Assembly (NCBI GenBank): GCA_002898895.1
Contig: BEHS01000001.1
Span: forward strand, 7,106 to 71,105
Direction: 5' to 3'
Origin: a bacterium HR16
GTDB lineage: Bacteria; Armatimonadota; HRBIN16
Length of the DNA stretch: 64,000 bases
Part shown: positions 1 to 64,000 of the stretch, in pieces
Position numbering within the stretch: the first letter of the stretch is position 1
Layout: each line of letters begins with the position of its first letter
The notes under the pieces: model-generated
What the model was told of the DNA's origin: nothing
What the model saw: the letters and a program-made list of their open reading frames with translations, nothing else
Databases searched by the model: none
Position numbers and translations under genes: made by a program

Positions 1-154
1 ACAAACACCGCCCCTAAGAACAGCACGCCAACCGTGCCCACCCAGGACCAGACCGGTCGGGTGAGAAACTCCGTTACCAGAAACGCCAGCCCAATAAAGG
101 TGAACAGTACGGTAGCATAGGGCGTTTGCAGCCATTGCATGAAGCCTTCGATGC
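1..154 (-). CDS. partial membrane protein. N-terminal 51 aa visible, rest off-window
   Basis: ATG at 154 on minus strand preceded by GGGGTG. Hydrophobic N-terminus MAVSIEGFMQWLQTPYATVLFTFIGLAFLV. Lies 9 nt downstream of the anti-sigma stop. Confidence 0.3.
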
Positions 155-163
155 TCACCGCCA

Positions 164-565
164 TCACCCCTGTGCCGAGCGACCGTAAGCCGGACGCTCT
201 GGCTCCACGATGTAGCGCGATAGCGTGATGGTCAGCTGGTACGTCACCACCTGCAGGAACAGGATGATGCCGTAGCAGACCTGCGATACCAGACGGCTCC
301 ACTGGCGGCGCAGCCGCTGGGCAAAAGGCAACCGTTGCTCGGCGATAATCTCGGCGAGCATCGGCTGAAACTCTCGCCACAGGTCAATCCGGGGCTCCGG
401 CGCTTCCAGCTGCCGGCAGAACTCCACAAACCGGCGCAGTTCCTGATATTCCCGAGAGCACGCTTCGCAAGCGTACAGGTGCTGCAGCACCTGTTCCCGC
501 TCTGTCTGGCTCAGCTGCTCGTCAATCAGCGCGCTCAGTCGTTCCTGTACCTCTTCGCAACGCAT
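164..565 (-). CDS. zinc-finger (ZAS/zf-HC2-like) anti-sigma factor
   Basis: Immediately follows the ECF sigma gene with a 2-nt gap. HxxxCxxC motif (HLYACEACSREY). C-terminal hydrophobic segment. Confidence 0.6.
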   Translation of the reverse strand: MRCEEVQERLSALIDEQLSQTEREQVLQHLYACEACSREYQELRRFVEFCRQLEAPEPRIDLWREFQPMLAEIIAEQRLPFAQRLRRQWSRLVSQVCYGIILFLQVVTYQLTITLSRYIVEPERPAYGRSAQG

Positions 566-567
566 GG

Positions 568-1215
568 TTACTCACCTACCCCCTGCCAGTAAGTTCGATA
601 ATAAGGTTCAAAAAGACGTTTAAAAGCCAATCGGGCACGATGCAAGCGCGATTTCACGTTCGCAATCGTCAAGCCGGTGATGTGACTGATTTCCTCATAG
701 GAGAGCTGCTCGAAGTCACGTAGCACCAGCATTGTCCGGTAGTCTTCGGGCAAGCGCGCCAGCACCTCACGCACTTTCCGTTGCAGTTCCTCGCGCTCCA
801 CGTGTGCCTGTAAATCCTCGTCCGACACCGGCTCATAACCACCGTTTTCGCGCTCCGCCATCTCTTCCAGCGAATCGGTCCTCTCTCGCTTCATGTCGCG
901 CAGGCGATTACAGCACAGGTTGTGCGCGATACGCAGTAGCCACGCGCGGAAGCTGCTGTCTCCGCGGAAGGAGCGGATGTTTTTGAACGCCCGGATAAAC
1001 ACCTCCTGCGTCAGGTCGTGCGCTTCCTCACCGGGCACCATCCGGTACACCACACTGTATACCAGCCTCATGTACTTCTGGTACAGCTTCTCAAAGGCGG
1101 ACGAGTCGCCGTCGCTGCATCGGCGTACCAGCAAGATGTCTTCGTCCAGTGGCGCGATCATGTTGAACGTAATCTCTTGCGTTGCCTCCGTGGGCGTGCC
1201 AGCTGTCAGTACCAT
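568..1215 (-). CDS. ECF-type RNA polymerase sigma-70 factor
   Basis: Region-2 and region-4 signatures (FEKLYQKYMRLVYSVVYRMV; SYEEISHITGLTIANVKSRLHRAR). Paired with the downstream anti-sigma. Confidence 0.8.
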   Translation of the reverse strand: MVLTAGTPTEATQEITFNMIAPLDEDILLVRRCSDGDSSAFEKLYQKYMRLVYSVVYRMVPGEEAHDLTQEVFIRAFKNIRSFRGDSSFRAWLLRIAHNLCCNRLRDMKRERTDSLEEMAERENGGYEPVSDEDLQAHVEREELQRKVREVLARLPEDYRTMLVLRDFEQLSYEEISHITGLTIANVKSRLHRARLAFKRLFEPYYRTYWQGVGE

Positions 1216-1272
1216 TCGTCACCTTCCCCTTGCCAGGCGTTGTGGAAGGCGCGAATGCGCGCCTTCCGATTT

Positions 1273-2199
1273 TTACCGTCCGGGCGCAGGTGGACCGGGA
1301 GGAGGTCCTCCCATCATCTGCTGGAACATCTGCATCCCCTGCTCCATCAGCATCCTTCGCTCTTCGGGCGACATGTTCATGAACATGCGCAACCCTTCTT
1401 GCATCATCTGCATCCGCAGTGACGGGTCCATGTTCATGAACATCTGGATACCCATGCGCATCGCCCTCTGGCGCTCTTCCGGCGACATCTGCATGAACAA
1501 CTGCATTCTCTGCTGCTCCAGCGCCAGGAAGTCCTCTGCGCGTACTTGTCCCTGCCTGCCACGTTGCCCCGCTTGCTGGGCAACCATCGGTTGCTGGTAA
1601 AACACCACGTATACCGGGCGCGTCTTAAACGCCGGAACCATCTCGTCCAGCTGCTGTTCGAAGTCCGACGATACGGTCACGTTGCGCACGAAGGAGGTAA
1701 TCCGGTTACCGGTAGTATCTGCAACAATCAGCCCCTGCGCTTCGAGGTTTACAATGGAGCGCACCCAGTTGACCAGCGTCTCAGAAGCGGGCAACTCCAT
1801 ATCCGCACGCAGGTACACCTTGCGCCAGACTACGCCGGGTATCTGTTTGACGACCGCATCCAGCGCAGACTGAGCGTCCTTTGCCTGCGCGGGCGGCGTC
1901 ACACGTCCCTGCAACAGCGGGTCCACCACCACCTGCAGTCGAAACCGCTGGGCGATGTCTGCCAGAACCTGTCGCACGTCACTACCGGTTTGCCGCGCTT
2001 GCTGAGGCAGTTGCTGCTGGAACTGTGCTGCAGGCGGCTGAAAATCGGCGGGCGGCGGTGGCGGCATCACCGGCTCCGCCGGCACATCCACTGGCGGTTC
2101 CGGTGGGGGTTCAGGCTCACCCGGGGCGGGCTGTGCCCAGAGCGGGATGAGGGCATACACAGATAACGCCACGATAGCCGCTATCGTTCTCCACCACAT
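1273..2199 (-). CDS. secreted protein with Pro-rich linker and C-terminal Met-rich repeats (MFMNMSPEERR-like)
   Basis: N-terminal signal/TM, PEPPPEPP stretch, then 4-5 repeats of MQMFMNM..SPEER. First gene of the sigma/anti-sigma operon. Confidence 0.6.
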   Translation of the reverse strand: MWWRTIAAIVALSVYALIPLWAQPAPGEPEPPPEPPVDVPAEPVMPPPPPADFQPPAAQFQQQLPQQARQTGSDVRQVLADIAQRFRLQVVVDPLLQGRVTPPAQAKDAQSALDAVVKQIPGVVWRKVYLRADMELPASETLVNWVRSIVNLEAQGLIVADTTGNRITSFVRNVTVSSDFEQQLDEMVPAFKTRPVYVVFYQQPMVAQQAGQRGRQGQVRAEDFLALEQQRMQLFMQMSPEERQRAMRMGIQMFMNMDPSLRMQMMQEGLRMFMNMSPEERRMLMEQGMQMFQQMMGGPPPGPPAPGR

Positions 2200-2420
2200 C
2201 TTAAAACGACCTCCTCGTTTCCTTCATTTCTTATTAGACACCGGGCGCGTTCGAAAAGTTGCGCTCCGTGAGGAATTATGCCAGCTATCGCGATTTTCCT
2301 CACTGTGTACATTGTACCCCCTGTTTTTAGCGACGGGCATCGGGCAGGCTGAACGCGCCGACCGTTCGTGCAGGAACCGCTTCTTCCACGAAAGAATCAG
2401 GTGAGATCAGGAGGAACCTT

Positions 2421-4445
2421 GTGATGCCAAGAGCTATTACCATCGACGACCTGTTTCGGCTCCGGCTGGTCAGCGATGCGCAGATTGCGCCCGATGGTGA
2501 ACGGGTGGTCTGTGTGGTGAAGAACGCTGATCGCGAGAAGAACAAATACTTCAGCCATCTGTACCTGTGTGACCTGCGCACGCGCGAGGTGCGCCAGTTC
2601 ACCAGCGGCGAGGTCGCCGATAGCCAGCCACGCTGGTCCCCGGACGGCAAGACCATCGCCTTTGTCAGCAATCGCCAGAAGCCCAAATCACAGATATTCC
2701 TGATACCGGTGGACGGCGGCGAGGCGCGTGCACTCACCTCGCTGGAGGAAGGTAGCATCGGCGAAATCGCCTGGTCGCCGGACGGCACGAAGATAACGTT
2801 TACCTTCCGCCTCACGCCCGAGCAGTGGCGCGAACAGGTGGTGAAAGAGCGGAAGGAGAAAGGCCTGTCTACCCCGCCCCGTATCATCACCCGTCCGTTT
2901 TACCGGCTGGACGGCGCTGGCTACTTCGACGGCGAGTACTATCAGGTGTGGGTAGCGGACGCCCGTACCGGCGAAGCAAAGCAACTTACGAACGAAGCGA
3001 CATCCTGCGGTAGCCTGAGCTGGTCCCCGGACAGCAGCAAGGTTGCCTTTGTGTGCAACCGCAGTGAAGACCCCGACCTGAACCCCAATCTCGAGGATAT
3101 CTGGCTGGTCCCTGCCGGAGGCGGCGACCTGCAACGGGTAGAGACTCCGAAGGGACCCAAGGGCGGACTCGCTTTCTCGCCCGATGGCACGTGCATCGCC
3201 TACATCGGACATACGAAAGTAGAGGACATCTGGGGTGTTACGAATGACCACCTGTGGATAGCCGACCTGAGCAACGGCACAGCGCGAGACATCATGGAGG
3301 GATTTGACCGTTCGCTGGGCAACCTGACGCTCAGCGATATGCGCGACGTGGGCGGAGGTAGCCGTCCAACGTGGACGCCTGACGGCAAACGGCTGCTGTT
3401 CCTCGCCAGCGACAGGGGCAGCACGAAGCTCTACAGCATCTCCGCCGACGGAGGCGAACCCGTTGCTCTGCGTGGAGAGCGTGCAGACATCACAACGTTC
3501 TCTCTCAGCGCGGACGGCAAGTGCCTCGCATGGTGCGAAGGCACTGCTACGCAACCGCATGAGGTATTCACCGGCACGCTGGAAGACGGGGCGATACAAA
3601 ACGCCAGCGCCGTTACCTGCTTCAATGCCGAGTGGTTGGCGGAAGTGCAGGTACAGGCTCCCGAAGAGTTTACCTGTACCTCGCCCGAGGGCAACGAGGT
3701 GCATGGATGGATTCTGCATCCCCCCGACTTTGACCCGGCGAAGAAATATCCCCTCATCCTGGAGATACATGGTGGACCGCACGCGCAGTACGGCTGGGTA
3801 TTTTTCCACGAGTTCCAGCTGCTGGCGGCGCAGGGCTACGTGGTACTGTACACCAACCCGCGCGGCAGCAAGGGATATGGCGAGGCGCACACGGCGGCGA
3901 TTAAAGGCACATGGGGCGGACCCGACTACACCGACCTGATGGCAGCGGTAGATGCGCTGCTGGCACGCGGGTATATTGACGAGACGCGCATGGGCGTGAT
4001 GGGCGGTTCCTATGGCGGCTACATGACCAACTGGGTGGTGTCGCATACCGACCGCTTCCGCGCCGCCATCACCGACCGCAGCGTGGTTAACCTGCACAGC
4101 ATGGCGGGAACCTGCGACTTCCCCCTGCTACCCGGCGGCGACTACTTCCGGGGCAACGCCTGGGCAGAACCGCAAGACCTGTGGGAGCACTCGCCGCTGA
4201 AGTACGCGGATAATATCCACACCCCGTTGCTTATCATCCATAGCGAGGGCGACCTGCGCTGCCCTATCGAGCAAGCAGAGCAGCTGTTCGCCGCGTTGAA
4301 GGTGCAAAAGAAGGAAGCGGTGCTGGTGCGCTATCCGCTGGAGAGCAGCCATGGGCTATCCCGTTCCGGTCCGCCCGACCTGCGCGTGCACCGACTGCAA
4401 CAGATTGTGGAGTGGTGGAAGAGGTATCTGGCGCAGGATGGGTAG
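2421..4445 (+). CDS. S9 family serine peptidase (prolyl oligopeptidase/acylaminoacyl-peptidase-like) with N-terminal beta-propeller
   Basis: TolB-like WSPDG repeats in the N-terminal half. C-terminal catalytic GGSYGGYMT nucleophile elbow plus conserved D/H region. Confidence 0.85.
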   Translation: MMPRAITIDDLFRLRLVSDAQIAPDGERVVCVVKNADREKNKYFSHLYLCDLRTREVRQFTSGEVADSQPRWSPDGKTIAFVSNRQKPKSQIFLIPVDGGEARALTSLEEGSIGEIAWSPDGTKITFTFRLTPEQWREQVVKERKEKGLSTPPRIITRPFYRLDGAGYFDGEYYQVWVADARTGEAKQLTNEATSCGSLSWSPDSSKVAFVCNRSEDPDLNPNLEDIWLVPAGGGDLQRVETPKGPKGGLAFSPDGTCIAYIGHTKVEDIWGVTNDHLWIADLSNGTARDIMEGFDRSLGNLTLSDMRDVGGGSRPTWTPDGKRLLFLASDRGSTKLYSISADGGEPVALRGERADITTFSLSADGKCLAWCEGTATQPHEVFTGTLEDGAIQNASAVTCFNAEWLAEVQVQAPEEFTCTSPEGNEVHGWILHPPDFDPAKKYPLILEIHGGPHAQYGWVFFHEFQLLAAQGYVVLYTNPRGSKGYGEAHTAAIKGTWGGPDYTDLMAAVDALLARGYIDETRMGVMGGSYGGYMTNWVVSHTDRFRAAITDRSVVNLHSMAGTCDFPLLPGGDYFRGNAWAEPQDLWEHSPLKYADNIHTPLLIIHSEGDLRCPIEQAEQLFAALKVQKKEAVLVRYPLESSHGLSRSGPPDLRVHRLQQIVEWWKRYLAQDG

Positions 4446-4488
4446 TCTATCCGACGAATCAAAAACTGATGAAAAGGAGGTGACTTTC

Positions 4489-4869
4489 ATGCGCATCCAG
4501 CAAACTGTGGCGTGTCTGCTGGCGGTGCTTCTCTTGCTGAACATCGCGGCGCAGGCGCAAAAGAGTGCCAAACCCAAGGCGGACAAGAACGTTCCCAAGT
4601 ACGTCTGCCTGATGTGTAAGGTGGGGGCAGATAAACAGGGGAAATGCCCCATCTGCAACCTGCCGATGGCAAAGGCAGGGGTATACGTGTGCACCGAGTG
4701 CGGTGCCATGGCGGATAAAAAGGGCGACTGCCCACACTGCAAAAAGCCGATGGTCAAGCTGTCCAGCCTGGCGAAGAAGTGCAAAGTGTGTGGCTATTAC
4801 AGCGACAAGAACAAGAAAGAGTGTCCGGTGTGCGAGTACCGTAAGAAGATGAAATCGAAGAAGCCTTAG
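4489..4869 (+). CDS. secreted small protein with three Cys4 zinc-ribbon-like repeats (CxxC-x9-CPxC-x-PM)
   Basis: RBS AAAGGAGG 8 nt upstream of the ATG. Signal peptide ending AQAQ. Triplicated C-x2-C ... C-P-x-C unit. Confidence 0.55.
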   Translation: MRIQQTVACLLAVLLLLNIAAQAQKSAKPKADKNVPKYVCLMCKVGADKQGKCPICNLPMAKAGVYVCTECGAMADKKGDCPHCKKPMVKLSSLAKKCKVCGYYSDKNKKECPVCEYRKKMKSKKP

Positions 4870-4902
4870 CCCGTGACGTGCCGATCCTGAGGTGTCTCAT
4901 GT

Positions 4903-5036
4903 GAAGGGCGAGCCTCCCGGTGAGCCAGAACGCCCCACCTGACCTCCCTGCACGCGGGGAGGAGTATGGATATTGTCTCCCTGCAAGCAGGGGGACGAGA
5001 GGGGTGGCTAACGGCTCGGCAGGAGTCTCGCCCTCC
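4903..5036. repeat. MITE-like composite hairpin element (family-2 terminal inverted repeats GGAGGGCGAGGCTCC..CCGAGCC)
   Basis: GAAGGGCGAGCCTCCCGGTGAGCC at the left end and its inverted complement CGGCTCGGCAGGAGTCTCGCCCTCC at the right end. Related copies at 31974-32110 and 39647-39773. Confidence 0.6.
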
Positions 5037-5045
5037 GAATGTTTG

Positions 5046-5071
5046 TCCTGGAGGATCGTGCTCCGTCGCGA
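5046..5071. repeat. family-3 short hairpin repeat (GGAGGATCGTGCTCCGTCGCGACC)
   Basis: Near-identical copies at 39780-39803, 61875-61897 and 61915-61937, and inverted at 23657-23681. Confidence 0.5.
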
Positions 5072-5082
5072 CCAAAAACAGA

Positions 5083-5292
5083 CTACTCTTGCTTTTTCTC
5101 CCCCGGTGCCTGCACGATAACCGGCCCCATGCCCTGATACTGCTTATGGGTGCCGTCGCAGAAGGGGAACTTGCTGGATTTGAAACATCGACACAGCGCT
5201 ACCCGTTCACCGGGCTCCAGCTCTACGACCGTACGTGGTCGTCCTTCAATCTCCTCTGTAGAGTGCTTCGCCATAGCTGTACTCCTCACCAT
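5083..5292 (-). CDS. CDGSH iron-sulfur domain protein (mitoNEET-like zinc finger)
   Basis: Canonical CRCFKSSKFPFCDGTH motif. Confidence 0.8.
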   Translation of the reverse strand: MVRSTAMAKHSTEEIEGRPRTVVELEPGERVALCRCFKSSKFPFCDGTHKQYQGMGPVIVQAPGEKKQE

Positions 5293-5452
5293 ACGAATTG
5301 ACAGTTTTTCTCTACGCTCTCCACGCTTCTATCTCCTGCTATCGGTGTTCGCCAGCGGTTGCGCAAAGGGTTGCCGATATGATATACTTATGTTGGTTGA
5401 GGGTATGATGAGCAGGTAGGGCGGCATAAGGGGGTAGCAATAATCTCGGAAG

Positions 5453-5483
5453 AGAGTGGGCAGGCTCGCCCACTCTTTTTCTT
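5453..5483 (+). terminator. intrinsic-terminator-like hairpin in the nusA leader
   Basis: 9-bp perfect stem AGAGTGGGC/GCCCACTCT, 6-nt loop, followed by TTTTTCTT. Sits 40 nt upstream of the nusA start. Confidence 0.45.
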
Positions 5484-5522
5484 ACCCTGTGAAGAGGTAA
5501 CTAGCTAGGATAGAGGGCAGCC

Positions 5523-6602
5523 ATGAACAGTGAATTCATCGAGATACTGCGTGCGCTGGAACGCGAGAGGGACATCCCGCTGGCGGTGCTCTGGGAGGCG
5601 CTGGAAACCGCTTTGACCAACGCCTACAAGAAGCACTGTGGCGCTGTCGGCGATGTGCGTCTTCGCCTCGATTCCAGTAAGGCGGGGGTTCGGTTGTTCT
5701 GTGAGCGTACCGTGGTGGAAGAGGTGGAGAACCCGCATACCCAGATTAGCCTGGAAGAGGCGCGGAAGTTTAAACCGGAAGCGGAGATTGGGGACACCGT
5801 GTCTGTACCGGTGGACCTGGATGACTTTGGTCGCATCGCTGCGCAAACCGCCAAGCAGGTAATCGTCCAGCGCATTCGTGAAGCGGAGCGGGAGCAGATA
5901 TATCAGGAGTTTCAAGAGCGAGTAGGCGAGATACTCTCCGGCTTCGTGCAGCGCAGGGAAGGTCCGAACGTGATTATCGACCTCGACAGGGTAGAAGCCA
6001 TCCTGCCGCCTGAGGAGCAAGTTCCCAATGAACCGTATCGCCCGCACGACCGCCTGCGCGTGTATCTGTTGCGGGTGGAGCGCACCACGAAGTCGCCACG
6101 CATTATCGTGTCGCGCAGTCACCCCAGCCTCATCCGTCGTCTGTTCGAGCTGGAGGTGCCCGAGGTGCGTGAGGGAAGCGTAGTGATTAAGGCGGTGGCA
6201 CGAGAGCCGGGAGCGCGCTCCAAAATCGCCGTGTGGGCGAAGGAGTCGAACATCGACCCGGTGGGTAGCTGTGTAGGGCTTCGGGGGACCCGGGTGCAGG
6301 CGGTGGTAAACGAGCTGTACGATGAAAAAATAGACATCATCCGCTGGTATCCCGACCCGGCGCAGTTTATCGCGGAGGCGCTGAGCCCGGCGAAGGTTTC
6401 GAGAGTGTATCTGAACGAGAAAGAGAAGAGCGCGCTGGTCATCGTGCCCGACGACCAGCTCTCGCTGGCGATTGGCAAAGCGGGGCAGAATGTGCGGCTG
6501 GCGGCACGCTTAACCGGCTGGAAGATAGATATTCGAAGTGAATCGCAGATCGCCCAGGACGCGCTGAAGACGGACAAAGAGGAACAGGAAAGCGTATCCT
6601 GA
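5523..6602 (+). CDS. nusA: transcription termination/antitermination factor NusA
   Basis: Full-length NusA N-terminal, S1 and KH domains (e.g. GDTVSVPVDLDDFGRIAAQTAKQVIVQRIREAERE). Conserved operon context. Confidence 0.95.
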   Translation: MNSEFIEILRALERERDIPLAVLWEALETALTNAYKKHCGAVGDVRLRLDSSKAGVRLFCERTVVEEVENPHTQISLEEARKFKPEAEIGDTVSVPVDLDDFGRIAAQTAKQVIVQRIREAEREQIYQEFQERVGEILSGFVQRREGPNVIIDLDRVEAILPPEEQVPNEPYRPHDRLRVYLLRVERTTKSPRIIVSRSHPSLIRRLFELEVPEVREGSVVIKAVAREPGARSKIAVWAKESNIDPVGSCVGLRGTRVQAVVNELYDEKIDIIRWYPDPAQFIAEALSPAKVSRVYLNEKEKSALVIVPDDQLSLAIGKAGQNVRLAARLTGWKIDIRSESQIAQDALKTDKEEQESVS

Positions 6603-6628
6603 GCAGAAAAACAGTTCTGGAGTGCACG

Positions 6629-6922
6629 ATGCCTGCACGCAAACATACGCCGATACGGACGTGCGTGGCGTGTCGAACCGCCGCGCCAAAGAGGGGATTA
6701 ATGCGCGTCGTACGCACCCCTGAAGGCGCAGTGGTTGTAGACCCCACCGGTAAAAGGGCGGGGCGTGGGGCATACGTCTGTCGGAATGTGTCCTGCGTGC
6801 AGACGGCACTGAAGGCGAAAAAGCTGGAGCGGTCGCTGAAAGTACCGTTGCCAGCGGATACTGCGCAGGAGCTGCTGCAGCTGGCTGCGCAGGCAGAAGA
6901 GGAGGAGGTGACTCGCTCGTGA
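6629..6922 (+). CDS. ylxR: YlxR/DUF448 family RNA-binding protein
   Basis: RTCVACR...GRGAYVC motif. Located between nusA and infB. Confidence 0.8.
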   Translation: MPARKHTPIRTCVACRTAAPKRGLMRVVRTPEGAVVVDPTGKRAGRGAYVCRNVSCVQTALKAKKLERSLKVPLPADTAQELLQLAAQAEEEEVTRS

Positions 6923-8883
6923 ACCGGATTCGCGTTGGTGATTTGGCAAAAGACCTGCAGATGAGTGTTGCCGAGCTGCTCAGCACGCTGACCGACCTGG
7001 GCGTGGAGGTGCGAAACGCTGATAGTCTGATAGATATCTCCACAGCGCAGGCGGTGCGCGAGGTGCTCGACAAAGGGCACCCGGTGGTGGAACTACCACC
7101 GTCACTGACCGTGCGCGAGCTGGCTCAGGCACTGGGCGTGCAGTCCACGCAGGTGCAGCAAAAGCTGATGAAAGTAGGCATACTGGCGGGGCTGAACCAG
7201 CAGCTCTCCGCCGACCAGATCGAGCGAGTTGCCTACGAGCTGGGCTACAGTGTCCGCTGGACAGAGGCGAAAGAGCCGGAAGTGCCCGAAAGCGCACGCC
7301 CCCGCACCGCATCGTCAGGAGGGCCGCAACCCCGCCCGCCGGTGGTGACCATTCTCGGGCACGTAGACCACGGAAAGACCACCTTGCTGGATGCCATCCG
7401 GCGCACCAACGTGGCAGAAGGCGAATACGGTGGTATTACCCAGCATATCGGCGCGTATCAGGTAGAGGTGGAGCATGCCGGCGAGAAGGCAAAAATCACC
7501 TTCTTGGACACCCCCGGACATGAAGCCTTCACCGCTATGCGAGCGCGAGGCGCGCAGGTCACCGACATCGCGGTGCTGGTGGTTGCCGCCGACGACGGCG
7601 TGATGCCCCAGACCGTGGAAGCGCTGAACCACGCCAAAGCTGCCAATGTGCCTATCATCGTTGCCATCAACAAGATAGACAAACCCGAAGCCAACCCCGA
7701 CCGGGTGAAACAGCAGCTGGCGGAGCTGGGCGTGATGCCGGAGGAATGGGGCGGTGACACCATCTTCGTGCCCGTATCGGCGAAACAGCGCATCGGGTTA
7801 GGCGACCTGCTCGAGGCCATCCTGCTGGTCGCCGAGGTGCAGGAGTTGAAAGCCGACCCCAACGCTCCAGCCCAGGGGGTGGTCATCGAGTCCAAACTGG
7901 ATAAGGGCAGAGGTCCTGTTGCCACGATTATCGTTCAGCAAGGAACCTTCAAGCAGGGCGACGCGGTGGTAGCAGGGGAAGCTTATGGGCGCATCAAGGC
8001 ATTGCTGGACGATAGAGGCAACCGCGTGCCCAAAGCGACACCGGCTATGCCCGTAGAGGTCATCGGCTTGTCGGCAGTGCCCAATGCAGGCGAAAAGATG
8101 GAAGTGGTGAAAGATGAGCGCACCGCCCGACAAATCGCTATGGAGCGCGAGCAACGCCACCGCCAGGAGAAGCTCGCCAGCCAGCGTGCCCGTGTGACCA
8201 TGAAAGACCTCAGCCGGCTGATTAAGGAGGGCGAGATCAAGGAGCTGCTGGTGGTGCTGAAGGCGGACGTGCACGGCTCGGTGGAAGCGGTGCGCAGCTC
8301 GCTGGAGCGACTGGAACATCCCGAAGTGCGCCTGCGGGTTCTGCACGCGGCTGTGGGTAACATCACCGAGTCCGACATTATGCTGGCGTCGGCATCCAAC
8401 GCACTGGTTATCGGCTTTAACGTGCGGGTGGAACCGGAAGCACAGCGCGTTGCGGAGCAGGAGCGCGTGGAAGTGCGCACCTACCGCATCATCTACGAGC
8501 TGGTAGAGGACATCAAGGCGGCGATGCTGGGTATGCTACAGCCGGTTCTGGAGGAGTTTCCGCTGGGTAAAGCGGAGGTGCGTGCGGTGTTCAATCTGCC
8601 GCGTGGCACGGTCGCAGGGTGCTATGTTACCGAGGGCAAGATAGTGCGCAACGCCGAGGCGCGCATCTGGCGCAAGAAGGAGTTGCTGTATACCGGCAAA
8701 ATCGTTTCCCTGCGCCACCTGAAGGAGGACGTCCGCGAAATCGCTCAGGGCTACGAATGCGGTATCATGGTGGACGGTTTCTCGGACTTCGAGGAGGGTG
8801 ACACCATCGAATGCTTCGAGAGGCGGGAAGTCTCTCGCGCCGGACATACGATTACCCAGCGGAGCGCAACAGCGGTTTCGTAG
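6919..8883 (+). CDS. infB: translation initiation factor IF-2
   Basis: GTPase G1-G4 motifs ([24 protein letters not shown]). Typical IF-2 C-terminal domains. Confidence 0.95.
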
Positions 8884-8893
8884 AAGATACTGA

Positions 8894-9193
8894 ATGACAG
8901 CAGGTGCAATGATGGTCGTCGGCGTGCTGACGGTAGAATTGCATCTTTACGAAGCGACCTCTCTGAAAGAGAAGCGTCACGTGGTGCGTAGTACTTTGGA
9001 CACCCTGCGCAACAAGTTCAACCTCTCTGCTGCCGAGGTAGACCATCTGGACGAATGGCAGCAGGCAACGCTGGGCTTTTCCTGCGTGGGCAACGACAAA
9101 CAGCACGTGAACAGCGTGCTGAACAAGGCGCTGGACTTTTTATACGCCGACCCACGCATTGAAGTGATCGCAGTCAATATGGAGTTGTGGTGA
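8894..9193 (+). CDS. DUF503 (YlxP-like) family protein
   Basis: Size and position between infB and rbfA. SLKEKRHVVRSTLDTLRNKF motif. Confidence 0.7.
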   Translation: MTAGAMMVVGVLTVELHLYEATSLKEKRHVVRSTLDTLRNKFNLSAAEVDHLDEWQQATLGFSCVGNDKQHVNSVLNKALDFLYADPRIEVIAVNMELW

Positions 9194-9196
9194 AAA

Positions 9197-9541
9197 ATGA
9201 GCAGCAACAGAGTATCCAAGATAGAGAGCTTGCTGGTTAGCGAAATCAGCGACATCGTACGACACGAGTTGAAGGACCCGCGTCTTGCGGGAGTGACCAT
9301 CACCCAGGCAAGGGTATCGCGCGATTTAAGCCACGCCAAGGTGTATGTGAGCGCGCTGGGGGGCGTGGAGGCGCGAGACAAAGCGCTGGAAGTATTGCGC
9401 GCGCTTGCCGGGCGTATTCGAGGCGAGTTTGGTCGTCGCGCGCACCTGCGTATTGTGCCGGAAATCCAGTTCGAGCCGGATGAGGGCATCGAGGCAGGAA
9501 TGCGCGTGCACGAACTGTTGCGACAGCTGGAACAGGGATGA
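9197..9541 (+). CDS. rbfA: ribosome-binding factor A
   Basis: RbfA signature (KDPRLAGVTITQARVSRDLSHAKVYVS). Confidence 0.9.
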   Translation: MSSNRVSKIESLLVSEISDIVRHELKDPRLAGVTITQARVSRDLSHAKVYVSALGGVEARDKALEVLRALAGRIRGEFGRRAHLRIVPEIQFEPDEGIEAGMRVHELLRQLEQG

Positions 9542-10533
9542 TTCGCCGCCATCTACAACAGGTTGCTCAGGTGTTGCGGGAGGCAAAGAGCGTGGTTCTT
9601 GCCTGCCATCTCAACCCCGACGGCGATACGCTGGGATGCGCGCTGGCTCTTCAGGCGACGCTGGAGGGGTTGGGCAAGCGAGTAATCACCCTGAGCAGTG
9701 ACGGCGTGCCGGAGATATATCGCTTCTTGCCTGGCGCGGAAAAGATACTCACCTCCACCGAGCAACGCGGCTTCGATGTGGCGGTGGTGTGTGATACCGG
9801 TATGCCCGAGCGCATCGGGAAGGCGAAAGATGCGGTGTTCTCGGCGCGAATCGTCGTGGATATCGACCACCATGTCACCGAAGGCGCGTTCGGCGACATC
9901 CGTATCCAGCAGCCCAAAGCTGCCGCCACTGCCGAAATCGTCTACCGCCTGCTGAAAGTGATGGATGTACCGATTACGCCCGCCATCGCCACCTGTCTGC
10001 TCACCGGCATCATCACCGATACCGGTCTCTACCGTTACATGAACGTCTCGCCCACCACCTTCCGCTTAAGCGCAACCCTGATGGAGGCGGGGGCATCGCC
10101 TGCGCAGATTGCCGAAGAGGTTTTTGAACGACGCTCCTTCCCCAGCGTGAAACTGCTGGGGCGCGCCCTCGAACACATCCGGCAGGAAGAGGATGGACGG
10201 CTGGTGTGGTCCTACCTGAGCCACGAGGATTTCGCCGAGCTGGGCGCCACAGACGAAGACACTGAAGGCATCATCACCCAGCTGCGAGCAGTGCGTGATA
10301 GCGTGGTGCTGGCGCTGTTGCGGGAAGTGAAGCCCGGGCGTGTGCGCGTGAGCGTGCGCAGCCGCGACGAGCGTATCGACATGGCAAAGCTGGCAGAGAA
10401 GTTCGGAGGGGGCGGGCATCGGCTGGCGGCAGGGTTCTGGGTGGAAGGTAACATCGCCGAGGTGAAACAGAAAGTGATTGAGACACTGCGAGAATGGATG
10501 CACTGCTCAACCTCTACAAGCCAGCGGGCATGA
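9538..10533 (+). CDS. nrnA: DHH-family phosphoesterase (NrnA-like oligoribonuclease/pAp phosphatase)
   Basis: DHH motifs (HLNPDGDTLGCALAL, VDIDHH) and DHHA1 C-terminal GGGH. Confidence 0.8.
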   Translation: MIRRHLQQVAQVLREAKSVVLACHLNPDGDTLGCALALQATLEGLGKRVITLSSDGVPEIYRFLPGAEKILTSTEQRGFDVAVVCDTGMPERIGKAKDAVFSARIVVDIDHHVTEGAFGDIRIQQPKAAATAEIVYRLLKVMDVPITPAIATCLLTGIITDTGLYRYMNVSPTTFRLSATLMEAGASPAQIAEEVFERRSFPSVKLLGRALEHIRQEEDGRLVWSYLSHEDFAELGATDEDTEGIITQLRAVRDSVVLALLREVKPGRVRVSVRSRDERIDMAKLAEKFGGGGHRLAAGFWVEGNIAEVKQKVIETLREWMHCSTSTSQRA

Positions 10534-11432
10534 CCTCGCGCGAGGCAGTAGACGCCGTACGCCGAATACTGGGTGTACGACGGGCTGGACACACCGGCAC
10601 GCTGGACCCCGGTGCGGAAGGGGTGTTGCTCATCTGTCTGGGCAAAGCCACCCGCCTGAACGAGTTTCTGCAATGGCTCCCCAAAACCTATCGCGCGACG
10701 ATGGTGCTGGGTGTGCAGACCGATACGCAGGACATGGAAGGGAAGGTGATTGCCAGCACCGATGCCGGCGGTATTACGCGCGAGATGCTGGAAGCTGTGC
10801 TGCCCCGCTTCACGGGAGAGATCGAGCAGATTCCGCCCATGCACTCGGCGGTACACCACGAGGGAAGGCGGCTGTACGAGCTTGCTCGAGAAGGGAAGGT
10901 GGTGTCCAGAGAGGCTCGTAAGGTGCAGGTATATCGTCTGGAGCTATTGCGCTTCTCGCCCGGCGAACACCCTGAAGCGGAAATCGAGGTGGAGTGTTCC
11001 ACCGGAACCTATATCCGCACCCTGTGCGCGGACATCGGTGACGCGCTGGGCGCAGGAGGAGCCATGAAGTCGTTGGTGCGCACCGCAATCGGTGCCTTCC
11101 GCGTTGAAAACGCGGTGACCCTTCAGCAGCTGGAAGCGGGCGACGCTGCAGACCATCTCATCCCGATGGCGAAGGCGGTGGAGGATATTCTTCCTGTCTG
11201 GACACCTCATCCTCGCGTGCTGCGCCTGTTTCGGCTGGGTAGATTCGTGAAGCCGAAACCTTTTCCACCTGTGCCTCTGCCGGAAGATAAACCTCCTTAC
11301 ATCGCCGTACTGGATGCGGCAGGCGATTTGTTCGCCATCGCAACCGTACGCCGTGATGAGGTATGGCCCTACAAGGTCTTCGGTGAGCATGTGCTGTATC
11401 ACCCACGTAGCGTGGAGGAGGATTTGGGGTGA
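10494..11432 (+). CDS. truB: tRNA pseudouridine(55) synthase TruB
   Basis: LYKPAGMTSREAVD...GHTGTLDP catalytic Asp motif and PUA-like C-terminus. True start may be a later in-frame codon. Confidence 0.9.
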   Translation: MDALLNLYKPAGMTSREAVDAVRRILGVRRAGHTGTLDPGAEGVLLICLGKATRLNEFLQWLPKTYRATMVLGVQTDTQDMEGKVIASTDAGGITREMLEAVLPRFTGEIEQIPPMHSAVHHEGRRLYELAREGKVVSREARKVQVYRLELLRFSPGEHPEAEIEVECSTGTYIRTLCADIGDALGAGGAMKSLVRTAIGAFRVENAVTLQQLEAGDAADHLIPMAKAVEDILPVWTPHPRVLRLFRLGRFVKPKPFPPVPLPEDKPPYIAVLDAAGDLFAIATVRRDEVWPYKVFGEHVLYHPRSVEEDLG

Positions 11433-12349
11433 GAGGCTCCGACCCGCGCCCGTTGAGCCTGCGTGCCAGCGTCGTGACCATCGGCTCTTTCGACGGGGTG
11501 CACCGGGGACATCAGGCAATTATTCGTGTGGCTATCCAGCGCGCGCAGGAACTGCATATACCTGCTGTTGCGGTCACCTTTGACCGCCATCCACAGGAAG
11601 CCATTCAACCCGATAACGCGCCACCCTATTTAACCACCCTGACCAGTCGTCTGCGCCTGTTACTGAACACCGGGCTTCACGATGTGCTGGTTCTACGCTT
11701 CGACCGCGAGTTTTCCTCACTGCCTCCCGAAGCGTTTTTGCACTCGGTTCTGCAGAAGCACCTGAACGCGCGTCGTATCGTGGTGGGCAGGGATTTCCGC
11801 TTCGGGCATCGGCGGATGGGCAGTGTAGACTATTTACGGGAAGTGCAGGCGCGTTTCGGCTTCGAGGTGGAGGACGTACCGGACGTGCTGTACCGCGGCG
11901 AGCGCATCAGCAGTAGCCGAATCCGCCAGGCGTTGCTGGACGGCGAAGTGCAGGAGGCATCGGCTATGCTGGGCAGGGCGTATGTACTGGAGGGGATAGT
12001 GGTGCGCGGGAAACAGCTGGGCAGGAAACTGGGCTATCCGACGGTAAACCTGAGCCTGCGCGCGCCCCAGCTGGTACCGAAAGATGGAATCTACGCAGGA
12101 AAACTACTACACCCGCGTACGGGCAACAGCTACACGGCGGCGATTAGCATCGGCGTGCGCCCTACCGTGGACGGCACGAAGCGCACCATCGAAGCGTACC
12201 TGCTTGGTTTTTCAGGCAGTCTGTATGGTGAGGAGGTGCACCTTGCCTTCTTTCACCGCCTGCGTGACGAACGCAAGTTCGAGTCTTTACAGGCGCTGAG
12301 GGCGCAGATGGATAAAGACGTGCAACAGGTGGTGGAGCTGATGGGGTAA
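11429..12349 (+). CDS. ribF: bifunctional riboflavin kinase / FAD synthetase
   Basis: GSFDGVHRGHQ nucleotidyltransferase motif. Riboflavin-kinase C-terminal domain. Confidence 0.9.
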   Translation: MRGSDPRPLSLRASVVTIGSFDGVHRGHQAIIRVAIQRAQELHIPAVAVTFDRHPQEAIQPDNAPPYLTTLTSRLRLLLNTGLHDVLVLRFDREFSSLPPEAFLHSVLQKHLNARRIVVGRDFRFGHRRMGSVDYLREVQARFGFEVEDVPDVLYRGERISSSRIRQALLDGEVQEASAMLGRAYVLEGIVVRGKQLGRKLGYPTVNLSLRAPQLVPKDGIYAGKLLHPRTGNSYTAAISIGVRPTVDGTKRTIEAYLLGFSGSLYGEEVHLAFFHRLRDERKFESLQALRAQMDKDVQQVVELMG

Positions 12350-12363
12350 GAGTTCACCACATG

Positions 12364-12388
12364 GAGGGCGAGGCTCCGTCCGAGCCGA
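12364..12388. repeat. family-2 hairpin repeat (GGAGGGCGAGGCTCCGTCCGAGCCG), solo copy
   Basis: Same 25-mer at 46616-46640 and inverted at 62025-62052. GGCTC/GAGCC stem. Confidence 0.55.
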
Positions 12389-12409
12389 CATACGGGCAAG
12401 AATAAAGGG

Positions 12410-14935
12410 GTGATAAGCATGAGAAAGCAACCTGTCTTCGTCGTTTTACTATACATACTTTTCGTTTCTCTGTCCTGGGGGCAAGCACAAAAGCCCCCTG
12501 CTGCGCCTCCGCAGCTCTCCGAGAAGGACAAAAAGATTATCGCCCTGTTTGAAAAGGCGGTCTCGCTGCAGCGAGCAGGCAAGGCAAAGGAAGCAATTGC
12601 GGCGTATCAGGAGCTGCTCAATCTGCAACCCAACACGCCGATGGCGCGTTTCAATCTGGGCGAGATTTACATGGCGCAGGGGGACTTCTCAGCCGCCGAG
12701 GCGCAGTTCCGGCAAGTGGTAAAAGCCCTGCCTAAACTGCCGGAGGGCTATTTCCGGCTTGCAACCGCCCTTGCCCAGCAAAAGAAATGGCGTGAGGCGA
12801 CACAGATGGCACAGAAGGGCGTGCAGCTTGCCCCCAAAAGCGCGGAAGGGCATTTCGTGCTGGGAGTAATCTACCTCTCTCAGAAGCGTTTTGCGGAGGC
12901 GGAGAAAAGCCTCCTGCGCAGCAGCCAGCTGAACCCCAAAGCGACCAACACGCAGTTTAACCTTGCTTACGTGTACCTGCAGATGCGCCAGCCGCGCAAG
13001 GCTATACCCATTCTGAAAAAGATTACCGAGCAGGAGCCGAAAAACCCCGCGGCGTGGGCGGGGCTGGGAATGGCATGCGACATTGCGGGTGATTTACTCC
13101 AAGCACGCGATGCCTACCGCCGCGCTCTGTCTTTGCAACCCCAGAACGAGGACCTGACCCTGCGCCTGGCGATGGTACTGGGGCGCATGAATCAGCATAA
13201 GGAGTCACTGCAGCTGCTGGAGAGGTTGGTGAAGGCACACCCCAACGATGCCGGACTGTGGTTTGCCATCGGGCAGACGCATTTCAACATGCGGCAGTAT
13301 CGCGAGGCGGAAATCGCCTTTCGCAAGGTATTGCAATCGCAGCCGAAAAACGTGGCCGCGCAGGCAAACCTTGCGTTGTGTCTGCTGAATCAGAACCAGC
13401 TGGACAACGCCAAGCGTGAGTACGAAAAGCTGCGCCAGATGCGCCCGCAGGACGTGAACGCGCTGATGGGGCTGGCATACATTGCCGAAATGCAGGGACG
13501 CTGGGATGATGCCCTGAAGGAGTATGAGCAGTGGCAAAAGCAGGAGCCAAACAACCCCGAGCCGTTGCTGCGCAGTGCTCGTGTATGGCTACAGCGGGAT
13601 AAGGTCCCGCAGGCGATCAGCGTGCTGGAGAAGGCAGAGCGTCAGTTCCCCAGTAACGCGGGCGTGCTGATGCAGGTGGCAGATGTGCTGGCGCAGGCGA
13701 ATCAGTATGAAGAGGCACTCAAACGCTACCAGCGCATTCTGAAAATCGACTCCAAACATCTGGGCGCGCTGAACGGCGCAGGGCTGATGTGTGCTCGACT
13801 GAAGCGCAGCAAGGACGCGCTCGGCTACTACCGGCAGGTGCTGGATATTCAGCCCGACAACTCACAGGTGCTGTTCTTCATTGCCGACCTGTACGAGCAG
13901 GATAAAGACTACGCCGGGCTGGCAACCGAGATGCGTCGGGTGGTGCAGAGGAACCCCAAAAACGTGGTGGCGTGGTGGCGGCTGTCCATCGCTCTGGAGC
14001 GGCAAAACAAGATGGATGAAGCGCTTGCAGCGCTTCGGGAGATCGAGAAGCTGACACCCAACGATATGTTCTATCTGGTCAACATCCCCCGCCTGCTGGA
14101 CAATCAGGGTAAAACCGAGGAGGCGGCGAAAGAGTACCGCAAGCTGATTGCCCGCCAGCGCAAGGAGCCGCGCCTTTACGGGATGCTTGCCGCCCTGTAC
14201 AAAAAACATAACCGCCCCGACGAGGCGATAGCGGTGTACCAAGAGGGAATCAAGGAGCTGCCCAAGGACACCTACCTGCGCACTCTGCTGGCACGCACCT
14301 ACGAAGAACAGCAAAAGTGGGAAGAGGCAAAGCAGGTTTACGGACAGATTCTGCAGGTCGCGCCCACCGAACCCGGGGCATACAGCGGTTTGCAGAGGTG
14401 TCTTGTGCAACTGAAGCAAGAAGAGCAGTTCTCCGCTCTGGTTATGCCCATTATCGAACGCGATGCTTCGAATGAGGCGGCGGTGCGCGCTCTGGCGAAC
14501 TTTTACCGCGACCGGGGCAAACCCGCCGATGGAATACCACTTCTGGCTTCGCTATCGCAGAAGCACCCGAAACAGAAGGGCATATGGTTGACGCTGGCTC
14601 AGCTACAGCAGGAGGCAGGCAAAGAGGAGGACGCCCTCAAGAGCTACGAGCAGGTACTGCGGATAGACGGCACCGACCTGCAGGCGCTGCGCAGTATCGC
14701 GCAGATACATGAGAAGCGCAACGAGATCCTCAAAGCCGCAGGCATCTACGAGCGCATTCTGGCGGGCTATCCGCAGGACATCCCTACCCGCCTGCGTCTG
14801 GCGGGGATGTACGAGCAGGCAGGGCAAAAGCAGAAAGCTATCGAGCAGTATCGCGAGGTGCTCAAGCGCGATGCGAACAACACTATCGCGAAGGAGAGCC
14901 TGCAGAGATTAGGAGCCTCTTCTGCAGGAGGATAG
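12410..14935 (+). CDS. secreted tetratricopeptide (TPR) repeat protein
   Basis: Signal peptide followed by about 20 consecutive 34-residue TPR units. RBS AAAGGGGTG. Confidence 0.8.
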   Translation: MISMRKQPVFVVLLYILFVSLSWGQAQKPPAAPPQLSEKDKKIIALFEKAVSLQRAGKAKEAIAAYQELLNLQPNTPMARFNLGEIYMAQGDFSAAEAQFRQVVKALPKLPEGYFRLATALAQQKKWREATQMAQKGVQLAPKSAEGHFVLGVIYLSQKRFAEAEKSLLRSSQLNPKATNTQFNLAYVYLQMRQPRKAIPILKKITEQEPKNPAAWAGLGMACDIAGDLLQARDAYRRALSLQPQNEDLTLRLAMVLGRMNQHKESLQLLERLVKAHPNDAGLWFAIGQTHFNMRQYREAEIAFRKVLQSQPKNVAAQANLALCLLNQNQLDNAKREYEKLRQMRPQDVNALMGLAYIAEMQGRWDDALKEYEQWQKQEPNNPEPLLRSARVWLQRDKVPQAISVLEKAERQFPSNAGVLMQVADVLAQANQYEEALKRYQRILKIDSKHLGALNGAGLMCARLKRSKDALGYYRQVLDIQPDNSQVLFFIADLYEQDKDYAGLATEMRRVVQRNPKNVVAWWRLSIALERQNKMDEALAALREIEKLTPNDMFYLVNIPRLLDNQGKTEEAAKEYRKLIARQRKEPRLYGMLAALYKKHNRPDEAIAVYQEGIKELPKDTYLRTLLARTYEEQQKWEEAKQVYGQILQVAPTEPGAYSGLQRCLVQLKQEEQFSALVMPIIERDASNEAAVRALANFYRDRGKPADGIPLLASLSQKHPKQKGIWLTLAQLQQEAGKEEDALKSYEQVLRIDGTDLQALRSIAQIHEKRNEILKAAGIYERILAGYPQDIPTRLRLAGMYEQAGQKQKAIEQYREVLKRDANNTIAKESLQRLGASSAGG

Positions 14936-15027
14936 ACTGCTTGCGCTTTTGTGGTGTTTGTAATATACTTTTGATACCGGTGGTATAACCATAGCATTCT
15001 CAATCCCGAAAGGAGGAGGTACTCAGG

Positions 15028-17064
15028 ATGTCTCGTGTTCCTCGTTTGGTCGCGGGTCTACTGAGCTGGGCGTTTATCGTGTTTGTTGTTGCTCCCGCGC
15101 TCGCACAGATTAACTACCCCAACTTCAGCTCCTCAGCGGGGCTGAATCTGGTAGGCAACGCGCAGGTCACGGCGAACAGGCTCCGCCTCACCGAGAACCG
15201 TATGAGTCAGCAAGGGGCTGCGTGGTACGCCACCAAGCAGAACCTGACGAATGGCTTCTCGACCACCTTCCAGTTCCAGTTGCATGGGCCGTCCCCTGAG
15301 GATGGTCTGGGCTACGGATTGGGGTTCCACATTCAGAACGTCTCGGCGACCCTGAACGTCAATGAGACGGGCACTACCGGAACCGTCACCGTGAGCTTCG
15401 CCACCTTCTACCAGACGCCGGAGGGCGACTTCCCCAACGTAGTAGCGGTTTACGTGAACGGCACGCTGACAGGCGCCACCAGCCTCTTCCCCAACACCAT
15501 TAACATCAATGACGAAGGCGTGCACACCGCACGCATTGACTACGCAGGGGGCTGGCTGACCGTCTCCGTGGACAACGAAGCGGTGCTTTCGCTGGCTGTT
15601 GACCTCGCAGCCGCCGGCGCGATCGATAGCTCCGGCGCTGCATGGGTAGGCTTCAGCGGACGCACGGTATACGCTTACGAGAACACCGATGTGCTCAACT
15701 GGACGCTGACTCCGTTCATCTCGCCCGCCCGCACGTTGATTATTCTGGGCGACAACCCGTATGAGGGAGCAAACGTCACCGTATCGCCCACCGACCTGGT
15801 AAACACGGGCGACGGAGTGACCCCCTTCGTGCGCGTGTATCCTGCAGGTACACCCGTTACGTTGAACGCAGCAACCCTCGCGCCTGATGGCAACGAGTTC
15901 GAGAAATGGCAGATTGACGGCGTCGACTACTCCGGCGACCCCGAACTGCAGATAACGCTGGATGACAACCACATCGTGACGGCGGTGTACGAGTCCACCA
16001 AAGCCCCTGTGTGGGATACCGGCGCGCCGAAGACGGTCATCTTCAACAACCAGGAAGTGTACCTGGGCTACGTCTCCGGCAACTATTCAGCGACGCTACC
16101 CCAGCGGTGGTCCGCCATTCCCTTCCGTATCCCGACAGGCGGTGCGCTCGTCAGCCAGGTAGATGCGGACTGGTTCGTGGTGGATGGCTATCAGGGCGCG
16201 AACGTACGCTACATCATCTGGCGACGTACCGGCTTGAACCGACCGGTGGATGGAGACCAGGTGGCGCAGGGCGTGCTGGGTGCATACTCCGCAGGCATGG
16301 ACGACCCACGCGTCCCGGGTGGCGAGGACTGGCTGCACCGCTACTCTAACCTGAACATCCTCCTGCCGGAGGGCGATTACTACCTGACCATCTACGCGGA
16401 CGGCATCGGAGCCGGAAACACAACCGGTTTTAACGCGCTTGCGTGGCTGACCGGTGCCGACCTGCAGCCCTCAGAGGTGGAGCAGGACTTCATGTGGCGG
16501 TCGCGTTACTTCCCCAACCCCGGCTTCGAAGTGTACGCGCCAAACGCTATCCAGCCCAAAGCAGGACAAGACCCGAAGGACCGCTGGAACTGCGCCTTTG
16601 TGCTGTACGGCAAGCTGGCGGTCATTCGTGGAAACGTGGCGCTGGGCGACTACGGCGGCGACCCCTCGCTGGTTCCCATCTCCGTGCGCCTGCGTAAAGA
16701 GGGCGGCGGCGAGGAGACCCGCACCGTCTTCACCGACCGCAACGGCAACTACTCGCTGTGGGTAGAGCCGGGCACCTACGAGGTTTCCTTCAAAGCCAGC
16801 CACTGGCTGCGCGTGAATCTGACGGATGTCACGCTTGGACTGGCGGAAGAGGTCACCGGACAGAATGCCACGCTGACCAACGGCGACATCGACGGCGACA
16901 ACGAGGTCACGCTGTTCGACTTCGGTGGACTGGTGGCAGCGTTTGGCTCGATGCCCGGCGATAGCAACTGGAACCCCGATGCCGATCTGGACGGAGATTT
17001 AGAGGTCACCCTGTTCGACTTCGGCATCCTGGTTCGCAATTTCGGCGCGATTGGAGACGAGTAA
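15028..17064 (+). CDS. secreted protein: legume(L)-type lectin-like domain, carboxypeptidase-regulatory-like domain and C-terminal dockerin-like double repeat
   Basis: Signal peptide. N-terminal lectin-like segment. C-terminus TLTNGDIDGDNEVTLFDFGGLV...DADLDGDLEVTLFDFGILVRNFGAIGDE, near-identical to the C-terminus of the 35417-36916 product. Confidence 0.6.
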   Translation: MSRVPRLVAGLLSWAFIVFVVAPALAQINYPNFSSSAGLNLVGNAQVTANRLRLTENRMSQQGAAWYATKQNLTNGFSTTFQFQLHGPSPEDGLGYGLGFHIQNVSATLNVNETGTTGTVTVSFATFYQTPEGDFPNVVAVYVNGTLTGATSLFPNTININDEGVHTARIDYAGGWLTVSVDNEAVLSLAVDLAAAGAIDSSGAAWVGFSGRTVYAYENTDVLNWTLTPFISPARTLIILGDNPYEGANVTVSPTDLVNTGDGVTPFVRVYPAGTPVTLNAATLAPDGNEFEKWQIDGVDYSGDPELQITLDDNHIVTAVYESTKAPVWDTGAPKTVIFNNQEVYLGYVSGNYSATLPQRWSAIPFRIPTGGALVSQVDADWFVVDGYQGANVRYIIWRRTGLNRPVDGDQVAQGVLGAYSAGMDDPRVPGGEDWLHRYSNLNILLPEGDYYLTIYADGIGAGNTTGFNALAWLTGADLQPSEVEQDFMWRSRYFPNPGFEVYAPNAIQPKAGQDPKDRWNCAFVLYGKLAVIRGNVALGDYGGDPSLVPISVRLRKEGGGEETRTVFTDRNGNYSLWVEPGTYEVSFKASHWLRVNLTDVTLGLAEEVTGQNATLTNGDIDGDNEVTLFDFGGLVAAFGSMPGDSNWNPDADLDGDLEVTLFDFGILVRNFGAIGDE

Positions 17065-17067
17065 CCC

Positions 17068-18045
17068 TCATCCCCGTGCCCCCTCTCCCGAAGCTTCAGG
17101 AGAGGGGGCTACACCTGCGCTGGCAATCAGCGTGCGTGGGGGGATAAAAGCGATGTCCTCCCGGGCGGTCTCCAGTGTCTGCACGGGAACATGCTCATGC
17201 CCCTTCAGCAGTTCACCGATGATTGCCTCCACCGAGCTTTCCGGCGTGGAGGCGCCACTCGTGATACCCACCGAGCGGTAGTCGGTGCGCCATTCGGGAA
17301 GCACCTCTTCGGGCTCCAGCAGCAGGTATGCGGGCACACCCGCCTCCTGTGCCACCTCGCGAAGCCGGTTGGAATTACTGCTGGAGCGGCTGCCGATGAC
17401 CAGTATCAGGTCGCATACCTTCGCCAGCTCCTTCACCGCGTTCTGGCGGTTGGTGGTCGCGTAGCAGATGTCCTCTTTGGGAGGCGTTTCGAGGTGCGGG
17501 AAACGTCGTCTCAGCACCGCCATGATACGCTCCACCTCGTATACGCTCAGGGTGGTCTGCGTGGCAACCGCAAGTTTGCCGTCCGGTACCTGCACGCGCT
17601 CGGCATCCTCTACCGTCTGCACCAGCGTGATTTGCCCGGGTGCGTGTCCCATCGTGCCTAAGGCTTCTACGTGTCCGGCGTGTCCGATGTAAATAATGTG
17701 GTAGTCCTGCGAAGCGAAACGCTGTACCTCGCGGTGCACCTTGGAGACCAGGGGACAGGTAGCATCGATTACCCGCAGGTTGCGCTCCGCCGCCGCCTGT
17801 CGCACTGCGGGCGACACACCATGTGCGCTGAAGACCACCGTCGAGCCCGGCGGGATTTCCGATACCTCTTCCACAAAGATAACCCCGCGTCGCTCGAACG
17901 AGTGCACCACATGCTCGTTATGTACAATCGCGTGGCGCATGTATATCGGTGTGCCGTACGCCTTAATCGCCAGGTCCAGTACTTCTATCGCGTACGACAC
18001 GCCGGCGCAAAACCCGCGCGGCGAAGCCAGAACGATACGCTCCAT
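17068..18045 (-). CDS. ispH: 4-hydroxy-3-methylbut-2-enyl diphosphate reductase IspH/LytB
   Basis: SPRGFCAGV, ATCPLV and conserved Cys ligands. About 15-residue C-terminal tail (SPEASGEGARG) encoded by the hairpin. Confidence 0.9.
   Translation of the reverse strand: MERIVLASPRGFCAGVSYAIEVLDLAIKAYGTPIYMRHAIVHNEHVVHSFERRGVIFVEEVSEIPPGSTVVFSAHGVSPAVRQAAAERNLRVIDATCPLVSKVHREVQRFASQDYHIIYIGHAGHVEALGTMGHAPGQITLVQTVEDAERVQVPDGKLAVATQTTLSVYEVERIMAVLRRRFPHLETPPKEDICYATTNRQNAVKELAKVCDLILVIGSRSSSNSNRLREVAQEAGVPAYLLLEPEEVLPEWRTDYRSVGITSGASTPESSVEAIIGELLKGHEHVPVQTLETAREDIAFIPPRTLIASAGVAPSPEASGEGARG
17080..17107. terminator. GC-rich hairpin (CCCCTCTCC-N10-GGAGAGGGG) between convergent genes
   Basis: Perfect 9-bp stem. 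The same CCCCTCTCCC...GGGAGAGGGG hairpin follows the paralogous dockerin gene at 36928-36956. No U-tract. Confidence 0.4.
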
Positions 18046-18104
18046 TGCGTCCTTTCCCTTTGCTCTATGTTTACTCTGGGCGAATGCGCATTGCCGTCCA
18101 TTTT

Positions 18105-18245
18105 GTTATGCTGAACGAAGTGAAGCATCTCCGAGATTCTTCGCTTCGCTCAGAATGACAACCTTTTACTGTCGTGCTGAGCGTCAGCGAAGCATCTCAG
18201 CGTGACGATAAAACGAGATTCTTCGCTCCCCCTCAGAATGACAGG
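18105..18245. repeat. family-1 hairpin repeats (GTCATTCTGAGCGAAGCGAAGAATCTC paired with GAGATGCTTCGCT..CTCAGCATGAC), two units
   Basis: Imperfect inverted 27-nt arms. Further clusters at 22157-22294, 23423-23603, 38174-38250 and 46481-46592. Confidence 0.65.
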
Positions 18246-18398
18246 GAAATTAAACCCGTCATCCTCTACACACTTCACCCGCTGATACTCAGATTGTACC
18301 TCAATCAATACTTTTTGGTGAGCAATATTTGCGCATTCTTAAACCTCGATGTATAATGGAAATGCTTCAAGCACGCAACCTTACTGGTGGGGGAAAGC

Positions 18399-19049
18399 AT
18401 GGCTATCGCAGCAGCGCATCGTACATCGGTCATTGCAGCCGACAATCATATCCTGCACAGGCTGCACTCGTTGTCCGGTATTGTGCCTGTTGGTATCTTT
18501 CTGGTTCAGCATTTGACGCTCAACTCCTTCGCGCTCGCCAGTCCTGCGCACTACAACGCGGTGATTGACTTCTTCAACGAGACGATGCCCCGCCATCTGT
18601 TGCATATCCTGGAATGGGGCTTCATCTTTATCCCCATCTTGTTCCACGCGCTGTATGGGCTGGTAATCACCGCGCATGGACAGGTGAACGTGGGACGGTA
18701 CGGCTACTGGCGCAACTGGATGTACCTGTGGCAACGCATCACGGGTATCATCCTGGTCATCTACATCGCGGCGCACGTATGGGGCACCACCATTAGCCAC
18801 CGGCTATACGGTACGAACCTCCACTACGACGGTATGGTTCAGTATTTTGGCAACCCATGGGTGGTGGCTTTCTACCTGCTGGGAATTACCTCTGCAACTT
18901 TCCACCTGTCCAACGGCATCTGGAACTTCTGCATTCGCTGGGGCATTACCATCAGCGAGCGGGCGCAGCGCGGGTGTGCGAAGGTGTGTGCGGTCATTTT
19001 TGTGCTGTTGACCGCGCTGGGGTGGTCGGCACTGTTCGCATTTCGCTAA
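18399..19049 (+). CDS. sdhC: succinate dehydrogenase / fumarate reductase cytochrome b subunit
   Basis: Five predicted TM helices with conserved His. RBS GGTGGGGGAAAG. Upstream of sdhA and sdhB. Confidence 0.8.
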   Translation: MAIAAAHRTSVIAADNHILHRLHSLSGIVPVGIFLVQHLTLNSFALASPAHYNAVIDFFNETMPRHLLHILEWGFIFIPILFHALYGLVITAHGQVNVGRYGYWRNWMYLWQRITGIILVIYIAAHVWGTTISHRLYGTNLHYDGMVQYFGNPWVVAFYLLGITSATFHLSNGIWNFCIRWGITISERAQRGCAKVCAVIFVLLTALGWSALFAFR

Positions 19050-19070
19050 AGGCTTAAGAGGTGATACTCG

Positions 19071-20960
19071 ATGGCAAAGCAACGTGCAATCGTCGTCGGC
19101 GGCGGGCTTGCCGGACTGATGACGGTCATCAAAATCGCCGAGCAAGGGCTGCCGGTAGACCTGTTTTCGCTGGTTCCGGTGAAGCGCAGTCACTCGGTGT
19201 GCGCGCAGGGAGGCATTAACGGCGCAGTAAATACCAAAGGTGAGGGCGATAGCCCCGAAGAGCATTTTGACGACACCGTTTACGGCGGCGACTTCCTCGC
19301 GCACCAGCCTCCTGTCAAAAGCATGTGCTACCGCGCTCCGGGCATTATCTACCTGCTCGACCGCATGGGCGTGCCCTTTAACCGCACACCGGAGGGCTTT
19401 CTGGACTTCCGTCGCTTCGGAGGAACCAAACACCACCGTACCGCCTTCGCCGGCTCTACCACCGGTCAGCAACTGCTGTACGCGCTGGACGAGCAGGTGC
19501 GTCGCTTTGAGGTGGAAGGGTTGGTTAATAAGTACGAAGGCTGGGAGTTTCTGGGCATCGTGCGCGATGAGGAGGGCAGGTGCCGGGGCATCGTGGCGCA
19601 GAACCTGCACACGATGGAGATTCGCGCCTTCCGTGCGGATGCGGTGGTGATGGCGACAGGTGGACCGGGATACCTCTTCGGTAAGTCCACCAACTCCATC
19701 ATCAACACCGGTTCCGCAGCGAGCATCTGCTATCAGCAGGGGGCGTACTACGCGAACGGCGAGTTTATCCAGGTGCACCCGACCGCCATTCCGGGCGAGG
19801 ACAAGCTGCGCCTGATGTCGGAGGCGATTCGCGGCGAGGGCGGACGTGTCTGGGTACCCAAAGACCCTTACGACAAGCGACCGCCTCGCGAAATCCCTGA
19901 GAGCGACCGCTGGTACTTCCTGGAAGAGAAGTATCCCGCATACGGCAACCTGGTGCCGCGCGACATCGCCACGCGGGAGATATTCGAAGTGTGCGTTACC
20001 CAGAAGCGTGGCATCATGGGACGCAACGAGGTGTATCTGGACATCACGCACCTGCCTCGTGACCTGATAGAGCGCAAACTGCTGGGCATCATCGAAATCT
20101 ACACCAAGTTTGTGGGCGATGACCCGCGCGAGGTGCCGATGCGGGTGTTCCCGGCAGTGCACTACTCGATGGGCGGACTGTGGGTGGACTATGAGCGCAC
20201 GCCTGACGGCTTCCTGCACCCCGAGAGCACGCGCAATCAGATGACCAACATCCCCGGTCTCTACGCAGCGGGCGAATGCGAGTATCAGTATCACGGCGCG
20301 AACCGCCTGGGCGCGAACGCCCTGCTATCGTGCATCTTCGGCGGTGAGGTGGCGGGCAACGCGGTGGTGCGCTATGTGCAGGGGTTGGAGAGCTCCGCCG
20401 ATAGCCTGCCGGCATCGCTGTATGAGAGCGAACGCCAGCGCCATGAGCAGGACTATCAGCAGCTGCTGAAGATGACCGGCGACGAGAACCCGTACAAACT
20501 GCATCAGGAGCTGGGCGAGTGGATGACCGACAACGTCACCGTGGTGCGCTATAACGACCGGCTCCAGAAGACCGAAGAGAAGATACTGGAGCTGATGGAG
20601 CGGTGGAAGCGCATCAACATCAACGACTCGTCGCTGTGGACGAATCAGATTGTGCCGTTTACCCGCGCCCTGCGCAATATGCTGATACTGGCGCAGGTGA
20701 TTACGCGCGGCGCGTTGTTGCGCAACGAGAGCCGGGGTGCCCATTACAAACCCGAGTATCCCGAACGCAACGATGCGGAATGGCTCAAGACCACGATGGC
20801 CAGCTACACGCCTGACGGTCCGCACATCTTCTATGAACCGGTGGATACCTCGCTGATTCCGCCGCGCATCCGCAAGTACGACGTGGACAAGAAAGTGACC
20901 ATCACTACCGCAGCCCAACCCGCCGAACTTGTCGGCGTAAAGGATGATAAGGGAGAATAG
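19071..20960 (+). CDS. sdhA: succinate dehydrogenase / fumarate reductase flavoprotein subunit
   Basis: FAD-binding GGGLAG fold, SHSVCAQGGING and HYSMGG motifs. Confidence 0.95.
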   Translation: MAKQRAIVVGGGLAGLMTVIKIAEQGLPVDLFSLVPVKRSHSVCAQGGINGAVNTKGEGDSPEEHFDDTVYGGDFLAHQPPVKSMCYRAPGIIYLLDRMGVPFNRTPEGFLDFRRFGGTKHHRTAFAGSTTGQQLLYALDEQVRRFEVEGLVNKYEGWEFLGIVRDEEGRCRGIVAQNLHTMEIRAFRADAVVMATGGPGYLFGKSTNSIINTGSAASICYQQGAYYANGEFIQVHPTAIPGEDKLRLMSEAIRGEGGRVWVPKDPYDKRPPREIPESDRWYFLEEKYPAYGNLVPRDIATREIFEVCVTQKRGIMGRNEVYLDITHLPRDLIERKLLGIIEIYTKFVGDDPREVPMRVFPAVHYSMGGLWVDYERTPDGFLHPESTRNQMTNIPGLYAAGECEYQYHGANRLGANALLSCIFGGEVAGNAVVRYVQGLESSADSLPASLYESERQRHEQDYQQLLKMTGDENPYKLHQELGEWMTDNVTVVRYNDRLQKTEEKILELMERWKRININDSSLWTNQIVPFTRALRNMLILAQVITRGALLRNESRGAHYKPEYPERNDAEWLKTTMASYTPDGPHIFYEPVDTSLIPPRIRKYDVDKKVTITTAAQPAELVGVKDDKGE

Positions 20961-20963
20961 CGT

Positions 20964-21734
20964 ATGGACGGCATCCAGAGCGTGGTACTGAAGATAAAGC
21001 GACAGGCGAACCCCCAGAGCTCACCCTACTGGGAAGAGTTCGAGGTGCCCTACACGCCTCGCATGAACATCATCTTCTGCCTGATGCAGATTCAGCGCAA
21101 CCCGGTCAACCGTCAAGGGAAACCTACCACCGCCCCAGCATGGGAAGCCGCCTGTCTGGAAGAGGTATGTGGTACCTGCACGATGGTGATTAACGGCAGG
21201 GTACGCCAGGCTTGTTCTACGCTGGTGGACGAGGTGGGTAAGCGGGCCGGTGAACATCTCGAAATCACCCTGGAGCCCATGACCAAATTCCCTGTGGTGC
21301 GAGACTTAATCGTAGACCGCAGCGAGATGTTCGAAACGCTCAAGCGCATTCGGGCATGGGTTCCTATCGATGGCACACATGACCTGGGACCCGGTCCGCG
21401 CATTCCCGACAGCATCCGCGAGCTGCGCTACGAGTTCGCCCGGTGCATGACCTGCGGCTGTTGCCTGGAAGCCTGCCCGAACGTGAATTCACACTCTGGC
21501 TTCATCGGTCCCGCTGCGCTGGGACAGGTGAGATTGTTCAATCTGCACCCGGTGGGGGCTACTCTGGAAGATGAGCGGTTTGACGTGCTGGCAGGACCCG
21601 ATGGGTTGACCGGTTGTGGCAACGCCCAGAACTGCGTGCAGGTCTGTCCGAAAGAGATTCCATTGACCCGTGCCATCGCCGAGCTGAACCGCGACATCAC
21701 CATTAACCGGCTGCGCAAATGGTTGGCGAAGTAA
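20964..21734 (+). CDS. sdhB: succinate dehydrogenase / fumarate reductase iron-sulfur subunit
   Basis: 2Fe-2S and CxxCxxCxxxCP 4Fe-4S/3Fe-4S cysteine clusters. Confidence 0.9.
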   Translation: MDGIQSVVLKIKRQANPQSSPYWEEFEVPYTPRMNIIFCLMQIQRNPVNRQGKPTTAPAWEAACLEEVCGTCTMVINGRVRQACSTLVDEVGKRAGEHLEITLEPMTKFPVVRDLIVDRSEMFETLKRIRAWVPIDGTHDLGPGPRIPDSIRELRYEFARCMTCGCCLEACPNVNSHSGFIGPAALGQVRLFNLHPVGATLEDERFDVLAGPDGLTGCGNAQNCVQVCPKEIPLTRAIAELNRDITINRLRKWLAK

Positions 21735-21736
21735 AC

Positions 21737-22063
21737 ATGCAAGCGGGGGGAATACAGGAAGATCCCCCCGCTTCTATTACCCACCAGGAGTTCTATACCG
21801 CCACCGACGGCAGTCAGTGGCTGATGGAGGTTGCTGTACAGTGGTCTCCGTATTTTGAGAGCCATGTGCGCTTGCTGAAAATGCCGGACCGTGCCCCTGT
21901 CTATCTTCCCTCGAATCTACCCTATCTGGATGTGGTTCCCCAGAACATCCGCGAAGCGGCACTGGACGGTCGCTTTGACCTGCAGGCGATCACGCGCTAT
22001 TGCTTGCAACGTTGCCTCGTCATGCTACGGGAGTACGTGGAACGCTTCGGTAACACCCTGTAA
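21737..22063 (+). CDS. hypothetical protein
   Basis: ORF immediately after sdhB. No recognisable motifs. Confidence 0.35.
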   Translation: MQAGGIQEDPPASITHQEFYTATDGSQWLMEVAVQWSPYFESHVRLLKMPDRAPVYLPSNLPYLDVVPQNIREAALDGRFDLQAITRYCLQRCLVMLREYVERFGNTL

Positions 22064-22156
22064 GTAAACTGTCCATCTTCCGATAATATAAGATGTCGTG
22101 CCGAAGCGACCGCTGGGTGTTTGTAGCGTTACACCTGTGGTGCGGCAGAATCTATC

Positions 22157-22294
22157 TTGTCATGCTGAGCGTTGGCGAAGCATCTCGCTCTTTTTGTCAT
22201 GCTGAACGCAGTGAAGCATCCCGGAGATTCTTCGCTCCGCTCAGAATGACAGGGAAACCAGCCCATCGTGCCATGCTGAGCGAGGCATCTCATT
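22157..22294. repeat. family-1 hairpin repeat cluster (four arms)
   Basis: TTGTCATGCTGAGCG..GAAGCATCTC and GAGATTCTTCGCTCCGCTCAGAATGACAGG. Confidence 0.6.
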
Positions 22295-22307
22295 ATCTCG
22301 ATCGGGA

Positions 22308-23408
22308 ATGGGAAGTCTAATGAAAACCGCTATTGCAACTCAATCTCGCGTGCTGGTTGTGGACGACGAGCCGCTGGTGGTTGAAGCCATCGAGCGTACC
22401 CTGCGCTCGTACGGCTATGCGGTTAGCACAGCGTACAGTGGTCAGGAAGCCTTGCAGGTACTGGCGCAACAGCGAGTGGATTTATGCTTGTCAGACCTGC
22501 ATATGCCCGGCATCGGAGGCAAAATGCTCGCCAGGCAGGTGCGCCAGCAGTATCCTGAAATCCCGATTGTTATCATGACCGGAGATGATTCGGTCGAGGT
22601 GCTACGCGAGGTGCTTGATAGCGGAGCCAGTGACTTCATCACCAAGCCGTGGCGCGCGCACGAACTGCCCATCGTGATAGAGCGCAACATCCGCCGCCAC
22701 AGTATCTGGATGGAGGAGCAGAAGCTGTATCTACGCAAACTGAACGAAGCGTATTCCGACATGCTGGAGGCGCTGTTGAGTGCGCTCGAGACACGTGAGC
22801 GAGAGATAGAGGGACACTGCGAGCGCGTCACCACCTACACGATGATACTTGCCGAAGCCATGGGCGTTCCACACCAGCAGCATCCCAACATCGAGCGCGG
22901 TGCCTTATTACACGACGTGGGCAAAATCGGCATCCCCGACAGCATTCTCTTCAAAAACGGTCCGCTGAACGCCGCCGAGTGGGAAATTATGCGCCAGCAC
23001 CCCGTTATCGGATATCGAATGTGTATGAAGGTGCGTTCTCTGCAAGACGCGGCGCGCGAGGTGGTACTGTGCCACCACGAGCAGTGGGACGGTAACGGTT
23101 ATCCCCAGGGTTTGCGCGGCGAGGAGATTCCGCTCGGCGCACGCATCTTCGCCGTCGCGGACGCGCTTGATGCCATGACCTCCGACCGTCCCTATCGCAA
23201 GGCTCTCTCTCTGGAGGAGGCGTCCGCCGAACTGGAGAGATGCGCGGGCACGCAGTTCGACCCTCAGGTGGTCAAAGCGTTTCTCAGCATTCCCGCCGGT
23301 GTGTGGGAGATGGTGATACAAAACCTTCAAGCCACATCCAGAACGAGCGCGCCGGACGATGACATTTTCTCCCTCCCCGCTCAGGAACCGCTGAGAAAGG
23401 CAGCGTAG
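22308..23408 (+). CDS. response regulator with HD-GYP domain (probable c-di-GMP phosphodiesterase)
   Basis: N-terminal REC domain (LVVDDEP...DLCLSDLHMPG). HD-GYP motifs (HDVGKIGIP, HHEQWDGNGYP). Alternative start at 22320. Confidence 0.85.
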   Translation: MGSLMKTAIATQSRVLVVDDEPLVVEAIERTLRSYGYAVSTAYSGQEALQVLAQQRVDLCLSDLHMPGIGGKMLARQVRQQYPEIPIVIMTGDDSVEVLREVLDSGASDFITKPWRAHELPIVIERNIRRHSIWMEEQKLYLRKLNEAYSDMLEALLSALETREREIEGHCERVTTYTMILAEAMGVPHQQHPNIERGALLHDVGKIGIPDSILFKNGPLNAAEWEIMRQHPVIGYRMCMKVRSLQDAAREVVLCHHEQWDGNGYPQGLRGEEIPLGARIFAVADALDAMTSDRPYRKALSLEEASAELERCAGTQFDPQVVKAFLSIPAGVWEMVIQNLQATSRTSAPDDDIFSLPAQEPLRKAA

Positions 23409-23422
23409 TAATCCACCATTTC

Positions 23423-23603
23423 CCTGTCATTCTGAGCGCAAGCGAAGAATCTCGCTCCATCGCCACAAAAAGATGCTTCGCTCACGCTCAGCATGACAGT
23501 AAACGGTTGTCATTCTGAGCGAAGCGAAGAATCTCCAAGATGCTTCACTTCGTTCAGCATGACAAAAAGGCGGGATGCCGAGCGTCAGCGGAGCATGACA
23601 AAA
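23423..23603. repeat. family-1 hairpin repeat cluster (five arms)
   Basis: CCTGTCATTCTGAGCGCAAGCGAAGAATCTCGC ... GATGCTTCACTTCGTTCAGCATGACAAA. Confidence 0.6.
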
Positions 23604-23623
23604 AACACGCCGAACCTGCTTGG

Positions 23624-23720
23624 GAGGGTGAGGCTCCTGCCGAGCCGTTCGATTTCGGTCGCGACGGAGCGCGATCCCTCCAATCCAGTTGCGGGGAGGG
23701 CGAGGCTCTTGCCGAGCCGA
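23624..23720. repeat. family-2 / family-3 / family-2 composite hairpin repeats
   Basis: GGGAGGGTGAGGCTCCTGCCGAGCCG, inverted GGTCGCGACGGAGCGCGATCCCTCC, then GGGGAGGGCGAGGCTCTTGCCGAGCCG. Confidence 0.55.
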
Positions 23721-23772
23721 TTTCGCCTGAAGCCGTTCCCCTGCAGACGAAGCCAGCCTGCGCTGGCTGTGT

Positions 23773-23801
23773 AACCCTGCGAAGGCAGGGTTTGGTTTGA
23801 A
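23773..23801 (+). terminator. hairpin AACCCTGC-GAAG-GCAGGGTT followed by TTTGGTTTG
   Basis: 8-bp stem with GNRA-like loop and T-rich tail in the convergent intergenic region. Confidence 0.35.
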
Positions 23802-23883
23802 GAGGTGCGGCTTCAGCTGCAGGTTTGGTGCGCGATGTGCAGCTTGCGATAGATGCGTTGAACATTCCGTGCGCACCCACGGA

Positions 23884-25344
23884 TTACCTGCTCACCAGAC
23901 TAAGCTGCACCTGCAGCTGGCGTTGCTGGTAGCTCCACAGAATGCGTGGCTGGATGCAGTGCGCCGGTAGCGATAAAGCAACCTGCCAGTCGCGCCAGCG
24001 GTGGTGTTCGATATCCCATATCCCGAGAACGTCCACGCCCCAGCGTTCGGTCAGGCGTAAACGGAAGCGTGCCTCTCTTCGCGTCTCCAGCCGGTCGAAT
24101 ACAAACGGGCTATTACCCCTTGTGGCGGCAAGGGCTAATCCCGCTCCCATCTGTGCGCCTTCTCCCGCATTCCAGTAAACGCCCCACTGCGCCCGCACCC
24201 AGCCGTACATCTCAGAGCCGGAGTACGCGCCCGCTCTCGCCTCCAGAACAATATCAGAGCCAACCTGCCTGCCTATCTCCAGCGTCCGGGATTGCCAGCG
24301 CAGCAGAGCAAGCGCACGACTGGCGGTAACCAGAGTGGGGCTTTCCTGCAGTCGCCCCAGCTTCCACTCTGTTTCCAGCAATCCGCCGCCCACGGGGTGA
24401 ACGGTCTGGTAACCCAGTTCCGCACCGCGCAAATAAAGGTCGGTGCGCTGGAGATTCTCCACTGGTGAATTCGCCTGCACAGAGAGGAACGCACCTTGCT
24501 TCATCTCTCTGTCCAGCGATGTACGCCAGCTGTAAGTGCCGATAGTCTCCAGAAAAGACACTCCGGGTCGCTCGGTGGGTTCCAGACGACGCAGGGGTTC
24601 TTGGTCACCGGCACGGTCCAGCCTGCGCAGCAGGTCCACTCGTATCTCGGGGTCATGTCGGGTGAATACCCGCAACCTGTAGCGCACCTGTCCCCACCTC
24701 TGCGGCAGCAGGTCGCCATAGTACACCATCAGCCCGCGCCGGCGCGAATAGCCTATCTGCGGTAACAGCGGTTCGCCCGGCTCGCGCCTGCCGATCCGCC
24801 GGCTCAGGTACGGCACGGTGACCCACCGATGCCCCCACGCCGACAGTGACACCTGGCGGGCACGCAGCCGCAAAGCAGGGCTCAGACTCAGGCTGCGCGC
24901 GGACAGCAGGAAATCGGGGGTCTGCTTGTCGCAGGTGGTCAGCGTCACCTCTTGCATGGTCAACATGCTGCCATCGGAGCGCAGCGACTCGGCGGTGATG
25001 AAGATGCCCTCTATCTCACCGCGGACATCGGACAGGTCGCCTTCGCGTGTCTTTAAATTAAAGCGCATCTGCGAGGCGCGAAGCGTTCCACGCTCATCTG
25101 CTAAGAACACATCGCCTGTGGCTGTAATCCAGCCGCTCTCCATATCGCCCTCGATGCGCTGCGCCCGCACACGCCGGCTGCCCCACTGCACCTCGGCATC
25201 CCCTTCCGCAGTGAAATGGCGGAACTGCTGAGCCTCTACACGACGCGCCAGCAGTCGCCATGCGTCGTCTTCCGAGGGGGAGGGAGCTGACCTTGCACCG
25301 CTGACCAGCATCCCCAGCAAGAGCAGCACGGCAAACCGGCACAT
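23884..25344 (-). CDS. LptD/OstA-like outer-membrane protein (LPS-assembly related)
   Basis: Signal peptide MCRFAVLLLLGMLVSGARSA. OstA-like N-terminal beta-jellyroll signature (AEGDAEVQWG...ATGDVFLAD...TLTTCD). Adjacent to gmhB. Alternative upstream start at 25383 would overlap gmhB. Confidence 0.5.
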   Translation of the reverse strand: MCRFAVLLLLGMLVSGARSAPSPSEDDAWRLLARRVEAQQFRHFTAEGDAEVQWGSRRVRAQRIEGDMESGWITATGDVFLADERGTLRASQMRFNLKTREGDLSDVRGEIEGIFITAESLRSDGSMLTMQEVTLTTCDKQTPDFLLSARSLSLSPALRLRARQVSLSAWGHRWVTVPYLSRRIGRREPGEPLLPQIGYSRRRGLMVYYGDLLPQRWGQVRYRLRVFTRHDPEIRVDLLRRLDRAGDQEPLRRLEPTERPGVSFLETIGTYSWRTSLDREMKQGAFLSVQANSPVENLQRTDLYLRGAELGYQTVHPVGGGLLETEWKLGRLQESPTLVTASRALALLRWQSRTLEIGRQVGSDIVLEARAGAYSGSEMYGWVRAQWGVYWNAGEGAQMGAGLALAATRGNSPFVFDRLETRREARFRLRLTERWGVDVLGIWDIEHHRWRDWQVALSLPAHCIQPRILWSYQQRQLQVQLSLVSR

Positions 25345-25349
25345 GCGCG

Positions 25350-25943
25350 CTATTCTGAACTGTTCAGCTGGTTTAGAATCCACTCCGTCGCCCCTTTAAG
25401 GTCCGGCGCAATGTGGTCGGGTGGGTGGTTCGTCACTTCGGGGGAATCGAGCATCTCCGGCTTCACGTGTCCGCTCAGCACCAGCACGGTCCTTACGCCC
25501 GCTGCGCGTCCCGCAATGATGTCCCTCCATGAATCACCCACGAACACCGATTTCTCCAGCGCGATAGCGTGTTCCCTCGCCGCTCGAAGTAGCAGACCCG
25601 GTTTGGGCTTCCGGCAGTCGCAGTTGTCCGCGTCATCGTGCGGGCAATAGTAGAAGGCGTCGATATGCGCATGGTAATCGCGCAGCATCTCCTGTAGCCG
25701 TTCGCTGATTTGTTTCAGCGCCTCCAGCGTGTACAGCCCTTTTGCCACTCCTGACTGGTTCGAGCAAACAATCACCGGCACGCCCAGCGCATTGAAATGC
25801 GCTATCGCCTCCGCCGAGGAAGGCAACAGATGCAGCTCCTCCGGTTTGGTGACGAACTCTACCGGATCGGCGTTAATCACACCGTCTCTGTCCAGAAACA
25901 GAGCGGGGCGGGTTGTTTTCTCGCTCAAGCGTTCACCTCTCAT
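25350..25943 (-). CDS. gmhB: D-glycero-D-manno-heptose 1,7-bisphosphate phosphatase (HAD family)
   Basis: FLDRDGVIN HAD motif I. CxHxxxDxCxCRKP zinc-binding loop typical of GmhB. Confidence 0.8.
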   Translation of the reverse strand: MRGERLSEKTTRPALFLDRDGVINADPVEFVTKPEELHLLPSSAEAIAHFNALGVPVIVCSNQSGVAKGLYTLEALKQISERLQEMLRDYHAHIDAFYYCPHDDADNCDCRKPKPGLLLRAAREHAIALEKSVFVGDSWRDIIAGRAAGVRTVLVLSGHVKPEMLDSPEVTNHPPDHIAPDLKGATEWILNQLNSSE

Positions 25944-26019
25944 GACATTCTCTAAAAGGACTATATCGGAGCTGAGGACGAATCGTCAAGAGGATACCGT
26001 ACACAGGAGGTGGCTTCGC

Positions 26020-26769
26020 ATGGCACCGCGTGTGCTTATCGGCACTTCCGGCTGGAGCTACGATCACTGGCAGGGTATCTTCTATCCACCAGAACTGGAA
26101 CGCGAAGGGTGGCTTGCCTTCTACGCACGAGCGTTTCCTACCGTCGAGATTAACAGCAGTTTTTACCGTCTGCCCTTTGAGAACATGGTACTCAGCTGGC
26201 ACCGGCGGACACCGGAGCACTTTGTGTTTGCTGCCAAGTTCTCCAGACAGGCAACGCACGTGCAACGCCTGCATGACTGCCAGACGGTCGTACAGCGATG
26301 GATGGAGCGCCTGAGGTTGCTGGAGGAAAAATTGGGCGTGGTTCTGGTGCAGCTGCCGCCCGGACTGCACAAAGATGTGCCGCTGCTGGAAGGATTCCTC
26401 CGGTTGTTCCCCGAGGGCGTGCGCGTGGCGGTGGAGTTTCGCCATCCATCATGGGAGTGCGACGAGGTATACGAGATGCTCCGCGCGCTGGGGGTGGCGC
26501 ACTGCACCATCAGTTACCCACGCTATCCGGTAAACTGGACGGTGACCGCCCCGTTTGCCTACATCCGTTTGCATGGGGTAACGCAGGCGTATGACTACTG
26601 TTACAGCACAGAGGAGCTGCACGACCTCGCCGCACATATCCGCGCTCTGCTCCAGCAGGTACAGCAAGTATACGTGTACTTTAACAACGACACCAACGGC
26701 TACGCTCCCGACAACGCTCGCCAACTGCAAACCATTCTCTCGCTCGACCCCGAGATTGCAGGAACCTGA
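26020..26769 (+). CDS. DUF72 (YecE-like) family protein
   Basis: IGTSGWSYDHWQGIFYP N-terminal signature. RBS GGAGG upstream of ATG 26020. Confidence 0.75.
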   Translation: MAPRVLIGTSGWSYDHWQGIFYPPELEREGWLAFYARAFPTVEINSSFYRLPFENMVLSWHRRTPEHFVFAAKFSRQATHVQRLHDCQTVVQRWMERLRLLEEKLGVVLVQLPPGLHKDVPLLEGFLRLFPEGVRVAVEFRHPSWECDEVYEMLRALGVAHCTISYPRYPVNWTVTAPFAYIRLHGVTQAYDYCYSTEELHDLAAHIRALLQQVQQVYVYFNNDTNGYAPDNARQLQTILSLDPEIAGT

Positions 26770-26813
26770 GCGGCGGAGGCGAATAGCCATATCAACAACC
26801 GTAAGGAGGAAGG

Positions 26814-29800
26814 GTGAAGTTGCGAACGGATTGGCCGCTTGTTCTTGTGCTTTTATTGGTGTTTGCGCTACCGGGCGAGTCAAAGCGTCGTCTTAGCGTC
26901 ACACACCTTCTCACGGAATGGCTGGAAAACCCTCTGGGGATAGATGCTCCACAGCCGCATTTCTCGTGGCAGATGCAACATCAGGAGCGTGGTGCCAGCC
27001 AGAGCGCGTACCAGATTCAGGTCGCTAGTAGACCGGAGCTGCTTCGTGATGGCAAAGCGGATATGTGGGACAGCGGGAAGGTCGTATCCTCGCAGAATCT
27101 GCACATCCGCTATGAGGGCAAACCTCTGCAGAGCAGAACCACTTACTACTGGCGTGTGCGGATATGGGACCACAACGACGTTACCAGCGCGTACAGCCAG
27201 CCTGCCACCTTCGAAACCGCCCTTCTGCACCCTGACGAGTGGCAGGCGAAGTGGATTGCAGTGCCCCGAGCGGGTGGAAACGGCTGGCACTCACAGTTCG
27301 CGGACAGCGTGGACGTGACCAAATGGGTGCAGCTAGACCTGCGCCAGCCGGTGGAGTTCCGACGGGTGGTGCTTTACCCCGCCCGCCCGCATAACTGGGT
27401 GCGTGACGAACCCGGCTTTGGCTTTCCTGTGCGCTTCCGCCTCGAAGCCAGCGATGAGCCCGACTTCACCCACTCGCGCGTTCTCGCCGACTACACGCAA
27501 GCCGACGTGCCCAACCCGGGCGCGAAACCGTTCTCCATCGACGTGGGCAATCAGAAGGCGCGCTATGTGCGACTGGTGATTACAAAACTACACCATCCCG
27601 CCGATACGCGCCCGCTGGCGGCGCTGGCGGAGATGGAGGTGCAGGACGCTAAAGGCAATAACCTCGCTCTCTACGCCACCGTAACCACCGACGGCTGGAA
27701 CATGGATAGCATCGAGGAAAACGACTGGGGTCGGGCGATGCTCACCGATGGGGTGCGCGAATCCCGTCCGTCGGATACATACGCCCCTATGCTGCGACGC
27801 GAGTTCAGAGTGGCAGGCAGGGTAAAACGCGCCCGCGCCTACGTCACCGGTTTGGGTTATTACGAGCTCTATCTCAACGGACAGAAGGTAGGCGACCGCG
27901 TGCTGGATCCGCCCTACACGAACTTTCATAAGCGCATCTACTACAGCACCTACGATGTGACTCCCTTGCTTCGTCGGGGTGACAACTGTGTGAGCGCACT
28001 GCTGGGCAACGGCTGGTGGAAGGGCAAACCCCATCTCCTGTTGCAGATGCATATCGAATACACCGACGGCACCGAGCAGACTATCCTCAGCGACGGCGAG
28101 TGGCGCTGGGCAAAGAGTCCAATTCTGGACAACAGCCTGTATCACGGCGAGACGTACGACGCCCGGCTGGAGCAATCCGGCTGGTGCGAGCCCGGCTTTG
28201 CCGAGCAGCAGGGGGAATGGCAACCGGTGCTGGTTAGCGAACTGTCGGGCGTGACGCTTTCGGCGCAGATGATGCCGCCTGTCAAGGTCACGCAAACCCT
28301 CAAGCCCAGATGGATTTCCGAGCCGCGCCCCGGTGTGTTTGTGGTGGATTTCGGACAGAACTTCTCCGGCTGGTGTCGGCTGAAAGTGAAAGGTAGCGCA
28401 GGCACTACCGTGACGCTCAAACATGCCGAAGTGCTGTTCGAGAACGGGCTGGTGAATCAGCAGAACCTGCGCTCCGCCAGAGCTACCGACACCTACATCC
28501 TGAAAGGCGAGGGGGTGGAGGTTTACGAGCCGCGCTTCACCTATCACGGCTTCCGCTACGTGCAGGTGGAAGGCTATCCGGGAACCCTGAAGCCAGAGGA
28601 TATTGAGGGAAGAGTGGTTCATACCTCCTTCACACAACGCGGGCAGTTCGAGTGCTCTAACGAGCTGCTCACCCAGATTCAGCGCAACGCGCAATGGGGC
28701 TACCGCACCAACTGGCATAGCATTCCAACCGACTGCCCCCAGCGCGACGAACGACAGGGCTGGATGGGCGACGCCCAGATGACCGCCAACATGGGCTTGT
28801 ACAACTTCACCGCCGAATCCGCCTACGTGAAGTTCCTGCGCGACATCGCCGACGCCCAGGGTGAGGACGGGCGTATTCCCGACACCGTGCCCCACGTGTG
28901 GGGAACCAACCCGGGCGACCCGCAGTGGGCAGGGGCATACCTCTTTATCGCTTGGGACATGTACCGCCATACGGGGGCGAAGCATCTGCTGGAAGCGCAC
29001 TACGAGGGCTTCAAGCGCTATGTGGAGATGCTGCGTCGGGAGGCAGGAGAGAGCTACATCCTCACCCGCAACAACTACGGCGACTGGGTGGCGGTGGTGG
29101 AAACGCCCAAAGACCTTATCTCCACAGGCACGTACTACCTGAGCGTGAAGGTGCTGGCAGACATCGCGCGCGTGCTGGGCAAACACACCGACGAGCGAGA
29201 GTACCGTGCTCTGTGCGAACGCATCGCTGACGCCTTCAATAAACGCTTCTGGAACGCGCAGACCGGTCAATACGGCAACGGCAGTCAATTCTCTAATATC
29301 TTCCCGCTCTATCTGGGCATTGTGCCGGAGGAACACCGGCAGAAGGTGCTGGATAATGTGATACACGACATCACCGTGAACCACAAAGGACACCTCAGCA
29401 CAGGGTTCATCGGCACACGCTATTTGCTGGATACGCTGACCATGCTGGGGCGTGCCGACATCGCCTATCTGGTCGCCTCACAGGACACCTACCCGAGCTG
29501 GGGCTACATGGTGCGTATGGGAGCAACCACGATATGGGAGCTGTGGAAGTACGAGGTCGGCCCGGGCATGAATTCACACAACCACCCTGCGTTTGGACTG
29601 GTTAGTGGGTGGTTCTATGAGACACTGGCGGGTATTCAGCCCGATGCTTCGCGAGGCGATTGGGAGCATTTCATCGTGCGCCCGCATCCTGTTGGCGACC
29701 TGCGCTGGGCGCAAGCCTCCGTAGATACCGTTCGCGGCAGGGCAGGGGTACGCTGGGAGAGGCGCCCCGACGCTTTTCTGCTGAGCGTCATCGTGCCCGC

Positions 29801-29999
29801 CAACAGCTCCGCAACAGTATACATCCCCAAGCTGGGCATCGCCAACCCCGTCCTGACAGAAGCGGAAGGCAGAGTATGGCGCAACGGCGCGTTTATACCC
29901 AGAGTACCCGGCGTGAAAAGTGCACGTGATGAGGGCGACTGGATGATAGTGGAAGTCGGCTCCGGCGACTATCATTTTAAGCTACAGGCAGACAGATGA
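26814..29999 (+). CDS. alpha-L-rhamnosidase (GH78) with N-terminal carbohydrate-binding domains
   Basis: GTG start with RBS AAGGAGGAAGG. Signal peptide. GH78 N-domain, concanavalin-like and (alpha/alpha)6 catalytic regions (e.g. GLGYYELYLNGQKVGDRVLDP, DCPQRDERQGWMGD). Confidence 0.9.
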   Translation: MKLRTDWPLVLVLLLVFALPGESKRRLSVTHLLTEWLENPLGIDAPQPHFSWQMQHQERGASQSAYQIQVASRPELLRDGKADMWDSGKVVSSQNLHIRYEGKPLQSRTTYYWRVRIWDHNDVTSAYSQPATFETALLHPDEWQAKWIAVPRAGGNGWHSQFADSVDVTKWVQLDLRQPVEFRRVVLYPARPHNWVRDEPGFGFPVRFRLEASDEPDFTHSRVLADYTQADVPNPGAKPFSIDVGNQKARYVRLVITKLHHPADTRPLAALAEMEVQDAKGNNLALYATVTTDGWNMDSIEENDWGRAMLTDGVRESRPSDTYAPMLRREFRVAGRVKRARAYVTGLGYYELYLNGQKVGDRVLDPPYTNFHKRIYYSTYDVTPLLRRGDNCVSALLGNGWWKGKPHLLLQMHIEYTDGTEQTILSDGEWRWAKSPILDNSLYHGETYDARLEQSGWCEPGFAEQQGEWQPVLVSELSGVTLSAQMMPPVKVTQTLKPRWISEPRPGVFVVDFGQNFSGWCRLKVKGSAGTTVTLKHAEVLFENGLVNQQNLRSARATDTYILKGEGVEVYEPRFTYHGFRYVQVEGYPGTLKPEDIEGRVVHTSFTQRGQFECSNELLTQIQRNAQWGYRTNWHSIPTDCPQRDERQGWMGDAQMTANMGLYNFTAESAYVKFLRDIADAQGEDGRIPDTVPHVWGTNPGDPQWAGAYLFIAWDMYRHTGAKHLLEAHYEGFKRYVEMLRREAGESYILTRNNYGDWVAVVETPKDLISTGTYYLSVKVLADIARVLGKHTDEREYRALCERIADAFNKRFWNAQTGQYGNGSQFSNIFPLYLGIVPEEHRQKVLDNVIHDITVNHKGHLSTGFIGTRYLLDTLTMLGRADIAYLVASQDTYPSWGYMVRMGATTIWELWKYEVGPGMNSHNHPAFGLVSGWFYETLAGIQPDASRGDWEHFIVRPHPVGDLRWAQASVDTVRGRAGVRWERRPDAFLLSVIVPANSSATVYIPKLGIANPVLTEAEGRVWRNGAFIPRVPGVKSARDEGDWMIVEVGSGDYHFKLQADR

Positions 30000-30003
30000 A
30001 CAG

Positions 30004-30032
30004 TTGCCCTCCCGCGGAAGGTGTGATATAAT
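30004..30032 (+). promoter_or_regulatory. sigma-70-type promoter with extended -10 (TTGCCC-N17-TGaTATAAT)
   Basis: Near-consensus -10 TATAAT at 30027-30032 with TGn. 17-nt spacer. 26 nt upstream of the ATG at 30058. Confidence 0.5.
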
Positions 30033-30057
30033 CGGTGACACTGCTGGGGGTGCTGAG

Positions 30058-30375
30058 ATGGAGGAGCAGCAGCCACAATCTGAACAAGCCACGCAGGAAG
30101 AACAGGCTCAAAAACAGCCTGTAGATGTGGTGACCTTCGTCTTGTGGCTGATCGATGAGCTGCAGGCCCAGGCATGGATTAAAATGGGCTTGTGGAAAGA
30201 CCCCATCTCGGGGGAGTTGCATACAGACCTGCCACAGGCGAAGATTGCTATCGATGGTGTGGCGGCGCTGGCAGAGGTACTGAAACCCCACATAACAGAC
30301 TCACAGCGTCGCGATTTGGAGCGTTTGCTGACCGACTTACGGCTCAATTTTGTGCAGCGCAGTGCGGGTGGCTAG
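30058..30375 (+). CDS. DUF1844-like acidic protein
   Basis: Acidic Gln/Glu-rich N-terminus then FVLWLIDELQAQAWIKMG signature. Confidence 0.55.
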   Translation: MEEQQPQSEQATQEEQAQKQPVDVVTFVLWLIDELQAQAWIKMGLWKDPISGELHTDLPQAKIAIDGVAALAEVLKPHITDSQRRDLERLLTDLRLNFVQRSAGG

Positions 30376-30414
30376 TTATCTGCACTGCGAATCGAAAGAG
30401 AGAAGGAGGCGACC

Positions 30415-30981
30415 ATGCATCGTTCGCAAGAAAGCGCTGAGGTTCGCTGGCTACGTGCGCAGTGGGCGCGCTATTATTTTGTCCGACGCTGTTATCTATG
30501 GGCAGTACGGGGGGTCAGGGCGTTTACCGCGTGGGTACAGGACGGGGTGTCTCTGGTGGCGCACTGGATTCTGGAGCGCACCGACCCGCTGGCACAGTAC
30601 CGGCGCCAGCGCGAGCAGTTTCTTGCTTTCTACGAACAGTATGAGCAGCTGGTAGACGTGTTGTGCTGGGCAGCGCGTGACACCGTGCACGACGGTTGCG
30701 ACGAACAGTATCAACAGGTGCGAAACTGGTTCACAAAGCACTACGCCCCCGTGCGCCGCGCGATGGCTCCCTTTATCCGACAGGTGCTCTCCGAGGGGGA
30801 CGGCAACTCGCAAGAAGACCCCTTCGAGAAGCTGTTCGCACCGGCGCATGTGATGCAGGTAATCGAAGGCGATGAGGGTGACCTGCTGGGGCGCATTATC
30901 CTGACGCGCGAGATCGTGGCTCGCTATGATGCCCATTTACGAGCGCAAATAGATAAATACGGGCAAAGAGCGGGACACTGA
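30415..30981 (+). CDS. hypothetical protein
   Basis: ORF with RBS GGAGG upstream. No recognised motifs. Confidence 0.4.
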   Translation: MHRSQESAEVRWLRAQWARYYFVRRCYLWAVRGVRAFTAWVQDGVSLVAHWILERTDPLAQYRRQREQFLAFYEQYEQLVDVLCWAARDTVHDGCDEQYQQVRNWFTKHYAPVRRAMAPFIRQVLSEGDGNSQEDPFEKLFAPAHVMQVIEGDEGDLLGRIILTREIVARYDAHLRAQIDKYGQRAGH

Positions 30982-30983
30982 AG

Positions 30984-31961
30984 ATGCAGATACGCCTTTT
31001 GCGCGCGGGAGACGAACCTGCGGTTTTGACACTGTGGGACCGGTGTATGGGGGAGCAGTTCCCGCTGGATTCCGCTCTGTTCGAGCAGAACGTGCTGAGG
31101 GACGCTCACTTTGACCCGGAGGCGGTTTGGGTAGCGGAAGACAATGGGGGAAACCTGCTTGCGTATGCGCACGCGAAGGTGTGCAGAGAACCGCTGGGTT
31201 CGGCGGGTATGATGCCCGAGCAGGGGTGGATCGGCGCACTTGCTTTCCTGCCCAATGAAGAGGGCTTACAGGCGGCTCGCCTGCTCCTGCAAACTGCGCT
31301 GGAGTGGCTGAAAGCGAAGGGGAGAAAGCGGGTAAACTATGGTTCCGACCCTGCCCACTTCTTCCCCGGCGTTCCCACCGAGCAAACCCTCCATCAGCAG
31401 CTCTTGCGGGAGGCGGGGTTCACCATCGGCGAACATGTGGCGGTGGACCTGGTGCGTGAACTGGCGGACTATCGCGTGCCTGAAGAGGTGGAAGCGAATC
31501 TGCAACGCCTGCACGAGGAATACGCCATACGCTCCTGCACCCCCGATGATGTGCCTGCCCTGCTCCGCTTCTTACAGCAGGAGTTCCCCGGCAGGTGGTA
31601 CTACGAGACCGCAAAGAGGCTGGAGGTAGAGGACACCCCTCGCGACATCCTTATCCTCACGCATGGGGACGAGGTAGTGGGATTCTGCCACACTTTTCAT
31701 CGCGGCTCCAAGCGCATTGGGCCATCCATCTACTGGCGCAAGTTGTTGGGTGAAGCGTACGGCGGATTGGGACCCATCGGTCTTGCAGGGAGCACGCGGG
31801 GGAAAGGGTTGGGACTGGCTCTGCTCTGCAAAGGCGTGGAATATGTCAAGCAGCAGGGTGCACAGCGCATGGCGATTGACTGGACCGACCTGGTGGACTT
31901 CTACGGCAAAATCGGCTTCCGCGTGTGGAAGCGATACCATCCGGCGTCTCGACGGATTTAG
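30984..31961 (+). CDS. GNAT family N-acetyltransferase (tandem GNAT domains)
   Basis: Two acetyl-CoA binding Q/RxxGxG/A-like segments (LKAKGRKRV, RGKGLGLALL). Confidence 0.7.
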   Translation: MQIRLLRAGDEPAVLTLWDRCMGEQFPLDSALFEQNVLRDAHFDPEAVWVAEDNGGNLLAYAHAKVCREPLGSAGMMPEQGWIGALAFLPNEEGLQAARLLLQTALEWLKAKGRKRVNYGSDPAHFFPGVPTEQTLHQQLLREAGFTIGEHVAVDLVRELADYRVPEEVEANLQRLHEEYAIRSCTPDDVPALLRFLQQEFPGRWYYETAKRLEVEDTPRDILILTHGDEVVGFCHTFHRGSKRIGPSIYWRKLLGEAYGGLGPIGLAGSTRGKGLGLALLCKGVEYVKQQGAQRMAIDWTDLVDFYGKIGFRVWKRYHPASRRI

Positions 31962-31973
31962 CACATCCGCGTG

Positions 31974-32110
31974 GAGGGCGCACCTGCCGGCAAGCCGGTT
32001 TAGCCCCCACCCCAGCCCTTCCCGCGAGCGGTGAGGGAGCGGTTCCTCCCCCGTCCACGGGGGAGGTCAGGAGGGGGCTTCACACGGCTCGGCAGGAGCC
32101 TCGCCCTCCA
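31974..32110. repeat. MITE-like composite element (137 bp) with about 25-bp terminal inverted repeats and central CCTCCCCC-GTCCAC-GGGGGAGG hairpin
   Basis: About 85% identical to 39647-39773. TIR GGAGGGCGCACCTGCCGGCAAGCCG / CGGCTCGGCAGGAGCCTCGCCCTCC. Confidence 0.65.
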
Positions 32111-32117
32111 TGCGGGC

Positions 32118-32837
32118 TTATATTGTTATCCGCCGCCTCAACAGTCTACCCGTACCCAGCAACCCGGCTAGCATCAGCGAGAGCGTCCCTCCTTCAGGAA
32201 CCGCTTGAGGGGTAAATCCCCCTTCCGGCGTCAGGATGAAATCCTGCGAGCGTGTGCCGTTGCCGGGCAAGGGCGCGTCGTACAGAACACCGTTGAGAAC
32301 GCCCAGGCCGTTCCATGCCTGCAGATAGCTCTGCGCCAGCGTAAGGGTCAGGCTATCGATAGAGCTGCGGTTTGTGCCGTTGAACACGTTCGTCACGCGA
32401 AAGCGTCCGCTGCCGAACGGGTCCGCCCCAAAGCCATCATACAGAGCCTCCCAGATGGCTAACTGCAGGGCGGCACGACCGCGTGCATCCGTAGCGGATG
32501 GACGGTTCTTCCACAACGCCCCCATCGCCCAGTCCGCGCGGCGCCCGTCGTCCAGCGCAGTAGCAGCGGTGTTCTTTTGCACAGCATCCCACGAACCACT
32601 CGCCACCGCCTGCTTCAGGTCTACACACCATGCTTCCTTTGGCAAGGGGTATCCCCCAACATTCAGGCGCACTGCGCCGATATATACCCAACGGGTGCTA
32701 CCGTCCAGAACGGTATCGGCGGTGTAGCTGTTATCGTAATTGTGCAGGCTGATAGTAACTGCGCTGGCGCTACTGGCGAGCACAAACCCAATCACCAGGC
32801 TCAAAATCCATCTCCTCATCAGACACTCCTCCTTCAC
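32118..32837 (-). CDS. PEP-CTERM sorting-domain secreted protein
   Basis: Signal peptide. C-terminal VPEGGTLSLMLAGLLGTGRLLRRR (PEP-like motif, TM helix, Arg-rich tail). Probable start at 32819. Confidence 0.6.
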   Translation of the reverse strand: MKEECLMRRWILSLVIGFVLASSASAVTISLHNYDNSYTADTVLDGSTRWVYIGAVRLNVGGYPLPKEAWCVDLKQAVASGSWDAVQKNTAATALDDGRRADWAMGALWKNRPSATDARGRAALQLAIWEALYDGFGADPFGSGRFRVTNVFNGTNRSSIDSLTLTLAQSYLQAWNGLGVLNGVLYDAPLPGNGTRSQDFILTPEGGFTPQAVPEGGTLSLMLAGLLGTGRLLRRRITI

Positions 32838-32931
32838 GGTGTACTGGCACCCATATATGCTGCAAGAGGAGTGCCATACCTGTTGCGCACTTTGCGGGGA
32901 TTGAACGAAAAACGGTAAAGTAACGGGGATA

Positions 32932-34026
32932 CTACTCCTCCTCTACGTCCCTCTCCACCCACACGAATCGCGGCGTTTTCGCGTCGGCGAAGTTCAGCTC
33001 CACCAGCCGACGGAACAGCTGCTCCTCCATCACCTGCTCTGCGAGATCCCTTCGCAAGACGCGAAAATAGAGCTGCATCACGCGATAGTGCACCTTGCCT
33101 AACGCCAACGACCCCGTGCGCATCCCCTCGTCGGTCGCCAGCGTCTGCCCCAATACCGCCCGCGCAATCTCCTTGTTATGAAACTGCACCGCCTGCAGAT
33201 ACGCCGCGCCAACAGGTGACTTGCCCTCTAACAACTCGATCTGCACGTCCTCCGGCAGCACTACCGCCGTCTCCTGCTGGATACGGTCCAGCACCTCCAG
33301 CAGCTCTCGCCGTTCGGCTTCGGGCACATGGCGCGGAACCACCCCCTTCACCGTCGGCGCACCGAACTTCTCCAGCGACAACAGCCAGAACTTCAGCAGC
33401 AACCCCTTCGCCCACCAGTGCTTGTACGCCGCGCGCAGGTCACTGCGCCCCGTCGGCGATTCGTAACTGCCGTTGTAGGAATACACCACGAACTTCTCGG
33501 CGGGCAGAGGCTTCTCCTCACCCGCAGGCGTGCGCAGGTACAATGCCTTCAGGTTTCGGAACTCATCTGTCTCCAGCCGGAACAGGCGGGGCGGTTTGCT
33601 CTTGATGCTCTGCCATATCACCATCCCGCTCCACGGCTCCTGCTCGCACAGCGTGTAGTTAATCTCCTGCACCGAGTAGCCGTGCGCTAAGGCGTCCAGC
33701 GCGTTCAGCAGGATGCGGATCACCGAACCGCGCAGCTGCCCCAGCGCAAAGCGCACCAGCTCCGCCGCCCGTTGTGATGGCGCGTCTTCGCCACCGGGCA
33801 CGATTTGCCAGTCCGCGTCCAGCACGCCGAACTTCTTGGTGGTGAGCGCAGACTGCACCTGCGCATCGGTGAGCATCTCCTCGTACACCCGCTCTCCGCG
33901 CGTGCGAAGCAGGTCGTTCGCATCCCCTGCGCCACCAAAACGAAGGGCGGCGATGGGTTCCACCGCCGCCTGCTCCCGGTCCAGTCCGCGCCGCCTCACG
34001 CGACGCCATAGCTGCGAAAACACCAT
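32932..34026 (-). CDS. hypothetical protein, possibly phage portal-like (DUF935/Mu gp29-like)
   Basis: Weak recollection-based similarity (KFWLLSLEKFGAPTVKG region). Prophage head genes are nearby at 36978-41976. Confidence 0.3.
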   Translation of the reverse strand: MVFSQLWRRVRRRGLDREQAAVEPIAALRFGGAGDANDLLRTRGERVYEEMLTDAQVQSALTTKKFGVLDADWQIVPGGEDAPSQRAAELVRFALGQLRGSVIRILLNALDALAHGYSVQEINYTLCEQEPWSGMVIWQSIKSKPPRLFRLETDEFRNLKALYLRTPAGEEKPLPAEKFVVYSYNGSYESPTGRSDLRAAYKHWWAKGLLLKFWLLSLEKFGAPTVKGVVPRHVPEAERRELLEVLDRIQQETAVVLPEDVQIELLEGKSPVGAAYLQAVQFHNKEIARAVLGQTLATDEGMRTGSLALGKVHYRVMQLYFRVLRRDLAEQVMEEQLFRRLVELNFADAKTPRFVWVERDVEEE

Positions 34027-34051
34027 ACGCTGCCTCCTGTTACCACCGAAG

Positions 34052-35308
34052 TTATCCCAACACCACCAGCGCGTCCTCCGGCGTGGTGACCACCTGCGCC
34101 CCGCTTGCCTTCAGCCGCTCTATGATTTCCATCGCCTGCCCGCTGGTGAAGTCGCGCTCCTGCCAGTTGCAGTCCGCCAGCAGCACCCGTTTGCCCGCCC
34201 GTTGCGCCTCCTCTACCGCCTGCAGGTTCGCCAGGTTGCCGTATCCAAACGCCACCGGCGCAACGAGTATCGCATCCGCCCTCGCCAGCGCGTCGCGCAG
34301 TAGGGCAAGGCTCTCGGCTGAGATGGGCGTGAACGGCGCCTCCGTGATGACCTCTGCGCCCAGCTCCTGCGCTACCTCCTCGTCGCTATCCAGCAGGTGC
34401 AACACCCCCACCGAAAGATGCCATCCCGCCCGCGCCAGCGCGCCAATCCATCCCGCGCCCGTCCCTCCACCGCAGATCACGTGCACACGCCTGCCGTTGC
34501 CCGCCTGCGACTCCACGTGCTGTAACGTGCGTGGCAACACATGCGGACGCCCCGTCGCCGGATTCACCCGTACCCACGCATCCAGACCGAACACCCGCGC
34601 CAGCAGGGAGGGGGTAATCACCTCCGACGGCGCACCGTCCGCCACCAGCTGCCCCTGTCGAAGCACAACCAGCCTGTCGCAGAACTCTGAAGCGAGGTTG
34701 ATGTCGTGTAGCGCCGCCAGCACCGTCAACCCCTCTTCGCGATTGAGCTGGCGCAGTAGCGAAAGCGTGCCCACCTGATGCGCTACGTCTAGGTGCGTCA
34801 ACGGCTCGTCCAGAAACAGCAAGGGCGTCTCCTGCGCTAACCCACGCGCCAGCACCACCCGCTGACGCTCGCCACCGCTGAGCGTGCCGAAAGCGCGTTC
34901 CGCCAGCGACAGGCTGTCCGTGCGCTCCATCGCCCGCCGAGTCGCCTGCATGTCCTCCGCGCGCTCTTTGCCCCACCAGCCGATGTACGGCGCGCGCCCC
35001 AGCAACACCACCTCCCACGCGGTGAAACCGAACGCCACGTCCTCACGCTGGGGCACAAACGCCAGCCTCTGCGCCACATCCTTCGCCCGCAGCTGAGCCA
35101 GCGGTTGTCCGTCCAGCCACACCTGTCCCTTTTGCGGCTTTAACACTCCGCTGAGCACGCGCAACAGCGTGGACTTGCCGCTGCCGTTCGGTCCCAGCAA
35201 GCCCACAAACTCACCGCGCGAGATACACAGGTTGATGCCCTTCAATACAGGCGTTGCACCGTATCCCGCCCAGATATCTTCAGCACGTACGATTTCTGTA
35301 TTCACCAT
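34052..35308 (-). CDS. ABC transporter ATP-binding protein (FecE/BtuD-like) fused to a C-terminal about 170-aa domain of unknown function
   Basis: Walker A GPNGSGKST, ABC signature LSGGERQR, Walker B LLFLDEP, H-loop. C-terminal extension with GGGTGAG Gly-rich loop. No adjacent permease or substrate-binding genes. Confidence 0.75.
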   Translation of the reverse strand: MVNTEIVRAEDIWAGYGATPVLKGINLCISRGEFVGLLGPNGSGKSTLLRVLSGVLKPQKGQVWLDGQPLAQLRAKDVAQRLAFVPQREDVAFGFTAWEVVLLGRAPYIGWWGKERAEDMQATRRAMERTDSLSLAERAFGTLSGGERQRVVLARGLAQETPLLFLDEPLTHLDVAHQVGTLSLLRQLNREEGLTVLAALHDINLASEFCDRLVVLRQGQLVADGAPSEVITPSLLARVFGLDAWVRVNPATGRPHVLPRTLQHVESQAGNGRRVHVICGGGTGAGWIGALARAGWHLSVGVLHLLDSDEEVAQELGAEVITEAPFTPISAESLALLRDALARADAILVAPVAFGYGNLANLQAVEEAQRAGKRVLLADCNWQERDFTSGQAMEIIERLKASGAQVVTTPEDALVVLG

Positions 35309-35311
35309 TGC

Positions 35312-35340
35312 TTGACAATCCGCTTGTCCGGTGCTATGAT
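35312..35340 (+). promoter_or_regulatory. sigma-70 consensus promoter TTGACA-N17-TATGAT
   Basis: Perfect -35, 17-nt spacer, -10 TATGAT. About 75 nt upstream of the HAF-protein start. Confidence 0.5.
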
Positions 35341-35416
35341 TGCTCCGCCAGCTCGGCATAAGTTTCGCCCGTTCCCACCCGGGCGAGCCTCACTGTGAGA
35401 AAGGAGTGGAAACGAA

Positions 35417-36916
35417 ATGGTTCGCCTATCAACCCTTTACGTTTTCGCCTGCGCGTTCTCCTTCGCGCTGAGCCTCTCTGCCGTCCACGCTCAGTATACC
35501 ATCACCGACCTGGGCGCGATCACCGCTAACGGGCAAAGCCGCGGCTACGGCATCAACAACCTCGGCGAAGTCGCCGGATGGTCGGATGGACACGCCTTCT
35601 TCTGGACAGGCGGTGTGCTCATAGACCTCGGCGTGCTGTCGGGTACCGCCAGCGAAGGGCGCGATGTCAACGACCTCGCACAGGTGGTCGGCTGGAGCGA
35701 TGCCGCACAGGCGCGCCATCCCTTTATCTGGAAAGACCTCAACGGCAACCGCCTCGCCGACCCGGGCGAGATGGTGGACCTGCGTCCCATCCCCAATACC
35801 TGGCAGGGCAGAGCGTACGGCATCAACAACGCCGGGCACGTGGTAGGGTGGTCTGCTATCAACCCCGATGGGGTGTACCACGCCTTCCGCTGGAGTTACA
35901 ACACAGGCGGCTGGTGGGACTGGTTTGACCTCGGCAACATCACCGGCAATCCCGACGAAATCAGCCTCGCTAACGACATCAACAACCTCGGACAGGTGGT
36001 GGGAGGCTCCGGCTCGGCGGGCAGCCGACGCGCTTTCCGTACACAACCCTACGCCGCTATCAACCCGCTCACCGATGCCCTGCCCTATCTGCCCAACGGC
36101 ACAACCGCCGAAGCCTTCGGCATTAACGACCGGGGTCAGGTAGTGGGCTTCTCCAACACGCGCGTGGGAACCAGCACCCTCACCCGTCCCGTACTGTGGG
36201 AGGGCAGTTCTGTTATCGATCTGGGCACACTGGGAGGCAATATCGGACGCGCGTACGGCATTAACAACCTCGGGCACGTCGTGGGACACTCCTATCTGTC
36301 GGACAACATCTCCTTACGCGCCTTCCTGTGGGTGAACGGTGTGCTTCGCGACCTCAACGACCTCCTGCCGCCAGGTTCCGGCTGGGTGCTCAACGAGGCG
36401 CGCGCCATCAACAACTTCGGACAGATTACCGGCTACGGCGCACACAACGGCATTACTCGCGCGTTCCTGATGACACCTGTGCCTACCACCGTCACCGTAA
36501 ATCTGGACGGCTACACGGGCGATTACTCCAGATTGCCCCTGCAGGTGGAGGTGCGCTCGACAACAGGGGAGACTCTGCTTACGTTCAGCCCAGCACTGAA
36601 CGCCGACGGTACGTTTCCCCTCACCCTCACGCCGACGACCTATACCCTCGCCTTCAAGGCAGACCGCTCCCTGCGCCGCGTGCTGACAGGCATCACCGTG
36701 CCGGCGGGAACCCTGGCGGTGAACCTCGTCAACGGCGACGCCGACGGCGATAACGAGGTCAGCCTGTTCGATTTCGGTAAACTGGTCGGCGCGTTCGGTA
36801 AGCTGGATGGAGAGGAGGGCTTTGAACCCACCGCCGACTTCGACGGCGACGGCGAAATCAGCCTGTTCGATTTCGGCATCCTGGTGCGTAACTTCGGGGA
36901 AGTAGGAGATGAATAA
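35417..36916 (+). CDS. secreted HAF-family repeat protein with C-terminal carboxypeptidase-regulatory-like and dockerin-like domains
   Basis: Signal peptide. Six or more GINNxGxVVGWS HAF repeats. C-terminus NGDADGDNEVSLFDFGKLV...DFDGDGEISLFDFGILVRNFGEVGDE paralogous to the 15028-17064 C-terminus. Confidence 0.7.
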   Translation: MVRLSTLYVFACAFSFALSLSAVHAQYTITDLGAITANGQSRGYGINNLGEVAGWSDGHAFFWTGGVLIDLGVLSGTASEGRDVNDLAQVVGWSDAAQARHPFIWKDLNGNRLADPGEMVDLRPIPNTWQGRAYGINNAGHVVGWSAINPDGVYHAFRWSYNTGGWWDWFDLGNITGNPDEISLANDINNLGQVVGGSGSAGSRRAFRTQPYAAINPLTDALPYLPNGTTAEAFGINDRGQVVGFSNTRVGTSTLTRPVLWEGSSVIDLGTLGGNIGRAYGINNLGHVVGHSYLSDNISLRAFLWVNGVLRDLNDLLPPGSGWVLNEARAINNFGQITGYGAHNGITRAFLMTPVPTTVTVNLDGYTGDYSRLPLQVEVRSTTGETLLTFSPALNADGTFPLTLTPTTYTLAFKADRSLRRVLTGITVPAGTLAVNLVNGDADGDNEVSLFDFGKLVGAFGKLDGEEGFEPTADFDGDGEISLFDFGILVRNFGEVGDE

Positions 36917-36927
36917 CTGACTGAACG

Positions 36928-36956
36928 CCCCTCTCCCGTCTGCGACGGGAGAGGGG
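36928..36956. terminator. GC-rich hairpin CCCCTCTCCCGTC-TGC-GACGGGAGAGGGG
   Basis: 13-bp perfect stem with 3-nt loop 11 nt after the stop. Same stem sequence as the hairpin at 17080-17107. Confidence 0.45.
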
Positions 36957-36977
36957 GCAGCCGACGAGGGCAGCTTC

Positions 36978-37295
36978 CTACCGGCTCCACACCGCCACCT
37001 TCACTGCGGGGGCGTTTCCTATTTTCAGCGTGACCACCCTCCGCACCGTGTAGCCTGCTCCGTCGCGGGAGATACTGTCGCCCTCGTTCAGCACCTCGTC
37101 TGCCGCTGTGACCCCTGCCCACATCGGACGGCTGAAACCCAGCAGGTCGTTGTCGGTAAACAGACTGCGCAACAGCCCGCTCGTCGCCACAAATACCACC
37201 ATGCGCACCGTGCGCGTGCCGTTCACTGTCACATCCTCACCGTGCCGCTTCACCAGCGACCTCAGCCGTTCTGCTCGCGTCGACATCTGCCTCAC
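36978..37295 (-). CDS. phage head-tail adaptor-like protein
   Basis: Size and position at the distal end of the head module. Weak recollection-based similarity. Confidence 0.3.
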   Translation of the reverse strand: MRQMSTRAERLRSLVKRHGEDVTVNGTRTVRMVVFVATSGLLRSLFTDNDLLGFSRPMWAGVTAADEVLNEGDSISRDGAGYTVRRVVTLKIGNAPAVKVAVWSR

Positions 37296-37715
37296 CTACC
37301 AGCCCAGCATCGACTGCTCAGAAACCTGCCGCTCCCGATGGCGCGTGGTGGATTGCGTGTATATCGGCTTCAGGAACGGCATGAGCCTCGCCCATCCACG
37401 CTGAATCAGACCGTACGGGTCGCCCAAATCGGCACGCGACTGAGGGCTTTCACCCACTCGTACACCGCCCGCCTCGAACGCCTCTGTTGCTCCTTCCTCG
37501 CGCAACCGCTGTGCCAGAAACTCACCCGCGATAATCTCCGTCGCGCCCCGACTGAGCACCGTATCCAGCGTGCTATCCGCCAGCGCGTCCGATGACAGCG
37601 TGTACTCTATCACAGGAACCAGGTCGGCAATGAGCGCATCGATCTGCGCGTCGTAAGCGGTGGACGATACCGCTGCCGTGCGCTTCACCGCCTCTCGTGT
37701 GACCGTAATCGCCAT
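37296..37715 (-). CDS. phage gp6-like head-tail connector protein
   Basis: Typical size. N-terminal MAITVTREAVKRTAAVSSTAYDAQIDALIADLVPVIE pattern resembles gp6-like connector proteins. Confidence 0.4.
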   Translation of the reverse strand: MAITVTREAVKRTAAVSSTAYDAQIDALIADLVPVIEYTLSSDALADSTLDTVLSRGATEIIAGEFLAQRLREEGATEAFEAGGVRVGESPQSRADLGDPYGLIQRGWARLMPFLKPIYTQSTTRHRERQVSEQSMLGW

Positions 37716-37728
37716 CTGCCACCTCCCC

Positions 37729-37932
37729 CTACGCCTGCTGCACTACCTGCCACTTGCGGAAGTTCTCGGCGATGTCGTCCAGCTTAACGGCGCGGAAGTC
37801 CCATACGTCGCCTTCCTGCACGGCAACCCCGAACAGCTTCTGGATAGCTGTAGCGGAGACAGATACTCGCTCTCCGGTGTCTATGTCCACGAAGACGATG
37901 TTCGTTCCAGCGGTCTTCACGTATGCTCTCAT
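37729..37932 (-). CDS. hypothetical phage-module protein
   Basis: Small ORF co-directional within the phage block. Confidence 0.3.
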   Translation of the reverse strand: MRAYVKTAGTNIVFVDIDTGERVSVSATAIQKLFGVAVQEGDVWDFRAVKLDDIAENFRKWQVVQQA

Positions 37933-37935
37933 GGC

Positions 37936-38244
37936 TCACCACTCCTGTACTTGCTTGATGATGTGTTCACGTATCGCTTCTTCGATGGCGTAAACGAGCG
38001 CAACGTCCACCTTCAACCTGTCCGCTAACCTCTCTCTCGTAGCCTGCGGTAACCGTAGCGCCCGCTCTTCCAGCCATCGCAGTACCAGCTGTTTCAGAAC
38101 TCTCTTCACCGTTGTCTCTCCTGATAGTCTGTCAGGTGTGATTCTCGTGGCTGTGGCGAGGCGGTCTTGCCTTGCTGTCATTCTGAGCGAAGCGAAGAAT
38201 CTCGTGTTATCGCCACTCCGAGGTGCTTCGCTGATGCTCAGCAT
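37936..38244 (-). CDS. hypothetical phage-module protein (N-terminal part of ORF overlaps a family-1 repeat, so true start probably internal)
   Basis: First about 30 codons are the translated family-1 repeat (SISEAPRSGDNTRFFASLRMT). Likely starts near VKRVLKQLV. Confidence 0.25.
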   Translation of the reverse strand: MLSISEAPRSGDNTRFFASLRMTARQDRLATATRITPDRLSGETTVKRVLKQLVLRWLEERALRLPQATRERLADRLKVDVALVYAIEEAIREHIIKQVQEW

Positions 38245-38250
38245 GACAAG
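38174..38250. repeat. family-1 hairpin repeat unit
   Basis: GCTGTCATTCTGAGCGAAGCGAAGAATCTCG ... AGGTGCTTCGCTGATGCTCAGCATGACAAG. Confidence 0.6.
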
Positions 38251-38305
38251 GGTGCCAAACTACTCTGCCTGCATCTAAACAATCAGGTTCGACGCGCTCG
38301 CGTCA

Positions 38306-39379
38306 CTAGAGTTGAGTCGCTACCAGCGTGCCCCTGAAGGTCCCCGCAGCAGCGCCAGTGTTCTTCACCTTCACGCGGAAGTTACGAGAACCGTATATCT
38401 GCATGATAGGCGACGACACATAGTACCGAACCACAGCATCTGTCGTGGCATCGGTGCTTGTGCCGTACCACACTACCTGCCAGTTGCTGCCGTCTACCTG
38501 CGCTTCTACCCATGCACTGAACGGCTGGTCTCCCATGAAGTGCGCCTGGATGTGACACTGCTCGGTGTAGAATGCGCGGCTGCTTCCTGTACCCACCGAA
38601 CCCGCAGCGAGAGCGGAGAAGGTGTCCGTTACGCTCTGGATGGAACCCAGGCTGGAAGTGCTGGGGACAGAAGCGAACGGCGTATTCGTGAGCCTGACGG
38701 GAAGTGCCATTGCGTCCACATGATGCCCCAGTGCCCCAGGTGGAATGATATCCGCCAGCTGATATGCGGTCACACGATGCACCTTCAGCGTACTGGTTCC
38801 CGCAAGACCAGCAAGCCGAACGCGGAACGGTCCATCGGGAATACCGCTTTCCACATACCGATACACTTCATTGCGGGTGTTCAGGCTGTTGATAGCGCGA
38901 TACGCCCAGATGGCTTCACCAAACCCGACGTAGATGGTCGCCAGCCTGTAGGTGTTGTTGGCTGCACCGACGCTCATGCTGGTCTGGTCTGAAACCACAC
39001 CACCAGCACTCATCCGCGCATCCATGTAGCTGCTGGTGGTACCTGTTGCGCCCCACTCCACCAGGTTGCCGTCGTCGGTATAGAAACCGAAGCGGAAGTT
39101 ATCGGTAGATGCGCGGGCAGTCATGGTCTCCACCACTTCTATCAGGCAGGGCGGCTGGAAACTCTGCTTGCTGAGCAGCACGACGCCGCTGGTGATGGAT
39201 AGCTCGCCGTTCAACGGAATGGGACTGCCTGATACCACTTCCCACTTGTCGGCGTTCAGCGCACCGTTGAAGTCGTCACTCAGCCAGTGCAGAACCTGTC
39301 CACCCGCTACCGGAAAGGGCGTGTCACTCCGCACCGCCTGCCATCGCCCCATCGTATCTGTGAAGCGCAACCTCCTCAC
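38306..39379 (-). CDS. phage-module structural protein of unknown function (357 aa)
   Basis: Large ORF immediately downstream of the major head gene block. No recognisable motifs. Confidence 0.4.
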   Translation of the reverse strand: MRRLRFTDTMGRWQAVRSDTPFPVAGGQVLHWLSDDFNGALNADKWEVVSGSPIPLNGELSITSGVVLLSKQSFQPPCLIEVVETMTARASTDNFRFGFYTDDGNLVEWGATGTTSSYMDARMSAGGVVSDQTSMSVGAANNTYRLATIYVGFGEAIWAYRAINSLNTRNEVYRYVESGIPDGPFRVRLAGLAGTSTLKVHRVTAYQLADIIPPGALGHHVDAMALPVRLTNTPFASVPSTSSLGSIQSVTDTFSALAAGSVGTGSSRAFYTEQCHIQAHFMGDQPFSAWVEAQVDGSNWQVVWYGTSTDATTDAVVRYYVSSPIMQIYGSRNFRVKVKNTGAAAGTFRGTLVATQL

Positions 39380-39621
39380 TCCTTTCTGCTTGTCGCCCGG
39401 CGTGCATGGTTCAACTTCACGCAGGCAAGAGTTTCTTTCAGAGCCTGAAGTGCCTCAGTGTTTCCCCGCACCGCCTGCTCCAGCCGTGTCAGATGCTCCC
39501 GAAGCGTCTGCTCCTGTGCCTGAATGATGCGCTCCAGCGCGCGCAGCGTCAACCGCGCAAACGCCCATTGCGCCGACACCATCGCCCCGATGAGCGTCAA
39601 AACCTGTACTCCGATCTCCAT
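39376..39621 (-). CDS. small membrane-anchored coiled-coil protein (phage module)
   Basis: ATG at 39621 (MEIGVQVLTLIGAMVSAQWAFA TM helix, then heptad-like region). Longer track ORF upstream is translated MITE repeat. Confidence 0.35.
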   Translation of the reverse strand: MEIGVQVLTLIGAMVSAQWAFARLTLRALERIIQAQEQTLREHLTRLEQAVRGNTEALQALKETLACVKLNHARRATSRKE

Positions 39622-39646
39622 GATGCACCTCCTCTGCCCCCTGTCT

Positions 39647-39773
39647 GGAGGGCGAACCTGCCGGTGAGCCGATTTAGCCCCCACCGCGCGCAGGGAGAGA
39701 GCGGTTCCTCCCCCGTCCACGGGGGAGGTCAGGAGGGGATATTTCGTACGGCTCGGCGGGAGCCTCGCCCTCC
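39647..39773. repeat. MITE-like composite element (second near-identical copy)
   Basis: About 85% identity to 31974-32110 including TIRs and the central GGGGGAGG hairpin. Followed by a family-3 repeat at 39780-39803. Confidence 0.65.
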
Positions 39774-39835
39774 CCCATTGGAGGGTCGTGCTCCGTCGCG
39801 ACCACAAACGCACCCGACAGGTTCACCGCGAATCG

Positions 39836-40762
39836 CTAGCTCGCGTTACTGCCGTAAGCAGTCTGCCACAAACCGTAGCCCACGCCGTAACGCGCTCGCG
39901 CGCCGTAATACACCACGTCCCGCAGGAACACACTCTCGCTCACCGACGGGTCCTCCAATGCCGAGAACTCCACCGGCACATCCGACCGCTCCTGCAGAAT
40001 CACCGCACGCACCGCCCGGCTGGTGTCCAGCACAAACCACTGATTGCCTGTGATATACGGGCTGACCACCAGCCTCAGCGCACCTTGCAGCACGTTGCGA
40101 TACGGTGTGTTGTCACCCGTGCCCGCTTTGACCACCACCACCTGCGACTCCAGCAGCTCCATCGCCGCCCAGCGCAGGCGTGGACCCACCAGCAACGTAT
40201 CCGGCAGGATGCCCAGCGGCACGCCCTGATCGTCCTTGAACAGCATCATGCTGGAGATAGCGCTCTGCAGGCTGTCGGGATTCAGCGGTTGGGTGGTGAC
40301 GTTGCTCTGTGTGCCGCTCTCGCCCTCCGAGTGTGCGCTGGAGAAGAGCGGTTGACCGTCGTAGCACGTCTGGCTGAACCCGTCCAGTAACGCTTTCACC
40401 ACCAGATAGTCCTTGTGCCGTGCCGCCTCGCGCCCCAAATCCTGCACCCGCAGTCGGATGGCTCCAATCTGTTCGTCCTCCAGAGCGCGTCTCTCTACCG
40501 CTATTGTGCTCTCCCACACCGTGTCCTGAATGGTGTAGTTATATGCCCGTAAGCCCTTCGGCATGCGCTCGTCCACAAACTCGCGCATCGCAGGCACACT
40601 GCCCAGCCACCCGTACTTCTGCACAGGCAGCTCGGTCTGAATCACCGTTGCAATCTGCGGATAAATCGCCGACTCCACCTGCCGTCGATACGCCTCAAAA
40701 AAGTCTGCACGCAAACCCGCCTCCAGCAAGGCGCCCATTTCGCTCCGTGTAATCGCTGGCAT
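39836..40762 (-). CDS. Mu-like prophage major head subunit (gpT family)
   Basis: Length about 305 aa and conserved gpT-like blocks (YPQIATVIQTELPVQKYGWLG..., QGVPLGILPDTLLVGP, NQWFVLD). Confidence 0.7.
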   Translation of the reverse strand: MPAITRSEMGALLEAGLRADFFEAYRRQVESAIYPQIATVIQTELPVQKYGWLGSVPAMREFVDERMPKGLRAYNYTIQDTVWESTIAVERRALEDEQIGAIRLRVQDLGREAARHKDYLVVKALLDGFSQTCYDGQPLFSSAHSEGESGTQSNVTTQPLNPDSLQSAISSMMLFKDDQGVPLGILPDTLLVGPRLRWAAMELLESQVVVVKAGTGDNTPYRNVLQGALRLVVSPYITGNQWFVLDTSRAVRAVILQERSDVPVEFSALEDPSVSESVFLRDVVYYGARARYGVGYGLWQTAYGSNAS

Positions 40763-40776
40763 TGTCTCTCCTCCTC

Positions 40777-41190
40777 TTACCGCACCGCGTTATCGATACG
40801 AATGCGTGCTTGCGTCGCCGAAAGCACCTCCACCACGTAACCCACCAGCTGGTTGTTGGTGGAAGTGGTGGTCAGCGTGTTGTCGTCCGCTGCGTACATC
40901 GCCTGCCCCACGCTTGCCTGCGTGAAGCCGCTCCCGTTATACACGTAAGTGCCACTCTTCCACACGCGCACCGACCTCGCGCCCGCCGCACCGCCTGTGT
41001 TGTCCACACCTTCAAACGCTACTCCCACGAACACATCGCTGCTTGTGCCGCTGCGCGATGGGTAGGCGTAACCGTCACTGCGCACGCTCACCAGCGCACC
41101 TTTGTAAATCACCGTGTTCGCGCCCACCTTGTAACTCACCAGCTCGCCCGGCTTGTCCTGTGGGTCGTACGCGCTCGTCAACGCTGCCAT
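40777..41190 (-). CDS. phage head decoration/cement-like protein (DUF2190-like)
   Basis: Gly/Ala-rich 137-aa protein directly upstream of the major head gene. Typical GALV..G..Y motif pattern. Confidence 0.4.
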   Translation of the reverse strand: MAALTSAYDPQDKPGELVSYKVGANTVIYKGALVSVRSDGYAYPSRSGTSSDVFVGVAFEGVDNTGGAAGARSVRVWKSGTYVYNGSGFTQASVGQAMYAADDNTLTTTSTNNQLVGYVVEVLSATQARIRIDNAVR

Positions 41191-41193
41191 CTC

Positions 41194-41976
41194 CTATCGC
41201 CTCCTTCCTTCCGACAGATAACGGGCAATCTGCTCGGGGGACAGGTCGCCCCAGTACTTGCGCAGGAACGCCTCCTCTTCCACGCTCAGCGTGTGCTCCT
41301 GCTCGCCTGCAGGTGCGATCTCGCCAAAACGCACAGTCGGCGGCAACGCCTCCACAAAACGGGCGAACACCTCCGCCACGCTCGCGCTACCGCCTGCAAA
41401 GGTCACTGCCTGCGTGCCCTGCAGGAGCAGTGTCTTCGCCATCTCGCGCGTCGCCGGCGTCAGCTTCCCCTGCCTAAGCCATCGCTGCAACGTCTCCTCT
41501 ACCTGTCGCTCGCGCAGGGCAAACTCTGCCGCCTCCGCCCGCCGACGCAACGCCTCCATGTCCTGTTCCAACGCGGTCACCTCCGTCAAAAGTATCTCGC
41601 CCGAAAAAGCCACCGCGCCCGCACTCAGCAGGCGCGCATCCGCCACACGCGGAGTCGCGGTCACCGACACCTCCACAATCCGCTTCAGGTCGGGCGTCAC
41701 CGCCACGCTGATGCCGCGAATGCCCAGCCGTTTCAGCAACGCCTCCGCTTCCGGCAGCAGGGTCAGCCGCCCGAACAGCTCCTTGCCCCGTCGCCACAAC
41801 CGCTTCAGCTCTCCAATCTGCCATCCCTGCGACAGGTGCTCCACCATCAGCGGAACCGGCGCGGTGAAGCCCTCCACCAGCGATTGCAACTGCTCCTCGC
41901 CCACTTCCAGCCCCTTGTCGGGATAGGAGCCGGCTTCAAACAGCTTCGCCTCTCGCTCCACTTCCAACGCGCTCAC
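41194..41976 (-). CDS. Mu-like prophage protease/scaffold (gpI-like)
   Basis: Position directly upstream of decoration and major head genes. Central coiled-coil (ALEQDMEALRRRAEAAEFALRERQVEETLQRW) typical of scaffold. Confidence 0.45.
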   Translation of the reverse strand: MSALEVEREAKLFEAGSYPDKGLEVGEEQLQSLVEGFTAPVPLMVEHLSQGWQIGELKRLWRRGKELFGRLTLLPEAEALLKRLGIRGISVAVTPDLKRIVEVSVTATPRVADARLLSAGAVAFSGEILLTEVTALEQDMEALRRRAEAAEFALRERQVEETLQRWLRQGKLTPATREMAKTLLLQGTQAVTFAGGSASVAEVFARFVEALPPTVRFGEIAPAGEQEHTLSVEEEAFLRKYWGDLSPEQIARYLSEGRRR

Positions 41977-42195
41977 CTCCTTCCACCCTGTACAGCAGAA
42001 AAGCAGACATTTGTCAACCTTTTTCTAATCGAAGGGCGAGGATCCCCCAATCGCCTGTCTTACGGTTCAGACTTTGAATAACCAGGCGATTTGCAGGATT
42101 GCGGGAAAAATCGGCGAAAAAACCGTCAAGTGATGGTACAATGATTGTGCATATATAACGTGGGACAAAGCGCGTCGGGTTGAGGCTATAGAAGC

Positions 42196-42978
42196 ATGGA
42201 GGAGCTGACAGTAACAATCGGAGCAGGAGGGGAACAGGTTGACTTAAATGACATCAGTCAACTTGCGAACCATTTCTGCAAGGCGATACGGGAATTGGCG
42301 CGCGAGCTCACAGGTCAGGAAAAACCCCGTGTCGACATACCTGTCGTACGGGTCGCATCTGGCAGTGTTGCAATGACAATAGGGCCAATGTCCCGTACGC
42401 AAAGCAGTGAGAGCCTCCCGCTGGCGAAATACGTGTTTGAAGACCTGTCTGGCATTCTCGCCCAAACACCGCGTCCTACTATGTCCGTCGACCTGTACAG
42501 GGCTTACACCGAAGTTATTCGTGCACCCCGCAATACCATACCGTACTCCGTGCTGTACGGGAAACGCTTTATCGAAGTCAACGAGCAGGTCAGGCAGCAG
42601 GTGCATCAGATGTCCGAGTACATTCGCGTTCCGCATGCTTCCGTGGTCGGCACTATCGAGAGTGTAAACATTCACAGGATGCCTTATGTTTTCATGCTTT
42701 ATACAAAAGTGGAGCCACGCCAGCACGTCGAATGCCGATTCAGAGACGACGAGTTCCTTCCTGCGGTCACCGACATCCTGAAATCCAGAAAGATGGCAGA
42801 GATAAAAGGAACCGCATACTATGCTCCTGTAGGCATCTTTCCTCTCAGGATAGATGTAGAGGAGCAACCCATGAAGCTGGAATATTCCCCTGAAGACCTC
42901 CTGAGCTATGTGGGACGATTACACATTGTCCCCGAGGGCGTGACAGTGGAGAAATATCTGGAACGAGAGTGGGAGTAA
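42196..42978 (+). CDS. hypothetical protein (260 aa), partner of downstream PIN-domain protein
   Basis: ORF in a lower-GC segment preceded by an extended -10-like TGgTACAAT at 42134-42142. 8-nt gap to the PIN gene. Confidence 0.5.
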   Translation: MEELTVTIGAGGEQVDLNDISQLANHFCKAIRELARELTGQEKPRVDIPVVRVASGSVAMTIGPMSRTQSSESLPLAKYVFEDLSGILAQTPRPTMSVDLYRAYTEVIRAPRNTIPYSVLYGKRFIEVNEQVRQQVHQMSEYIRVPHASVVGTIESVNIHRMPYVFMLYTKVEPRQHVECRFRDDEFLPAVTDILKSRKMAEIKGTAYYAPVGIFPLRIDVEEQPMKLEYSPEDLLSYVGRLHIVPEGVTVEKYLEREWE

Positions 42979-42985
42979 CCTATCG

Positions 42986-43501
42986 ATGCCAGAAGGTTCT
43001 GATAATAAACCTCGCTATTATTGGGACACTTGCTGTTTCATTCACGTTCTGGACGTTCACAGCAGGAAACGGGCAGCGCAAGATGAGCAGGCGCAGCAGA
43101 TGGTCTTTTTTCTGGAGCAGGCGTTCCGCGAGGCTGTGGAAGGCAAGGTACAACTGGTCACGGCTGAATTGCTTCTGGCAGAGATCCTACCTGTAGATGA
43201 TGACCATAAGAACTTTCTGAAACAGGTTAAAGCCTGCCCCTACATCGAGCTGTTAGCGGTAAGCAGGCAAGTTTTTGAACTGGCTGGACGTCTACGTGCG
43301 GAGTGGCGCACGCACAGCAGGAGCGACCTCAAAACGCCCGATGCCGTTCACATTGCTACTGCGCTACTCTTTAAGCCCGATGAGATGTGGACTACTGATG
43401 ACCGCATCTTGAAATTGTGTAATCCGAGCGAGGGCACATACGGAGAATTGCGGATTGTGCGCCCCCATGCCCTTCCACAAATGCGTCTCCCTGACCTATA
43501 G
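42986..43501 (+). CDS. PIN-domain protein (VapC-like ribonuclease)
   Basis: Acidic PIN residues in YYWDTCCFI, DAVHIATAL and TTDDRIL motifs. Confidence 0.8.
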   Translation: MPEGSDNKPRYYWDTCCFIHVLDVHSRKRAAQDEQAQQMVFFLEQAFREAVEGKVQLVTAELLLAEILPVDDDHKNFLKQVKACPYIELLAVSRQVFELAGRLRAEWRTHSRSDLKTPDAVHIATALLFKPDEMWTTDDRILKLCNPSEGTYGELRIVRPHALPQMRLPDL

Positions 43502-44307
43502 GAGGTGCGTGGCGGATGAACACCCTCTACTACGGCGATAACCTCGACATCCTGCGTAAACACCTGCAGGATGAAACAATAGACCTCATCTACCTCGACC
43601 CGCCCTTCAACAGCGCACGTGACTATAACGTGCTCTTCCGCGAGCAGTCGGGTGAACCCGCGCAGGCGCAAATCAAAGCCTTCACCGACACATGGCAATG
43701 GAGCGAACGCACCTACGTGCAGTTCTGCGAGGAGTGTCCCAAACCCGCCCTTGTGGAACTGCTACAGGGCTTCGTCAAAACACTGGGGCGCAACGATGTC
43801 ACCGCCTATCTGGTGATGATGGCGCCCCGACTGGTGGAACTGCACCGCGTGCTCAAACCCACCGGAAGCCTCTACCTGCACTGCGACCCCACCGCCAGCC
43901 ATTACCTCAAGGTGATGCTCGACGTCATCTTCGGAGCGCGTAACTTCAAAAACGAGATCGTGTGGAAACGCACCAGCGCACATAGTGGGGCAAAAAGATG
44001 GGGACCTGTTCATGACACCGTTCTGTTCTATACAAAGAGCGATACATACACGTGGAACAAAGTTTTCAGCCAGTTTGATGCTAAGTACGTCGAGGAGTTC
44101 TACAGATACGAGGACGATAGAGGCAGGTATCAGCTGGTAGACCTTACAGGAGCGGGAGTTCGCTATGGGGAGTCAGGTCAGCCTTGGAAAGGGGTGAACC
44201 CCACTGCTGTTGGCAGGCATTGGGCAGTTCCGCAAAAGCTGGTAGAGGAAGTGGTTGGGAGGGAACGCGCGTCGCAATTAAGTGTGCAAGAGAAACTGGA
44301 TGCACTA

Positions 44308-45492
44308 GTACTTGACCTCTCATCAATCTTGTGGTATAATCTCGCTAATTTGCTAACAGGAGTGCAACCATGCGAAAATACAGCGTCCAATTGACCGAGC
44401 AAGAACACGAGCAACTGACCGACATCATCCGCAAAGGCAAAGCACCTGCCAGACAGATCACCCGCGCCCACATCCTGCTCAAAGCACACAACGGCGAACG
44501 CTACGCCGACATCGCCCACGCTGTGGGGGTCAGCGAGGTCACCGTCACCACCGTCTGTCGGGAGTTCCAGACGCTGCGCACCGACGCCATCTATCGCAAA
44601 CGCCCCAATCGCGTGTATGCCCGCCGACTGGACGGCGCAGCAGAAGCGCAGTTAATTGCTCTGGCTTGCAGTGCGCCACCGGAGGGACGGGCTTCGTGGA
44701 CGATGCAGTTGCTGGCAGACCGGATGGTGCAGTTGGAGGTGGTGGAGACCATCTCCGCCGAGACAGTGCGTCGTACGCTGAAAAAAACGACCTTAAGCCT
44801 TGGCAGAAGCGTTTCTACTGCATCCCCCCAGAGGCAAACGCGGCGTTTGTAGCGGGGATGGAGGACGTGTTAGACGTGTATCAGCGTGCTTACGACCCCC
44901 ACAGACCGGTGTTATGCCTGGATGAGTTGCCGGTGCAGTTAGTGGGTGAAGTGTTCACGCCGTTGCCGATGGAGCGAGGCAAGCCGAAGCGCGAGGATTA
45001 CGAGTATAAGCGGGAGGGCACAGCGAGCGTGTTCATGGTGTTTGAGCCGCTGGCAGGCAAGCGTTATCTGTTTGTGCGCTCCCGTCGCACAGCGTGTGAT
45101 TGGGCGGAGGTGATGCAGCAGATAGCAGACGAGTTATATCCTGAAGCGGAGCGGATAGTGATGGTGATGGACAATCTGAACACGCACGATGTGGCGTCGC
45201 TGTATAAGCGTTTTGTGCCTTCGGAGGCGTGGCGATTGCGTCAGCGTTTTGAGATACACCACACACCGGTTCACGGTAGTTGGTTAAACGTGGCGGAGAT
45301 CGAGTTAAGCGTGTTAGTGCGTCAGTGTTTGGAACGTCGGATAGGGGATATAGGGGCGTTAGACCGGGAGGTACAGGCGTGGGCGCGGTTGCGCAATGAG
45401 GCGTGCGCTTGTGTGGACTGGCAGTTCACGACGGCGGACGCCCGCATCAAGTTGAAGCGTCTCTACCCAAAGATTGAGGAGAGGTGATGTAC
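44308..45492 (+). mobile_element. IS630/Tc1-mariner family insertion sequence (1185 bp) with TA target-site duplication
   Basis: Imperfect 23-bp terminal inverted repeats GTACTTGACCTCTCATCAATCTT / AAGATTGAGGAGAGGTGATGTAC flanked by TA (44306-44307 and 45493-45494). Two overlapping transposase ORFs. Confidence 0.85.
44370..45487 (+). CDS. IS630-family transposase (orfA HTH plus orfB DDE, joined by programmed -1 frameshift)
   Basis: Slippery A7 run A_AAA_AAA_C at 44782-44788. orfA ...LKKTTLSLG in frame 0, and -1 frame continues [18 protein letters not shown]... with the DDE region. Confidence 0.75.
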
Positions 45493-46480
45493 TAGAAGAG
45501 GCAGGCTATATTGTATGGCCCGAGAAAGGGCGAGTGCCCCGCTACAAACGGTATCTGGACATGAACCCCGGTAACCTCATTCAGGACGTTATCACCGACA
45601 TCAACCCGATTTCCTCTCAAGCCCGTGAGCGTCTTGGCTATCCCACACAGAAACCTATCGCCCTGCTGGAGCGAATCATTCTCGCGTCCAGTAACGAGGG
45701 CGACGTAGTGCTGGACCCCTTCTGCGGATGCGGAACCGCCATCGTCGCCGCCCAGAAGTTGAAACGCCACTGGGTCGGCATCGACATCACTCATCTTGCC
45801 ATTGCGCTCATCAAATACCGTCTCGCCGACATGTTTGACCTGCGTGAGGGCAAAGACTACCTCGTTGTCGGCGAACCCACCACCGTCGAGGACGCCCGTG
45901 CCCTTGCCCATCATGACCGCGACGAGTTTCAGCGGTGGGCAATCGGGCTTATCCCCCGTGCCCGTCCCTATCAAGACAAAAAAGGCGCGGACACCGGCAT
46001 CGATGGCGTGCTCTTTTTCAAAGACGACCCAGACGACCCCAAGAAGGTGGTGATTCAGGTCAAAAGCGGGCACGTGGGTGTGAAGGACATTCGCGACTTT
46101 CGTGGGGTGATGGAGCGCGAGAAAGCCACTCTCGGCTTGTTCGTTACCCTTGACGAACCCACCCGCGCCATGCAGACCGAAGCGGAGAGCGTCGGCTTCT
46201 ACGTCACCCCGCTGGGCAAACTGCACCTGCCTCGCCTGCAGATTCGCACCGTCGAGCAGCTCCTGCGCGGCGAGGGTTTCCAGATACCCGGTGCGGCGAT
46301 GCTGATGGGCGTCTCCCGTGCCGAGCGCGTGCAAGAACAGTTCCGCCAGGGCGAGCTGGAGATGTAATCACGCGGACAGTGTTCACCTGCCCTGTCTTGT
46401 CCGGCAGCCGATGCTATAGACCCTGTACTGTAGAGCGCCAAGGCACGACTGCTTGAATGGGAGCAGACCGTTTCCACTTA

Positions 46481-46592
46481 CTTGTCATTCTGAGCGAAGC
46501 GAAGAATCTCGTTGTATCGCCACCCTGAGATGCTTCACTTCGTTCAGCATGACAACAAAATCCTGTCATTCTGAGCGAAGCGAAGAATCTCA
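46481..46592. repeat. family-1 hairpin repeat cluster (three arms)
   Basis: CTTGTCATTCTGAGCGAAGCGAAGAATCTCG / GAGATGCTTCACTTCGTTCAGCATGACAAC / CCTGTCATTCTGAGCGAAGCGAAGAATCTC. Confidence 0.6.
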
Positions 46593-46615
46593 AATGGCAA
46601 CGCGACCATCCTTCT

Positions 46616-46640
46616 GGAGGGCGAGGCTCCATCCGAGCCG
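46616..46640. repeat. family-2 hairpin repeat, solo copy
   Basis: GGAGGGCGAGGCTCCATCCGAGCCG. Confidence 0.5.
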
Positions 46641-46930
46641 TTGAGGGCATTGTGTTCGGCTGTAGCCGCAGGCTTATGGACTTTGAAAAAATAAAGCGAT
46701 TTAACCTCTCCCCCGGCCCCTCTCCTACAAGGAAAGGGGGGCCTCGCGTCGAATGCCCCCTTCCCTCGTAGGGAAGGGGGACAGGGGGTTAGGTTGAATA
46801 CACCTCGCCTCCAAGACCCTTCCCGAAGCTGCGGGAAAGGAGATGAGGGGATAAATACGACTATTTTTCAAAACTCATTAGCCTGCGCTTCTCCAAACAG
46901 AAGACGACTATTAGCGCACGCGCCCCCTTG

Positions 46931-47611
46931 CTACTTATTCCTTATCCGAAACAGCCTCTTCGTCGCCTGAGCAGGAGCACGCCCGTCCAGCAGGATGCGG
47001 GCGATATCGGCGTACATACGCAGGCGAGCCATCGTGCCGCGCAGTCGCCCCAGCTTCTCCTCCTTCATCGGATGGGTGACGCCATACAGCGCGACGTACT
47101 TTACCCGCCACCGCTGGCGCACCGCCCAGCGCGTGATTTGCGTCTCCACGCCAAAGCGGGCGAACTGCACGTTGGGCACCTCAAGGAACAGCTCCCGCCG
47201 GATAGCCCTCTGCCCGCTCACGAAGGGAAACAGCTTCTGCGCGAGGTCGGTAGCACGTCTGCCACCACGAAACACCCCAAGCGTCATATCCGCATCGCCA
47301 CAGCGTACCGGTTCCACAAGGCTATCCACGTGTTCAGGAGTCAGCCCGATCAGGTCGGCATCCAGAAACACAATCACAGGCGACTCGGTGTGGCACGCCC
47401 CAACGTGCATCGCTCCCCCCTTGCCAAGATTCTGAGGAAGCTGTAGCGCACGCACCCCGTCGAACCGGCGAGCAACCTCGTAAGTGCCGTCCAGAGAACC
47501 GTCGCTGACCACCACAATATCGTCCACCAGCGACGCTGCGCGCACCGCCTCCAGCACCCGGGGCAGGCGTGTCTCCTCGTTATAGGCGGGGATAATGGCG
47601 GTAACTCTCAT
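46931..47611 (-). CDS. GT2 family glycosyltransferase
   Basis: IPAYNEE...VVVSDGSLDGT...LDADL motifs (DxD). Last gene of a minus-strand operon. Confidence 0.75.
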   Translation of the reverse strand: MRVTAIIPAYNEETRLPRVLEAVRAASLVDDIVVVSDGSLDGTYEVARRFDGVRALQLPQNLGKGGAMHVGACHTESPVIVFLDADLIGLTPEHVDSLVEPVRCGDADMTLGVFRGGRRATDLAQKLFPFVSGQRAIRRELFLEVPNVQFARFGVETQITRWAVRQRWRVKYVALYGVTHPMKEEKLGRLRGTMARLRMYADIARILLDGRAPAQATKRLFRIRNK

Positions 47612-48384
47612 TGCCCCGGCGTCGCGCTCGGAGATTGCCGATTAGGCAACTGAGCAATCAGCTTCTTCGCCCGCAGGATGCGGTTCTCTGTTAACGGGTG
47701 GGTGCGCAAGTTCGCCAGCAGTCCCTTCATGGGGCTTTTCTCCAGCTTCTGCAGCTTCTCGAAGAAGCGCACCAGCCCTTCCGGGTCGTAACCGGCGGCA
47801 TGGGTGTACAGGATGCCTCGACGGTCGGCATCGTACTCGTCGTCGCGGCTGTATTGTAGCATCACCAGCGAGGTAGCAATGCTTGCCACCTTCTGTGCGC
47901 TGCCCTTTGTGCCCAGCGAGATAGCGATGTCCGCCAGGATACTGCTGGAAATCTGCTTCGCTGCATGATGCGCCACGATGTGCCCCACCTCGTGCGCAAC
48001 TACCGCCGCCAGCATATCTTTGTCATCGCCAACCTGCTCCATCAGCCCACGAAAAACGTACACCGGACCCCCTGGCAAAGAGACCGCGTTGATCTCCTTG
48101 GTATCGAGCACCTTGAAGGTGAAGGGGAAATCCGGTGCGCGCTTGCCCTCCGTCTGGCGCATTCCCTGTAGCACACGCTGCCCGATTTCCTGCACCAGCG
48201 CCACGCGCTCGGGGTTGGTGTCCAGCCTGTACTCCTTCTCAATCGCCGCCGAGCCCTCTTTACCGATTTGAATCTCGTCCTGCTTGCTCAACAGGTTCGT
48301 GCCGCGACAGCTCATTAGCGAGAGCATCGCCGACACGACGAGAAAAAGCAACCCGATCCGCCCGAACCATATTGTGCGTGTCAT
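47608..48384 (-). CDS. M48 family zinc metallopeptidase (lipoprotein-like)
   Basis: HEVGHIVAHH zinc-binding motif. Signal peptide/lipobox-like LSLMSC. Confidence 0.8.
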   Translation of the reverse strand: MTRTIWFGRIGLLFLVVSAMLSLMSCRGTNLLSKQDEIQIGKEGSAAIEKEYRLDTNPERVALVQEIGQRVLQGMRQTEGKRAPDFPFTFKVLDTKEINAVSLPGGPVYVFRGLMEQVGDDKDMLAAVVAHEVGHIVAHHAAKQISSSILADIAISLGTKGSAQKVASIATSLVMLQYSRDDEYDADRRGILYTHAAGYDPEGLVRFFEKLQKLEKSPMKGLLANLRTHPLTENRILRAKKLIAQLPNRQSPSATPGQ

Positions 48385-48749
48385 GGCGTTTTCTCCTGTT
48401 TGCCTGACCAGAAGCGCGCCAGCTCCTTGCGTGCGCTCTCCATCATCTGTTGCAGCTGCTGCAGGGTGTGCTGGGTATCGCCGTTTCGGTTGGCGACCTC
48501 CGCAAGCGCTTTACCGCCCTGTTCCAGCTCCCTCTTCGCCTCATCCAGCTTCCCTGCGCTCATCAGCTGCAGAGCACGTTGCAGATGCTGTTTCGCCTCG
48601 GCGATGCCTGCAGGTTCTGTGCCCTTTTGCTGGCTGGCAAGCTTCACCTGTATCTGCTCCACCTGCTGGCGAAGCTCGCGCAGCTGCTGGTAATTATACA
48701 CTACCCCCACACACGCTGCCACCGCCAGCAGGAACGTGATAAACCGCAT
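48381..48749 (-). CDS. membrane-anchored coiled-coil protein, hypothetical
   Basis: N-terminal TM helix, then Gln-rich coiled-coil. Confidence 0.4.
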   Translation of the reverse strand: MRFITFLLAVAACVGVVYNYQQLRELRQQVEQIQVKLASQQKGTEPAGIAEAKQHLQRALQLMSAGKLDEAKRELEQGGKALAEVANRNGDTQHTLQQLQQMMESARKELARFWSGKQEKTP

Positions 48750-49865
48750 CTACGATGCCCCCTTCCCGTGCAGACGCGCCTGTAACCACCACCACAACCG
48801 GGTTTCCCAGTCTACCCGTTTGCGCCATGCCCATGCAAGTGCACCTCGCGCAGAGCACGCCCGCCGATGCCACTGTATGCGCGGCTTCCACCGATACTTG
48901 TACGGTTCGTCGCCGCGCAGGAAGTCGAACACCACACACCCCTCTTCTATCGCCCGACGGATGGCGTAGGCGGTCAGTACCGTGCCCATGCTATAGCGAG
49001 CCAGCGCGGGGTCAAAGCCTCCCAGATAGTAATACGCACGCCGCCCAAAATGAAACACGTACAGCACCGCCCGAACCGCCCCGCCCGCCCGCAGCGTGTG
49101 AAGGCGCAACCAGCCATTTTGCAAAGCACACTGCGCCCATTCACGATGGAACTGCCGCACGCGCGGATGAAAGAACCCGCCGGGCAACATTCTCTGTCGC
49201 CACCGGCGCGTGTGCAGGTCGAACAGCGCCTCCAGCACGGCTGGTAACTCCTCTGGATCGGCGGTATCCAGGCGCACGTCACCCAAATCTCGCTGCATCT
49301 GCCTCTGGGCATAGCCGATGTTGAAGCGCGTCTTTTTACTTAAAGACCCCCAGTAGGCATCCCACGTTTCGGGCAACACCACATACGGACACTTCTCTTG
49401 CCCCACCACGTGCCAGCCTCGCGCCTCCGCAACACGAGCCATCCACGAGCCGTCTGCCATCTGGTGCAGGTCGGCGCAGCATCGGCTTTCCAGCCACTCC
49501 GCCACCCGCTCGGCGACAGTTCGTTCAGATTCGGGCGCCGCGATGATGCCCAGCCTGTCCGAAATGCCAGTGCCCATCCAGCGCAGCACTTTACCCATGC
49601 CCGTCCGGCTGGCATACAACGGGGCAACGCCTGCCACTTCGCCGTCCTCCTGCACGCACAGCACCTGTGCCCTTTTGCCCTTGCCAAAGTGCTTCCACCA
49701 CAGGCTCGTCCATTCCCACGTCTGAAAGGGCGAAACCTGCAGGTTTACCGCCTGTAGCTCGCGCCACGCGGAGCACAGGCTCTCCTCCCAATCCTCACCA
49801 GCAACGACGACTCGAATGCCAGCCTCCTCCTCCTGCCGAGTGATTATAACCTGCCACCGGGCAGG
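48750..49865 (-). CDS. CelD/BcsL-like GNAT protein (FemAB-like, Acetyltransf_6-type)
   Basis: Open frame continues upstream of the track ORF to the stop at 49869-49871. N-terminal SPFQTWEWTSLWWKHFG motif typical of the family. Start codon uncertain. Confidence 0.55.
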   Translation of the reverse strand, partial: PARWQVIITRQEEEAGIRVVVAGEDWEESLCSAWRELQAVNLQVSPFQTWEWTSLWWKHFGKGKRAQVLCVQEDGEVAGVAPLYASRTGMGKVLRWMGTGISDRLGIIAAPESERTVAERVAEWLESRCCADLHQMADGSWMARVAEARGWHVVGQEKCPYVVLPETWDAYWGSLSKKTRFNIGYAQRQMQRDLGDVRLDTADPEELPAVLEALFDLHTRRWRQRMLPGGFFHPRVRQFHREWAQCALQNGWLRLHTLRAGGAVRAVLYVFHFGRRAYYYLGGFDPALARYSMGTVLTAYAIRRAIEEGCVVFDFLRGDEPYKYRWKPRIQWHRRACSARGALAWAWRKRVDWETRLWWWLQARLHGKGAS

Positions 49866-49883
49866 GCGTCAACCATTATCCGT

Positions 49884-50165
49884 TCATACCCCCGTCCGCA
49901 GCAGAAGATACAGCGACACCATCAACCACACTCCACCCACAAAACCCATCACCAGCCCCGCAATGCCCAGTACGTCCAGTCGCGTTGCTGTGCCCGTCAT
50001 CCCCAGCGCATAGCCGAGCAATACCGTCACACCCGACGCTACTACCTGCCTCTGGTATCGCTTGCGCTGGGGATGTTCGATCACATAACCGCATTGCGGA
50101 CACGGTTGCGTGGGGTCGCTGACCTCTGCCGCACATTTCGGGCAACGCACACTCTGATCCATCAC
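49884..50165 (-). CDS. zinc-ribbon membrane protein
   Basis: CPKC...CPQCG ribbon followed by two TM helices. Confidence 0.45.
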   Translation of the reverse strand: MMDQSVRCPKCAAEVSDPTQPCPQCGYVIEHPQRKRYQRQVVASGVTVLLGYALGMTGTATRLDVLGIAGLVMGFVGGVWLMVSLYLLLRTGV

Positions 50166-50972
50166 TCAATACCTTTCCAAAAACTCTCGCCCCTGCCGTA
50201 GAGACTCTACCACATCCTGCCCGCTTTCGTCTTCCACCGCGTACCACCCATCGTAACCGATGGACTTCAGCAGGGAGATATACTCATTCCAGGGTACTGC
50301 TCCTTGCCCGACAGTGGGTCTGCCTGTTTCGGGATGGCGGTCCTTGGCGTGCGTATGCACGATGTGTGGAGCCAGCTCGCGCACACCTTCCAGCACGCCA
50401 TACCACAGCATGTTCGCCGGGTCGTAATTTACCCTCAGCGCAGGGCTGCCGATGTCCTCGATAAACTGCCTCAACACGGGCGCAGGTTCCATGCCCGTCT
50501 CGATGCAGAAGATACCTCCTACCTTCTCGGCGTGTTTGGCTATCTGCTCTATCGCGTCGCGAATAATGGGGTAGACAGGGTCGCTCTTGTGCTCGGGGAT
50601 AACGCCCGGATGCGTCGTGACGATAGGCGAGCCCATGTCCACCGCCAGTTCGATACACCGTTGCGTCTTTGCGATGCGTTCCTCAATGCCTTCCGCCTCA
50701 TCGAATCCGCCAAAGCGCGTGGGGCCGGACATTTGCGCACAGAATCCGCTGATTTGCAACCCGAACGATTCTACCCGCCTGCGCCACTCGGCGCGCTGTG
50801 CGCCTTGGCACACATCGGGGTCTAACACACAGGGTCCGTAGCTGGCAACGTTCCACATCTGCACGCCCTGAAAACCCAGCTCAGCTGCCGTCTGCAGAGC
50901 GTTCATCAGCCTCTCCTCCGTCTCCCCTGCCGACAGCGACCACAATGCAACTCCAATCTTCAATGAACCCAT
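50166..50972 (-). CDS. sugar phosphate isomerase/epimerase (xylose-isomerase-like TIM barrel)
   Basis: RBS GGAGA then ATG at 50972 (MGSLKIGVALWSL). Conserved E/H/D metal ligands pattern. Confidence 0.75.
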   Translation of the reverse strand: MGSLKIGVALWSLSAGETEERLMNALQTAAELGFQGVQMWNVASYGPCVLDPDVCQGAQRAEWRRRVESFGLQISGFCAQMSGPTRFGGFDEAEGIEERIAKTQRCIELAVDMGSPIVTTHPGVIPEHKSDPVYPIIRDAIEQIAKHAEKVGGIFCIETGMEPAPVLRQFIEDIGSPALRVNYDPANMLWYGVLEGVRELAPHIVHTHAKDRHPETGRPTVGQGAVPWNEYISLLKSIGYDGWYAVEDESGQDVVESLRQGREFLERY

Positions 50973-51091
50973 TCTCCTGCTCCTCGCTGGCAAAGTGTGT
51001 ATGGATATAGTTTCACAAAAGGCAAGAGAGTTCCTGTTTGGCAGGATTCACCACCGCCTGACGGGGAAAAGAATTCCGTCAGGGAGTACCG

Positions 51092-52690
51092 ATGGTTGAG
51101 CAGCAAGCGACAGAGAGCGTATCGCAACAAGTGCTTCGTCATCCTGTACCTGCCGGCGCGTGGTGGGTGCTGATGATTGCGCTGAGCATTCAAATTGCCT
51201 TCATCCAGAAACCCTTTCACGTCGACGATACGGTGGTACTGCATATCGCCCAGCAGGTGCTGCAAAACCCGCTGAATCCGCTGTCCGGCGAGCTGGACTG
51301 GGACGGCATGGTCAAACCCACCTTCCACGTCACCACCAACCCGCCCCTGCTCAGCTACTATCTCGCCCTGTGGATGCTCGTGGGCGGAGAGCGCGAGTGG
51401 CTGATGCATACCGCCATGCTGATATGGCAGATTCTGCTCTGGTGGGGTGTGGTGCTGCTGGCGCGGCGTTTCGAGGTCAATGAAACCCTCGCCACCGCAC
51501 TGGTCATGCTGAATCCGGCAACCATCGTCTCACCCAACCTGATGCGCGACGTGCCGATGGTCGCTCTGTGGACGCTGGGTACGGCGGTGTTCTTACTGGG
51601 AAGTGGCGCAGAAGATGCCAGACGTATGGGCTGGGGCGCGCTGGTGACCGGTTGCGCCGCGCTGATGAAGTACTCAGGCCTGGGAGCAGTGCTGCTACTG
51701 GGGGCGTACGCGCTCCTGCAGAGACGCCCTCGCCATCTGTGGTGGGTGTTGCTCGCACTGCTGCCTTTCGCTCTGTGGTGTGTGCAGAATCTGATAGTGC
51801 ACGAACAGCTGCACTTCTGGGCAACTATGCAGCGCGTCGATATCAGCACTCCAGTGAGCGACCGCCTGTGGGGCACGCTGGCAGCGCTGGGCGGAGTGTG
51901 GCTACTGTGGCTGTGGGCGGGTATCGTTTGCAGGCGGTGGCAGGTGGTCTCCATTGCGCTGATAACCGCTCTTGCCGTCGGCTGGTGGCGAGGGCAGCAG
52001 TTTATGCCTGCAGGGGATGCGGAAGCCGCCTTCTGGAGCGCGGCGGGGGCGTTCCTGCTGGTGTTGACCCTCTTCCGCGCGTGGGAGGCTTGGCGAGAGC
52101 AGGCTTTTCCTGTGCTGTGGACGGGGTGGGTGCTCCTCGCGATTGGTATCGGCGCGCCCTTCGCGGCGGCAAGGCATCTCCTGCCCGCCATTGCACCGCT
52201 GGTGTCGCTGTGGCTTCCCAAATGGCAGCTGCGCTGGGGCAAACGGCAGGCTCTCTCGGCGGTAGTAGCGGTGCAAACCGCCTTTGGCATCTATGCGGGC
52301 TGGTGCGACATGCAGATAGCGGACGTTTACCGACGCGGAGCGCGGTTACTGGCGCAGGAACACGGCGCACAGGCGTTTGTGGGGCACTGGGGGTGGATGT
52401 ACTACGCCCGAGCTGCCGGATTACAGCAGGTGAGCGCAAACCGCCTGCCCCACGAAGGTACTCTGGTGGCGATACCCACAGAGGGCGGTGATGCGACAGT
52501 GCCTCCCTCGCTGGTGCCGCACCTGATGTACGAGGACAGTGTGGAACTGAGTGTCCCGGCGCATCTGGCGACTCTTCCTCCCAGAGCGGGCTTTTACGCC
52601 TCGCTCCGAGGTGCGCCCCCGTTCCGATGGCTACCCGACGGCTATCGCGAGCAGTTTGACCTCTTCCGTGTGGAGGCGAAGCCGCAATGA
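51092..52690 (+). CDS. GT39/GT83-like integral-membrane glycosyltransferase (PMT/ArnT-like)
   Basis: About 12 TM helices. First-loop acidic motif (HVDDTVV). Translationally coupled to a polyprenol-phosphate glycosyltransferase. Confidence 0.7.
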   Translation: MVEQQATESVSQQVLRHPVPAGAWWVLMIALSIQIAFIQKPFHVDDTVVLHIAQQVLQNPLNPLSGELDWDGMVKPTFHVTTNPPLLSYYLALWMLVGGEREWLMHTAMLIWQILLWWGVVLLARRFEVNETLATALVMLNPATIVSPNLMRDVPMVALWTLGTAVFLLGSGAEDARRMGWGALVTGCAALMKYSGLGAVLLLGAYALLQRRPRHLWWVLLALLPFALWCVQNLIVHEQLHFWATMQRVDISTPVSDRLWGTLAALGGVWLLWLWAGIVCRRWQVVSIALITALAVGWWRGQQFMPAGDAEAAFWSAAGAFLLVLTLFRAWEAWREQAFPVLWTGWVLLAIGIGAPFAAARHLLPAIAPLVSLWLPKWQLRWGKRQALSAVVAVQTAFGIYAGWCDMQIADVYRRGARLLAQEHGAQAFVGHWGWMYYARAAGLQQVSANRLPHEGTLVAIPTEGGDATVPPSLVPHLMYEDSVELSVPAHLATLPPRAGFYASLRGAPPFRWLPDGYREQFDLFRVEAKPQ

Positions 52691-53541
52691 GTGTGCCGCA
52701 GGTAAGCGTTATCGTGCCCATGTACAACGAGGAAGCGAACCTCCCCGAGCTGCACGCCCGTCTGACGAAGGTGCTGACCGGCATAGACGCCTCCAGCGAA
52801 ATCATCTATGTGGACGACGGCAGCACCGACAGCACGCCGGACCAGCTGGAGATGCTGTTGCAACAGCCTCAACCGGTGTGCGTGCGCGCGGTGCGGTTGC
52901 CTCGCAGGCGTGGGAAGACCGCCGCGCTGTCCGCCGGTTTCGCCATCGCGCGGGGAAGCATCCTGGTGACCACAGACGCCGACCTGCAGGAACCTCCCGA
53001 AGTGCTACCCATGCTTCTCTCACGAGTGCGGTCCGGCGAGGCGCATCTGGTGGTGGCGTGGCGACAACAGAGGCAGGATACCCTCTTCCGTGTGCTTGCC
53101 TCGCGCCTGTTCAACACCACCCTGCACTGGCTGACCGGTCTCTCCCTGCACGATGTGAACTGCGGCACCAAAGCCATGAAGCGCGAAGTGGCGGAGAACC
53201 TGGAAGGCTGGATGATTTCCGATATGCACCGCTACCTGCCTGTTCTGGCAGCGCGAATGGGATACCGTGTCGCGGAGGCTCCGGTGCCTCATGTGGCGCG
53301 TCGTCGCGGGCACAGCCGCTTTGGAGCCAGTCGGTACCTTCGAGCAATAGTGGACCTGTTGCCTGTCTCGCTGATGTGGTGGCGCGGATGGCAGGTGTGG
53401 CTGACGCTGGTGGCGGTATCCATCTGGCTGACGGCGACGCATCATCCGGTCGGCTGGCTCGGTCTGGCGATGGCGGTGGCATGGGCAGGAAGCGCACTGG
53501 CGTTCTGGTGGAAGTATGACTTTCCATCACCGGGGCGTTGA
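52687..53541 (+). CDS. GT2 polyprenol-phosphate glycosyltransferase (Ppm1/GtrB/ArnC-like)
   Basis: VSVIVPMYNEE...IYVDDGSTD...DADLQ motifs plus two C-terminal TM helices. ATGA overlap with upstream gene. Confidence 0.85.
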   Translation: MSVPQVSVIVPMYNEEANLPELHARLTKVLTGIDASSEIIYVDDGSTDSTPDQLEMLLQQPQPVCVRAVRLPRRRGKTAALSAGFAIARGSILVTTDADLQEPPEVLPMLLSRVRSGEAHLVVAWRQQRQDTLFRVLASRLFNTTLHWLTGLSLHDVNCGTKAMKREVAENLEGWMISDMHRYLPVLAARMGYRVAEAPVPHVARRRGHSRFGASRYLRAIVDLLPVSLMWWRGWQVWLTLVAVSIWLTATHHPVGWLGLAMAVAWAGSALAFWWKYDFPSPGR

Positions 53542-54111
53542 CGAGGACGACGCGCCTGGCGGGCGCACCAGCTTCCTTTCGCCCGTTATGATGCTCTGCG
53601 TATAGTACCCCGGCACGCCGTAGCGTTCCGCCACTGTCCAGTACGAAGGCGCTCTGTTGTCCAGGCGGTAGGTCAGCGCATTCATCACCGCCATCATTTG
53701 GCTCAAAGAGAGATACCACCGGCCATCCTCGGTCTGATAAACCGGGATGACAAGGTCCGGTTTCTGCGACAGAGGCACGAGCCAACGGAGCTGGTCGCGA
53801 GGCTGTGGTTGTGGCAACACCGGTTCGCCCCGAGGTTTGGGGTAGCCTTTGTACCAGACGCCGGTTCGCAACAGGGCGTCTATTGCCTGCGGGGTCAGGT
53901 TCAAAGAGCGTATCTCTTCAGGGTGGGTGAGGCGATACAGCGTCTGTACGTCTCCTCTTTGCAGAGCGATCAAGGTGGCACGCATTACCTCCTCTGCCGA
54001 TGGAGGCGATAGCCACCTGTAGAGAAAGTAGCCCAGAACCAGTATCCCCACGCCTGCGAGTAGCGCATGAACCTTGTGCTTACGTAGATACACAGAACAT
54101 CTCGCCAGCAT
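53527..54111 (-). CDS. membrane-anchored hypothetical protein
   Basis: N-terminal TM helix. Last gene of the 55196 to 53527 minus-strand block. Confidence 0.4.
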   Translation of the reverse strand: MLARCSVYLRKHKVHALLAGVGILVLGYFLYRWLSPPSAEEVMRATLIALQRGDVQTLYRLTHPEEIRSLNLTPQAIDALLRTGVWYKGYPKPRGEPVLPQPQPRDQLRWLVPLSQKPDLVIPVYQTEDGRWYLSLSQMMAVMNALTYRLDNRAPSYWTVAERYGVPGYYTQSIITGERKLVRPPGASSSSTPR

Positions 54112-54119
54112 TGTACACC

Positions 54120-54581
54120 TCAGTGATAAGGCTCGCTGGAGATGTTGTCCCCAGCAAGCCGGTTTTTAGCATTAAGAACGTAAATAGGAGGCGGTGGCGG
54201 CGGAGGTGGCTGTGGTTCTATGCACTGATTGGAACTGCACACCCCTCCAACCAAGGCTGAGGCAAACGTACAAATCACCCACTGCACATTCTGGCATTCG
54301 GGTGCTGTCCCTATCAGCGTCCATGTTCTGCAGCCATACTGGCAACATCCGCCTTCACGTGTGGCACAGGCGGGCCAGACGCCGCTAACAGTGAAGCCAC
54401 ACTGATTGGGGATTGCAGGAGGGCAGGGGTTGGTTCCCACACAGGTTTGTGCGGGACAGGTAAGAACCTGAGGTACACCCAATGCCTGAAAGAAGATGAG
54501 GAGCGTAGCCACGAGTATACCGGCATCCAGCATCCTCAGAATGTGTTGTTCGCGAATGCTCATATTCAATACCCTCCTCAT
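54120..54581 (-). CDS. Cys-rich secreted/membrane-anchored protein with poly-Pro tract
   Basis: TM helix then about 20 Cys in 100 residues and a PPPPPPPPP run. Confidence 0.4.
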   Translation of the reverse strand: MRRVLNMSIREQHILRMLDAGILVATLLIFFQALGVPQVLTCPAQTCVGTNPCPPAIPNQCGFTVSGVWPACATREGGCCQYGCRTWTLIGTAPECQNVQWVICTFASALVGGVCSSNQCIEPQPPPPPPPPIYVLNAKNRLAGDNISSEPYH

Positions 54582-54590
54582 GTAGCGATA

Positions 54591-55196
54591 TTACCAACTC
54601 TCCACCTCCACGACGGTGGAGCGGAGTGGCACCCACTTTGATTCCACTTGCTGGCTGAGACGCAGGATGTTCACGCGCTTGCGCGCGGTACTTGGGGCAT
54701 CAAGGGATGCCGGAGGATTATGCACCTCGCAAATGCACACCACAACCCGGTCTCCCATTCTGGCGACCCTCTTCGCAAATCGATACTCCTCAGGAACAGG
54801 CATGTCCTCACTTTCCACGCACCACTGGTAGGTGTTGACACGTTGCAAGGGCAACCCTGCATAGGTAAAAGGGTCTATCCAGCCGAAATAGCCCGGGCAA
54901 TGGAATACCCCATCGTCCTTCACGTACTGCCTGCGAAACTGTTCAAACTGAGAGAAAGAAGGTACGCCCAGCTGCCAGTATTCCATCTCTTGCCCGGAGA
55001 CGGCATCCGCCCCGTTATAGTCTTGCCGGTAGAGGGCGAGAGCCATTCCAATTTGCCTCAGGTTGGAGAGACACGTGGTGACCTTGGAGCGTTCTCTGAC
55101 GGTGTGGAATGCTGCCAGCAAAATACCTGCGAGCACCCCGATAATAGCAACCACGATAAGCAGTTCTAAGACGGTAAATGCCCCCGATCGCTTCAT
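54591..55196 (-). CDS. DUF1559-type protein with prepilin-type N-terminal cleavage/methylation domain
   Basis: GAFTVLELLIVVAIIGVLAGILL prepilin motif. RBS GGAGAG then ATG at 55196. Confidence 0.7.
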   Translation of the reverse strand: MKRSGAFTVLELLIVVAIIGVLAGILLAAFHTVRERSKVTTCLSNLRQIGMALALYRQDYNGADAVSGQEMEYWQLGVPSFSQFEQFRRQYVKDDGVFHCPGYFGWIDPFTYAGLPLQRVNTYQWCVESEDMPVPEEYRFAKRVARMGDRVVVCICEVHNPPASLDAPSTARKRVNILRLSQQVESKWVPLRSTVVEVESW

Positions 55197-55533
55197 TGGT
55201 TTCTCTCCGGCATCCTCGCGTTCGTCCGCGATGTCTGAGGAGGGATAGTGACGATGAAAGTCGCGCACGGCTGCTCTCACCACCCGTCCACATAAAGAAG
55301 ATGATAAGTTGTCATGCTTACACATATCTGCATCTCCATTACACATCACGGTAACGTCGTAAGAACCTTTTTACGTGTTGTTACCCGCATTATAAATCAC
55401 CACACGAAAAGATGCAATATACCCCCCGCACCTCCAGAAAACCAGCGGTTCTGCCCTCTGTCCCGCGCAGACAGGAGACTTTTGCTTCGTCGCGAATACA
55501 ATTTGCACTGCTTGTCTTTCCGGTGATGCAACC

Positions 55534-57078
55534 ATGACCCGTGTGAGCGTGTGGGACGGCGCAGGTTGTGTTGGAGGCAATAAAATCCTGCTACAGGATG
55601 ACGACCTGACTCTGTGGCTGGACTTCGGGCAGAACCTCAGCCGCCTGATGGACTATTATGAGGAGTACCTGAAACCCCAGAAGGGGCGCGGGCTGTACGA
55701 GCTGTTTGTAATGGAATTACTGCCCCCCGTGTACGGCATCTATCACGAACGCTTTCTGGACGATTATCCCTTCGACGACTGGCGCGTCCGACTGGATGGG
55801 GTGGACAGTGTACTGCTCTCGCACGCGCATTCCGACCATGCGGGCGACCTGCAATACCTCCTGCCTGACATCCCGCTGGTCTGCTCCGCCGAGAGCGCGC
55901 TGTTACTGCGCGCCCTGCAGGACTGCAGCAGCCTCGACGACGGCACGATTTACGTACGCCGGTTCGAACTCAAGGAGGGCGAGTTCAGGAAGCTGGCGTG
56001 GAACCGCAGAGAGTCGCCCCTCGCCACTTTCCGCCCCGTACTGACCGCCGACGGCGACACGGAAGCGATGCAATCCTTCTGGAGCGAACTGCCCGGCGGA
56101 CACCATGACAAATGCGACCTGCAGCCGCTGGAGGCGTTCAACGGGCGGATAAAGGACTACGAGGTGCGCTTCTTCCCATTAGACCACTCCATCCCCGGCG
56201 CGGGTGCGTGGGCGGTGCAGACGAGCGCGGGATGGGTGGTATATACAGGCGACCTGCGCTTTCGAGGCGAGCGCAAACACCTCACCGAGCGATTTATGGA
56301 AGAGGCAGCACGGCTACAACCGGTTGCACTCATCATCGAGGGCACGCGCATCACGCGCACCGGCTCCGGCCACACCGAAGACGATGTGCAGGAAGAGTTC
56401 GCCAGACTGCTAAAACAGCACGCCCAACGGCTGGTGAGTGCAAACTTCTCGATGACCCATCTGGAACGTCTGAAGCGGTTCTGGCATACCGCCCGCGAAT
56501 GCGGCAGGCAGGTGGTGGTGAACCCCAAAGACCTGTACCTGCTCCATGCGTGGCGCCAGAGCGGATACGAGCTGCCGTTAGACGACGGCTCCTTGCGCGT
56601 GTATCAGGGCGTGGGCAAACCGCCTTCCGAATCGTGGGAGAAGGCTCTGCACGAACTGTATGGCAACCTGTGCATCACCGCACAGCAAATCTCGCGCCAT
56701 CCCGACCAGTACCTGCTCTGCTTCGGCTACTTCGACCTCAACGAGCTGCCGTACCTGAAGGTTTCAAATGGGTTATGGATACAATCCTTCAGCGAGCCGA
56801 TGACGGAGGAACAGCGTATCGACGACCGACGGCTCAACCGGTGGCTACAGCACTTCGGTTTCACACGCGAACCACCGCAGGGCGACCCGGACGATGAAAG
56901 GGTGCCCCTGCACGTGTCAGGACACGCCTCCGGCGAGGAGCTGGCAAGGGTGATAGAGACCATCCGCCCGAAGACGCTGATTCCGGTGCACACTACCGAA
57001 CCGGCAGCTTTCGTGGAGCGGTTCTCGGGTATAAGTAAGGTGATACTCCCTGAAATCGGAGAGGAGATACGCTTATGA
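55534..57078 (+). CDS. MBL-fold beta-CASP ribonuclease (RNase J-like)
   Basis: HAHSDHAGD metallo-beta-lactamase motif and beta-CASP HVSGHASGEEL motif. Confidence 0.7.
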   Translation: MTRVSVWDGAGCVGGNKILLQDDDLTLWLDFGQNLSRLMDYYEEYLKPQKGRGLYELFVMELLPPVYGIYHERFLDDYPFDDWRVRLDGVDSVLLSHAHSDHAGDLQYLLPDIPLVCSAESALLLRALQDCSSLDDGTIYVRRFELKEGEFRKLAWNRRESPLATFRPVLTADGDTEAMQSFWSELPGGHHDKCDLQPLEAFNGRIKDYEVRFFPLDHSIPGAGAWAVQTSAGWVVYTGDLRFRGERKHLTERFMEEAARLQPVALIIEGTRITRTGSGHTEDDVQEEFARLLKQHAQRLVSANFSMTHLERLKRFWHTARECGRQVVVNPKDLYLLHAWRQSGYELPLDDGSLRVYQGVGKPPSESWEKALHELYGNLCITAQQISRHPDQYLLCFGYFDLNELPYLKVSNGLWIQSFSEPMTEEQRIDDRRLNRWLQHFGFTREPPQGDPDDERVPLHVSGHASGEELARVIETIRPKTLIPVHTTEPAAFVERFSGISKVILPEIGEEIRL

Positions 57079-57560
57079 AGATAGGCATCATGGCGGACAG
57101 TCACGATAACCTGCCCAAAATCCGCGCGGCGATGGAGCTGTTCGAGCGCGAGGGCGTGGGGCTGATACTGCACGCGGGCGATTTCGTAGCGCCCTTTGCG
57201 GTGCGGGCGATGCACGACGCGCCCTGCCGGGTGGTGGCGGTGTTCGGCAACAACGATGGCGAGCGCATTGGGTTATCCAGAGCCTTCGAGCCCATCGGCG
57301 AGGTGCATCCCCGAATCGCCGTCGTGGAGGCGGACGGCAAGCGGGTCGGCGTGGTGCATCAGGACGAGCTGGTTGCGCCCATCGCGGCGGGCAATGCGCT
57401 GGACATGCTGGTGTACGGACACACCCACCGGCTGGACATCCGCCGCGAGGGTCAGGTGCTGGTGGTCAATCCGGGCGAAGTGGGCGGCTGGCTCACGGGC
57501 AAGTGTACGGTGGTTATACTGGATACGCAAACGATGGAGCCGAGGGTGTGGGAGGTGTGA
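57075..57560 (+). CDS. YfcE/MJ0936-family metallophosphoesterase
   Basis: MADSHDN, GDFV, GNND, GHTH motifs. ATGA overlap with upstream gene. Confidence 0.8.
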   Translation: MKIGIMADSHDNLPKIRAAMELFEREGVGLILHAGDFVAPFAVRAMHDAPCRVVAVFGNNDGERIGLSRAFEPIGEVHPRIAVVEADGKRVGVVHQDELVAPIAAGNALDMLVYGHTHRLDIRREGQVLVVNPGEVGGWLTGKCTVVILDTQTMEPRVWEV

Positions 57561-57573
57561 GCAGAGGCGAGGT

Positions 57574-60352
57574 CTACCAGAAGTGCATGCGCCTGCGGCA
57601 ACGCTCGGCGTCTGCGGTCGACCCTGCTTTCTCATAGTTCAGTATGGCTAAGTAATACAGTCGTGCTCGCTCGTAGCACCGAGCAGCCTCCAGAGGCATA
57701 TCAGCCTTTTCAAACCACTGCCCAGCCTCTGACCAGTTTCCCTGTTGCATGTTCCACACCCCCCCAACACCAAAAAGAGTCTCTCCCTCTGCCTGCTTGT
57801 CCGTAGCACTGAGCCGCCTTCGCGTAATCTTCCGCTCGTACGTAGCAGCTGGCCGCCTTTGCGTAATCCCCTAACCGCTGATAGCAACCGGCCGCCTTCG
57901 CGTAATCCCCTGCTCTTATATAGCAACTAGCAGCATCTGGAAGCAAATAAGCTTTTTCAAACCACTGCCCTGCTTCTAACCAGTTGCCTTGTCCTTCGTA
58001 AAACTTCCCCCAACACTGTGCGGCATCCCTTGTCCTGCTGGTTTGCTCGTAACATCTTGCAGCATTGGAGTAGTCCTTCGCTTGCTCATAACACCGACCC
58101 GCGTTGGAGTAGTCCTTCGCTTGCTCATAACACCGACCCGCGCTGGAGTAGTCCTTCGCTTGCTCATAACACCGACCCGCGTTGGCATACTGCCTTTCCT
58201 TCTAGTACAACTCCGCAGCTTCCTCGAGACGTCCAGACCATTCCATCCGCCGTGCCCTAGTCCAGATAGCTGGGTTTGTTGTCAATGCCTCATAGCTCCT
58301 CACCACCACCCTCTCCGCCGCCTCCCACGCGCTCAGCCATTGCTTGCTCAGCTTCGGCAGCGAAGGGGGCAAGCTCTGGGGGGTGTCTTCCACAACCACC
58401 AGCCCCCTCCGCGCTCGCGTCAGAGCCACATACAGGCGCGAGAAAGCCTGCAGACGGAGCACCGGAGACCTTCGCACCTGTTCGTGCATCCGGGAATAGA
58501 TGTTGAACAAAATGACCCGGTCGAACTCCAGGCCCTTTGCCTCTTCCACAGAACACAGCAGCGCGCCGTGCTGACCCAATTGCTGTGCTATGGGAATGTT
58601 TTTATCGCTTTCATCCCACACGATAACCGCTCCCTGGTCGCCAAGCCACTCCGCCAGCTGTTGCGCGCTGAGGGCAGGTGAATCGAGCGTTGCAGCAGCA
58701 GGAGGCAGTCCATCTAACAGCGCCGTCACATGGTAATCCGGCATTTCATCGAGGTCGTATTCCCTCTTGATCCGTTCGAGCTCCCCCTGCACGAACAGGG
58801 CAATCTGTCGGCTGTTGCGCAGGTTCAACTTCAGCGAGCCTTCCAGAACCGTTACCTCTTGCGAAAGCCTCCTGACAAGCCTGTTCCAGTGGAAACCGGA
58901 CGGACGCAACGCCTGGAAGGGGTCACCGGTGAGGAACAGCCCCGCGGGATGCCGTACCAGGCGCATGAGCAACATCCACTGCACTTCGCACAGGTCCTGA
59001 ATCTCGTCCACATATACGCCGTCGTATGAAGCGACGACCTTTTCGGGTTGTTCCCACAGCTTACGGCTCAGGTCCAGCTCGTCCGATCCGCCGATTGGGA
59101 ACCAGGTTTGGATGGCAGCAAAGATTGCCTCGCGCTCTTGCACAGAGAAGTCACTCGCCGCATTGTGCAAATAGCCTTCGCGGTCCAGTAATTGGCGCGT
59201 TTGCCAGTTGAGCTGACCTTTGATGACGTCCCAGTATTCTGCCCACAATGTCTCCTCATCCCAGGGGAACTCCCTGTGGCGACGCTTCCACGACCTGAGA
59301 GGCTCTTTCAGGTTCCCCATCTTCCAGACCTCTTTGACACGCTGGTACGCCTCATGAAACTGCCTGCGCATCTCGGTGTAGCTCTCTATCCGTACGTTGG
59401 GGAACCAGCGGCTTAACATATCTTCGTAGCTGAGAATATCTACCCTCTCCAGTAACTCCCGTCCTCTCGGTAAGTGCTCAAAGAGCAGCTGACACAGGGA
59501 GGTTAACGTCGGCGAATAGGTGACCACCAGATACCTGCCGGCGGGGTTCGCTCGAGCCTGACGATATAAGTGATAGAGCAGGATGGTGGTTTTGCCGCTA
59601 CCTACCGTTCCGCTCAGCAGTAGCGGACCCGGCTTCCGCACGAACTCCATCTGCTCCGGCAAGAGGTGCAGCAGGAAATCTTCGTCGCTCTGCGCGAGAT
59701 GCTCGATATCCTGCTCAATACGGTCCAGGCCGATCTCCAAAAACTCCTGCGCGTCATACAGGCTCTCCTGCTCCACCGATGACGCTTGCTCCAGCCACCA
59801 TTCCTCACCCCTGTAGTGCGGGCGGATGTACTGGTTGAGCACACTCTTACCTGTCTTAACCTCCCTTTCCACTATCGAGAGAGGCACGGTAGGATACTCG
59901 GGCAGTTTGCTGATGCCTATTTCCTCCAGTATGCCTTGTTCGTGCAGGCTGCTCGCAAGGCACAGCTCTTCCGCCTGATGGAGCGAATCATACGAGATAC
60001 GGCGGGCGGCGCTCAGGGCATCGTCATGATGGTCTACGTCCCACACAACAATACGGTCGCGCAAGTGGTTGCCATCCGAGCGACCTGTCCCTCCGTTTGC
60101 ACCGCCGTACTCGTGGGCGGGTTGTATGGTGAAGATGAGGCGCACATCACGGTTGACTCGCGCCTCGAACACGGGACGGTCAACACCTTTGAGACGTTTC
60201 ATGCGCAAGCCGAGGTGGTCGGTTTGCCCTTCGCAGAGCAAACGCACGCATTTGCTCACCTGGTCGTGTGGTAAAGCCTTTTCTCTCAGTTTCTTCTGTA
60301 CCCTGCGATGGAGGACGACGCTGCGCTTCATGAGCACCCTCTCTGGAGACAA
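57574..60352 (-). pseudogene. UvrD-like SF1 helicase with RelE/ParE-like N-terminal domain and C-terminal 13-residue repeat array, interrupted by in-frame TAG (58202-58204) and a frameshift (about 57740)
   Basis: Walker A GTVGSGKTT, motif II DEIQD, motif VI VALTRARRGL. After TAG the same frame continues KERQYANAGRCYEQAKDYSSAGRCYEQAKDYS... to 57710, then a shifted frame continues to 57574. Confidence 0.6.
58067..58183. repeat. perfect 39-bp tandem repeat x3 (GGAGTAGTCCTTCGCTTGCTCATAACACCGACCCGCGYT), coding for 13-aa units
   Basis: Three head-to-tail copies differing at one position. Degenerate 39-bp units continue to about 57780. Confidence 0.85.
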
Positions 60353-60552
60353 ACTCTTGTCACATCATAGCATATCCCTTAAACACTTTGCAAGCGGTTC
60401 GTGAACAAAAAGGCAGGATTCTCGCACTCCTACAGGAACTGTGCTCTCCGCCACGAAAAGAGTAGCCGCAGGCTTCAGCCTGTGCCAGTGATACGCAACC
60501 TGAAGGTTGAGGCTGCGTTTGGAATCACATTTGATGCTCTAGGAGGGCGGGC

Positions 60553-61869
60553 ATGAGCGTTCTGTTTGTCCTACTCCCCGCGCTGGCGATGTGCCTGGGG
60601 TGGGGTATTCGTGGACAGTTTGGTGGCGAGACGGGCGCGATGGTGCCCGGCGCGATGGTGGGGCTCGCGCTGGCGATGCTGGCAGGCTGGAGGGGCAAAG
60701 AGGCAGCGCGTCTGGCAGCGGTAGCAGCCTTCGCCTGCTCGTTGGGCGGAATGATGACCTACGGGCAGACCATCGGGCTGGTGCAAAACCAGTACCCCTC
60801 ACCGACCTACTGGTGGGGGCTGCTGGGATTGGCTATCAAGGGTGGCGTGTGGATTGGCATTACCGGTGCGTTTCTGGCGATAGCCACCAGTGACCGCTAT
60901 CGTCCGGGGGAACTGCTGGCGATGATTGTCGGCATGTTCGTGCTGGGCGCGATTGGCATGCAGCTGCTCAACCGCCCGCATAACCCACCGGAGCAGTTGC
61001 CCCTCATCTACTTCTCCGCGCGGAACGACCCCAAGCCGCGTGTGGAGTGGTGGGGTGGACTGTGGTTCGCGCTCATCGGCTTGATGGCGTACACCGGCGC
61101 GTTCAAGAAGCACCGGCAGGCGGTGGCGATGGCGCTATGGGGCATCGTGGCGGGAGCCATCGGTTTCAGCTTCGGCGAGGTGCTGCAGGCATGGGGAACG
61201 CACCAGAAACCCTTCGGCGAGGCGGTTCAACGCTGGATGGACTGGTGGAAGGTAATGGAGATGACCTTCGGCTTCATCGCAGGCGCAGGGCTGGGCATCG
61301 GCTGGAAGGTTACCGGACTATCGGCTACTCCGCCCCCCAAACCCCAAACCTGGCACCGCCGCTGGGACGACCTCACCATCTTGCTCTGGCTGATACCGGT
61401 GCTGGCGGTGGAACTGGGCATCGGCTGGGCGAAAGGATGGGAAAAACTGCCTGCGATATGGATGCTGATTGGACTGCTGGGCAGTCTGGCAGGTAGCGGC
61501 TGGGCGCCGTTCGGCACGGGCGTGGCGGTCACGCTGGTTTCTGCGAGCAATACGGTGCTTTATCTGGTGGACGAGCGCAAACTGCTCGCCTTCGGCTGGG
61601 GCTTCGCCGGTTTGGTGGTTCTGTTGTTCATCACCGCCTACCTCTCCGCGCTCTGGCATCGGCGGGAGGTGCCTGCGCGCACCTGGTGGCTGTGGACGGT
61701 ATGGATGCAGACGGGGCTGACGTGGGCGAAGTATCTGCCGGAGGTACTTTTGAAACCCGACGAGCGCAACTGGTTCGTGCGCTGGGGTTCGGGAGGCGTA
61801 GTAGAGATGAGTTTTGTGGTGCTGGCGGTGATACTTACCCTGCTGGTCTCCACACGCAAGGAGGTTTAA
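60553..61869 (+). CDS. polytopic integral membrane protein, unknown function
   Basis: About 12 predicted TM helices, Trp/Gly-rich. No soluble domains. Confidence 0.5.
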   Translation: MSVLFVLLPALAMCLGWGIRGQFGGETGAMVPGAMVGLALAMLAGWRGKEAARLAAVAAFACSLGGMMTYGQTIGLVQNQYPSPTYWWGLLGLAIKGGVWIGITGAFLAIATSDRYRPGELLAMIVGMFVLGAIGMQLLNRPHNPPEQLPLIYFSARNDPKPRVEWWGGLWFALIGLMAYTGAFKKHRQAVAMALWGIVAGAIGFSFGEVLQAWGTHQKPFGEAVQRWMDWWKVMEMTFGFIAGAGLGIGWKVTGLSATPPPKPQTWHRRWDDLTILLWLIPVLAVELGIGWAKGWEKLPAIWMLIGLLGSLAGSGWAPFGTGVAVTLVSASNTVLYLVDERKLLAFGWGFAGLVVLLFITAYLSALWHRREVPARTWWLWTVWMQTGLTWAKYLPEVLLKPDERNWFVRWGSGGVVEMSFVVLAVILTLLVSTRKEV

Positions 61870-61874
61870 CCCGT

Positions 61875-62052
61875 TGGAGGGACGCGCTCCGTCGCATCCG
61901 CAAAATCAACCTGTTGGAGGGACGCGCTCCGTCGCGTCCTGAATACAGCGGTCACGATGGAGCGTGACCCTCCAGCAGGGCAATCGGTGAGAGTACAGTT
62001 ACAGCCGCAGATACCTGATCGGATGGACGGCTCGGACGGAGCCTCGCCCTCC
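61875..62052. repeat. cluster of family-3 (x2 direct, x1 inverted) and family-2 (inverted) hairpin repeats
   Basis: GGAGGGACGCGCTCCGTCGC at 61875 and 61915. GGTCACGATGGAGCGTGACCCTCC at 61950. CGGCTCGGACGGAGCCTCGCCCTCC at 62028. Confidence 0.55.
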
Positions 62053-62059
62053 GTCAGCG

Positions 62060-62296
62060 TTACGTTGTCGCAGGTTTCTCGCCTTGCGAGGTTCCTCCCT
62101 CCTTCAGCGTACGGATGCCCAGCACTTTATACAGCGGGCAGAAAGCCACAATGCTCGTTACCAGCAGTATCAGCGCGATGATGCCGAGCACCCACGCCGC
62201 AATCGCTTTCACCGTGCCCAGTGCAATGAGCACGGCGAGCACGACCGCAATCACTACCCGAATCACGCGGTCCACAACGCCCATGTTCTTTTCCAT
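62060..62296 (-). CDS. DUF2892 (YgaP-like) small membrane protein
   Basis: D-R-x-I-R motif, two TM helices and conserved FCPLYKVLGI. Confidence 0.6.
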   Translation of the reverse strand: MEKNMGVVDRVIRVVIAVVLAVLIALGTVKAIAAWVLGIIALILLVTSIVAFCPLYKVLGIRTLKEGGTSQGEKPATT

Positions 62297-62356
62297 AGAA
62301 GCACACCTCCTCCCAGAGGATGTATTCCCGCTCCCCTCTTTATATACGGTGTATCC

Positions 62357-63175
62357 CTACACCGGCGTGCCCACCTCCAGCTCTTCGGGATTCAGTGCGC
62401 CCTTGCCGAAGATAATGGGAAAGGTTCCACCGTCGCTCAGACGGCGCGTGCGCCCATCCATATAACACACGCTGAACGCCCGTCGCGGGATGTCTATGGT
62501 GTTGACGCCGGAACCGTGCAACAGCCAGTTATGCAACAGGATGGCTTCGCCCGCTTCCGCCTCCAGATAGACCACTTTCTCCTCCGGGCAGTACATCGCT
62601 TCCTGCTCAGGGGTAATCGTGTGCCCCCACTCGCTGAGCAAGCCCAGCCGATGCGTGCCCGGCACCACGCGCACACAGCCGTTTTCTTTAGTAGCCGGGT
62701 CCAGCGCGGTCCAGATGGTCACGACCGGGTCGCGGTCCAGACCCCACTGTAGCCCTGCATCCTGGTGCCAGGGCAGAATCGTTCCCTTCTGAGCGGGCTT
62801 GTTCATGAACATCGCACGATAGCAGGCGATGGGCGCGTGCGCTCCGTAAACGGTTGCGCAAATCTCGCGAAAGATGGGCTTCTGCATGTAGCGCAGGAAC
62901 ACGGGGTCGTACTCCAGATTCTGAATCTTGCGGTAGCTGAGTGTGGGCCCCTTAAAGCCCAGCGTCTGTTCGGGCAGGTCCTCGTAACGCCCCGTTTCGC
63001 CATCCAGCTGCATTAACAGGCGGTCGTAGTTGATGTTCGCCTTGCCCAGCATGATGTCGTCGATGCGCTGGCGCATCTGCTCCAGCTCCTGCTCGGTCAT
63101 TACCTTGCCCAGGCGCAGGTAGCCGTTTTTAAAGTATTCGCACCACTGCTCGTCGGTAATGAAGGTATTGAACAC
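62357..63175 (-). CDS. phytanoyl-CoA dioxygenase (PhyH) family Fe(II)/2-oxoglutarate oxygenase
   Basis: HQD...H 2-His-1-carboxylate pattern (LPWHQDAG, LLHGSGVN) and family-typical length. Confidence 0.8.
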   Translation of the reverse strand: MFNTFITDEQWCEYFKNGYLRLGKVMTEQELEQMRQRIDDIMLGKANINYDRLLMQLDGETGRYEDLPEQTLGFKGPTLSYRKIQNLEYDPVFLRYMQKPIFREICATVYGAHAPIACYRAMFMNKPAQKGTILPWHQDAGLQWGLDRDPVVTIWTALDPATKENGCVRVVPGTHRLGLLSEWGHTITPEQEAMYCPEEKVVYLEAEAGEAILLHNWLLHGSGVNTIDIPRRAFSVCYMDGRTRRLSDGGTFPIIFGKGALNPEELEVGTPV

Positions 63176-63413
63176 GCTGAACCCTCCTCCTCGTACAGTG
63201 CGTTTATTGATGCTAAATTATACGTTGGCAGGCACCCTTTGTCAACCGTTCGAGGGGGCAACGTTGTTTGAGCGATAGAGTACAGCGTGCGCGGGAAAAT
63301 CCTCAAGAATTTTTCAAAAAATTCCGAAAACTCTTGCAATTTTTATGAGGATATGCTAGGATATAACTAGCGTAGCAAAACACTCCCGTGCGGGACCATG
63401 GTGGAGGTTAGCC

Positions 63414-64000
63414 ATGAAGCACACTGACAAAGGGCTTCTGCTCGCAGTGTGGGCAATTATCACCATGTTGCTCACCGGTACAGCGCTACTGCCGGCGCAG
63501 GCGAAGAAGAAGCCTCCTTCCCACACCCAATCGGCAGTTACCCTCTTAGGCAAAGCGCGTGGGGAGCCAATTCCCGGCTATCAGTTTCCCCTGCGGTATG
63601 AGACCTCTGTAGCACACACCCGTCCTGAGAAAGCCAACTCTGGTTTCCTTACCGGTCCCCAATACCTGCGGGAAGGGCAGGTTCTGGGCAATGAGGGCGT
63701 GGTGGAGGCAGGTCGCTTCATCCTCCCCTTCGGCACCAAGGGCGAGAAGGTCGCGCTGGCTTTCCTCAGCGGAGAATACGTGCCACCACAGGGCGAAAAA
63801 CTGCAACCCGCGCTGGCACAACTGGCGCAACAGCGCGCCGCGCAACTCTCCACGCAAGGCTCCAGCGCCAGACCAAGCGTGTACGCGCTCATCCTGCTCA
63901 ACGGCAGGCTGGACGAAGGCTTGCAGGCGTGGCTGGCAGAGCGCGGAGTGGAACTGTTTGGCTTTTACCCGTATACCGCCTATCAGGCGCGCATCCCCGT
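63414..64000 (+). CDS. secreted protein, partial (continues off-window)
   Basis: RBS GGAGG 6 nt upstream of ATG 63414. Signal peptide LLTGTALLPAQA. Confidence 0.4.
   Translation, partial: MKHTDKGLLLAVWAIITMLLTGTALLPAQAKKKPPSHTQSAVTLLGKARGEPIPGYQFPLRYETSVAHTRPEKANSGFLTGPQYLREGQVLGNEGVVEAGRFILPFGTKGEKVALAFLSGEYVPPQGEKLQPALAQLAQQRAAQLSTQGSSARPSVYALILLNGRLDEGLQAWLAERGVELFGFYPYTAYQARIP

Follow-up and report, generated by a model that had tools for sequence, protein, structure and literature searches.

A two-gene locus in a low-GC segment

The window, that is, the whole stretch of 64,000 nucleotides of contig BEHS01000001.1 (bacterium HR16, Armatimonadota) that was analysed, contains two co-directional open reading frames on the forward strand that together span 42,196–43,501, as an earlier sequence-only reading had reported. 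The first (42,196–42,978, ATG start) encodes a 260-aa protein of an unnamed family, hereafter X, which is a candidate PIN-neutralising partner, and the second (42,986–43,501, ATG start) encodes a 171-aa PIN (VapC-like) nuclease; they are separated by 7 nt (42,979–42,985) rather than by the 8 nt counted earlier. The lower GC content ascribed to this segment was also recovered, with values of 0.50–0.54 over 42,000–43,400 versus 0.62–0.67 to the left and ~0.60 farther right. Upstream, the extended −10-like motif TGGTACAAT pointed out in that reading is present on the forward strand at 42,134–42,142, 54 nt before the X start codon, and is a putative promoter of an X–PIN–(methyltransferase) operon; a two-hexamer sigma-70 scan of 41,900–43,700 returned neither a promoter nor a terminator, so the promoter call is a reading of the sequence only.

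Both flanks are as previously described. To the left lies a Mu-like prophage head remnant, comprising a gpT major head protein (E 2.4e-65), a cement-like protein, and a weak Pfam match to Mu protein I that fell under the cut-off. To the right, 14 nt past the PIN stop codon and with its own AGGAGG ribosome-binding site, begins a methyltransferase–Mrr_cat gene on the forward strand, whose 5′ part (43,516–44,304) matches Pfam N6_N4_Mtase and the PADLOC MTase_II and MTase_III models. It is split by an IS630-family element (44,305–45,495, forward strand; Pfam HTH_32, HTH_29, and DDE_3) bounded by 32-nt terminal inverted repeats (44,305–44,336 and 45,464–45,495), beyond which the 3′ part (45,496–46,367, forward strand) resumes with N6_N4_Mtase (model positions 145–217), Mrr_cat, and NA-iREase1 matches, the Mrr_cat domain being C-terminal and restriction-endonuclease-like. 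In-silico excision of the element restored the reading frame, and the resulting 552-aa protein shares 84% identity, end to end, with its intact counterpart in locus L001, an Armatimonadota MAG whose flanking genes differ from those of the window. The methyltransferase–Mrr gene was inactivated later by the IS630 element, and X and PIN are intact in the window.

The PIN protein is a VapC-like nuclease

The second gene product, previously called a clear PIN nuclease, matches Pfam PF01850 at 26.7 bits (cut-off 23.6) and contains all three motifs on which that call was based (YYWDTCCFI, DAVHIATAL, and TTDDRIL). All four catalytic acidic residues (D14, E66, D119, and D138) are present, and they are 99% conserved among 78 homologs, a set in which conservation was partly forced by the search pattern (the other measurement, on the X family, is free of this bias). 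The best PDB match of the PIN profile was VapC 7by2 (E 3.3e-6), relatives carry the name ‘VapC family toxin’ in NCBI and UniRef, and the PIN proteins matched no PADLOC model, PDC-M32B included. Judged from these alignments, the searches show the PIN protein to be a VapC-like, presumably Mg-dependent nuclease with an intact predicted active site.

A predicted OB fold and C-terminal tail in X

X itself had no match in Pfam, NCBIfam, PHROGs, or PDB sequences, and searches of Pfam, NCBIfam, and PDB with X and 42 family members found no RHH, AbrB/SpoVT, HTH, or Phd/YefM domain. This agrees with the earlier statement that X lacks an HTH or known antitoxin signature; the same three databases also returned no homology to a housekeeping enzyme, one of the findings that the sequence-only reading had named as refuting its proposal. 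Family members are ‘hypothetical protein’ in databases and form 57 representative clusters of comparable length, and a word-index search with the family profile returned 9 proteins. In the literature found on PIN toxin–antitoxins, IS1595 passengers, Pseudomonas prophage PIN pairs, PDC-M32, DUF6575, and DUF4365, the X family is undescribed.

Structure prediction, suggested earlier as a check, gave a confident model when an alignment of 42 sequences was used (pLDDT 91, versus 37 from four close sequences). The model comprises an unassigned N-terminal alpha/beta domain (~aa 1–140), an OB fold (~aa 143–221; 42,622–42,858, forward strand), and a C-terminal tail of two short helices (aa 222–260; 42,859–42,975, forward strand). 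The earlier statement that X bears no nucleotide-binding signature was therefore only half right: in the model, an OB fold makes up the C-terminal half of the protein. The most conserved residues of the family fall in this fold (G152, N158, H160, C180, F182, G205, and P216), and cluster around its strand 2–3 loop and the next strand. N158, H160, and C180 suggest a conserved ligand and are also compatible with X being a substrate-binding subunit.

The tail was delimited from its alignment and conservation; it is acidic (pI 4.3), has a conserved Gly and a near-terminal Arg, and was modelled at a pLDDT of ~80 versus >90 in the core. We consider it a candidate PIN-binding segment, a role that stays inferential: a tail profile searched against PDB was not detectably similar to any solved VapB chain, tail peptides matched no Pfam family, and the idea of a ‘VapB-like tail’ drew no support from these searches. 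X proteins are acidic as a whole (median pI 5.5), and the PIN proteins are neutral to basic (median 7.7). Taken together, the model and alignments show X as an acidic protein of 260–280 aa with a predicted new N-terminal domain, OB fold, and C-terminal tail.

X and PIN occur as a conserved pair

Related loci were gathered with hand-made degenerate DNA patterns for X and for PIN. Of the 121 loci fetched, which come from many phyla, 101 have a PIN gene directly downstream of X in the same orientation; the other 20 are mostly cut by the locus end, decayed, or beyond the gap threshold. Approached from the PIN side, X was found upstream in all six viral contigs (6/6). The pairing on which the earlier proposal depended is thus kept in ~100 loci across many phyla from either side. 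Across 84 loci, the codon of the catalytic Asp of PIN begins, at the median, 20 nt past the X stop codon, which forces an overlap of the two genes in most of them; with X directly upstream of PIN and usually overlapping it, both proteins would be made together and in a fixed proportion. The family reaches at least a dozen phyla and is present in >1000 P. aeruginosa assemblies and in Akkermansia.

Decay of the pair takes several forms. A frameshifted PIN gene accompanies an intact X in five loci (L060, L063, L078, L079, and L139), and truncated X remnants occur without a PIN gene in three (L110, L130, and L132). The reverse, a damaged X beside an intact PIN gene, was seen in L134, where the X tail is out of frame, and in P. 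aeruginosa LSP20, where X is split by an IS3 element.

The pair is cargo of insertion sequences and temperate phages

The commonest neighbour of the pair is an IS1595-family transposase, found just upstream of X in 23 of the 83 loci whose upstream sequence is long enough to judge. In 11 of these 23, the transposase, X, and PIN lie between terminal inverted repeats (GGCGAT...), and five of the 11 (L038, L044, L053, L100, and L107) are bordered by exact 8-bp target duplications. Within these inverted repeats X–PIN overlaps the transposase gene, with which it is probably co-transcribed. Subgroups of IS1595 with passenger genes have reportedly been described. The family is characterised by an 8-bp target duplication and by a Zn-ribbon and DDE domain pair (PMC8101967). 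In the window copy, tblastn found no transposase similarity and there are no matching inverted repeats around X–PIN; a GGCGATT heptamer at 42,085, which resembles the IS1595 terminus, has no partner repeat and no transposase and was put down to chance.

Phages form a second class of carriers. In the Pseudomonas temperate phage vB_PaeS_AV001 the pair follows the S24 repressor gene, X first and then PIN, on the repressor’s strand, and this phage-type pair occurs on >1000 P. aeruginosa contigs. The LSP20 pair adjoins a prophage integrase and a RelE/HTH pair. Fourteen IMG/VR viral contigs carry X (eight from the X-pattern scan, three from the PIN-pattern scan, and three shared), 13 of them with an adjoining PIN gene. 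The window X had no match among phage records, and tblastn of X relatives against plasmids returned nothing.

The third setting is restriction–modification. Intact methyltransferase orthologs of 554–557 aa directly follow PIN in L001 and L002, and the order X–PIN–methyltransferase, with gaps of 3–14 nt, is shared by the window, L001, and L002–L007; a methyltransferase directly downstream of PIN is kept only in the window’s own close clade. A methyltransferase-family gene occurs within 12 of ~110 loci, mostly not directly downstream or else convergent, and in two of these 12 (L030 and L130) the pair itself has decayed. Type III-like Mod+Res clusters were found in five loci, of which four (L034, L058, L119, and L138) combine an intact pair with a helicase gene of Type III-like restriction and the fifth, L130, keeps only an X remnant. 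Among the neighbours typed, the defence-island setting assigned to the pair earlier is a weaker context than mobile-element cargo, which recurs across the family. Across the loci, the pair is shown to be cargo of IS1595-family elements and of temperate phages (beside the repressor or integrase), and to sit beside restriction–modification genes.

Comparison with known systems

PIN/VapC modules are the most numerous toxin–antitoxin systems, and their known antitoxins are small DNA-binding proteins, VapB being ~70–90 aa long. X–PIN resembles VapBC in its PIN toxin with four conserved acidic residues, whose nearest solved relative is a VapC; in its partner gene, which lies upstream and overlaps (with a 7-nt gap in the window copy); in the pairing of an acidic partner with a more basic toxin; and in its patchy, mobile distribution. 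It differs in the partner, which at 260–280 aa has no VapB-type DNA-binding domain but a predicted new N-terminal domain and OB fold instead, and which has no sequence similarity to any solved VapB. The closest precedent for the carrier is the Tn3 family of transposons, in which toxin–antitoxin pairs, PIN toxins included, are integral passengers (Lima-Mendez et al. 2020, PMC7157771). Here, too, a toxin–antitoxin-type pair sits within the element ends beside the transposition genes; however, an IS1595-family element (Zn-ribbon and DDE transposase, 8-bp target duplication) takes the place of Tn3 as the carrier, and the antitoxin position is occupied by X, an unrelated and unnamed family.

Among defence candidates, PDC-M32 (reported on a Sinorhizobium prophage; PMC12429752) comes nearest. 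Some X proteins match three PDC-M32A models weakly and collinearly over the OB fold and the last part of the domain before it (best E 3.5e-4, residues 88–207 against positions 115–235 of 375). Most X proteins had no significant PDC-M32A match in the PADLOC models, the window X reached E 0.014 at only 12 bits, and the models are longer than X (~375 positions versus 260–280 aa).

Structural comparison with Foldseek aligned nearly the whole X model to Q6NE06 of Leptospira phage LE1 and to two uncultured-phage proteins (E 7e-10 to 6e-9, probability 1.0, 259–307 columns), with TM-scores of only 0.38–0.42. Q6NE06 was equated by length alone with LE1-0037, the one gene of 381 aa within the first 50 kb of the phage, and a profile comparison of LE1-0037 with the X family was not significant. 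This gene lies 2 nt downstream of a DUF4365 (restriction-endonuclease-like) gene, a hint that other nucleases may serve as partners of X-like proteins. Relative to X–PIN, the two genes stand in the opposite order, and the nuclease is not a PIN protein. One structural match bears the name DUF6575, which occurs in an E. coli PD defence system (PMC9519451); X matched no PD system in PADLOC, and this link was dropped.

Functional interpretation

On balance, X and PIN probably represent a copy of a two-gene module of the VapC toxin–antitoxin type that is widespread and moves horizontally, and the X family is best read as a new kind of partner for a VapC-type PIN protein in a toxin–antitoxin-like module. 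Mechanistically, X would bind the PIN protein and block it, most likely through the acidic tail with its near-terminal Arg, which could lie in the PIN active-site groove as the tails of VapB do. If the element were lost, or if some trigger removed or occupied X, the nuclease would be released to cleave RNA and arrest growth, thereby stabilising the carrier element and perhaps aborting phage infection. A candidate sensor or ligand site would then be the conserved OB-fold face, and in the window the pair would head an operon with the methyltransferase–Mrr gene. The sequence-only reading had proposed a two-gene abortive-infection or toxin–antitoxin-type module with an undescribed partner; with no housekeeping homology in X, conserved synteny, and intact catalytic residues, this core idea withstands the three refuting conditions set there, and the interpretation as a whole is partly supported.

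Two observations sit awkwardly with a toxin–antitoxin. X has none of the RHH, AbrB, HTH, or Phd domains that define VapB antitoxins, and in LSP20 and L134 a disrupted X stands beside an intact PIN gene. If PIN is expressed in those two, full-length X is non-essential there; alternatively, polar effects, a functional C-terminal half of X, or an assembly error could account for them.

An elaboration that we hold tentatively is that X acts as a sensor-antitoxin, its OB fold, with near-invariant Asn, His, and Cys residues, responding to a conserved signal (nucleic acid or nucleotide) that marks phage replication or loss of the element and then releasing the nuclease, which would make the pair a so far unrecognised, phylum-spanning abortive-infection system. 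Closely related is the possible, though doubtful, reading of the pair as a dedicated anti-phage abortive-infection system, in which X would sense a phage product (single-stranded DNA, RNA, or protein) and release or activate PIN. It overlaps with the module favoured above and would make defence the selected function and element stabilisation secondary. The place beside the S24 repressor in vB_PaeS_AV001 is the classical position of superinfection-exclusion genes, and the LSP20 pair beside a prophage integrase and RelE/HTH pair, the methyltransferase-family genes in 12 loci, the Type III-like helicase in four with an intact pair, the weak but collinear similarity to PDC-M32A, and the structural resemblance of full-length X to three phage proteins (E ~1e-9) all accord with it. 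However, the pair matched no validated defence model, and PIN nothing in PADLOC; the near-invariant OB-fold residues favour a constant ligand over fast-evolving phage triggers; and 28% of evaluable loci are simple insertion-sequence cargo among housekeeping neighbours.

The OB fold also raises the prospect, in our view an unlikely one, of a two-subunit nuclease rather than a toxin–antitoxin, with X binding the substrate and guiding or activating PIN for the carrier element; control of the transposase transcript, or processing of transposition or replication intermediates, would be examples of such a role. Folds of this kind usually bind single-stranded DNA or RNA, the strongest conservation lies around the strand 2–3 loop and the following strand, the pair overlaps the IS1595 transposase gene inside the inverted repeats and is probably co-transcribed with it, and one strain tolerates a natural disruption of X with the PIN gene intact. 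Yet no IS1595 transposase is present in 72% of evaluable loci, and phages and restriction–modification loci carry the pair as well, so that any role must be independent of the element; moreover, the acidity of X (pI 5.5) is unusual for a nucleic-acid-binding subunit, and decay of PIN alone with X kept is the pattern expected of a toxin. Least probable is a three-gene, restriction–modification-like unit in the window’s clade, with the methyltransferase/endonuclease relying on X–PIN as its addiction or backup effector: the shared gene order with 3–14-nt gaps in the window, L001, and L002–L007 and the lack of a predicted terminator between the genes would fit, but just 12 of ~110 loci have a methyltransferase-family gene, mostly not directly downstream or convergent, and in the window that gene is dead while X and PIN are intact, so the pair persists without it.

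Implications

For the VapC-type PIN proteins, the finding adds a structured OB-fold partner of 260–280 aa whose family is unnamed in Pfam and NCBIfam. Defining the X family would leave fewer ‘hypothetical protein’ labels and could let toxin–antitoxin and defence finders see these PIN genes as paired. Repeated capture by IS1595 elements, with intact ends and target duplications, provides a natural example of toxin–antitoxin-type cargo in a simple insertion sequence, and the position beside a phage repressor yields a defence hypothesis testable in a tractable host. If the sensor-antitoxin reading were true, X–PIN would be among the few immune modules carried as cargo inside a simple insertion sequence, and the family would represent portable immunity that travels on insertion sequences and temperate phages.

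Conservation of the X-PIN pair

X, a 260-aa ORF of an unnamed family at 42196-42978 of the window (plus strand), is directly followed by the gene for a VapC-like PIN-domain nuclease, PIN (42986-43501, plus strand, 171 aa). The two ORFs are co-directional, as the sequence-only reading had described, with a spacing of 7 nt rather than its 8 nt. All PIN motifs quoted in that reading occur in the downstream ORF, which scores above the Pfam PIN cut-off (26.7 versus 23.6 bits) and is preceded by a ribosome-binding site, GGGAG. The segment is indeed lower in GC, at 0.50-0.54 across the pair versus 0.62-0.67 in the phage-like genes on the left. Of the promoter proposed upstream, the extended -10-like TGGTACAAT is present by sequence reading at 42134-42142 (plus strand), but a consensus scan of 41900-43700 found neither a two-hexamer promoter nor a terminator. 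The AT-rich spacer upstream of X also contains a perfect 9-nt inverted repeat (AATCGCCTG at 42049-42057 and CAGGCGATT at 42083-42091), the right arm of which starts with GGCGATT, the heptamer heading IS1595-type ends in other loci. We rejected it as an IS1595 end and take it as chance or a possible operator, since the window holds no partner end and no transposase for it.

Homologs of X were sought with a degenerate DNA pattern for G-x-[LIV]-[ED]-x-[LIV]-N-x-H ... F-x-[LIV]-[YF], which returned eight IMG/VR contigs, all eight with true X homologs, and at least 119 loci in species-representative genomes, about 99 of them true. Among the matches listed, PIN lies directly downstream on the same strand in 101 of 121 X-carrying loci, and most of the rest end at the locus edge or exceed our gap threshold; from the PIN side, a second pattern found six viral contigs, every one with X upstream. 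The order X, PIN, methyltransferase is kept in another Armatimonadota MAG and several Logan assemblies (75-79% identity), and distant X proteins from unrelated metagenomes (22-34% identity) also precede a PIN gene. Decayed copies comprise five loci where an intact X is followed by a frameshifted PIN gene (L060, L063, L078, L079 and L139), three truncated X remnants lacking a PIN gene (L110, L130 and L132), and one X interrupted by an insertion sequence (L030); MAG assembly errors may account for some of them. Among the inspected loci, only L015 and L116 are true exceptions to the linkage.

The codon for the PIN catalytic Asp begins a median of 20 nt past the X stop codon (84 loci), and therefore X and PIN overlap in most cases. 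The PIN profile matches a solved VapC (E 3.3e-6), and the four acidic residues, whose loss would have spoken against a nuclease, are conserved at 99%. Hosts include Armatimonadota, Nitrospirota, Thermodesulfobacteriota, Alpha- and Gammaproteobacteria, Verrucomicrobiota (Akkermansia muciniphila included), Planctomycetota, Spirochaetota, Chloroflexota and Acidobacteriota, among others. X and PIN are an obligate pair kept across phyla, and the finding is real.

The X family and its predicted fold

The possibility that X is a homolog of a housekeeping enzyme was checked, and X has no match in Pfam, NCBIfam, PHROGs or PDB sequences. The X proteins that we looked up in NCBI/UniRef are each named "hypothetical protein", and their partners are named PIN or VapC toxins. 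A word-index search gave three close relatives, and HMMER, run exhaustively on 1.84 billion representatives, gave a family of 57 clusters, almost all of 250-280 aa. In the alignment G152 and G205 are invariant, and S57, H160, C180, F182, P216 and one near-C-terminal Arg are near-invariant. Structure prediction, which the sequence-only reading had proposed, reached a pLDDT of 90.9 using AlphaFold with a 42-sequence alignment (versus 37 with four sequences), and the model consists of an alpha/beta domain (about residues 1-140), a beta-barrel with an OB fold (143-221), and a tail containing two short helices (222-260), where pLDDT is about 80. Comparison with predicted viral structures gave near-full-length alignments to three phage proteins (E about 1e-9, TM 0.38-0.42).

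One of these structure-level matches is a protein of Leptospira phage LE1 that is apparently encoded beside a DUF4365 nuclease gene. LE1-0037, matched on length to the Foldseek hit Q6NE06 (both 381 aa), follows LE1-0038, which encodes a restriction-endonuclease-like protein of the DUF4365 type (E 3.5e-18), after a gap of 2 nt (both at 38735-40413 of BX571876, minus strand); hhalign of LE1-0037 against the X family was not significant. The arrangement suggests that proteins resembling X may have other nucleases as partners.

Mobile carriers and genomic context

Clustering of neighboring ORFs revealed that the commonest neighbor of the pair is an IS1595-family transposase (Zn-ribbon plus DDE by Pfam, as typed in L008), which directly precedes X, in the same orientation, in 23 of the 83 loci whose upstream sequence is long enough. 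In 11 of the 23, terminal inverted repeats beginning GGCGAT bracket the transposase gene together with X and PIN as a unit of 2.5-3.9 kb. Exact 8-bp target duplications, such as TAAAAAAA in L053 and CTTTTTTT in L038, flank five of the 11 units, 8 bp being the hallmark length for the IS1595 family (PMC8101967). Because these repeats and duplications enclose all three genes, X-PIN is cargo of a transposing insertion sequence; the window copy has neither an IS1595 transposase nor IS1595 ends. Separately, one stop-to-stop ORF in an IMG/VR contig (L019, 3103-4122) combines a full X domain with an N-terminal segment that resembles the IS1595 Zn-ribbon part (35% identity across 114 aa), and may be a transposase remnant joined in frame to X.

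The pair occurs in more than 1000 P. aeruginosa contigs. In Pseudomonas phage vB_PaeS_AV001 it stands directly past the S24 repressor, on the repressor's strand, and in P. aeruginosa LSP20 (CP089065.2, L142, 4381-6979) with a prophage integrase on one side and a RelE/HTH_3 pair on the other. As to the suggestion that it sits where defence genes cluster, a methyltransferase-family gene is present inside 12 fetched loci, five of which also have a Type III-like Mod+Res cluster. A methyltransferase directly after PIN is confined to the window's own clade, and the pair is found most characteristically as cargo of mobile elements, not in a defence island.

Both flanks in the window proved to be as the sequence-only reading had described them. 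On the left, the minus strand encodes a Mu-like major head protein of the gpT type (E 2.4e-65) and a cement-like protein, together with a product that weakly matches Mu protein I; next to these head genes is a 357-aa ORF (38306-39379, minus strand) with no Pfam match. Portal and terminase genes are absent from their expected place, so that "prophage remnant" is a fair description. The right flank opens, 14 nt past the PIN stop codon, with the gene for an N6/N4 methyltransferase that carries Mrr_cat as its C-terminal domain (43516-46367 including the insertion, plus strand, by Pfam). It is inactivated by an IS630-type element (HTH plus DDE_3; 32-nt inverted repeats at 44305-44336 and 45464-45495) inserted at a TA site, and with the element excised in silico, the gene again encodes a 552-aa protein, which shares 84% identity over its full length with the intact ortholog (L001, 1955-3628). 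The fusion, intact in relatives (554-557 aa), joins a beta-class methyltransferase to a predicted Mrr_cat/NA-iREase1 endonuclease-like domain with a D...QVK motif. A short dispersed repeat, TTCTTCGCTTCGCTCAGAATGAC, has six copies of 23-28 nt in the window (18137, 22228, 23509, 38177, 46484 and 46565; none expected by chance). Two are in tandem, 81 nt apart (46483-46591), and this pair at ~46.5 kb and the copy at 38177 flank the block of phage remnant, X-PIN and methyltransferase; the sequence resembles an intergenic repeat of the REP or MITE type.

How the pair may work

Functionally, the intact VapC-like active site, obligatory and overlapping co-encoding with X upstream, horizontal mobility on selfish elements, charge and decay pattern are, as read from sequence, signatures of type II toxin-antitoxin systems: X is acidic (median pI 5.5, tail 4.3) and PIN more basic (median 7.7), and in decay the PIN gene is lost and X kept. 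Given these signatures, and since Tn3 transposons are known to carry toxin-antitoxin pairs as passengers (PMC7157771), X would most likely be the neutralizing partner of PIN. We infer that X may be an inhibitor binding PIN through its tail, which carries a conserved Gly and the near-terminal Arg and has no similarity to solved VapB antitoxins or Pfam families. Like VapBC, the pair has a PIN profile that matches a solved VapC and a partner encoded upstream and overlapping; unlike VapB, which is defined by its DNA-binding domain, X has none detected, in line with the earlier view that it lacks a known antitoxin signature. X-PIN would thus work like VapBC by analogy, but is not a canonical member.

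Two natural variants caution against the view that X is essential: in LSP20, X is broken by an IS3-family element into parts of 147 and 151 aa and the overlapping PIN is left intact, a natural knockout that bears on the need for full-length X to tolerate PIN, and in L134 the tail of X is out of frame. In the model, the conserved OB-fold residues point to a constant ligand, which could be PIN itself, a nucleic acid or a nucleotide. They leave room for X as a sensor, the role it would take under the hypothesis that the pair serves in defence. In PADLOC, a few X proteins match PDC-M32A, component A of the phage-defence candidate PDC-M32, weakly and collinearly (best E 3.5e-4), and there was no match for the PIN proteins or to validated defence families. 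The same residues leave room for X as the substrate-binding subunit of a two-subunit nuclease.

With X as the neutralizing partner, we rate the finding, which is better supported than the sequence-only reading could know, as a VapC-type module whose partner belongs to a new, structured family and whose carrier is also new. The literature searched gives no description of X or of its pairing with PIN, and ISfinder may list IS1595 elements with passengers. The known logic of PIN toxin modules is not overturned; the pair, easily testable in P. aeruginosa, would introduce a new antitoxin architecture and exemplify a toxin-antitoxin-type module carried by a simple insertion sequence.

Follow-up and report, generated by a model that had tools for sequence, protein, structure and literature searches.

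Organization of the locus

The window analyzed here, a 64,000-nucleotide stretch of contig BEHS01000001.1, belongs to the hot-spring Armatimonadota MAG 'bacterium HR16'. It contains an operon of three forward-strand genes, the last of which is split by an IS630-family insertion sequence (IS). The first gene (HRbin16_00051, 42196..42978) encodes a 260-aa orphan protein that has no match in Pfam, PHROG, PADLOC or NCBIfam and just four relatives among 5.8 billion proteins; its AF2 model (pLDDT 34) was too poor for a fold search. The second (HRbin16_00052, 42986..43501) encodes a 171-aa PIN-domain protein (Pfam PIN, E 9.6e-6, 26.7 bits, cut-off 23.6). The third encodes a DNA methyltransferase in two native parts on the forward strand: codons 1-264 (43516..44307), reaching from motif IV into the variable target-recognition region, most of which they include, and codons 265-554 with the stop (45495..46367), carrying the YPTQKP motif, motif I and an Mrr_cat domain. 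Between them lies the IS, 1185 bp long (44308..45492, forward strand) and recognized by its terminal inverted repeats (TIRs), its TA flanks and a match to the family model.

The same three-gene operon, orphan, PIN and methyltransferase, occurs uninterrupted in another MAG, on contig L008. In BLAST alignments, positions 649-2742 of L008 correspond to 42196-44294 of the window and positions 2753-3628 to 45492-46367, and removing 1187 bp from the window brings the two into colinearity. Nucleotide identity is 76% up to the insertion point and 81% from the exact insertion point to the stop codon. No separate restriction endonuclease adjoining the methyltransferase is recognizable in the window or in L008-L011.

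The surroundings do not bear out the suggestion, made in an initial sequence-only reading of this DNA, that the gene sits in a defence island. PADLOC matched the methyltransferase and, more weakly, an ABC ATPase that NCBIfam identifies as a corrinoid/haem transporter ATPase, which leaves the methyltransferase as the only defence match. The neighbours are remnants of a Mu-like prophage (Mu-like head genes) and housekeeping genes, among them a glycosyltransferase, an M48 peptidase and a GNAT protein.

The interrupted methyltransferase gene

Removal of 1187 bp, that is, the IS and one copy of the TA, restores a 1665-nt ORF that encodes 554 aa without an internal stop. The DPPF of motif IV (aa 28-31) lies upstream of the junction, and YPTQKP and the DPFCGCGT of motif I (aa 338-345) lie downstream. 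The Pfam model N6_N4_Mtase runs across the healed junction (aa 22-367, 150.2 bits, cut-off 26.7), with motif IV preceding motif I as in the beta class. The healed protein aligns along its entire length (100%) with intact Armatimonadota homologues at 85-86% identity (P0001 and P0002; homologues of 554-556 aa), without a gap at the junction L264|E265. Together with the colinearity of L008, these results uphold three proposals of the sequence-only reading: that deletion of the element leaves an uninterrupted methyltransferase frame, that the flanking ORFs are contiguous halves of one enzyme, and that this enzyme is of the beta class. The possibility that the two ORFs are natural subunits was rejected, given that single 554-aa proteins match the pair colinearly and that the first ORF runs into the IS. 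The N-terminal fragment continues for 28 codons into the IS before it stops (tail 44308..44394, including the stop codon; whole ORF 43516-44394, forward strand), giving a truncated product of 292 aa. An exact look-up of this fragment returned no record, which a T-to-G difference at position 44332, in the part encoded by the IS, explains; an exact look-up of P0122 returned no record either.

The healed protein resembles the beta-class PF01555 methyltransferases M.RsrI, M.MboIIA, CcrM, DpnA and type III Mod in having motif IV, a variable recognition region and motif I (FCGCG), in this order. The first four are its matches among PDB sequences, and it matches the PADLOC models for both type II and type III methyltransferases; it reaches no NCBIfam equivalog. 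The DPPF motif and the 'adenine-specific' names of the source records suggest m6A as the predicted base. Unlike these enzymes, the healed protein adds a C-terminal nuclease-like domain (aa 426-496), which Pfam assigns to Mrr_cat with 46 bits (cut-off 21) and about as well to NA-iREase1 (40 bits). This domain was absent from the sequence-only reading. A search of the domain against PDB sequences gave no match. Its residues D434 and Q452-V-K454 show no variation among 11 family members and resemble the D...QxK signature of Mrr, a type IV restriction endonuclease. In contrast to Mrr, the nuclease domain here sits behind a methyltransferase and not behind a winged-helix reader domain. A literature search for fusions of Mrr_cat and N6_N4_Mtase returned nothing relevant and no studied member.

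The insertion sequence and its target site

The left TIR (44308..44334, forward strand) begins GTACTTGACCTCTCATCAATCTT and the right TIR (45466..45492, reverse strand), read as its reverse complement, begins GTACATCACCTCTCCTCAATCTT. The two ends are identical at 20 of the first 23 positions and at 24 of the first 29, and the stop codon of the transposase lies inside the right repeat. With the flanking CTA/TAG counted in, they form the top inverted repeat of the region (32 nt, 84%), and the window contains the left-end sequence once, where shuffles predict zero occurrences. Duplicated TA dinucleotides flank the element at 44306..44307 and 45493..45494. Direct repeats at the junctions extend to ACTAG at most, which leaves the exact cut uncertain within 5 nt; the restored sequence, ...GATGCAC-TA-GAAGAGG, is the same for every possible cut, and the original target is CTAG. 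The boundaries, the imperfect repeats of about 23 bp and the TA duplication are thus as the sequence-only reading had described them, and so is the IS630-type transposase (see below).

Within the left end lies a sigma-70-type promoter, TTGACC-17-TATAAT with a TG extension (44312..44340, forward strand), which matches at 11 of 12 positions and is the sole promoter-like site between 43300 and 46700. An AGGAG Shine-Dalgarno sequence follows at 44358-44362. With its ends, promoter, ribosome-binding site and transposase all intact, the IS looks functional.

The element is a member of the IS630 family, a known kind. Like IS630 of Shigella sonnei and its relatives, the bacterial branch of the Tc1/mariner superfamily, it is about 1.2 kb long with short imperfect TIRs, encodes a DDE_3 transposase with N-terminal helix-turn-helix (HTH) domains and duplicates a TA target, here within CTAG, the classical target preference of IS630. 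It is set apart from other IS630 lineages found by a protein identity of at most 61% to any of them, and its own related copies insert at NTAN and not at CTAG alone. Related ISs at 92% and ~78% nucleotide identity keep the A7 run of the transposase gene, the layout of 160 + 208/209 aa and the TA flanks; from one lineage to the next, a change at the left end goes with a change at the right. TA flanks were found in all six independent copies (the present IS and those on L003, L004, L005, L006 and L012). The related lineages occupy different sites; the present exact IS is known from one insertion site only. In a plasmid collection, the only DNA matches to the IS were weak ones with other IS630 transposase genes, short and at most 73% identical.

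The transposase and its recoding site

The transposase is encoded by two forward-strand ORFs that overlap at an A7 run (44781..44787). ORFA (HRbin16_00054, 44370..44852) encodes the 160-aa helix-turn-helix DNA-binding part assigned by Pfam, and ORFB, in the -1 frame, extends from an AAC codon to a TGA stop (44786..45487) and carries the DDE_3 catalytic domain; gene callers give only its ATG-initiated 209-aa part (HRbin16_00055). The fused product scores 223.4 bits against the NCBIfam model NF033545 transpos_IS630 (cut-off 100), with Pfam matches to DDE_3 (81.7 bits), HTH_32 (43.2 bits), HTH_29 and HTH_28. It has 8000 homologues, and those with names are IS630 family transposases. Its alignment with single-ORF IS630 transposases is free of gaps through the shift site (LKKNDLKPW), and the family-invariant residues are kept.

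The sequence-only reading had proposed a -1 shift on an A_AAA_AAA_C slippery site. A -1 shift at the A7 run stands, but the register is a different one: the zero-frame codons at 44778-44789 are CTG AAA AAA ACG, and the run is read AAA_AAA_A. A heptamer of the X_XXY_YYZ type is out of register, and only an A_AAA tetramer is in register; A_AAA_AAA is in register in 11 relatives that have TTA/CTA AAA AAA ACG. Downstream of the shift site, RNAalifold predicts a weak long-range stem of -14.7 kcal/mol with a covariation term of -2.1, computed from four sequences with little covariation.

As in other IS630 elements that need recoding, a DNA-binding ORFA and a catalytic -1-frame ORFB would be fused by the shift, in this case either through a tRNA-Lys slip on A_AAA or through one A added by RNA polymerase, and either event would yield LKKNDLKPW. 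IS630 is listed among the IS families that use frameshifting, and a Roseiflexus IS630 uses transcriptional realignment (PMC5009743). Ribosomal and transcriptional slippage lead to the same protein, so that sequence alone cannot separate the two, and transcriptional slippage is an equally good mechanism for the A7 run. The Roseiflexus case reportedly involves a T5C5 motif and a nascent-RNA hairpin, with one C lost; the present motif is, unlike it, an A6-A8 run at KKN codons in the register AAA_AAA_A.

The A7 run could also be read as a one-base deletion that inactivated a former single-ORF transposase, in which case the IS would be a dead relic that has lost autonomous movement. Single-ORF relatives with AAA AAA AAC at the same codons do exist, one sister-lineage contig (L013) has an A8 run and a continuous ORF of 371 aa, and the exact IS is known from a single site. 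Against this, four close lineages with nucleotide differences of 8-22% all retain the arrangement that is one A short. Among distant relatives from GTDB genomes, too, 55 of 77 show a -1 arrangement at the homologous A6-A8 run, and these come from many phyla and include multi-copy identical sets; the distant in-frame relatives either have one A more (AAA AAA AAC) or lack the run. Moreover, both frames are under purifying selection, with dN/dS below 0.3 (0.17-0.28 for ORFA and 0.14-0.23 for ORFB), and the family-invariant residues, both TIRs and the promoter are all intact. The -1 recoding arrangement at the A7 run is thus conserved in all close lineages and in most of the distant relatives, and we regard the relic explanation as improbable.

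Authenticity and age of the insertion

The sequence-only reading had also called the IS recently active. The undecayed halves of the gene and the perfect target duplication agree with this, albeit indirectly, but each of the three datasets in which this allele occurs carries the insertion. The further IS copies and empty sites that had been proposed as a check did not turn up. Neither blastn nor tblastn detected a second copy in the window, a search of GTDB genomes with an exact pattern covering both TIRs gave no match, and scans of JGI metagenomes for the empty-site junction and for the TIR gave none. Among 5.8 billion proteins, no intact allele of the exact gene was found, the best intact relative being 86% identical. 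With neither a second identical copy nor an empty allele at hand, current mobility and recency are what we infer. The insertion looks evolutionarily young, and no polymorphism was seen at the site.

The intact halves and the exactly in-frame healed sequence might instead point to a reversible or regulatory switch, in which precise excision of the IS restores the methyltransferase (phase-variable methylation or defence), or in which the IS drives a C-terminal fragment, AdoMet-binding region plus Mrr nuclease, with a new role. The right end of the IS does contain an in-frame TTG (45474) that opens a 297-aa ORF over the C-terminal half. This codon has no evident ribosome-binding site, however, and the promoter search revealed none that points outward from the right end. 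The empty allele that such excision would leave was missing from the protein and metagenome searches above, and cut-and-paste excision of the IS630/Tc1 type normally leaves a footprint. A switch of either kind is very unlikely.

A repeat-induced chimera that placed the IS inside an otherwise intact gene is hardly credible. In its favour, the source is a MAG contig (HRbin16), and two short-read Logan contigs (L001 and L002) end within the IS, as is usual at repeats, leaving the right junction visible only in the window. But these two independent assemblies from other runs reproduce the left junction at 99.9% identity, which rules against mis-assembly, chimeric joins do not yield a precise TA duplication at TIR-bounded ends whose removal restores the exact frame, and the protein search revealed no intact allele.

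Interpretation and implications

The combined results make it very probable that a cut-and-paste insertion of an IS630-family element at a TA split a gene for a beta-class methyltransferase-Mrr protein, and that this IS looks functional by way of -1 recoding. The IS would have transposed into the TA of a CTAG, duplicating the TA, within the part of the 554-aa gene that codes for the target-recognition domain, third in its operon. The intact product is predicted to have been a beta-class DNA methyltransferase, probably acting on N6 of adenine, fused to a C-terminal nuclease domain of the Mrr type. The insertion separates an upstream part, with the catalytic motif IV, from a downstream part that holds the AdoMet-binding motif I and the nuclease domain, and with these cut off from each other the gene is now a pseudogene. 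In the element itself, the transposase halves would be joined by the conserved -1 recoding at the A7 run. Loss of methylation in HR16 would be expected, and the IS may be active at present. The event is real, cleanly reconstructable and ordinary in kind, and it leaves current understanding unchallenged.

A more speculative thought, to which we give only a small chance, is that the broken gene represents an uncharacterised single-polypeptide restriction-modification or defence family. It would combine a beta-class methyltransferase with an Mrr-type nuclease bearing the invariant D...QxK, have thousands of members, usually lack a partner endonuclease, and form a module with the co-inherited orphan and PIN genes. 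If so, the insertion would be a snapshot of the safe loss of a three-gene module, because a single insertion takes out methylase and nuclease together.

For annotation, four ORFs (calls of the type HRbin16_00053 to 00056) become one methyltransferase pseudogene and one IS with a recoded transposase. The element provides a clean worked example of an IS630 transposase that relies on recoding at an A run, a site that is conserved in many phyla. Since A7 (split) and A8 (fused) variants both occur naturally, it could serve to test ribosomal against transcriptional slippage in thermophiles. The locus also brings to notice a large family of methyltransferase-Mrr fusions. In the plasmid collection, members with up to 48.5% identity occur on rhizobial plasmids, where they have no consistent partner gene; one plasmid homologue has an annotated restriction endonuclease upstream.

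The interrupted methyltransferase gene

The event is an ordinary one, in which a recoding-dependent IS630-family element disrupts a methyltransferase-Mrr fusion gene. The sequence-only reading of the insertion was correct, and the insertion sequence (IS) and the gene both belong to already known kinds. As that reading predicted, deletion leaves an uninterrupted frame: removal of 1187 bp, i.e. the IS and one TA, restores a 1665-nt open ORF encoding 554 aa. In this healed protein, Pfam N6_N4_Mtase covers residues 22-367 (150 bits), spanning the junction L264|E265, and a Pfam Mrr_cat/NA-iREase1 domain lies in the C-terminal part (residues 426-496). Motif IV (DPPF, residues 28-31) precedes motif I (DPFCGCGT, residues 338-345), which is the beta-class order, and the solved relatives identified by sequence match are M.RsrI, M.MboIIA, CcrM, DpnA and type III Mod proteins. 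Thousands of full-length homologues were found among 5.8 billion proteins, the top ones being intact Armatimonadota proteins of 554-556 aa with 85-86% identity across 100% of the query. With the alignment contiguous and gap-free at the junction, and the domain running across it, the proposed splitting of a beta-class methyltransferase into two halves is borne out. All residues invariant over 11 aligned sequences are retained.

The two methyltransferase lobes are separated by a variable region, at the end of which the IS has inserted; it parts the catalytic motif from both the AdoMet-binding motif and the nuclease-like domain. The N-terminal fragment extends 28 codons into the IS, to a stop at 44394. 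Judging from the sequence, a methyltransferase with its lobes on separate, unlinked fragments would not be able to function, and the fused nuclease-like domain is severed from the start of the gene. If the family consists of self-contained modification and nuclease enzymes, a single insertion abolishes both functions, and their simultaneous loss would account for its being tolerated. A Fimbriimonadales genome (AP024673.1; L009:6001-9737) carries tandem methyltransferase-Mrr_cat paralogues of 558 and 547 aa with no further restriction gene; the two proteins, P0024 and P0070, share 78% and 65% identity with the healed protein.

Element ends, insertion site and age

The 1185-bp element occupies 44308-45492, where it had been placed with imperfect terminal inverted repeats (TIRs), and its ends are inverted repeats, left GTACTTGACCTCTCATCAATCTT and right (reverse complement) GTACATCACCTCTCCTCAATCTT, matching at 20/23 positions (24/29 over the longer span). 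This is the top-ranking inverted repeat of the region (I1), and the left-end sequence occurs once in the window versus 0 in 100 shuffles. The TA duplication was also found as described, at 44306-07 and 45493-94. The junctions share no direct repeat longer than ACTAG, which leaves the exact cut uncertain within 5 nt; since any choice of cut gives the same pre-insertion sequence, ...GATGCAC-TA-GAAGAGG, the target was CTAG. This tetranucleotide is strongly depleted in the whole window (17 present versus ~232 expected from base composition), and the insertion itself created two of the 17, at the IS junctions. A perfect 14-nt inverted repeat (I7) links the IS interior (44844-44857, CGTTTGTAGCGGGG) and the C-terminal half of the methyltransferase (45537-45550, CCCCGCTACAAACG), with an estimated chance expectation of roughly 0.004-0.01 in 1.4 kb; it is probably a coincidence, because both arms code for conserved residues (AFVAG and PRYKR).

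ORFA and ORFB of the transposase, the PIN gene and the 260-aa orphan gene upstream match 'bacterium HR16' entries exactly (HRbin16_00054, HRbin16_00055, HRbin16_00052 and HRbin16_00051, respectively); hot-spring studies treat HRBIN16 as a family-level clade of Armatimonadales (PMC9671151). A chimeric MAG is very unlikely to be the source of the junction, because the same left junction recurs in two unrelated runs, ERR14841040 and ERR14841024, on one short contig each; either contig differs from the window at a single position, 44332, where T is replaced by G. Both contigs terminate inside the IS, which hints at possible repeats in those samples.

The two halves have no additional stops or frameshifts and the TA duplication is perfect, so the insertion appears young on a mutational timescale. 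To that extent the suggested recent activity of the IS is indirectly supported; against it, the insertion is found in every dataset holding this allele, and neither an empty site nor further IS copies appeared in scans of GTDB genomes (both TIRs) and JGI metagenomes (empty-site junction; TIR). No intact copy of the gene closer than 86% identity was present among the 5.8 billion proteins.

Transposase and recoding site

A near-consensus promoter (TTGACC-17-TATAAT with TG, 44312-44340) lies in the left end of the IS, and AGGAG is found 7 nt upstream of the transposase ATG. Joined at the A-run, the transposase has 372 aa with HTH_32/HTH_29 and DDE_3 domains, and its IS630 identity is confirmed by the NCBIfam equivalog (223 bits; cut-off 100 bits). 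Against single-ORF IS630 transposases it aligns over its full length (54-61% identity), gap-free at a 13-residue segment and with the conserved acidic motifs intact.

The zero frame at the run is CTG AAA AAA ACG (44778-44789), one position off the A_AAA_AAA_C register assigned earlier. A random lesion is very unlikely as the origin of the frameshift, given its conservation among lineages, the purifying selection in both frames and the distant relatives: A7 and the 160 + 208/209-aa split are retained by all four close IS lineages, dN/dS is 0.14-0.28 for ORFA and the -1 frame, and among 77 more remote relatives from GTDB genomes, 55 show the -1 arrangement at the corresponding run (33 with A7, 11 with A6 and 11 with A8). 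Those of the 77 that are in frame carry one A more (AAA AAA AAC) or lack the run. LKKNDLKPW would result either from tRNA-Lys slipping by -1 on the second AAA or from one A added during transcription, and the sequence does not discriminate between the two. According to a review, frameshifting is used by IS630 among other IS families, and transcriptional realignment by a Roseiflexus IS630 (PMC5009743); A7 runs are noted to be prone to both kinds of slippage (PMC4066793). RNA structure downstream of the run is weakly predicted.

Related elements

Other datasets yielded a relative of the IS with 92% nucleotide identity (L003) and others with ~77% (L004-L007) and ~79% (L012), the first five inserted at different sites. 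For the five related copies whose two ends were both recovered, the sites differ and each is flanked by TA; the targets are CTAG, CTAC, GTAG and ATAG, of which TA is the constant part. In the diverged lineage, the two ends have altered in concert, as expected of real TIRs. The ORFB product of L012 is identical to HRbin16_01070, and HR16 therefore carries a second IS of the group. In L013 (Logan SRR15510186; 480-500), which is near-identical to L012 and of its lineage, an A8 run gives a continuous 371-aa transposase ORF; this could reflect a real run-length polymorphism or else an error of sequencing or assembly. In L012 the run is A7 and the transposase is split into two ORFs. Identity between the window IS and L012/L013 is 57-72% over the first 500 nt versus 98-99% over IS positions 900-1100, with dS ~1.2-1.4 for ORFA versus ~0.3-0.5 for ORFB. 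Such mosaic lineages suggest recombination or gene conversion between co-resident ISs. The flanks of L006 (1-30 and 1205-1242) are mutually inverted repeats resembling IS ends (GTGCTTTGTTAAG... / GTGCTCTGTTAAG...), and the left flank of L012 (30-55) finishes ...CTTGACAGAGTAATA, similar to the IS right end, suggesting nested or tandem insertions, or MITE derivatives.

Operon and genomic neighbourhood

The closest homologue, in MAG GCA_033578435.1 (L008), follows genes for a 268-aa unknown protein and a 170-aa PIN protein, in the gene order of the window. Positions 649-2742 match window 42196-44294 (76% nucleotide identity) and 2753-3628 match 45492-46367 (81%), the two loci being colinear after removal of the IS and one TA. 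The similarity runs from the first gene of the trio to the methyltransferase stop, so the tightly spaced orphan-PIN-methyltransferase trio is inherited as a unit, the orphan included. Other homologues (L009-L011) are solitary or tandem paralogues without a PIN gene; the glycosyltransferase and M48 peptidase genes that lie downstream in the window also occur in L010. The orphan (42196-42978) has only four relatives among 5.8 billion proteins, each with 75% identity or more; it matches no family, and its AF2 model has a pLDDT of 34. Together with PIN it may form a toxin-antitoxin-like or defence module; the protein-relative search and AF2 model gave no identification of the pair.

The 'defence island' of the sequence-only reading is unsupported. 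PADLOC recognises only the methyltransferase, with weaker hits to an ABC ATPase (34052-35359) that NCBIfam classifies as a corrinoid/haem transporter ATPase. Upstream are Mu-like genes on the minus strand, namely a portal fragment (32932-34026), major head subunit gpT (39836-40762) and head maturation protease (41194-41976), scattered and out of their usual order among the ABC-transporter ATPase and a HAF-repeat protein; they resemble a prophage that has decayed or been rearranged and that ends beside the operon. A family-2 glycosyltransferase, an M48 peptidase and a GNAT protein are encoded downstream. A 28-nt intergenic repeat, TGTCATTCTGAGCGAAGCGAAGAATCTC, has six copies in the window versus 0 expected: 18133-18160(-), 22224-22251(-), 23508-23535(+), 38176-38203(+), 46483-46510(+) and 46564-46591(+). 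One copy just past the methyltransferase stop pairs with an imperfect inverted copy (46527-46554) to form a REP- or MITE-like hairpin, and similar sequence also occurs in L008.

Follow-up and report, generated by a model that had tools for sequence, protein, structure and literature searches.

ArmD of the type II ARMADA system is, judging by its published description and by the TPR-less relatives in our collection (P0046-P0070), probably the closest described relative of the gene examined here. ArmD is a protein of ~700 aa in which a RelE-like N-domain is fused to a UvrD-family (GajB-like) helicase (preprint PMC12458937). Its operon is fixed and also encodes ArmA (BrxHII-like helicase), ArmB (PglX-like methylase) and ArmC (YprA-like helicase), and in E. 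coli NCTC 12900 ArmD is required for phage protection, which is abolished in a Walker A mutant (PMC12458937). Another described combination is CnuH of type II/III-A CoCoNuTs, an SF1 helicase with a RelE-like 'RNase toxin-like' domain whose action on RNA has been predicted in a defence context (PMC11090510). Literature searches on RelE with SF1 helicases and on TRANK1/UvrD/TPR found nothing, a 2009 census of toxin-antitoxin (TA) systems makes no mention of helicases, and a paper on NTP-dependent conflict systems does not describe a RelE-helicase-TPR architecture. A RelE-like domain joined to a UvrD-type helicase was described only very recently, in ARMADA, where it is one obligatory component of a four-gene system; the relatives found in this study are far more numerous.

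We compared these systems with a gene in a 64,000-nt stretch of bacterium HR16 DNA (the window, meaning the whole stretch that was analysed). As in ArmD, which we know by description, the RelE-like N-domain of the window protein sits directly on a UvrD-family SF1 helicase, and the Walker A/B spacing is similar (K266/D454 in ArmD, K247/D442 in the window protein). ArmD has no TPR array, whereas the window gene has a TPR-like tail of ~210 aa; ArmD works only with ArmA, ArmB and ArmC, whereas the window gene and its orthologous loci are without such neighbours. CnuH differs from the window protein in that its helicase resembles UPF1 and not UvrD, the RelE-like domain lies between an OB-fold and the helicase, its partners are of the McrBC type, and it lacks a TPR array. 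GajB of Gabija is, like the window protein, a UvrD-like SF1 helicase, and GajB models were the best PADLOC matches. However, PADLOC matches to the window gene were generic UvrD-motif matches alone, short and weak (50-70 residues around the helicase motifs, at most 48 bits), GajB has no RelE domain or TPR array, and its partner GajA (OLD nuclease) is not among the window neighbours. Neither PADLOC nor NCBIfam assigned the window protein to a family.

The features of the gene are collected in Table 1. The preliminary description had reported a 716-aa ORF with the motifs GSGKTT, DEIQD and LTRARRG; the ORF and its motifs were borne out, the 716 aa being counted from a TTG. In the alignment, homologues begin at MKRSVVL, which matches the ATG at 60331, and GenBank lists a 709-aa product for bacterium HR16 (P0003, 100% identity). 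Because of these homologue starts, the GAGAGGG stretch and the 709-aa GenBank product, ATG 60331 is favoured over the TTG, and judged from the sequence it is almost certainly the true start of a 709-aa product ending at TAG 58204-58202. The count of promoter-like sites such as the one upstream was not above expectation when compared with shuffles. No paralogue or gene conversion of the helicase gene was found inside the 64-kb window, and the exact HR16 protein was not on record in the contig index.

Table 1. Positions of the gene, its modules and its lesions in the window
Feature	Position (strand)	Remarks
Promoter-like site TTGCAA-18-TATGAT, upstream TG	60364..60393 (-)	33 nt before the ATG; consensus match alone
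ORF, minus strand	58202..60352 (-)	TTG start, 716 aa
Probable start codon ATG	60329..60331 (-)	Preceded by GAGAGGG, Shine-Dalgarno-like; agrees with homologue and GenBank starts
RelE/ParE-fold (BECR) N-terminal domain	59969..60331 (-)	Residues 1-121
Conserved linker / N-terminal accessory region	59672..59968 (-)	Residues 122-220; LPEYP..VP, GEEWW and DAQEF motifs
SF1A UvrD-like helicase/ATPase core	58367..59671 (-)	Residues 221-655
Walker A GSGKTT	59585-59602 (-)	Sequence motif
DEIQD	58994-59008 (-)	Sequence motif
Motif VI LTRARRG	58403-58423 (-)	Sequence motif
~14-16 half-TPR (AdAR/SNAP-like) 13-residue units, two super-repeats	57577..58234 (-)	In two frames owing to the lesion at 57759-57765
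In-frame TAG at the Glu position of the first half-TPR unit	58202..58204 (-)	GAG to TAG, a G-to-T change
39-nt tandem DNA repeat, 3.1 copies, 97% matches	58065..58185	Three AGRCYEQAKDYSN units
39-nt tandem DNA repeat, 2.9 copies, 72% matches	57813..57927	AGDYAKAAxCYxR units
G7 homopolymer, frameshift site	57759..57765 (-)	One G extra; G6 restores the frame
Natural stop TAG of the repaired gene	57574..57576 (-)	The convergent Metallophos_2 gene stops 13 nt away

Two lesions were found in the gene. Past the in-frame TAG the reading frame stays open for 164 codons, until 57710, in agreement with the ~160 codons reported earlier. Glu is the commonest residue at the TAG position (48 of 93 aligned homologue HSPs), and the nearest homologue, L001, has GAG there, so the proposal that the TAG stands in place of a Glu was confirmed. 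A second frame break, ~440 nt beyond the TAG, is also real, but it lies in the G7 run and not near 57740 as first described; the gene then resumes in another frame down to 57574, as had been stated. When one G was removed from the G7 run, the final 61 codons came into register with an earlier super-repeat copy, and the two copies (DAAQCWGKFYEGQGNW vs DSFWCWGVWNMQQGNW) matched residue for residue. The repaired protein (TAG to GAG, minus one G) has 918 aa and aligns end to end, across both lesions, with 13 intact homologues of 889-1382 aa that have the same three modules and cover 98% of it; a search for such full-length homologues had been proposed in the preliminary description. Since the TAG falls at the first repeat and the G-run carries a frameshift, at most a 709-aa RelE-helicase product is expected, with the TPR tail missing. 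Over the 709 codons dN/dS was 0.26, indicating purifying selection on the helicase part, and the damage is therefore either recent or artefactual. As read from the assembled DNA, these results demonstrate that a single gene for a three-module protein is present here in disrupted form, the modules being a RelE/ParE-fold domain, an SF1A UvrD-like helicase and a half-TPR solenoid.

The N-terminal domain, which had been likened to RelE/ParE toxins, has the beta-alpha-alpha-beta-beta-beta(-alpha) RelE fold, and a profile of 34 N-domains matched RelE (2khe, 3.4e-5), aRelE (1wmi, 5e-5) and Rv2866 (1e-4), which upholds the likeness. Seven related N-domains matched Pfam HigB-like or ParE_toxin, and the window N-domain alone fell below the Pfam cut-offs (ParE_like, 14 bits vs 24.4). 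R64, the equivalent of R61 in E. coli RelE, is invariant in 34/34 N-domains. By sequence alignment, the equivalents of the RelE R81/Y87 pair are not conserved, and the N-domain of the window protein has an HHDD motif there instead. Throughout the TPR branch E56, R64 and H102 do not vary, and they resemble YoeB E46/R65/H83, which by sequence alignment we take to be their equivalents. RelE, YoeB, YafQ and ParE toxins are free proteins of ~90 aa with an antitoxin beside them, whereas the window domain is tethered to a helicase; no cognate antitoxin gene was found beside the window gene, and no recurrent small neighbour in 51 loci. The linker that follows (residues 122-220) has invariant columns in the homologue alignment and was modelled as helices plus a short sheet, with pLDDT mostly >80.

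In the helicase core, motifs I, Ia, II (DExQD), III, V and VI are all present and are invariant in 69 sequences. Pfam UvrD-helicase (32.6 bits vs 23) and UvrD_C_2 (29.4 vs 27.4) scored above cut-off, as did Viral_helicase1. The core contains two RecA domains and was matched by Foldseek to UvrD, PcrA, Rep and HelD at 1e-13. NCBIfam scores were 27-29 bits vs cut-offs of 750-911, so that this is not a conventional UvrD/PcrA. Neither of the two outcomes that the preliminary description had named as refuting it, a conventional UvrD/PcrA or an N-terminal region aligning to a standard helicase accessory domain, was thus observed. The sole STAND signal in Pfam was a faint P-loop match to nSTAND_NTPase5 (14.7 bits vs 34).

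The repaired tail was recognized by the Pfam models TPR_2 (6e-15, 54.5 bits vs 27), TPR_7 (6e-12, 45 vs 27.9), TPR_12 (41.6 bits vs 30.1), SNAP (2e-7, 31 bits vs 25) and AdAR (1e-6, 28.4 vs 27). The 13-residue repeats noted before are thus present, yet they are half-TPR units of a known kind, and 14 anchored 13-mers define the unit register. The tail is ~210 aa long in the window gene and 350-750 aa in relatives. Repeat number varies among all homologues, and also between two assemblies of one population.

We then considered the family as a whole. The N-domain is carried by 557 clusters (50% identity) at E≤1e-10, and most complete copies have a long TPR tail. A 44-mer DNA motif, validated on the window, was used as the family probe for contig scans; metagenome contigs yielded at least 120 loci, and 2.9 million viral contigs yielded 0 matches. 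The helicase gene has a dS of 0.25 vs 0.04-0.06 for two flanking genes, and along the gene stretches of 99-100% identity are interspersed with others of 72-85%. The same pattern of mosaicism and divergence was found in a second assembly of the sister population.

Genomic contexts were judged from ten loci with precomputed Pfam hits and from all-against-all neighbour clustering, in which 267 neighbour ORFs of 51 loci revealed no conserved partner gene. The window gene is flanked upstream by a 200-nt spacer and a divergent membrane protein gene (438 aa) and downstream by the convergent Metallophos_2 gene, and it is an isolated single-gene unit as described earlier. Orthologues of 51-77% identity keep this housekeeping neighbourhood, whose conserved members are PhyH, a YgaP-like membrane protein, a 445-aa membrane protein, Metallophos_2 and an RMMBL metallo-beta-lactamase. 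Four further TPR-branch loci have mainly metabolic or housekeeping flanks, one of them also with VapBC and a transposase, and a fifth has largely unannotated neighbours. One TPR-bearing relative adjoins VapBC, Fic and type I CRISPR-Cas genes, and another is plasmid-borne beside a DUF262/DUF3696 pair. TPR-less relatives with the same N-domain were found within a Zorya/HNH/GmrSD island, next to NERD-UvrD, and in a restriction-modification-like plasmid operon. In raw counts, TA, CRISPR or DUF262 neighbours occur in 3 of ~9 independent TPR-bearing contexts, and defence-type contexts in 3/3 for the TPR-less branch. The suggested likeness to defence genes thus has indirect support at most; the window copy and its orthologues lie in a housekeeping neighbourhood and not in a defence island. 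Elsewhere in the window, an IS630-like insertion interrupts a methylase-nuclease gene, a case of genuine gene decay.

Considering these data together, we think it fairly probable that the locus is a disrupted three-module gene whose intact family acts as an ATP-driven, conflict-type surveillance protein. High dS with a mosaic pattern, variable repeat number, the lack of a partner gene and the occurrence of disrupted copies would be signatures of the conflict type, and from them, together with the defence links of relatives, ArmD and CnuH, we infer the surveillance role of the intact family. In such a protein, the fast-changing TPR array may bind a protein ligand or partner, and the helicase may be a motor or switch that depends on nucleic acid. 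The RelE-like domain, with its YoeB/YafQ-like Glu-Arg-His set (E56, R64, H102), would cut RNA, probably on the ribosome, or alternatively would dock the protein onto RNA or ribosomes. Once activated, the protein could halt translation in a cell that is infected or under stress. Without the TPR tail, motor and effector would lack their sensor, so that the system would be inactivated or deregulated.

A more far-reaching interpretation, which we consider rather improbable, is that the stand-alone RelE-helicase-TPR proteins are undescribed single-protein immune sensors in which an SF1 helicase takes the place of the STAND NTPase. STAND/Avs sensors and the window family share a stand-alone effector-like N-domain, a central NTPase and variable C-terminal TPR-type repeats, but the central module is a STAND NTPase (NACHT/NB-ARC) in the former and an SF1 helicase in the latter, and the likeness is one of logic, not of homology. 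According to this interpretation, the hypervariable half-TPR array would recognize a protein of the invader, the helicase would link this recognition, along with the binding of nucleic acid, to ATP turnover, and the RelE-like domain would then shut down translation. Null alleles that recur, mostly as GAG-to-TAG, and the mosaic replacement of alleles at one fixed chromosomal site would be marks of a costly gene under fluctuating selection. If the proteins are indeed self-contained sensors, the 'effector - NTPase - repeat sensor' logic of innate immunity extends to a helicase motor.

The interruption itself could be explained differently. It is possible, though on the unlikely side, that the gene is intact in the organism and that both the TAG and the additional G arose through faulty sequencing or assembly of this metagenome-assembled genome. 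The frameshift sits in a 7-base homopolymer, the nonsense change is a G-to-T transversion, which is the oxidised-guanine signature of library preparation, and a dN/dS of 0.26 means that there was no long-term decay. The repeat array is also hard to assemble, and two assemblies of one population disagree in its number of units. Among the matches listed, disruption was flagged in 13 of 90 metagenomic copies, ~10 of them robust, and in-frame stops in the family were mostly TAG, mostly at Glu codons. GAG-to-TAG was confirmed against near-identical homologues in L076 and L106, and L020 likely carries the same change as far as its sequence can tell; this recurrence in other metagenome contigs again fits an error, and GAG-to-TAG is expected as just ~10-12% of nonsense paths. 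The TAG of L061 is probably a natural stop, and L040 and L071, both from a single sample and with many in-frame TGA codons, were set aside as either of low quality or in a different genetic code. However, errors of this kind seldom reach the consensus of a short-read assembly. Two independent lesions no more than 450 nt apart would also have to be errors, although the 64-kb window has 50-odd other long ORFs that are open; the TAG is not part of the near-perfect repeats, and the IS630-like insertion mentioned above shows that genuine decay occurs elsewhere in the window.

The function of the intact family could likewise be a different one. Its members may be housekeeping helicases that remodel nucleic acids, for instance on stalled ribosomes, RNA polymerase or RNA-protein complexes, with the RelE-like domain as a non-catalytic dock and the TPR array as a scaffold for protein interactions, and not an immune or toxin system, a view that we hold possible but doubtful. 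Core-genome synteny is held in orthologues down to 51% identity, one relative is placed between ileS-lspA-rluD and glmU-glmS-pcrA-gatCAB, and others lie amid metabolic genes. The absence of viral copies and of a PADLOC family match, the presence of the RNA polymerase recyclers HelD and HelR among the best helicase matches, and the missing R81/Y87 pair of RelE all point in the same direction. On the other hand, the synonymous divergence is four to six times that of the flanks and is mosaic, and about a tenth of the listed copies are disrupted, which is unusual for an essential function; in L076 the stop falls at the Walker B glutamate, and in L127 the entire motor is deleted. The TPR-less relatives are embedded in defence islands, and ArmD is a defence component. 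If the housekeeping role is nevertheless correct, the family would be a rare instance in which a toxin fold has been domesticated as a ribosome- or RNA-docking module.

It has also been suggested that the TAG might be recoded. Extended to both lesions, this would mean that the interruptions are programmed, with TAG read-through or recoding by a suppressor tRNA, perhaps supplied by a phage, and slippage on the G-run, giving a conditional full-length protein. The predominance of TAG at Glu codons among family stops would agree with this, and a G7 run could in principle slip. However, of the 54 long ORFs in the window 16 end in TAG, this gene's own natural stop is among them, and no tRNA gene was found in the window; on these grounds TAG recoding was rejected. 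Moreover, the position of the TAG is a different one in every lineage, GAG stands at the corresponding site in the nearest homologues, which likewise lack the G-run, and two separate recoding events would be required, which makes programmed interruption highly improbable.

That the gene encodes a conventional repair helicase, UvrD/PcrA or an AddA/RecB subunit as its GenBank name implies, is scarcely credible: Pfam UvrD-helicase and UvrD_C_2 domains are present and UvrD, PcrA and Rep are what the core matches best in structure, but orthology is refuted by the NCBIfam equivalog cut-offs (PcrA 27 bits vs 911, RecB 24 vs 696, AddA models unmatched) and by a domain architecture in which a Pfam scan found no nuclease domain and the RelE fold and TPR array are foreign to UvrD, PcrA, AddA and RecB, and the genome of the ileS/glmU-flanked relative encodes a bona fide PcrA of its own, two genes away from its family copy. 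The GenBank name 'ATP-dependent helicase/nuclease subunit A' (AddA-like) is thus wrong, the 709-aa product as annotated is truncated, and ~630 nt of coding sequence downstream of it were left unannotated in GenBank.

The preliminary description placed a RelE/ParE-like domain, an SF1 helicase and a 13-residue repeat array in one minus-strand gene broken by a TAG and a frameshift, and this description was accurate. The ORF listing gave 58202..60352 (716 aa, TTG start); the true start is likely the ATG at 60331, because the homologues and the HR16 GenBank product P0003 (709 aa, 100% identical) begin with MKRSVVL and GAGAGGG lies immediately 5' of this ATG. The three helicase motifs were found as claimed. 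Beyond the TAG, where about 160 codons in the same frame had been expected, we counted 164, reaching 57710. A second frame break, with resumption to 57574, also held, although its site is a run of seven G rather than a point near 57740. Changing TAG to GAG and deleting one G gave a single frame of 918 aa counted from the ATG, and once the G was deleted, DSFWCWGVWNMQQGNWSEAGQWFEKA matched the earlier DAAQCWGKFYEGQGNWLEAGQWFEKA position by position.

Features of the window gene, its surroundings and disrupted relatives (L-numbers are contigs carrying relatives)
Feature	Position	Strand	Detail
GSGKTT	59585-59602		SF1 motif
DEIQD	58994-59008		SF1 motif
LTRARRG	58403-58423		SF1 motif
TAG ending 709-aa ORF	58202-58204	minus	sequence reading
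39-nt tandem array	58065-58185		97% matches
39-nt tandem array	57813-57927		72% matches
Run of seven G	57759-57765		repeat pattern changes frame after it
TAG closing second repeat frame	57574-57576	minus	stop of repaired gene
Divergence hot-spot	58044-60475		90.6% identical to sister population, block mosaic
Flanks of hot-spot	48536-57567		98.3-98.5% identical to sister population
N_methyl ORF	54591-55349	minus	prepilin-type N-terminal methylation motif
N6_N4_Mtase/Mrr_cat fusion	43516-46367	plus	split by IS630-like element
IS630-like insert	about 44370-45487		roughly 1.1 kb; HTH ORF 44370..44852 overlapping DDE_3 transposase ORF 44666..45487
PIN-domain ORF	42986..43501		immediately upstream of split fusion gene
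Mu-like major head subunit gpT	39836-40762	minus	PF10124, 2e-65
In-frame TAG	window 58204; L076:1514; L106:578; L109:483; L020:898 and 769		L020 is TAG + TAA
Frameshifts	L081, L099, L111, L114, L122
Whole-motor deletion	L127

The region beyond the TAG is real coding sequence. The repaired tail matched TPR_2 (6e-15), TPR_7, TPR_12, SNAP (2e-7) and a 12-residue aromatic-di-alanine repeat. Fourteen 13-mers could be anchored on A-x-x-[CWLQ]-[YWFRL]; they fall into two super-repeats with a longer 'QGNW.EAGQWFEKA' unit at the end of each. Intact full-length homologues had been named as a check, and a search of 5.8 billion proteins returned 13 (889-1382 aa, 51-77% identity), which cover 98% of the repaired protein. 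In their alignment the array runs through both lesion sites and the TAG position is mostly Glu, as had been read from the repeat unit; L001, the contig of the closest homologue P0001, has GAG there. It is very probable that the window gene is a disrupted or mis-sequenced member of a RelE-UvrD-TPR family.

Programmed read-through with frameshifting was rejected, because two independent events would be required and the nearest homologue (L001) shares neither site; TAG is an ordinary stop, terminating 16/54 long ORFs in the window (repaired gene included), which removes the suggested recoding, and ARAGORN found no tRNA genes in the window. Sequencing errors, one of the two main rival readings, are a less likely source of the lesions. 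Over 709 codons dN/dS was 0.26; purifying selection has therefore acted on the helicase part, and the lesions are recent or artefactual. Among the matches listed, 90 loci had 300 aa or more of family sequence; 13 of them were flagged as disrupted, about 10 robustly. In-frame stops in independent family members were nearly all TAG, the one in L076 falling on the catalytic Walker B Glu of DEAQD, and L076 and L106, like the window, show GAG-to-TAG relative to their nearest homologues. This change made up 4-5 of 7 nonsense events, against 7-12% of one-step nonsense paths in the window coding sequence, the value varying with the assumed transition bias; codon content would predict roughly 10%, and tested post hoc P is about 1e-4 or lower. 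The G-to-T excess may reflect oxidative damage, in vivo mutation bias or selection for null alleles, or it may be technical, an artefact of low-coverage libraries or of oxidised guanine in sequencing. Separately, the family genes on two contigs of sample Ga0124853 carry many in-frame TGA codons opposite varied residues (L040 has about a dozen and L071 several), pointing to sequence of very poor quality or to a genetic code with TGA reassigned.

The guess of a RelE/ParE-like N-terminus was right. The first 153 residues of the window gene alone gave a sub-threshold ParE_like match (E 0.047). A profile from 34 family N-domains matched solved toxins, namely T. thermophilus RelE (3.4e-5), P. horikoshii aRelE (5e-5), M. 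tuberculosis Rv2866 (1e-4) and then YoeB, and seven related N-domains individually matched Pfam HigB-like or ParE_toxin. The AlphaFold model (pLDDT 82, pTM 0.76) predicts a strand and two helices, followed by a sheet of three to four strands and a helix at the C-terminus, and its top 27 Foldseek matches were all RelE/YoeB/YafQ/ParE-type toxin-fold proteins. R64 (numbered from the ATG), which is the arginine in the RL(I/L)F strand, was invariant in 34/34 N-domains. Relatives with the C-terminal array (TPR-bearing) share invariant E56, R58, R64, H102 and D103, and an HHDD motif occupies the RelE R81 and Y87 positions in the HMM alignment. YoeB (E46, R65, H83) and YafQ have a Glu-Arg-His-type set, and by this likeness the set in the N-domain could still allow RNA cleavage.

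The second of the three modules has intact motor motifs: UvrD-helicase, UvrD_C_2 and Viral_helicase1 scored above Pfam cut-offs, and the motor residues were invariant among 69 relatives. The predicted 709-aa model (pLDDT 88.6, pTM 0.87) matched UvrD, PcrA, Rep and HelD at about 1e-13. By NCBIfam the protein is no orthologue of a named helicase (21-29 bits vs cut-offs of 696-1100), which speaks against the conventional UvrD/PcrA considered in the preliminary description. PADLOC gave only short GajB-motif matches (at most 48 bits), and the window protein contains no nuclease domain. This leaves the name in GenBank, 'ATP-dependent helicase/nuclease subunit A', unjustified.

The N-domain profile retrieved 557 clusters (50% identity, E<=1e-10) among 1.84 billion representatives, with long members gathering near 1100-1450 aa. 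The back-translated motif VFEAR-x5-R[LIVM][LIVM]FT, validated on the window, gave at least 120 matches in metagenome contigs and zero in 2.9 million viral contigs; among the matches listed, complete metagenome ORFs ranged over 964-1551 aa around a median of about 1330 and extended 350-750 residues past motif VI. Clustering of 267 neighbour ORFs from 51 loci yielded no family in more than three loci, those in three being confined to close relatives, and the family therefore has no conserved partner gene.

As to co-localisation with defence islands, the TPR-less relatives of about 700 aa with the same N-domain lie in clear defence settings at the three loci examined; the window locus is not a defence island. 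One TPR-less gene adjoins NERD-UvrD and another lies in a restriction-enzyme/methylase/helicase operon on a Pseudomonas plasmid. In a Gemmatimonas MAG (L008:9090-12085), such a gene overlaps by 4 nt with an HNH_2 nuclease gene at the latter's end, and the pair, which may be a two-gene HNH + RelE-helicase module, is preceded by a Zorya-like set (ZorA-like, MotB/OmpA-type, EH_Signature, SNF2-Mrr) and followed by GmrSD. TPR-bearing contexts were mixed: housekeeping genes (ileS-lspA-rluD / glmU-glmS-pcrA-gatCAB), metabolic genes at two loci, largely unannotated neighbours, VapBC with a transposase, VapBC-like genes with Fic and type I CRISPR-Cas, and, on a small plasmid of a cyanobacterium, a DUF262/DUF3696 pair.

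Phage protection is lost when ArmD, the RelE-like/UvrD-family helicase of the ARMADA type II anti-phage system, is deleted or its Walker A lysine is mutated (PMC12458937), and CoCoNuT CnuH helicases also carry a RelE-like domain (PMC11090510). JGI automatically named one homologue 'TPR repeat protein / mRNA-degrading endonuclease YafQ', and our literature search found no description of a stand-alone RelE-UvrD-TPR protein. The fusion is therefore a known architecture and its TPR-bearing, partner-less form an undescribed variant; the window gene is a broken copy of this variant, itself uncharacterised, and the architecture was noted only recently; moderate interest attaches to the family, less to the HR16 copy.

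A conflict-system function of the family is proposed tentatively, and on balance we favour the combined statement of a disrupted member and such a function. The other main rival, that the family is a remodelling helicase of housekeeping type whose toxin fold has been domesticated, seems less likely; it is compatible with sequencing errors, because each addresses a different part of the claim. In the proposed mechanism, the TPR array would bind a ligand or act as a scaffold, the helicase would be a switch on nucleic acid powered by ATP, and the RelE-like domain would either deliver an output directed at RNA or dock on the ribosome; the HR16 copy would be cut off from its sensor.

As described, the window gene stands alone between a divergent 438-aa membrane protein gene (further upstream, a YgaP-like membrane protein and PhyH) and convergent Metallophos_2 and RMMBL metallo-beta-lactamase genes. 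Gene order was identical around orthologues at 77%, 62% and 51% identity, so inheritance has been vertical, at one fixed site, in this Armatimonadota-like lineage; one homologue's record is named Armatimonadota. The gene evolves fast and as a mosaic. Compared with L001, from a sister population, the two downstream genes were about 98% identical (dS 0.04-0.06) and the helicase gene 90.6% (dS 0.25), and stretches at 99-100% alternated with others at 72-85%, where local dS reached 0.7; this mosaic points to allele replacement by recombination. L025, an independent assembly of the L001 population (99.9% identical), showed the same contrast between gene and flanks. The C-terminal tails of the window gene and sister allele are unrelated; at the 3' end of the latter, a Gly-rich, hydrophobic segment replaces further TPR units. 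Repeat number varies: the L001 and L025 arrays differ by about three 13-residue units (around L025:10740-11090), being either polymorphic in that population or collapsed by assembly.

Elsewhere in the window, the N_methyl ORF fits the proposed lineage, such proteins being typical of large type IV pilin-like families in Armatimonadota and Planctomycetota-like genomes. The DNA methylase fused to a nuclease is interrupted by an insertion element, and a PIN-domain ORF precedes it. The region at about 37-42 kb beside these genes, where the ORFs surrounding gpT had no Pfam match, is probably a prophage or prophage remnant.
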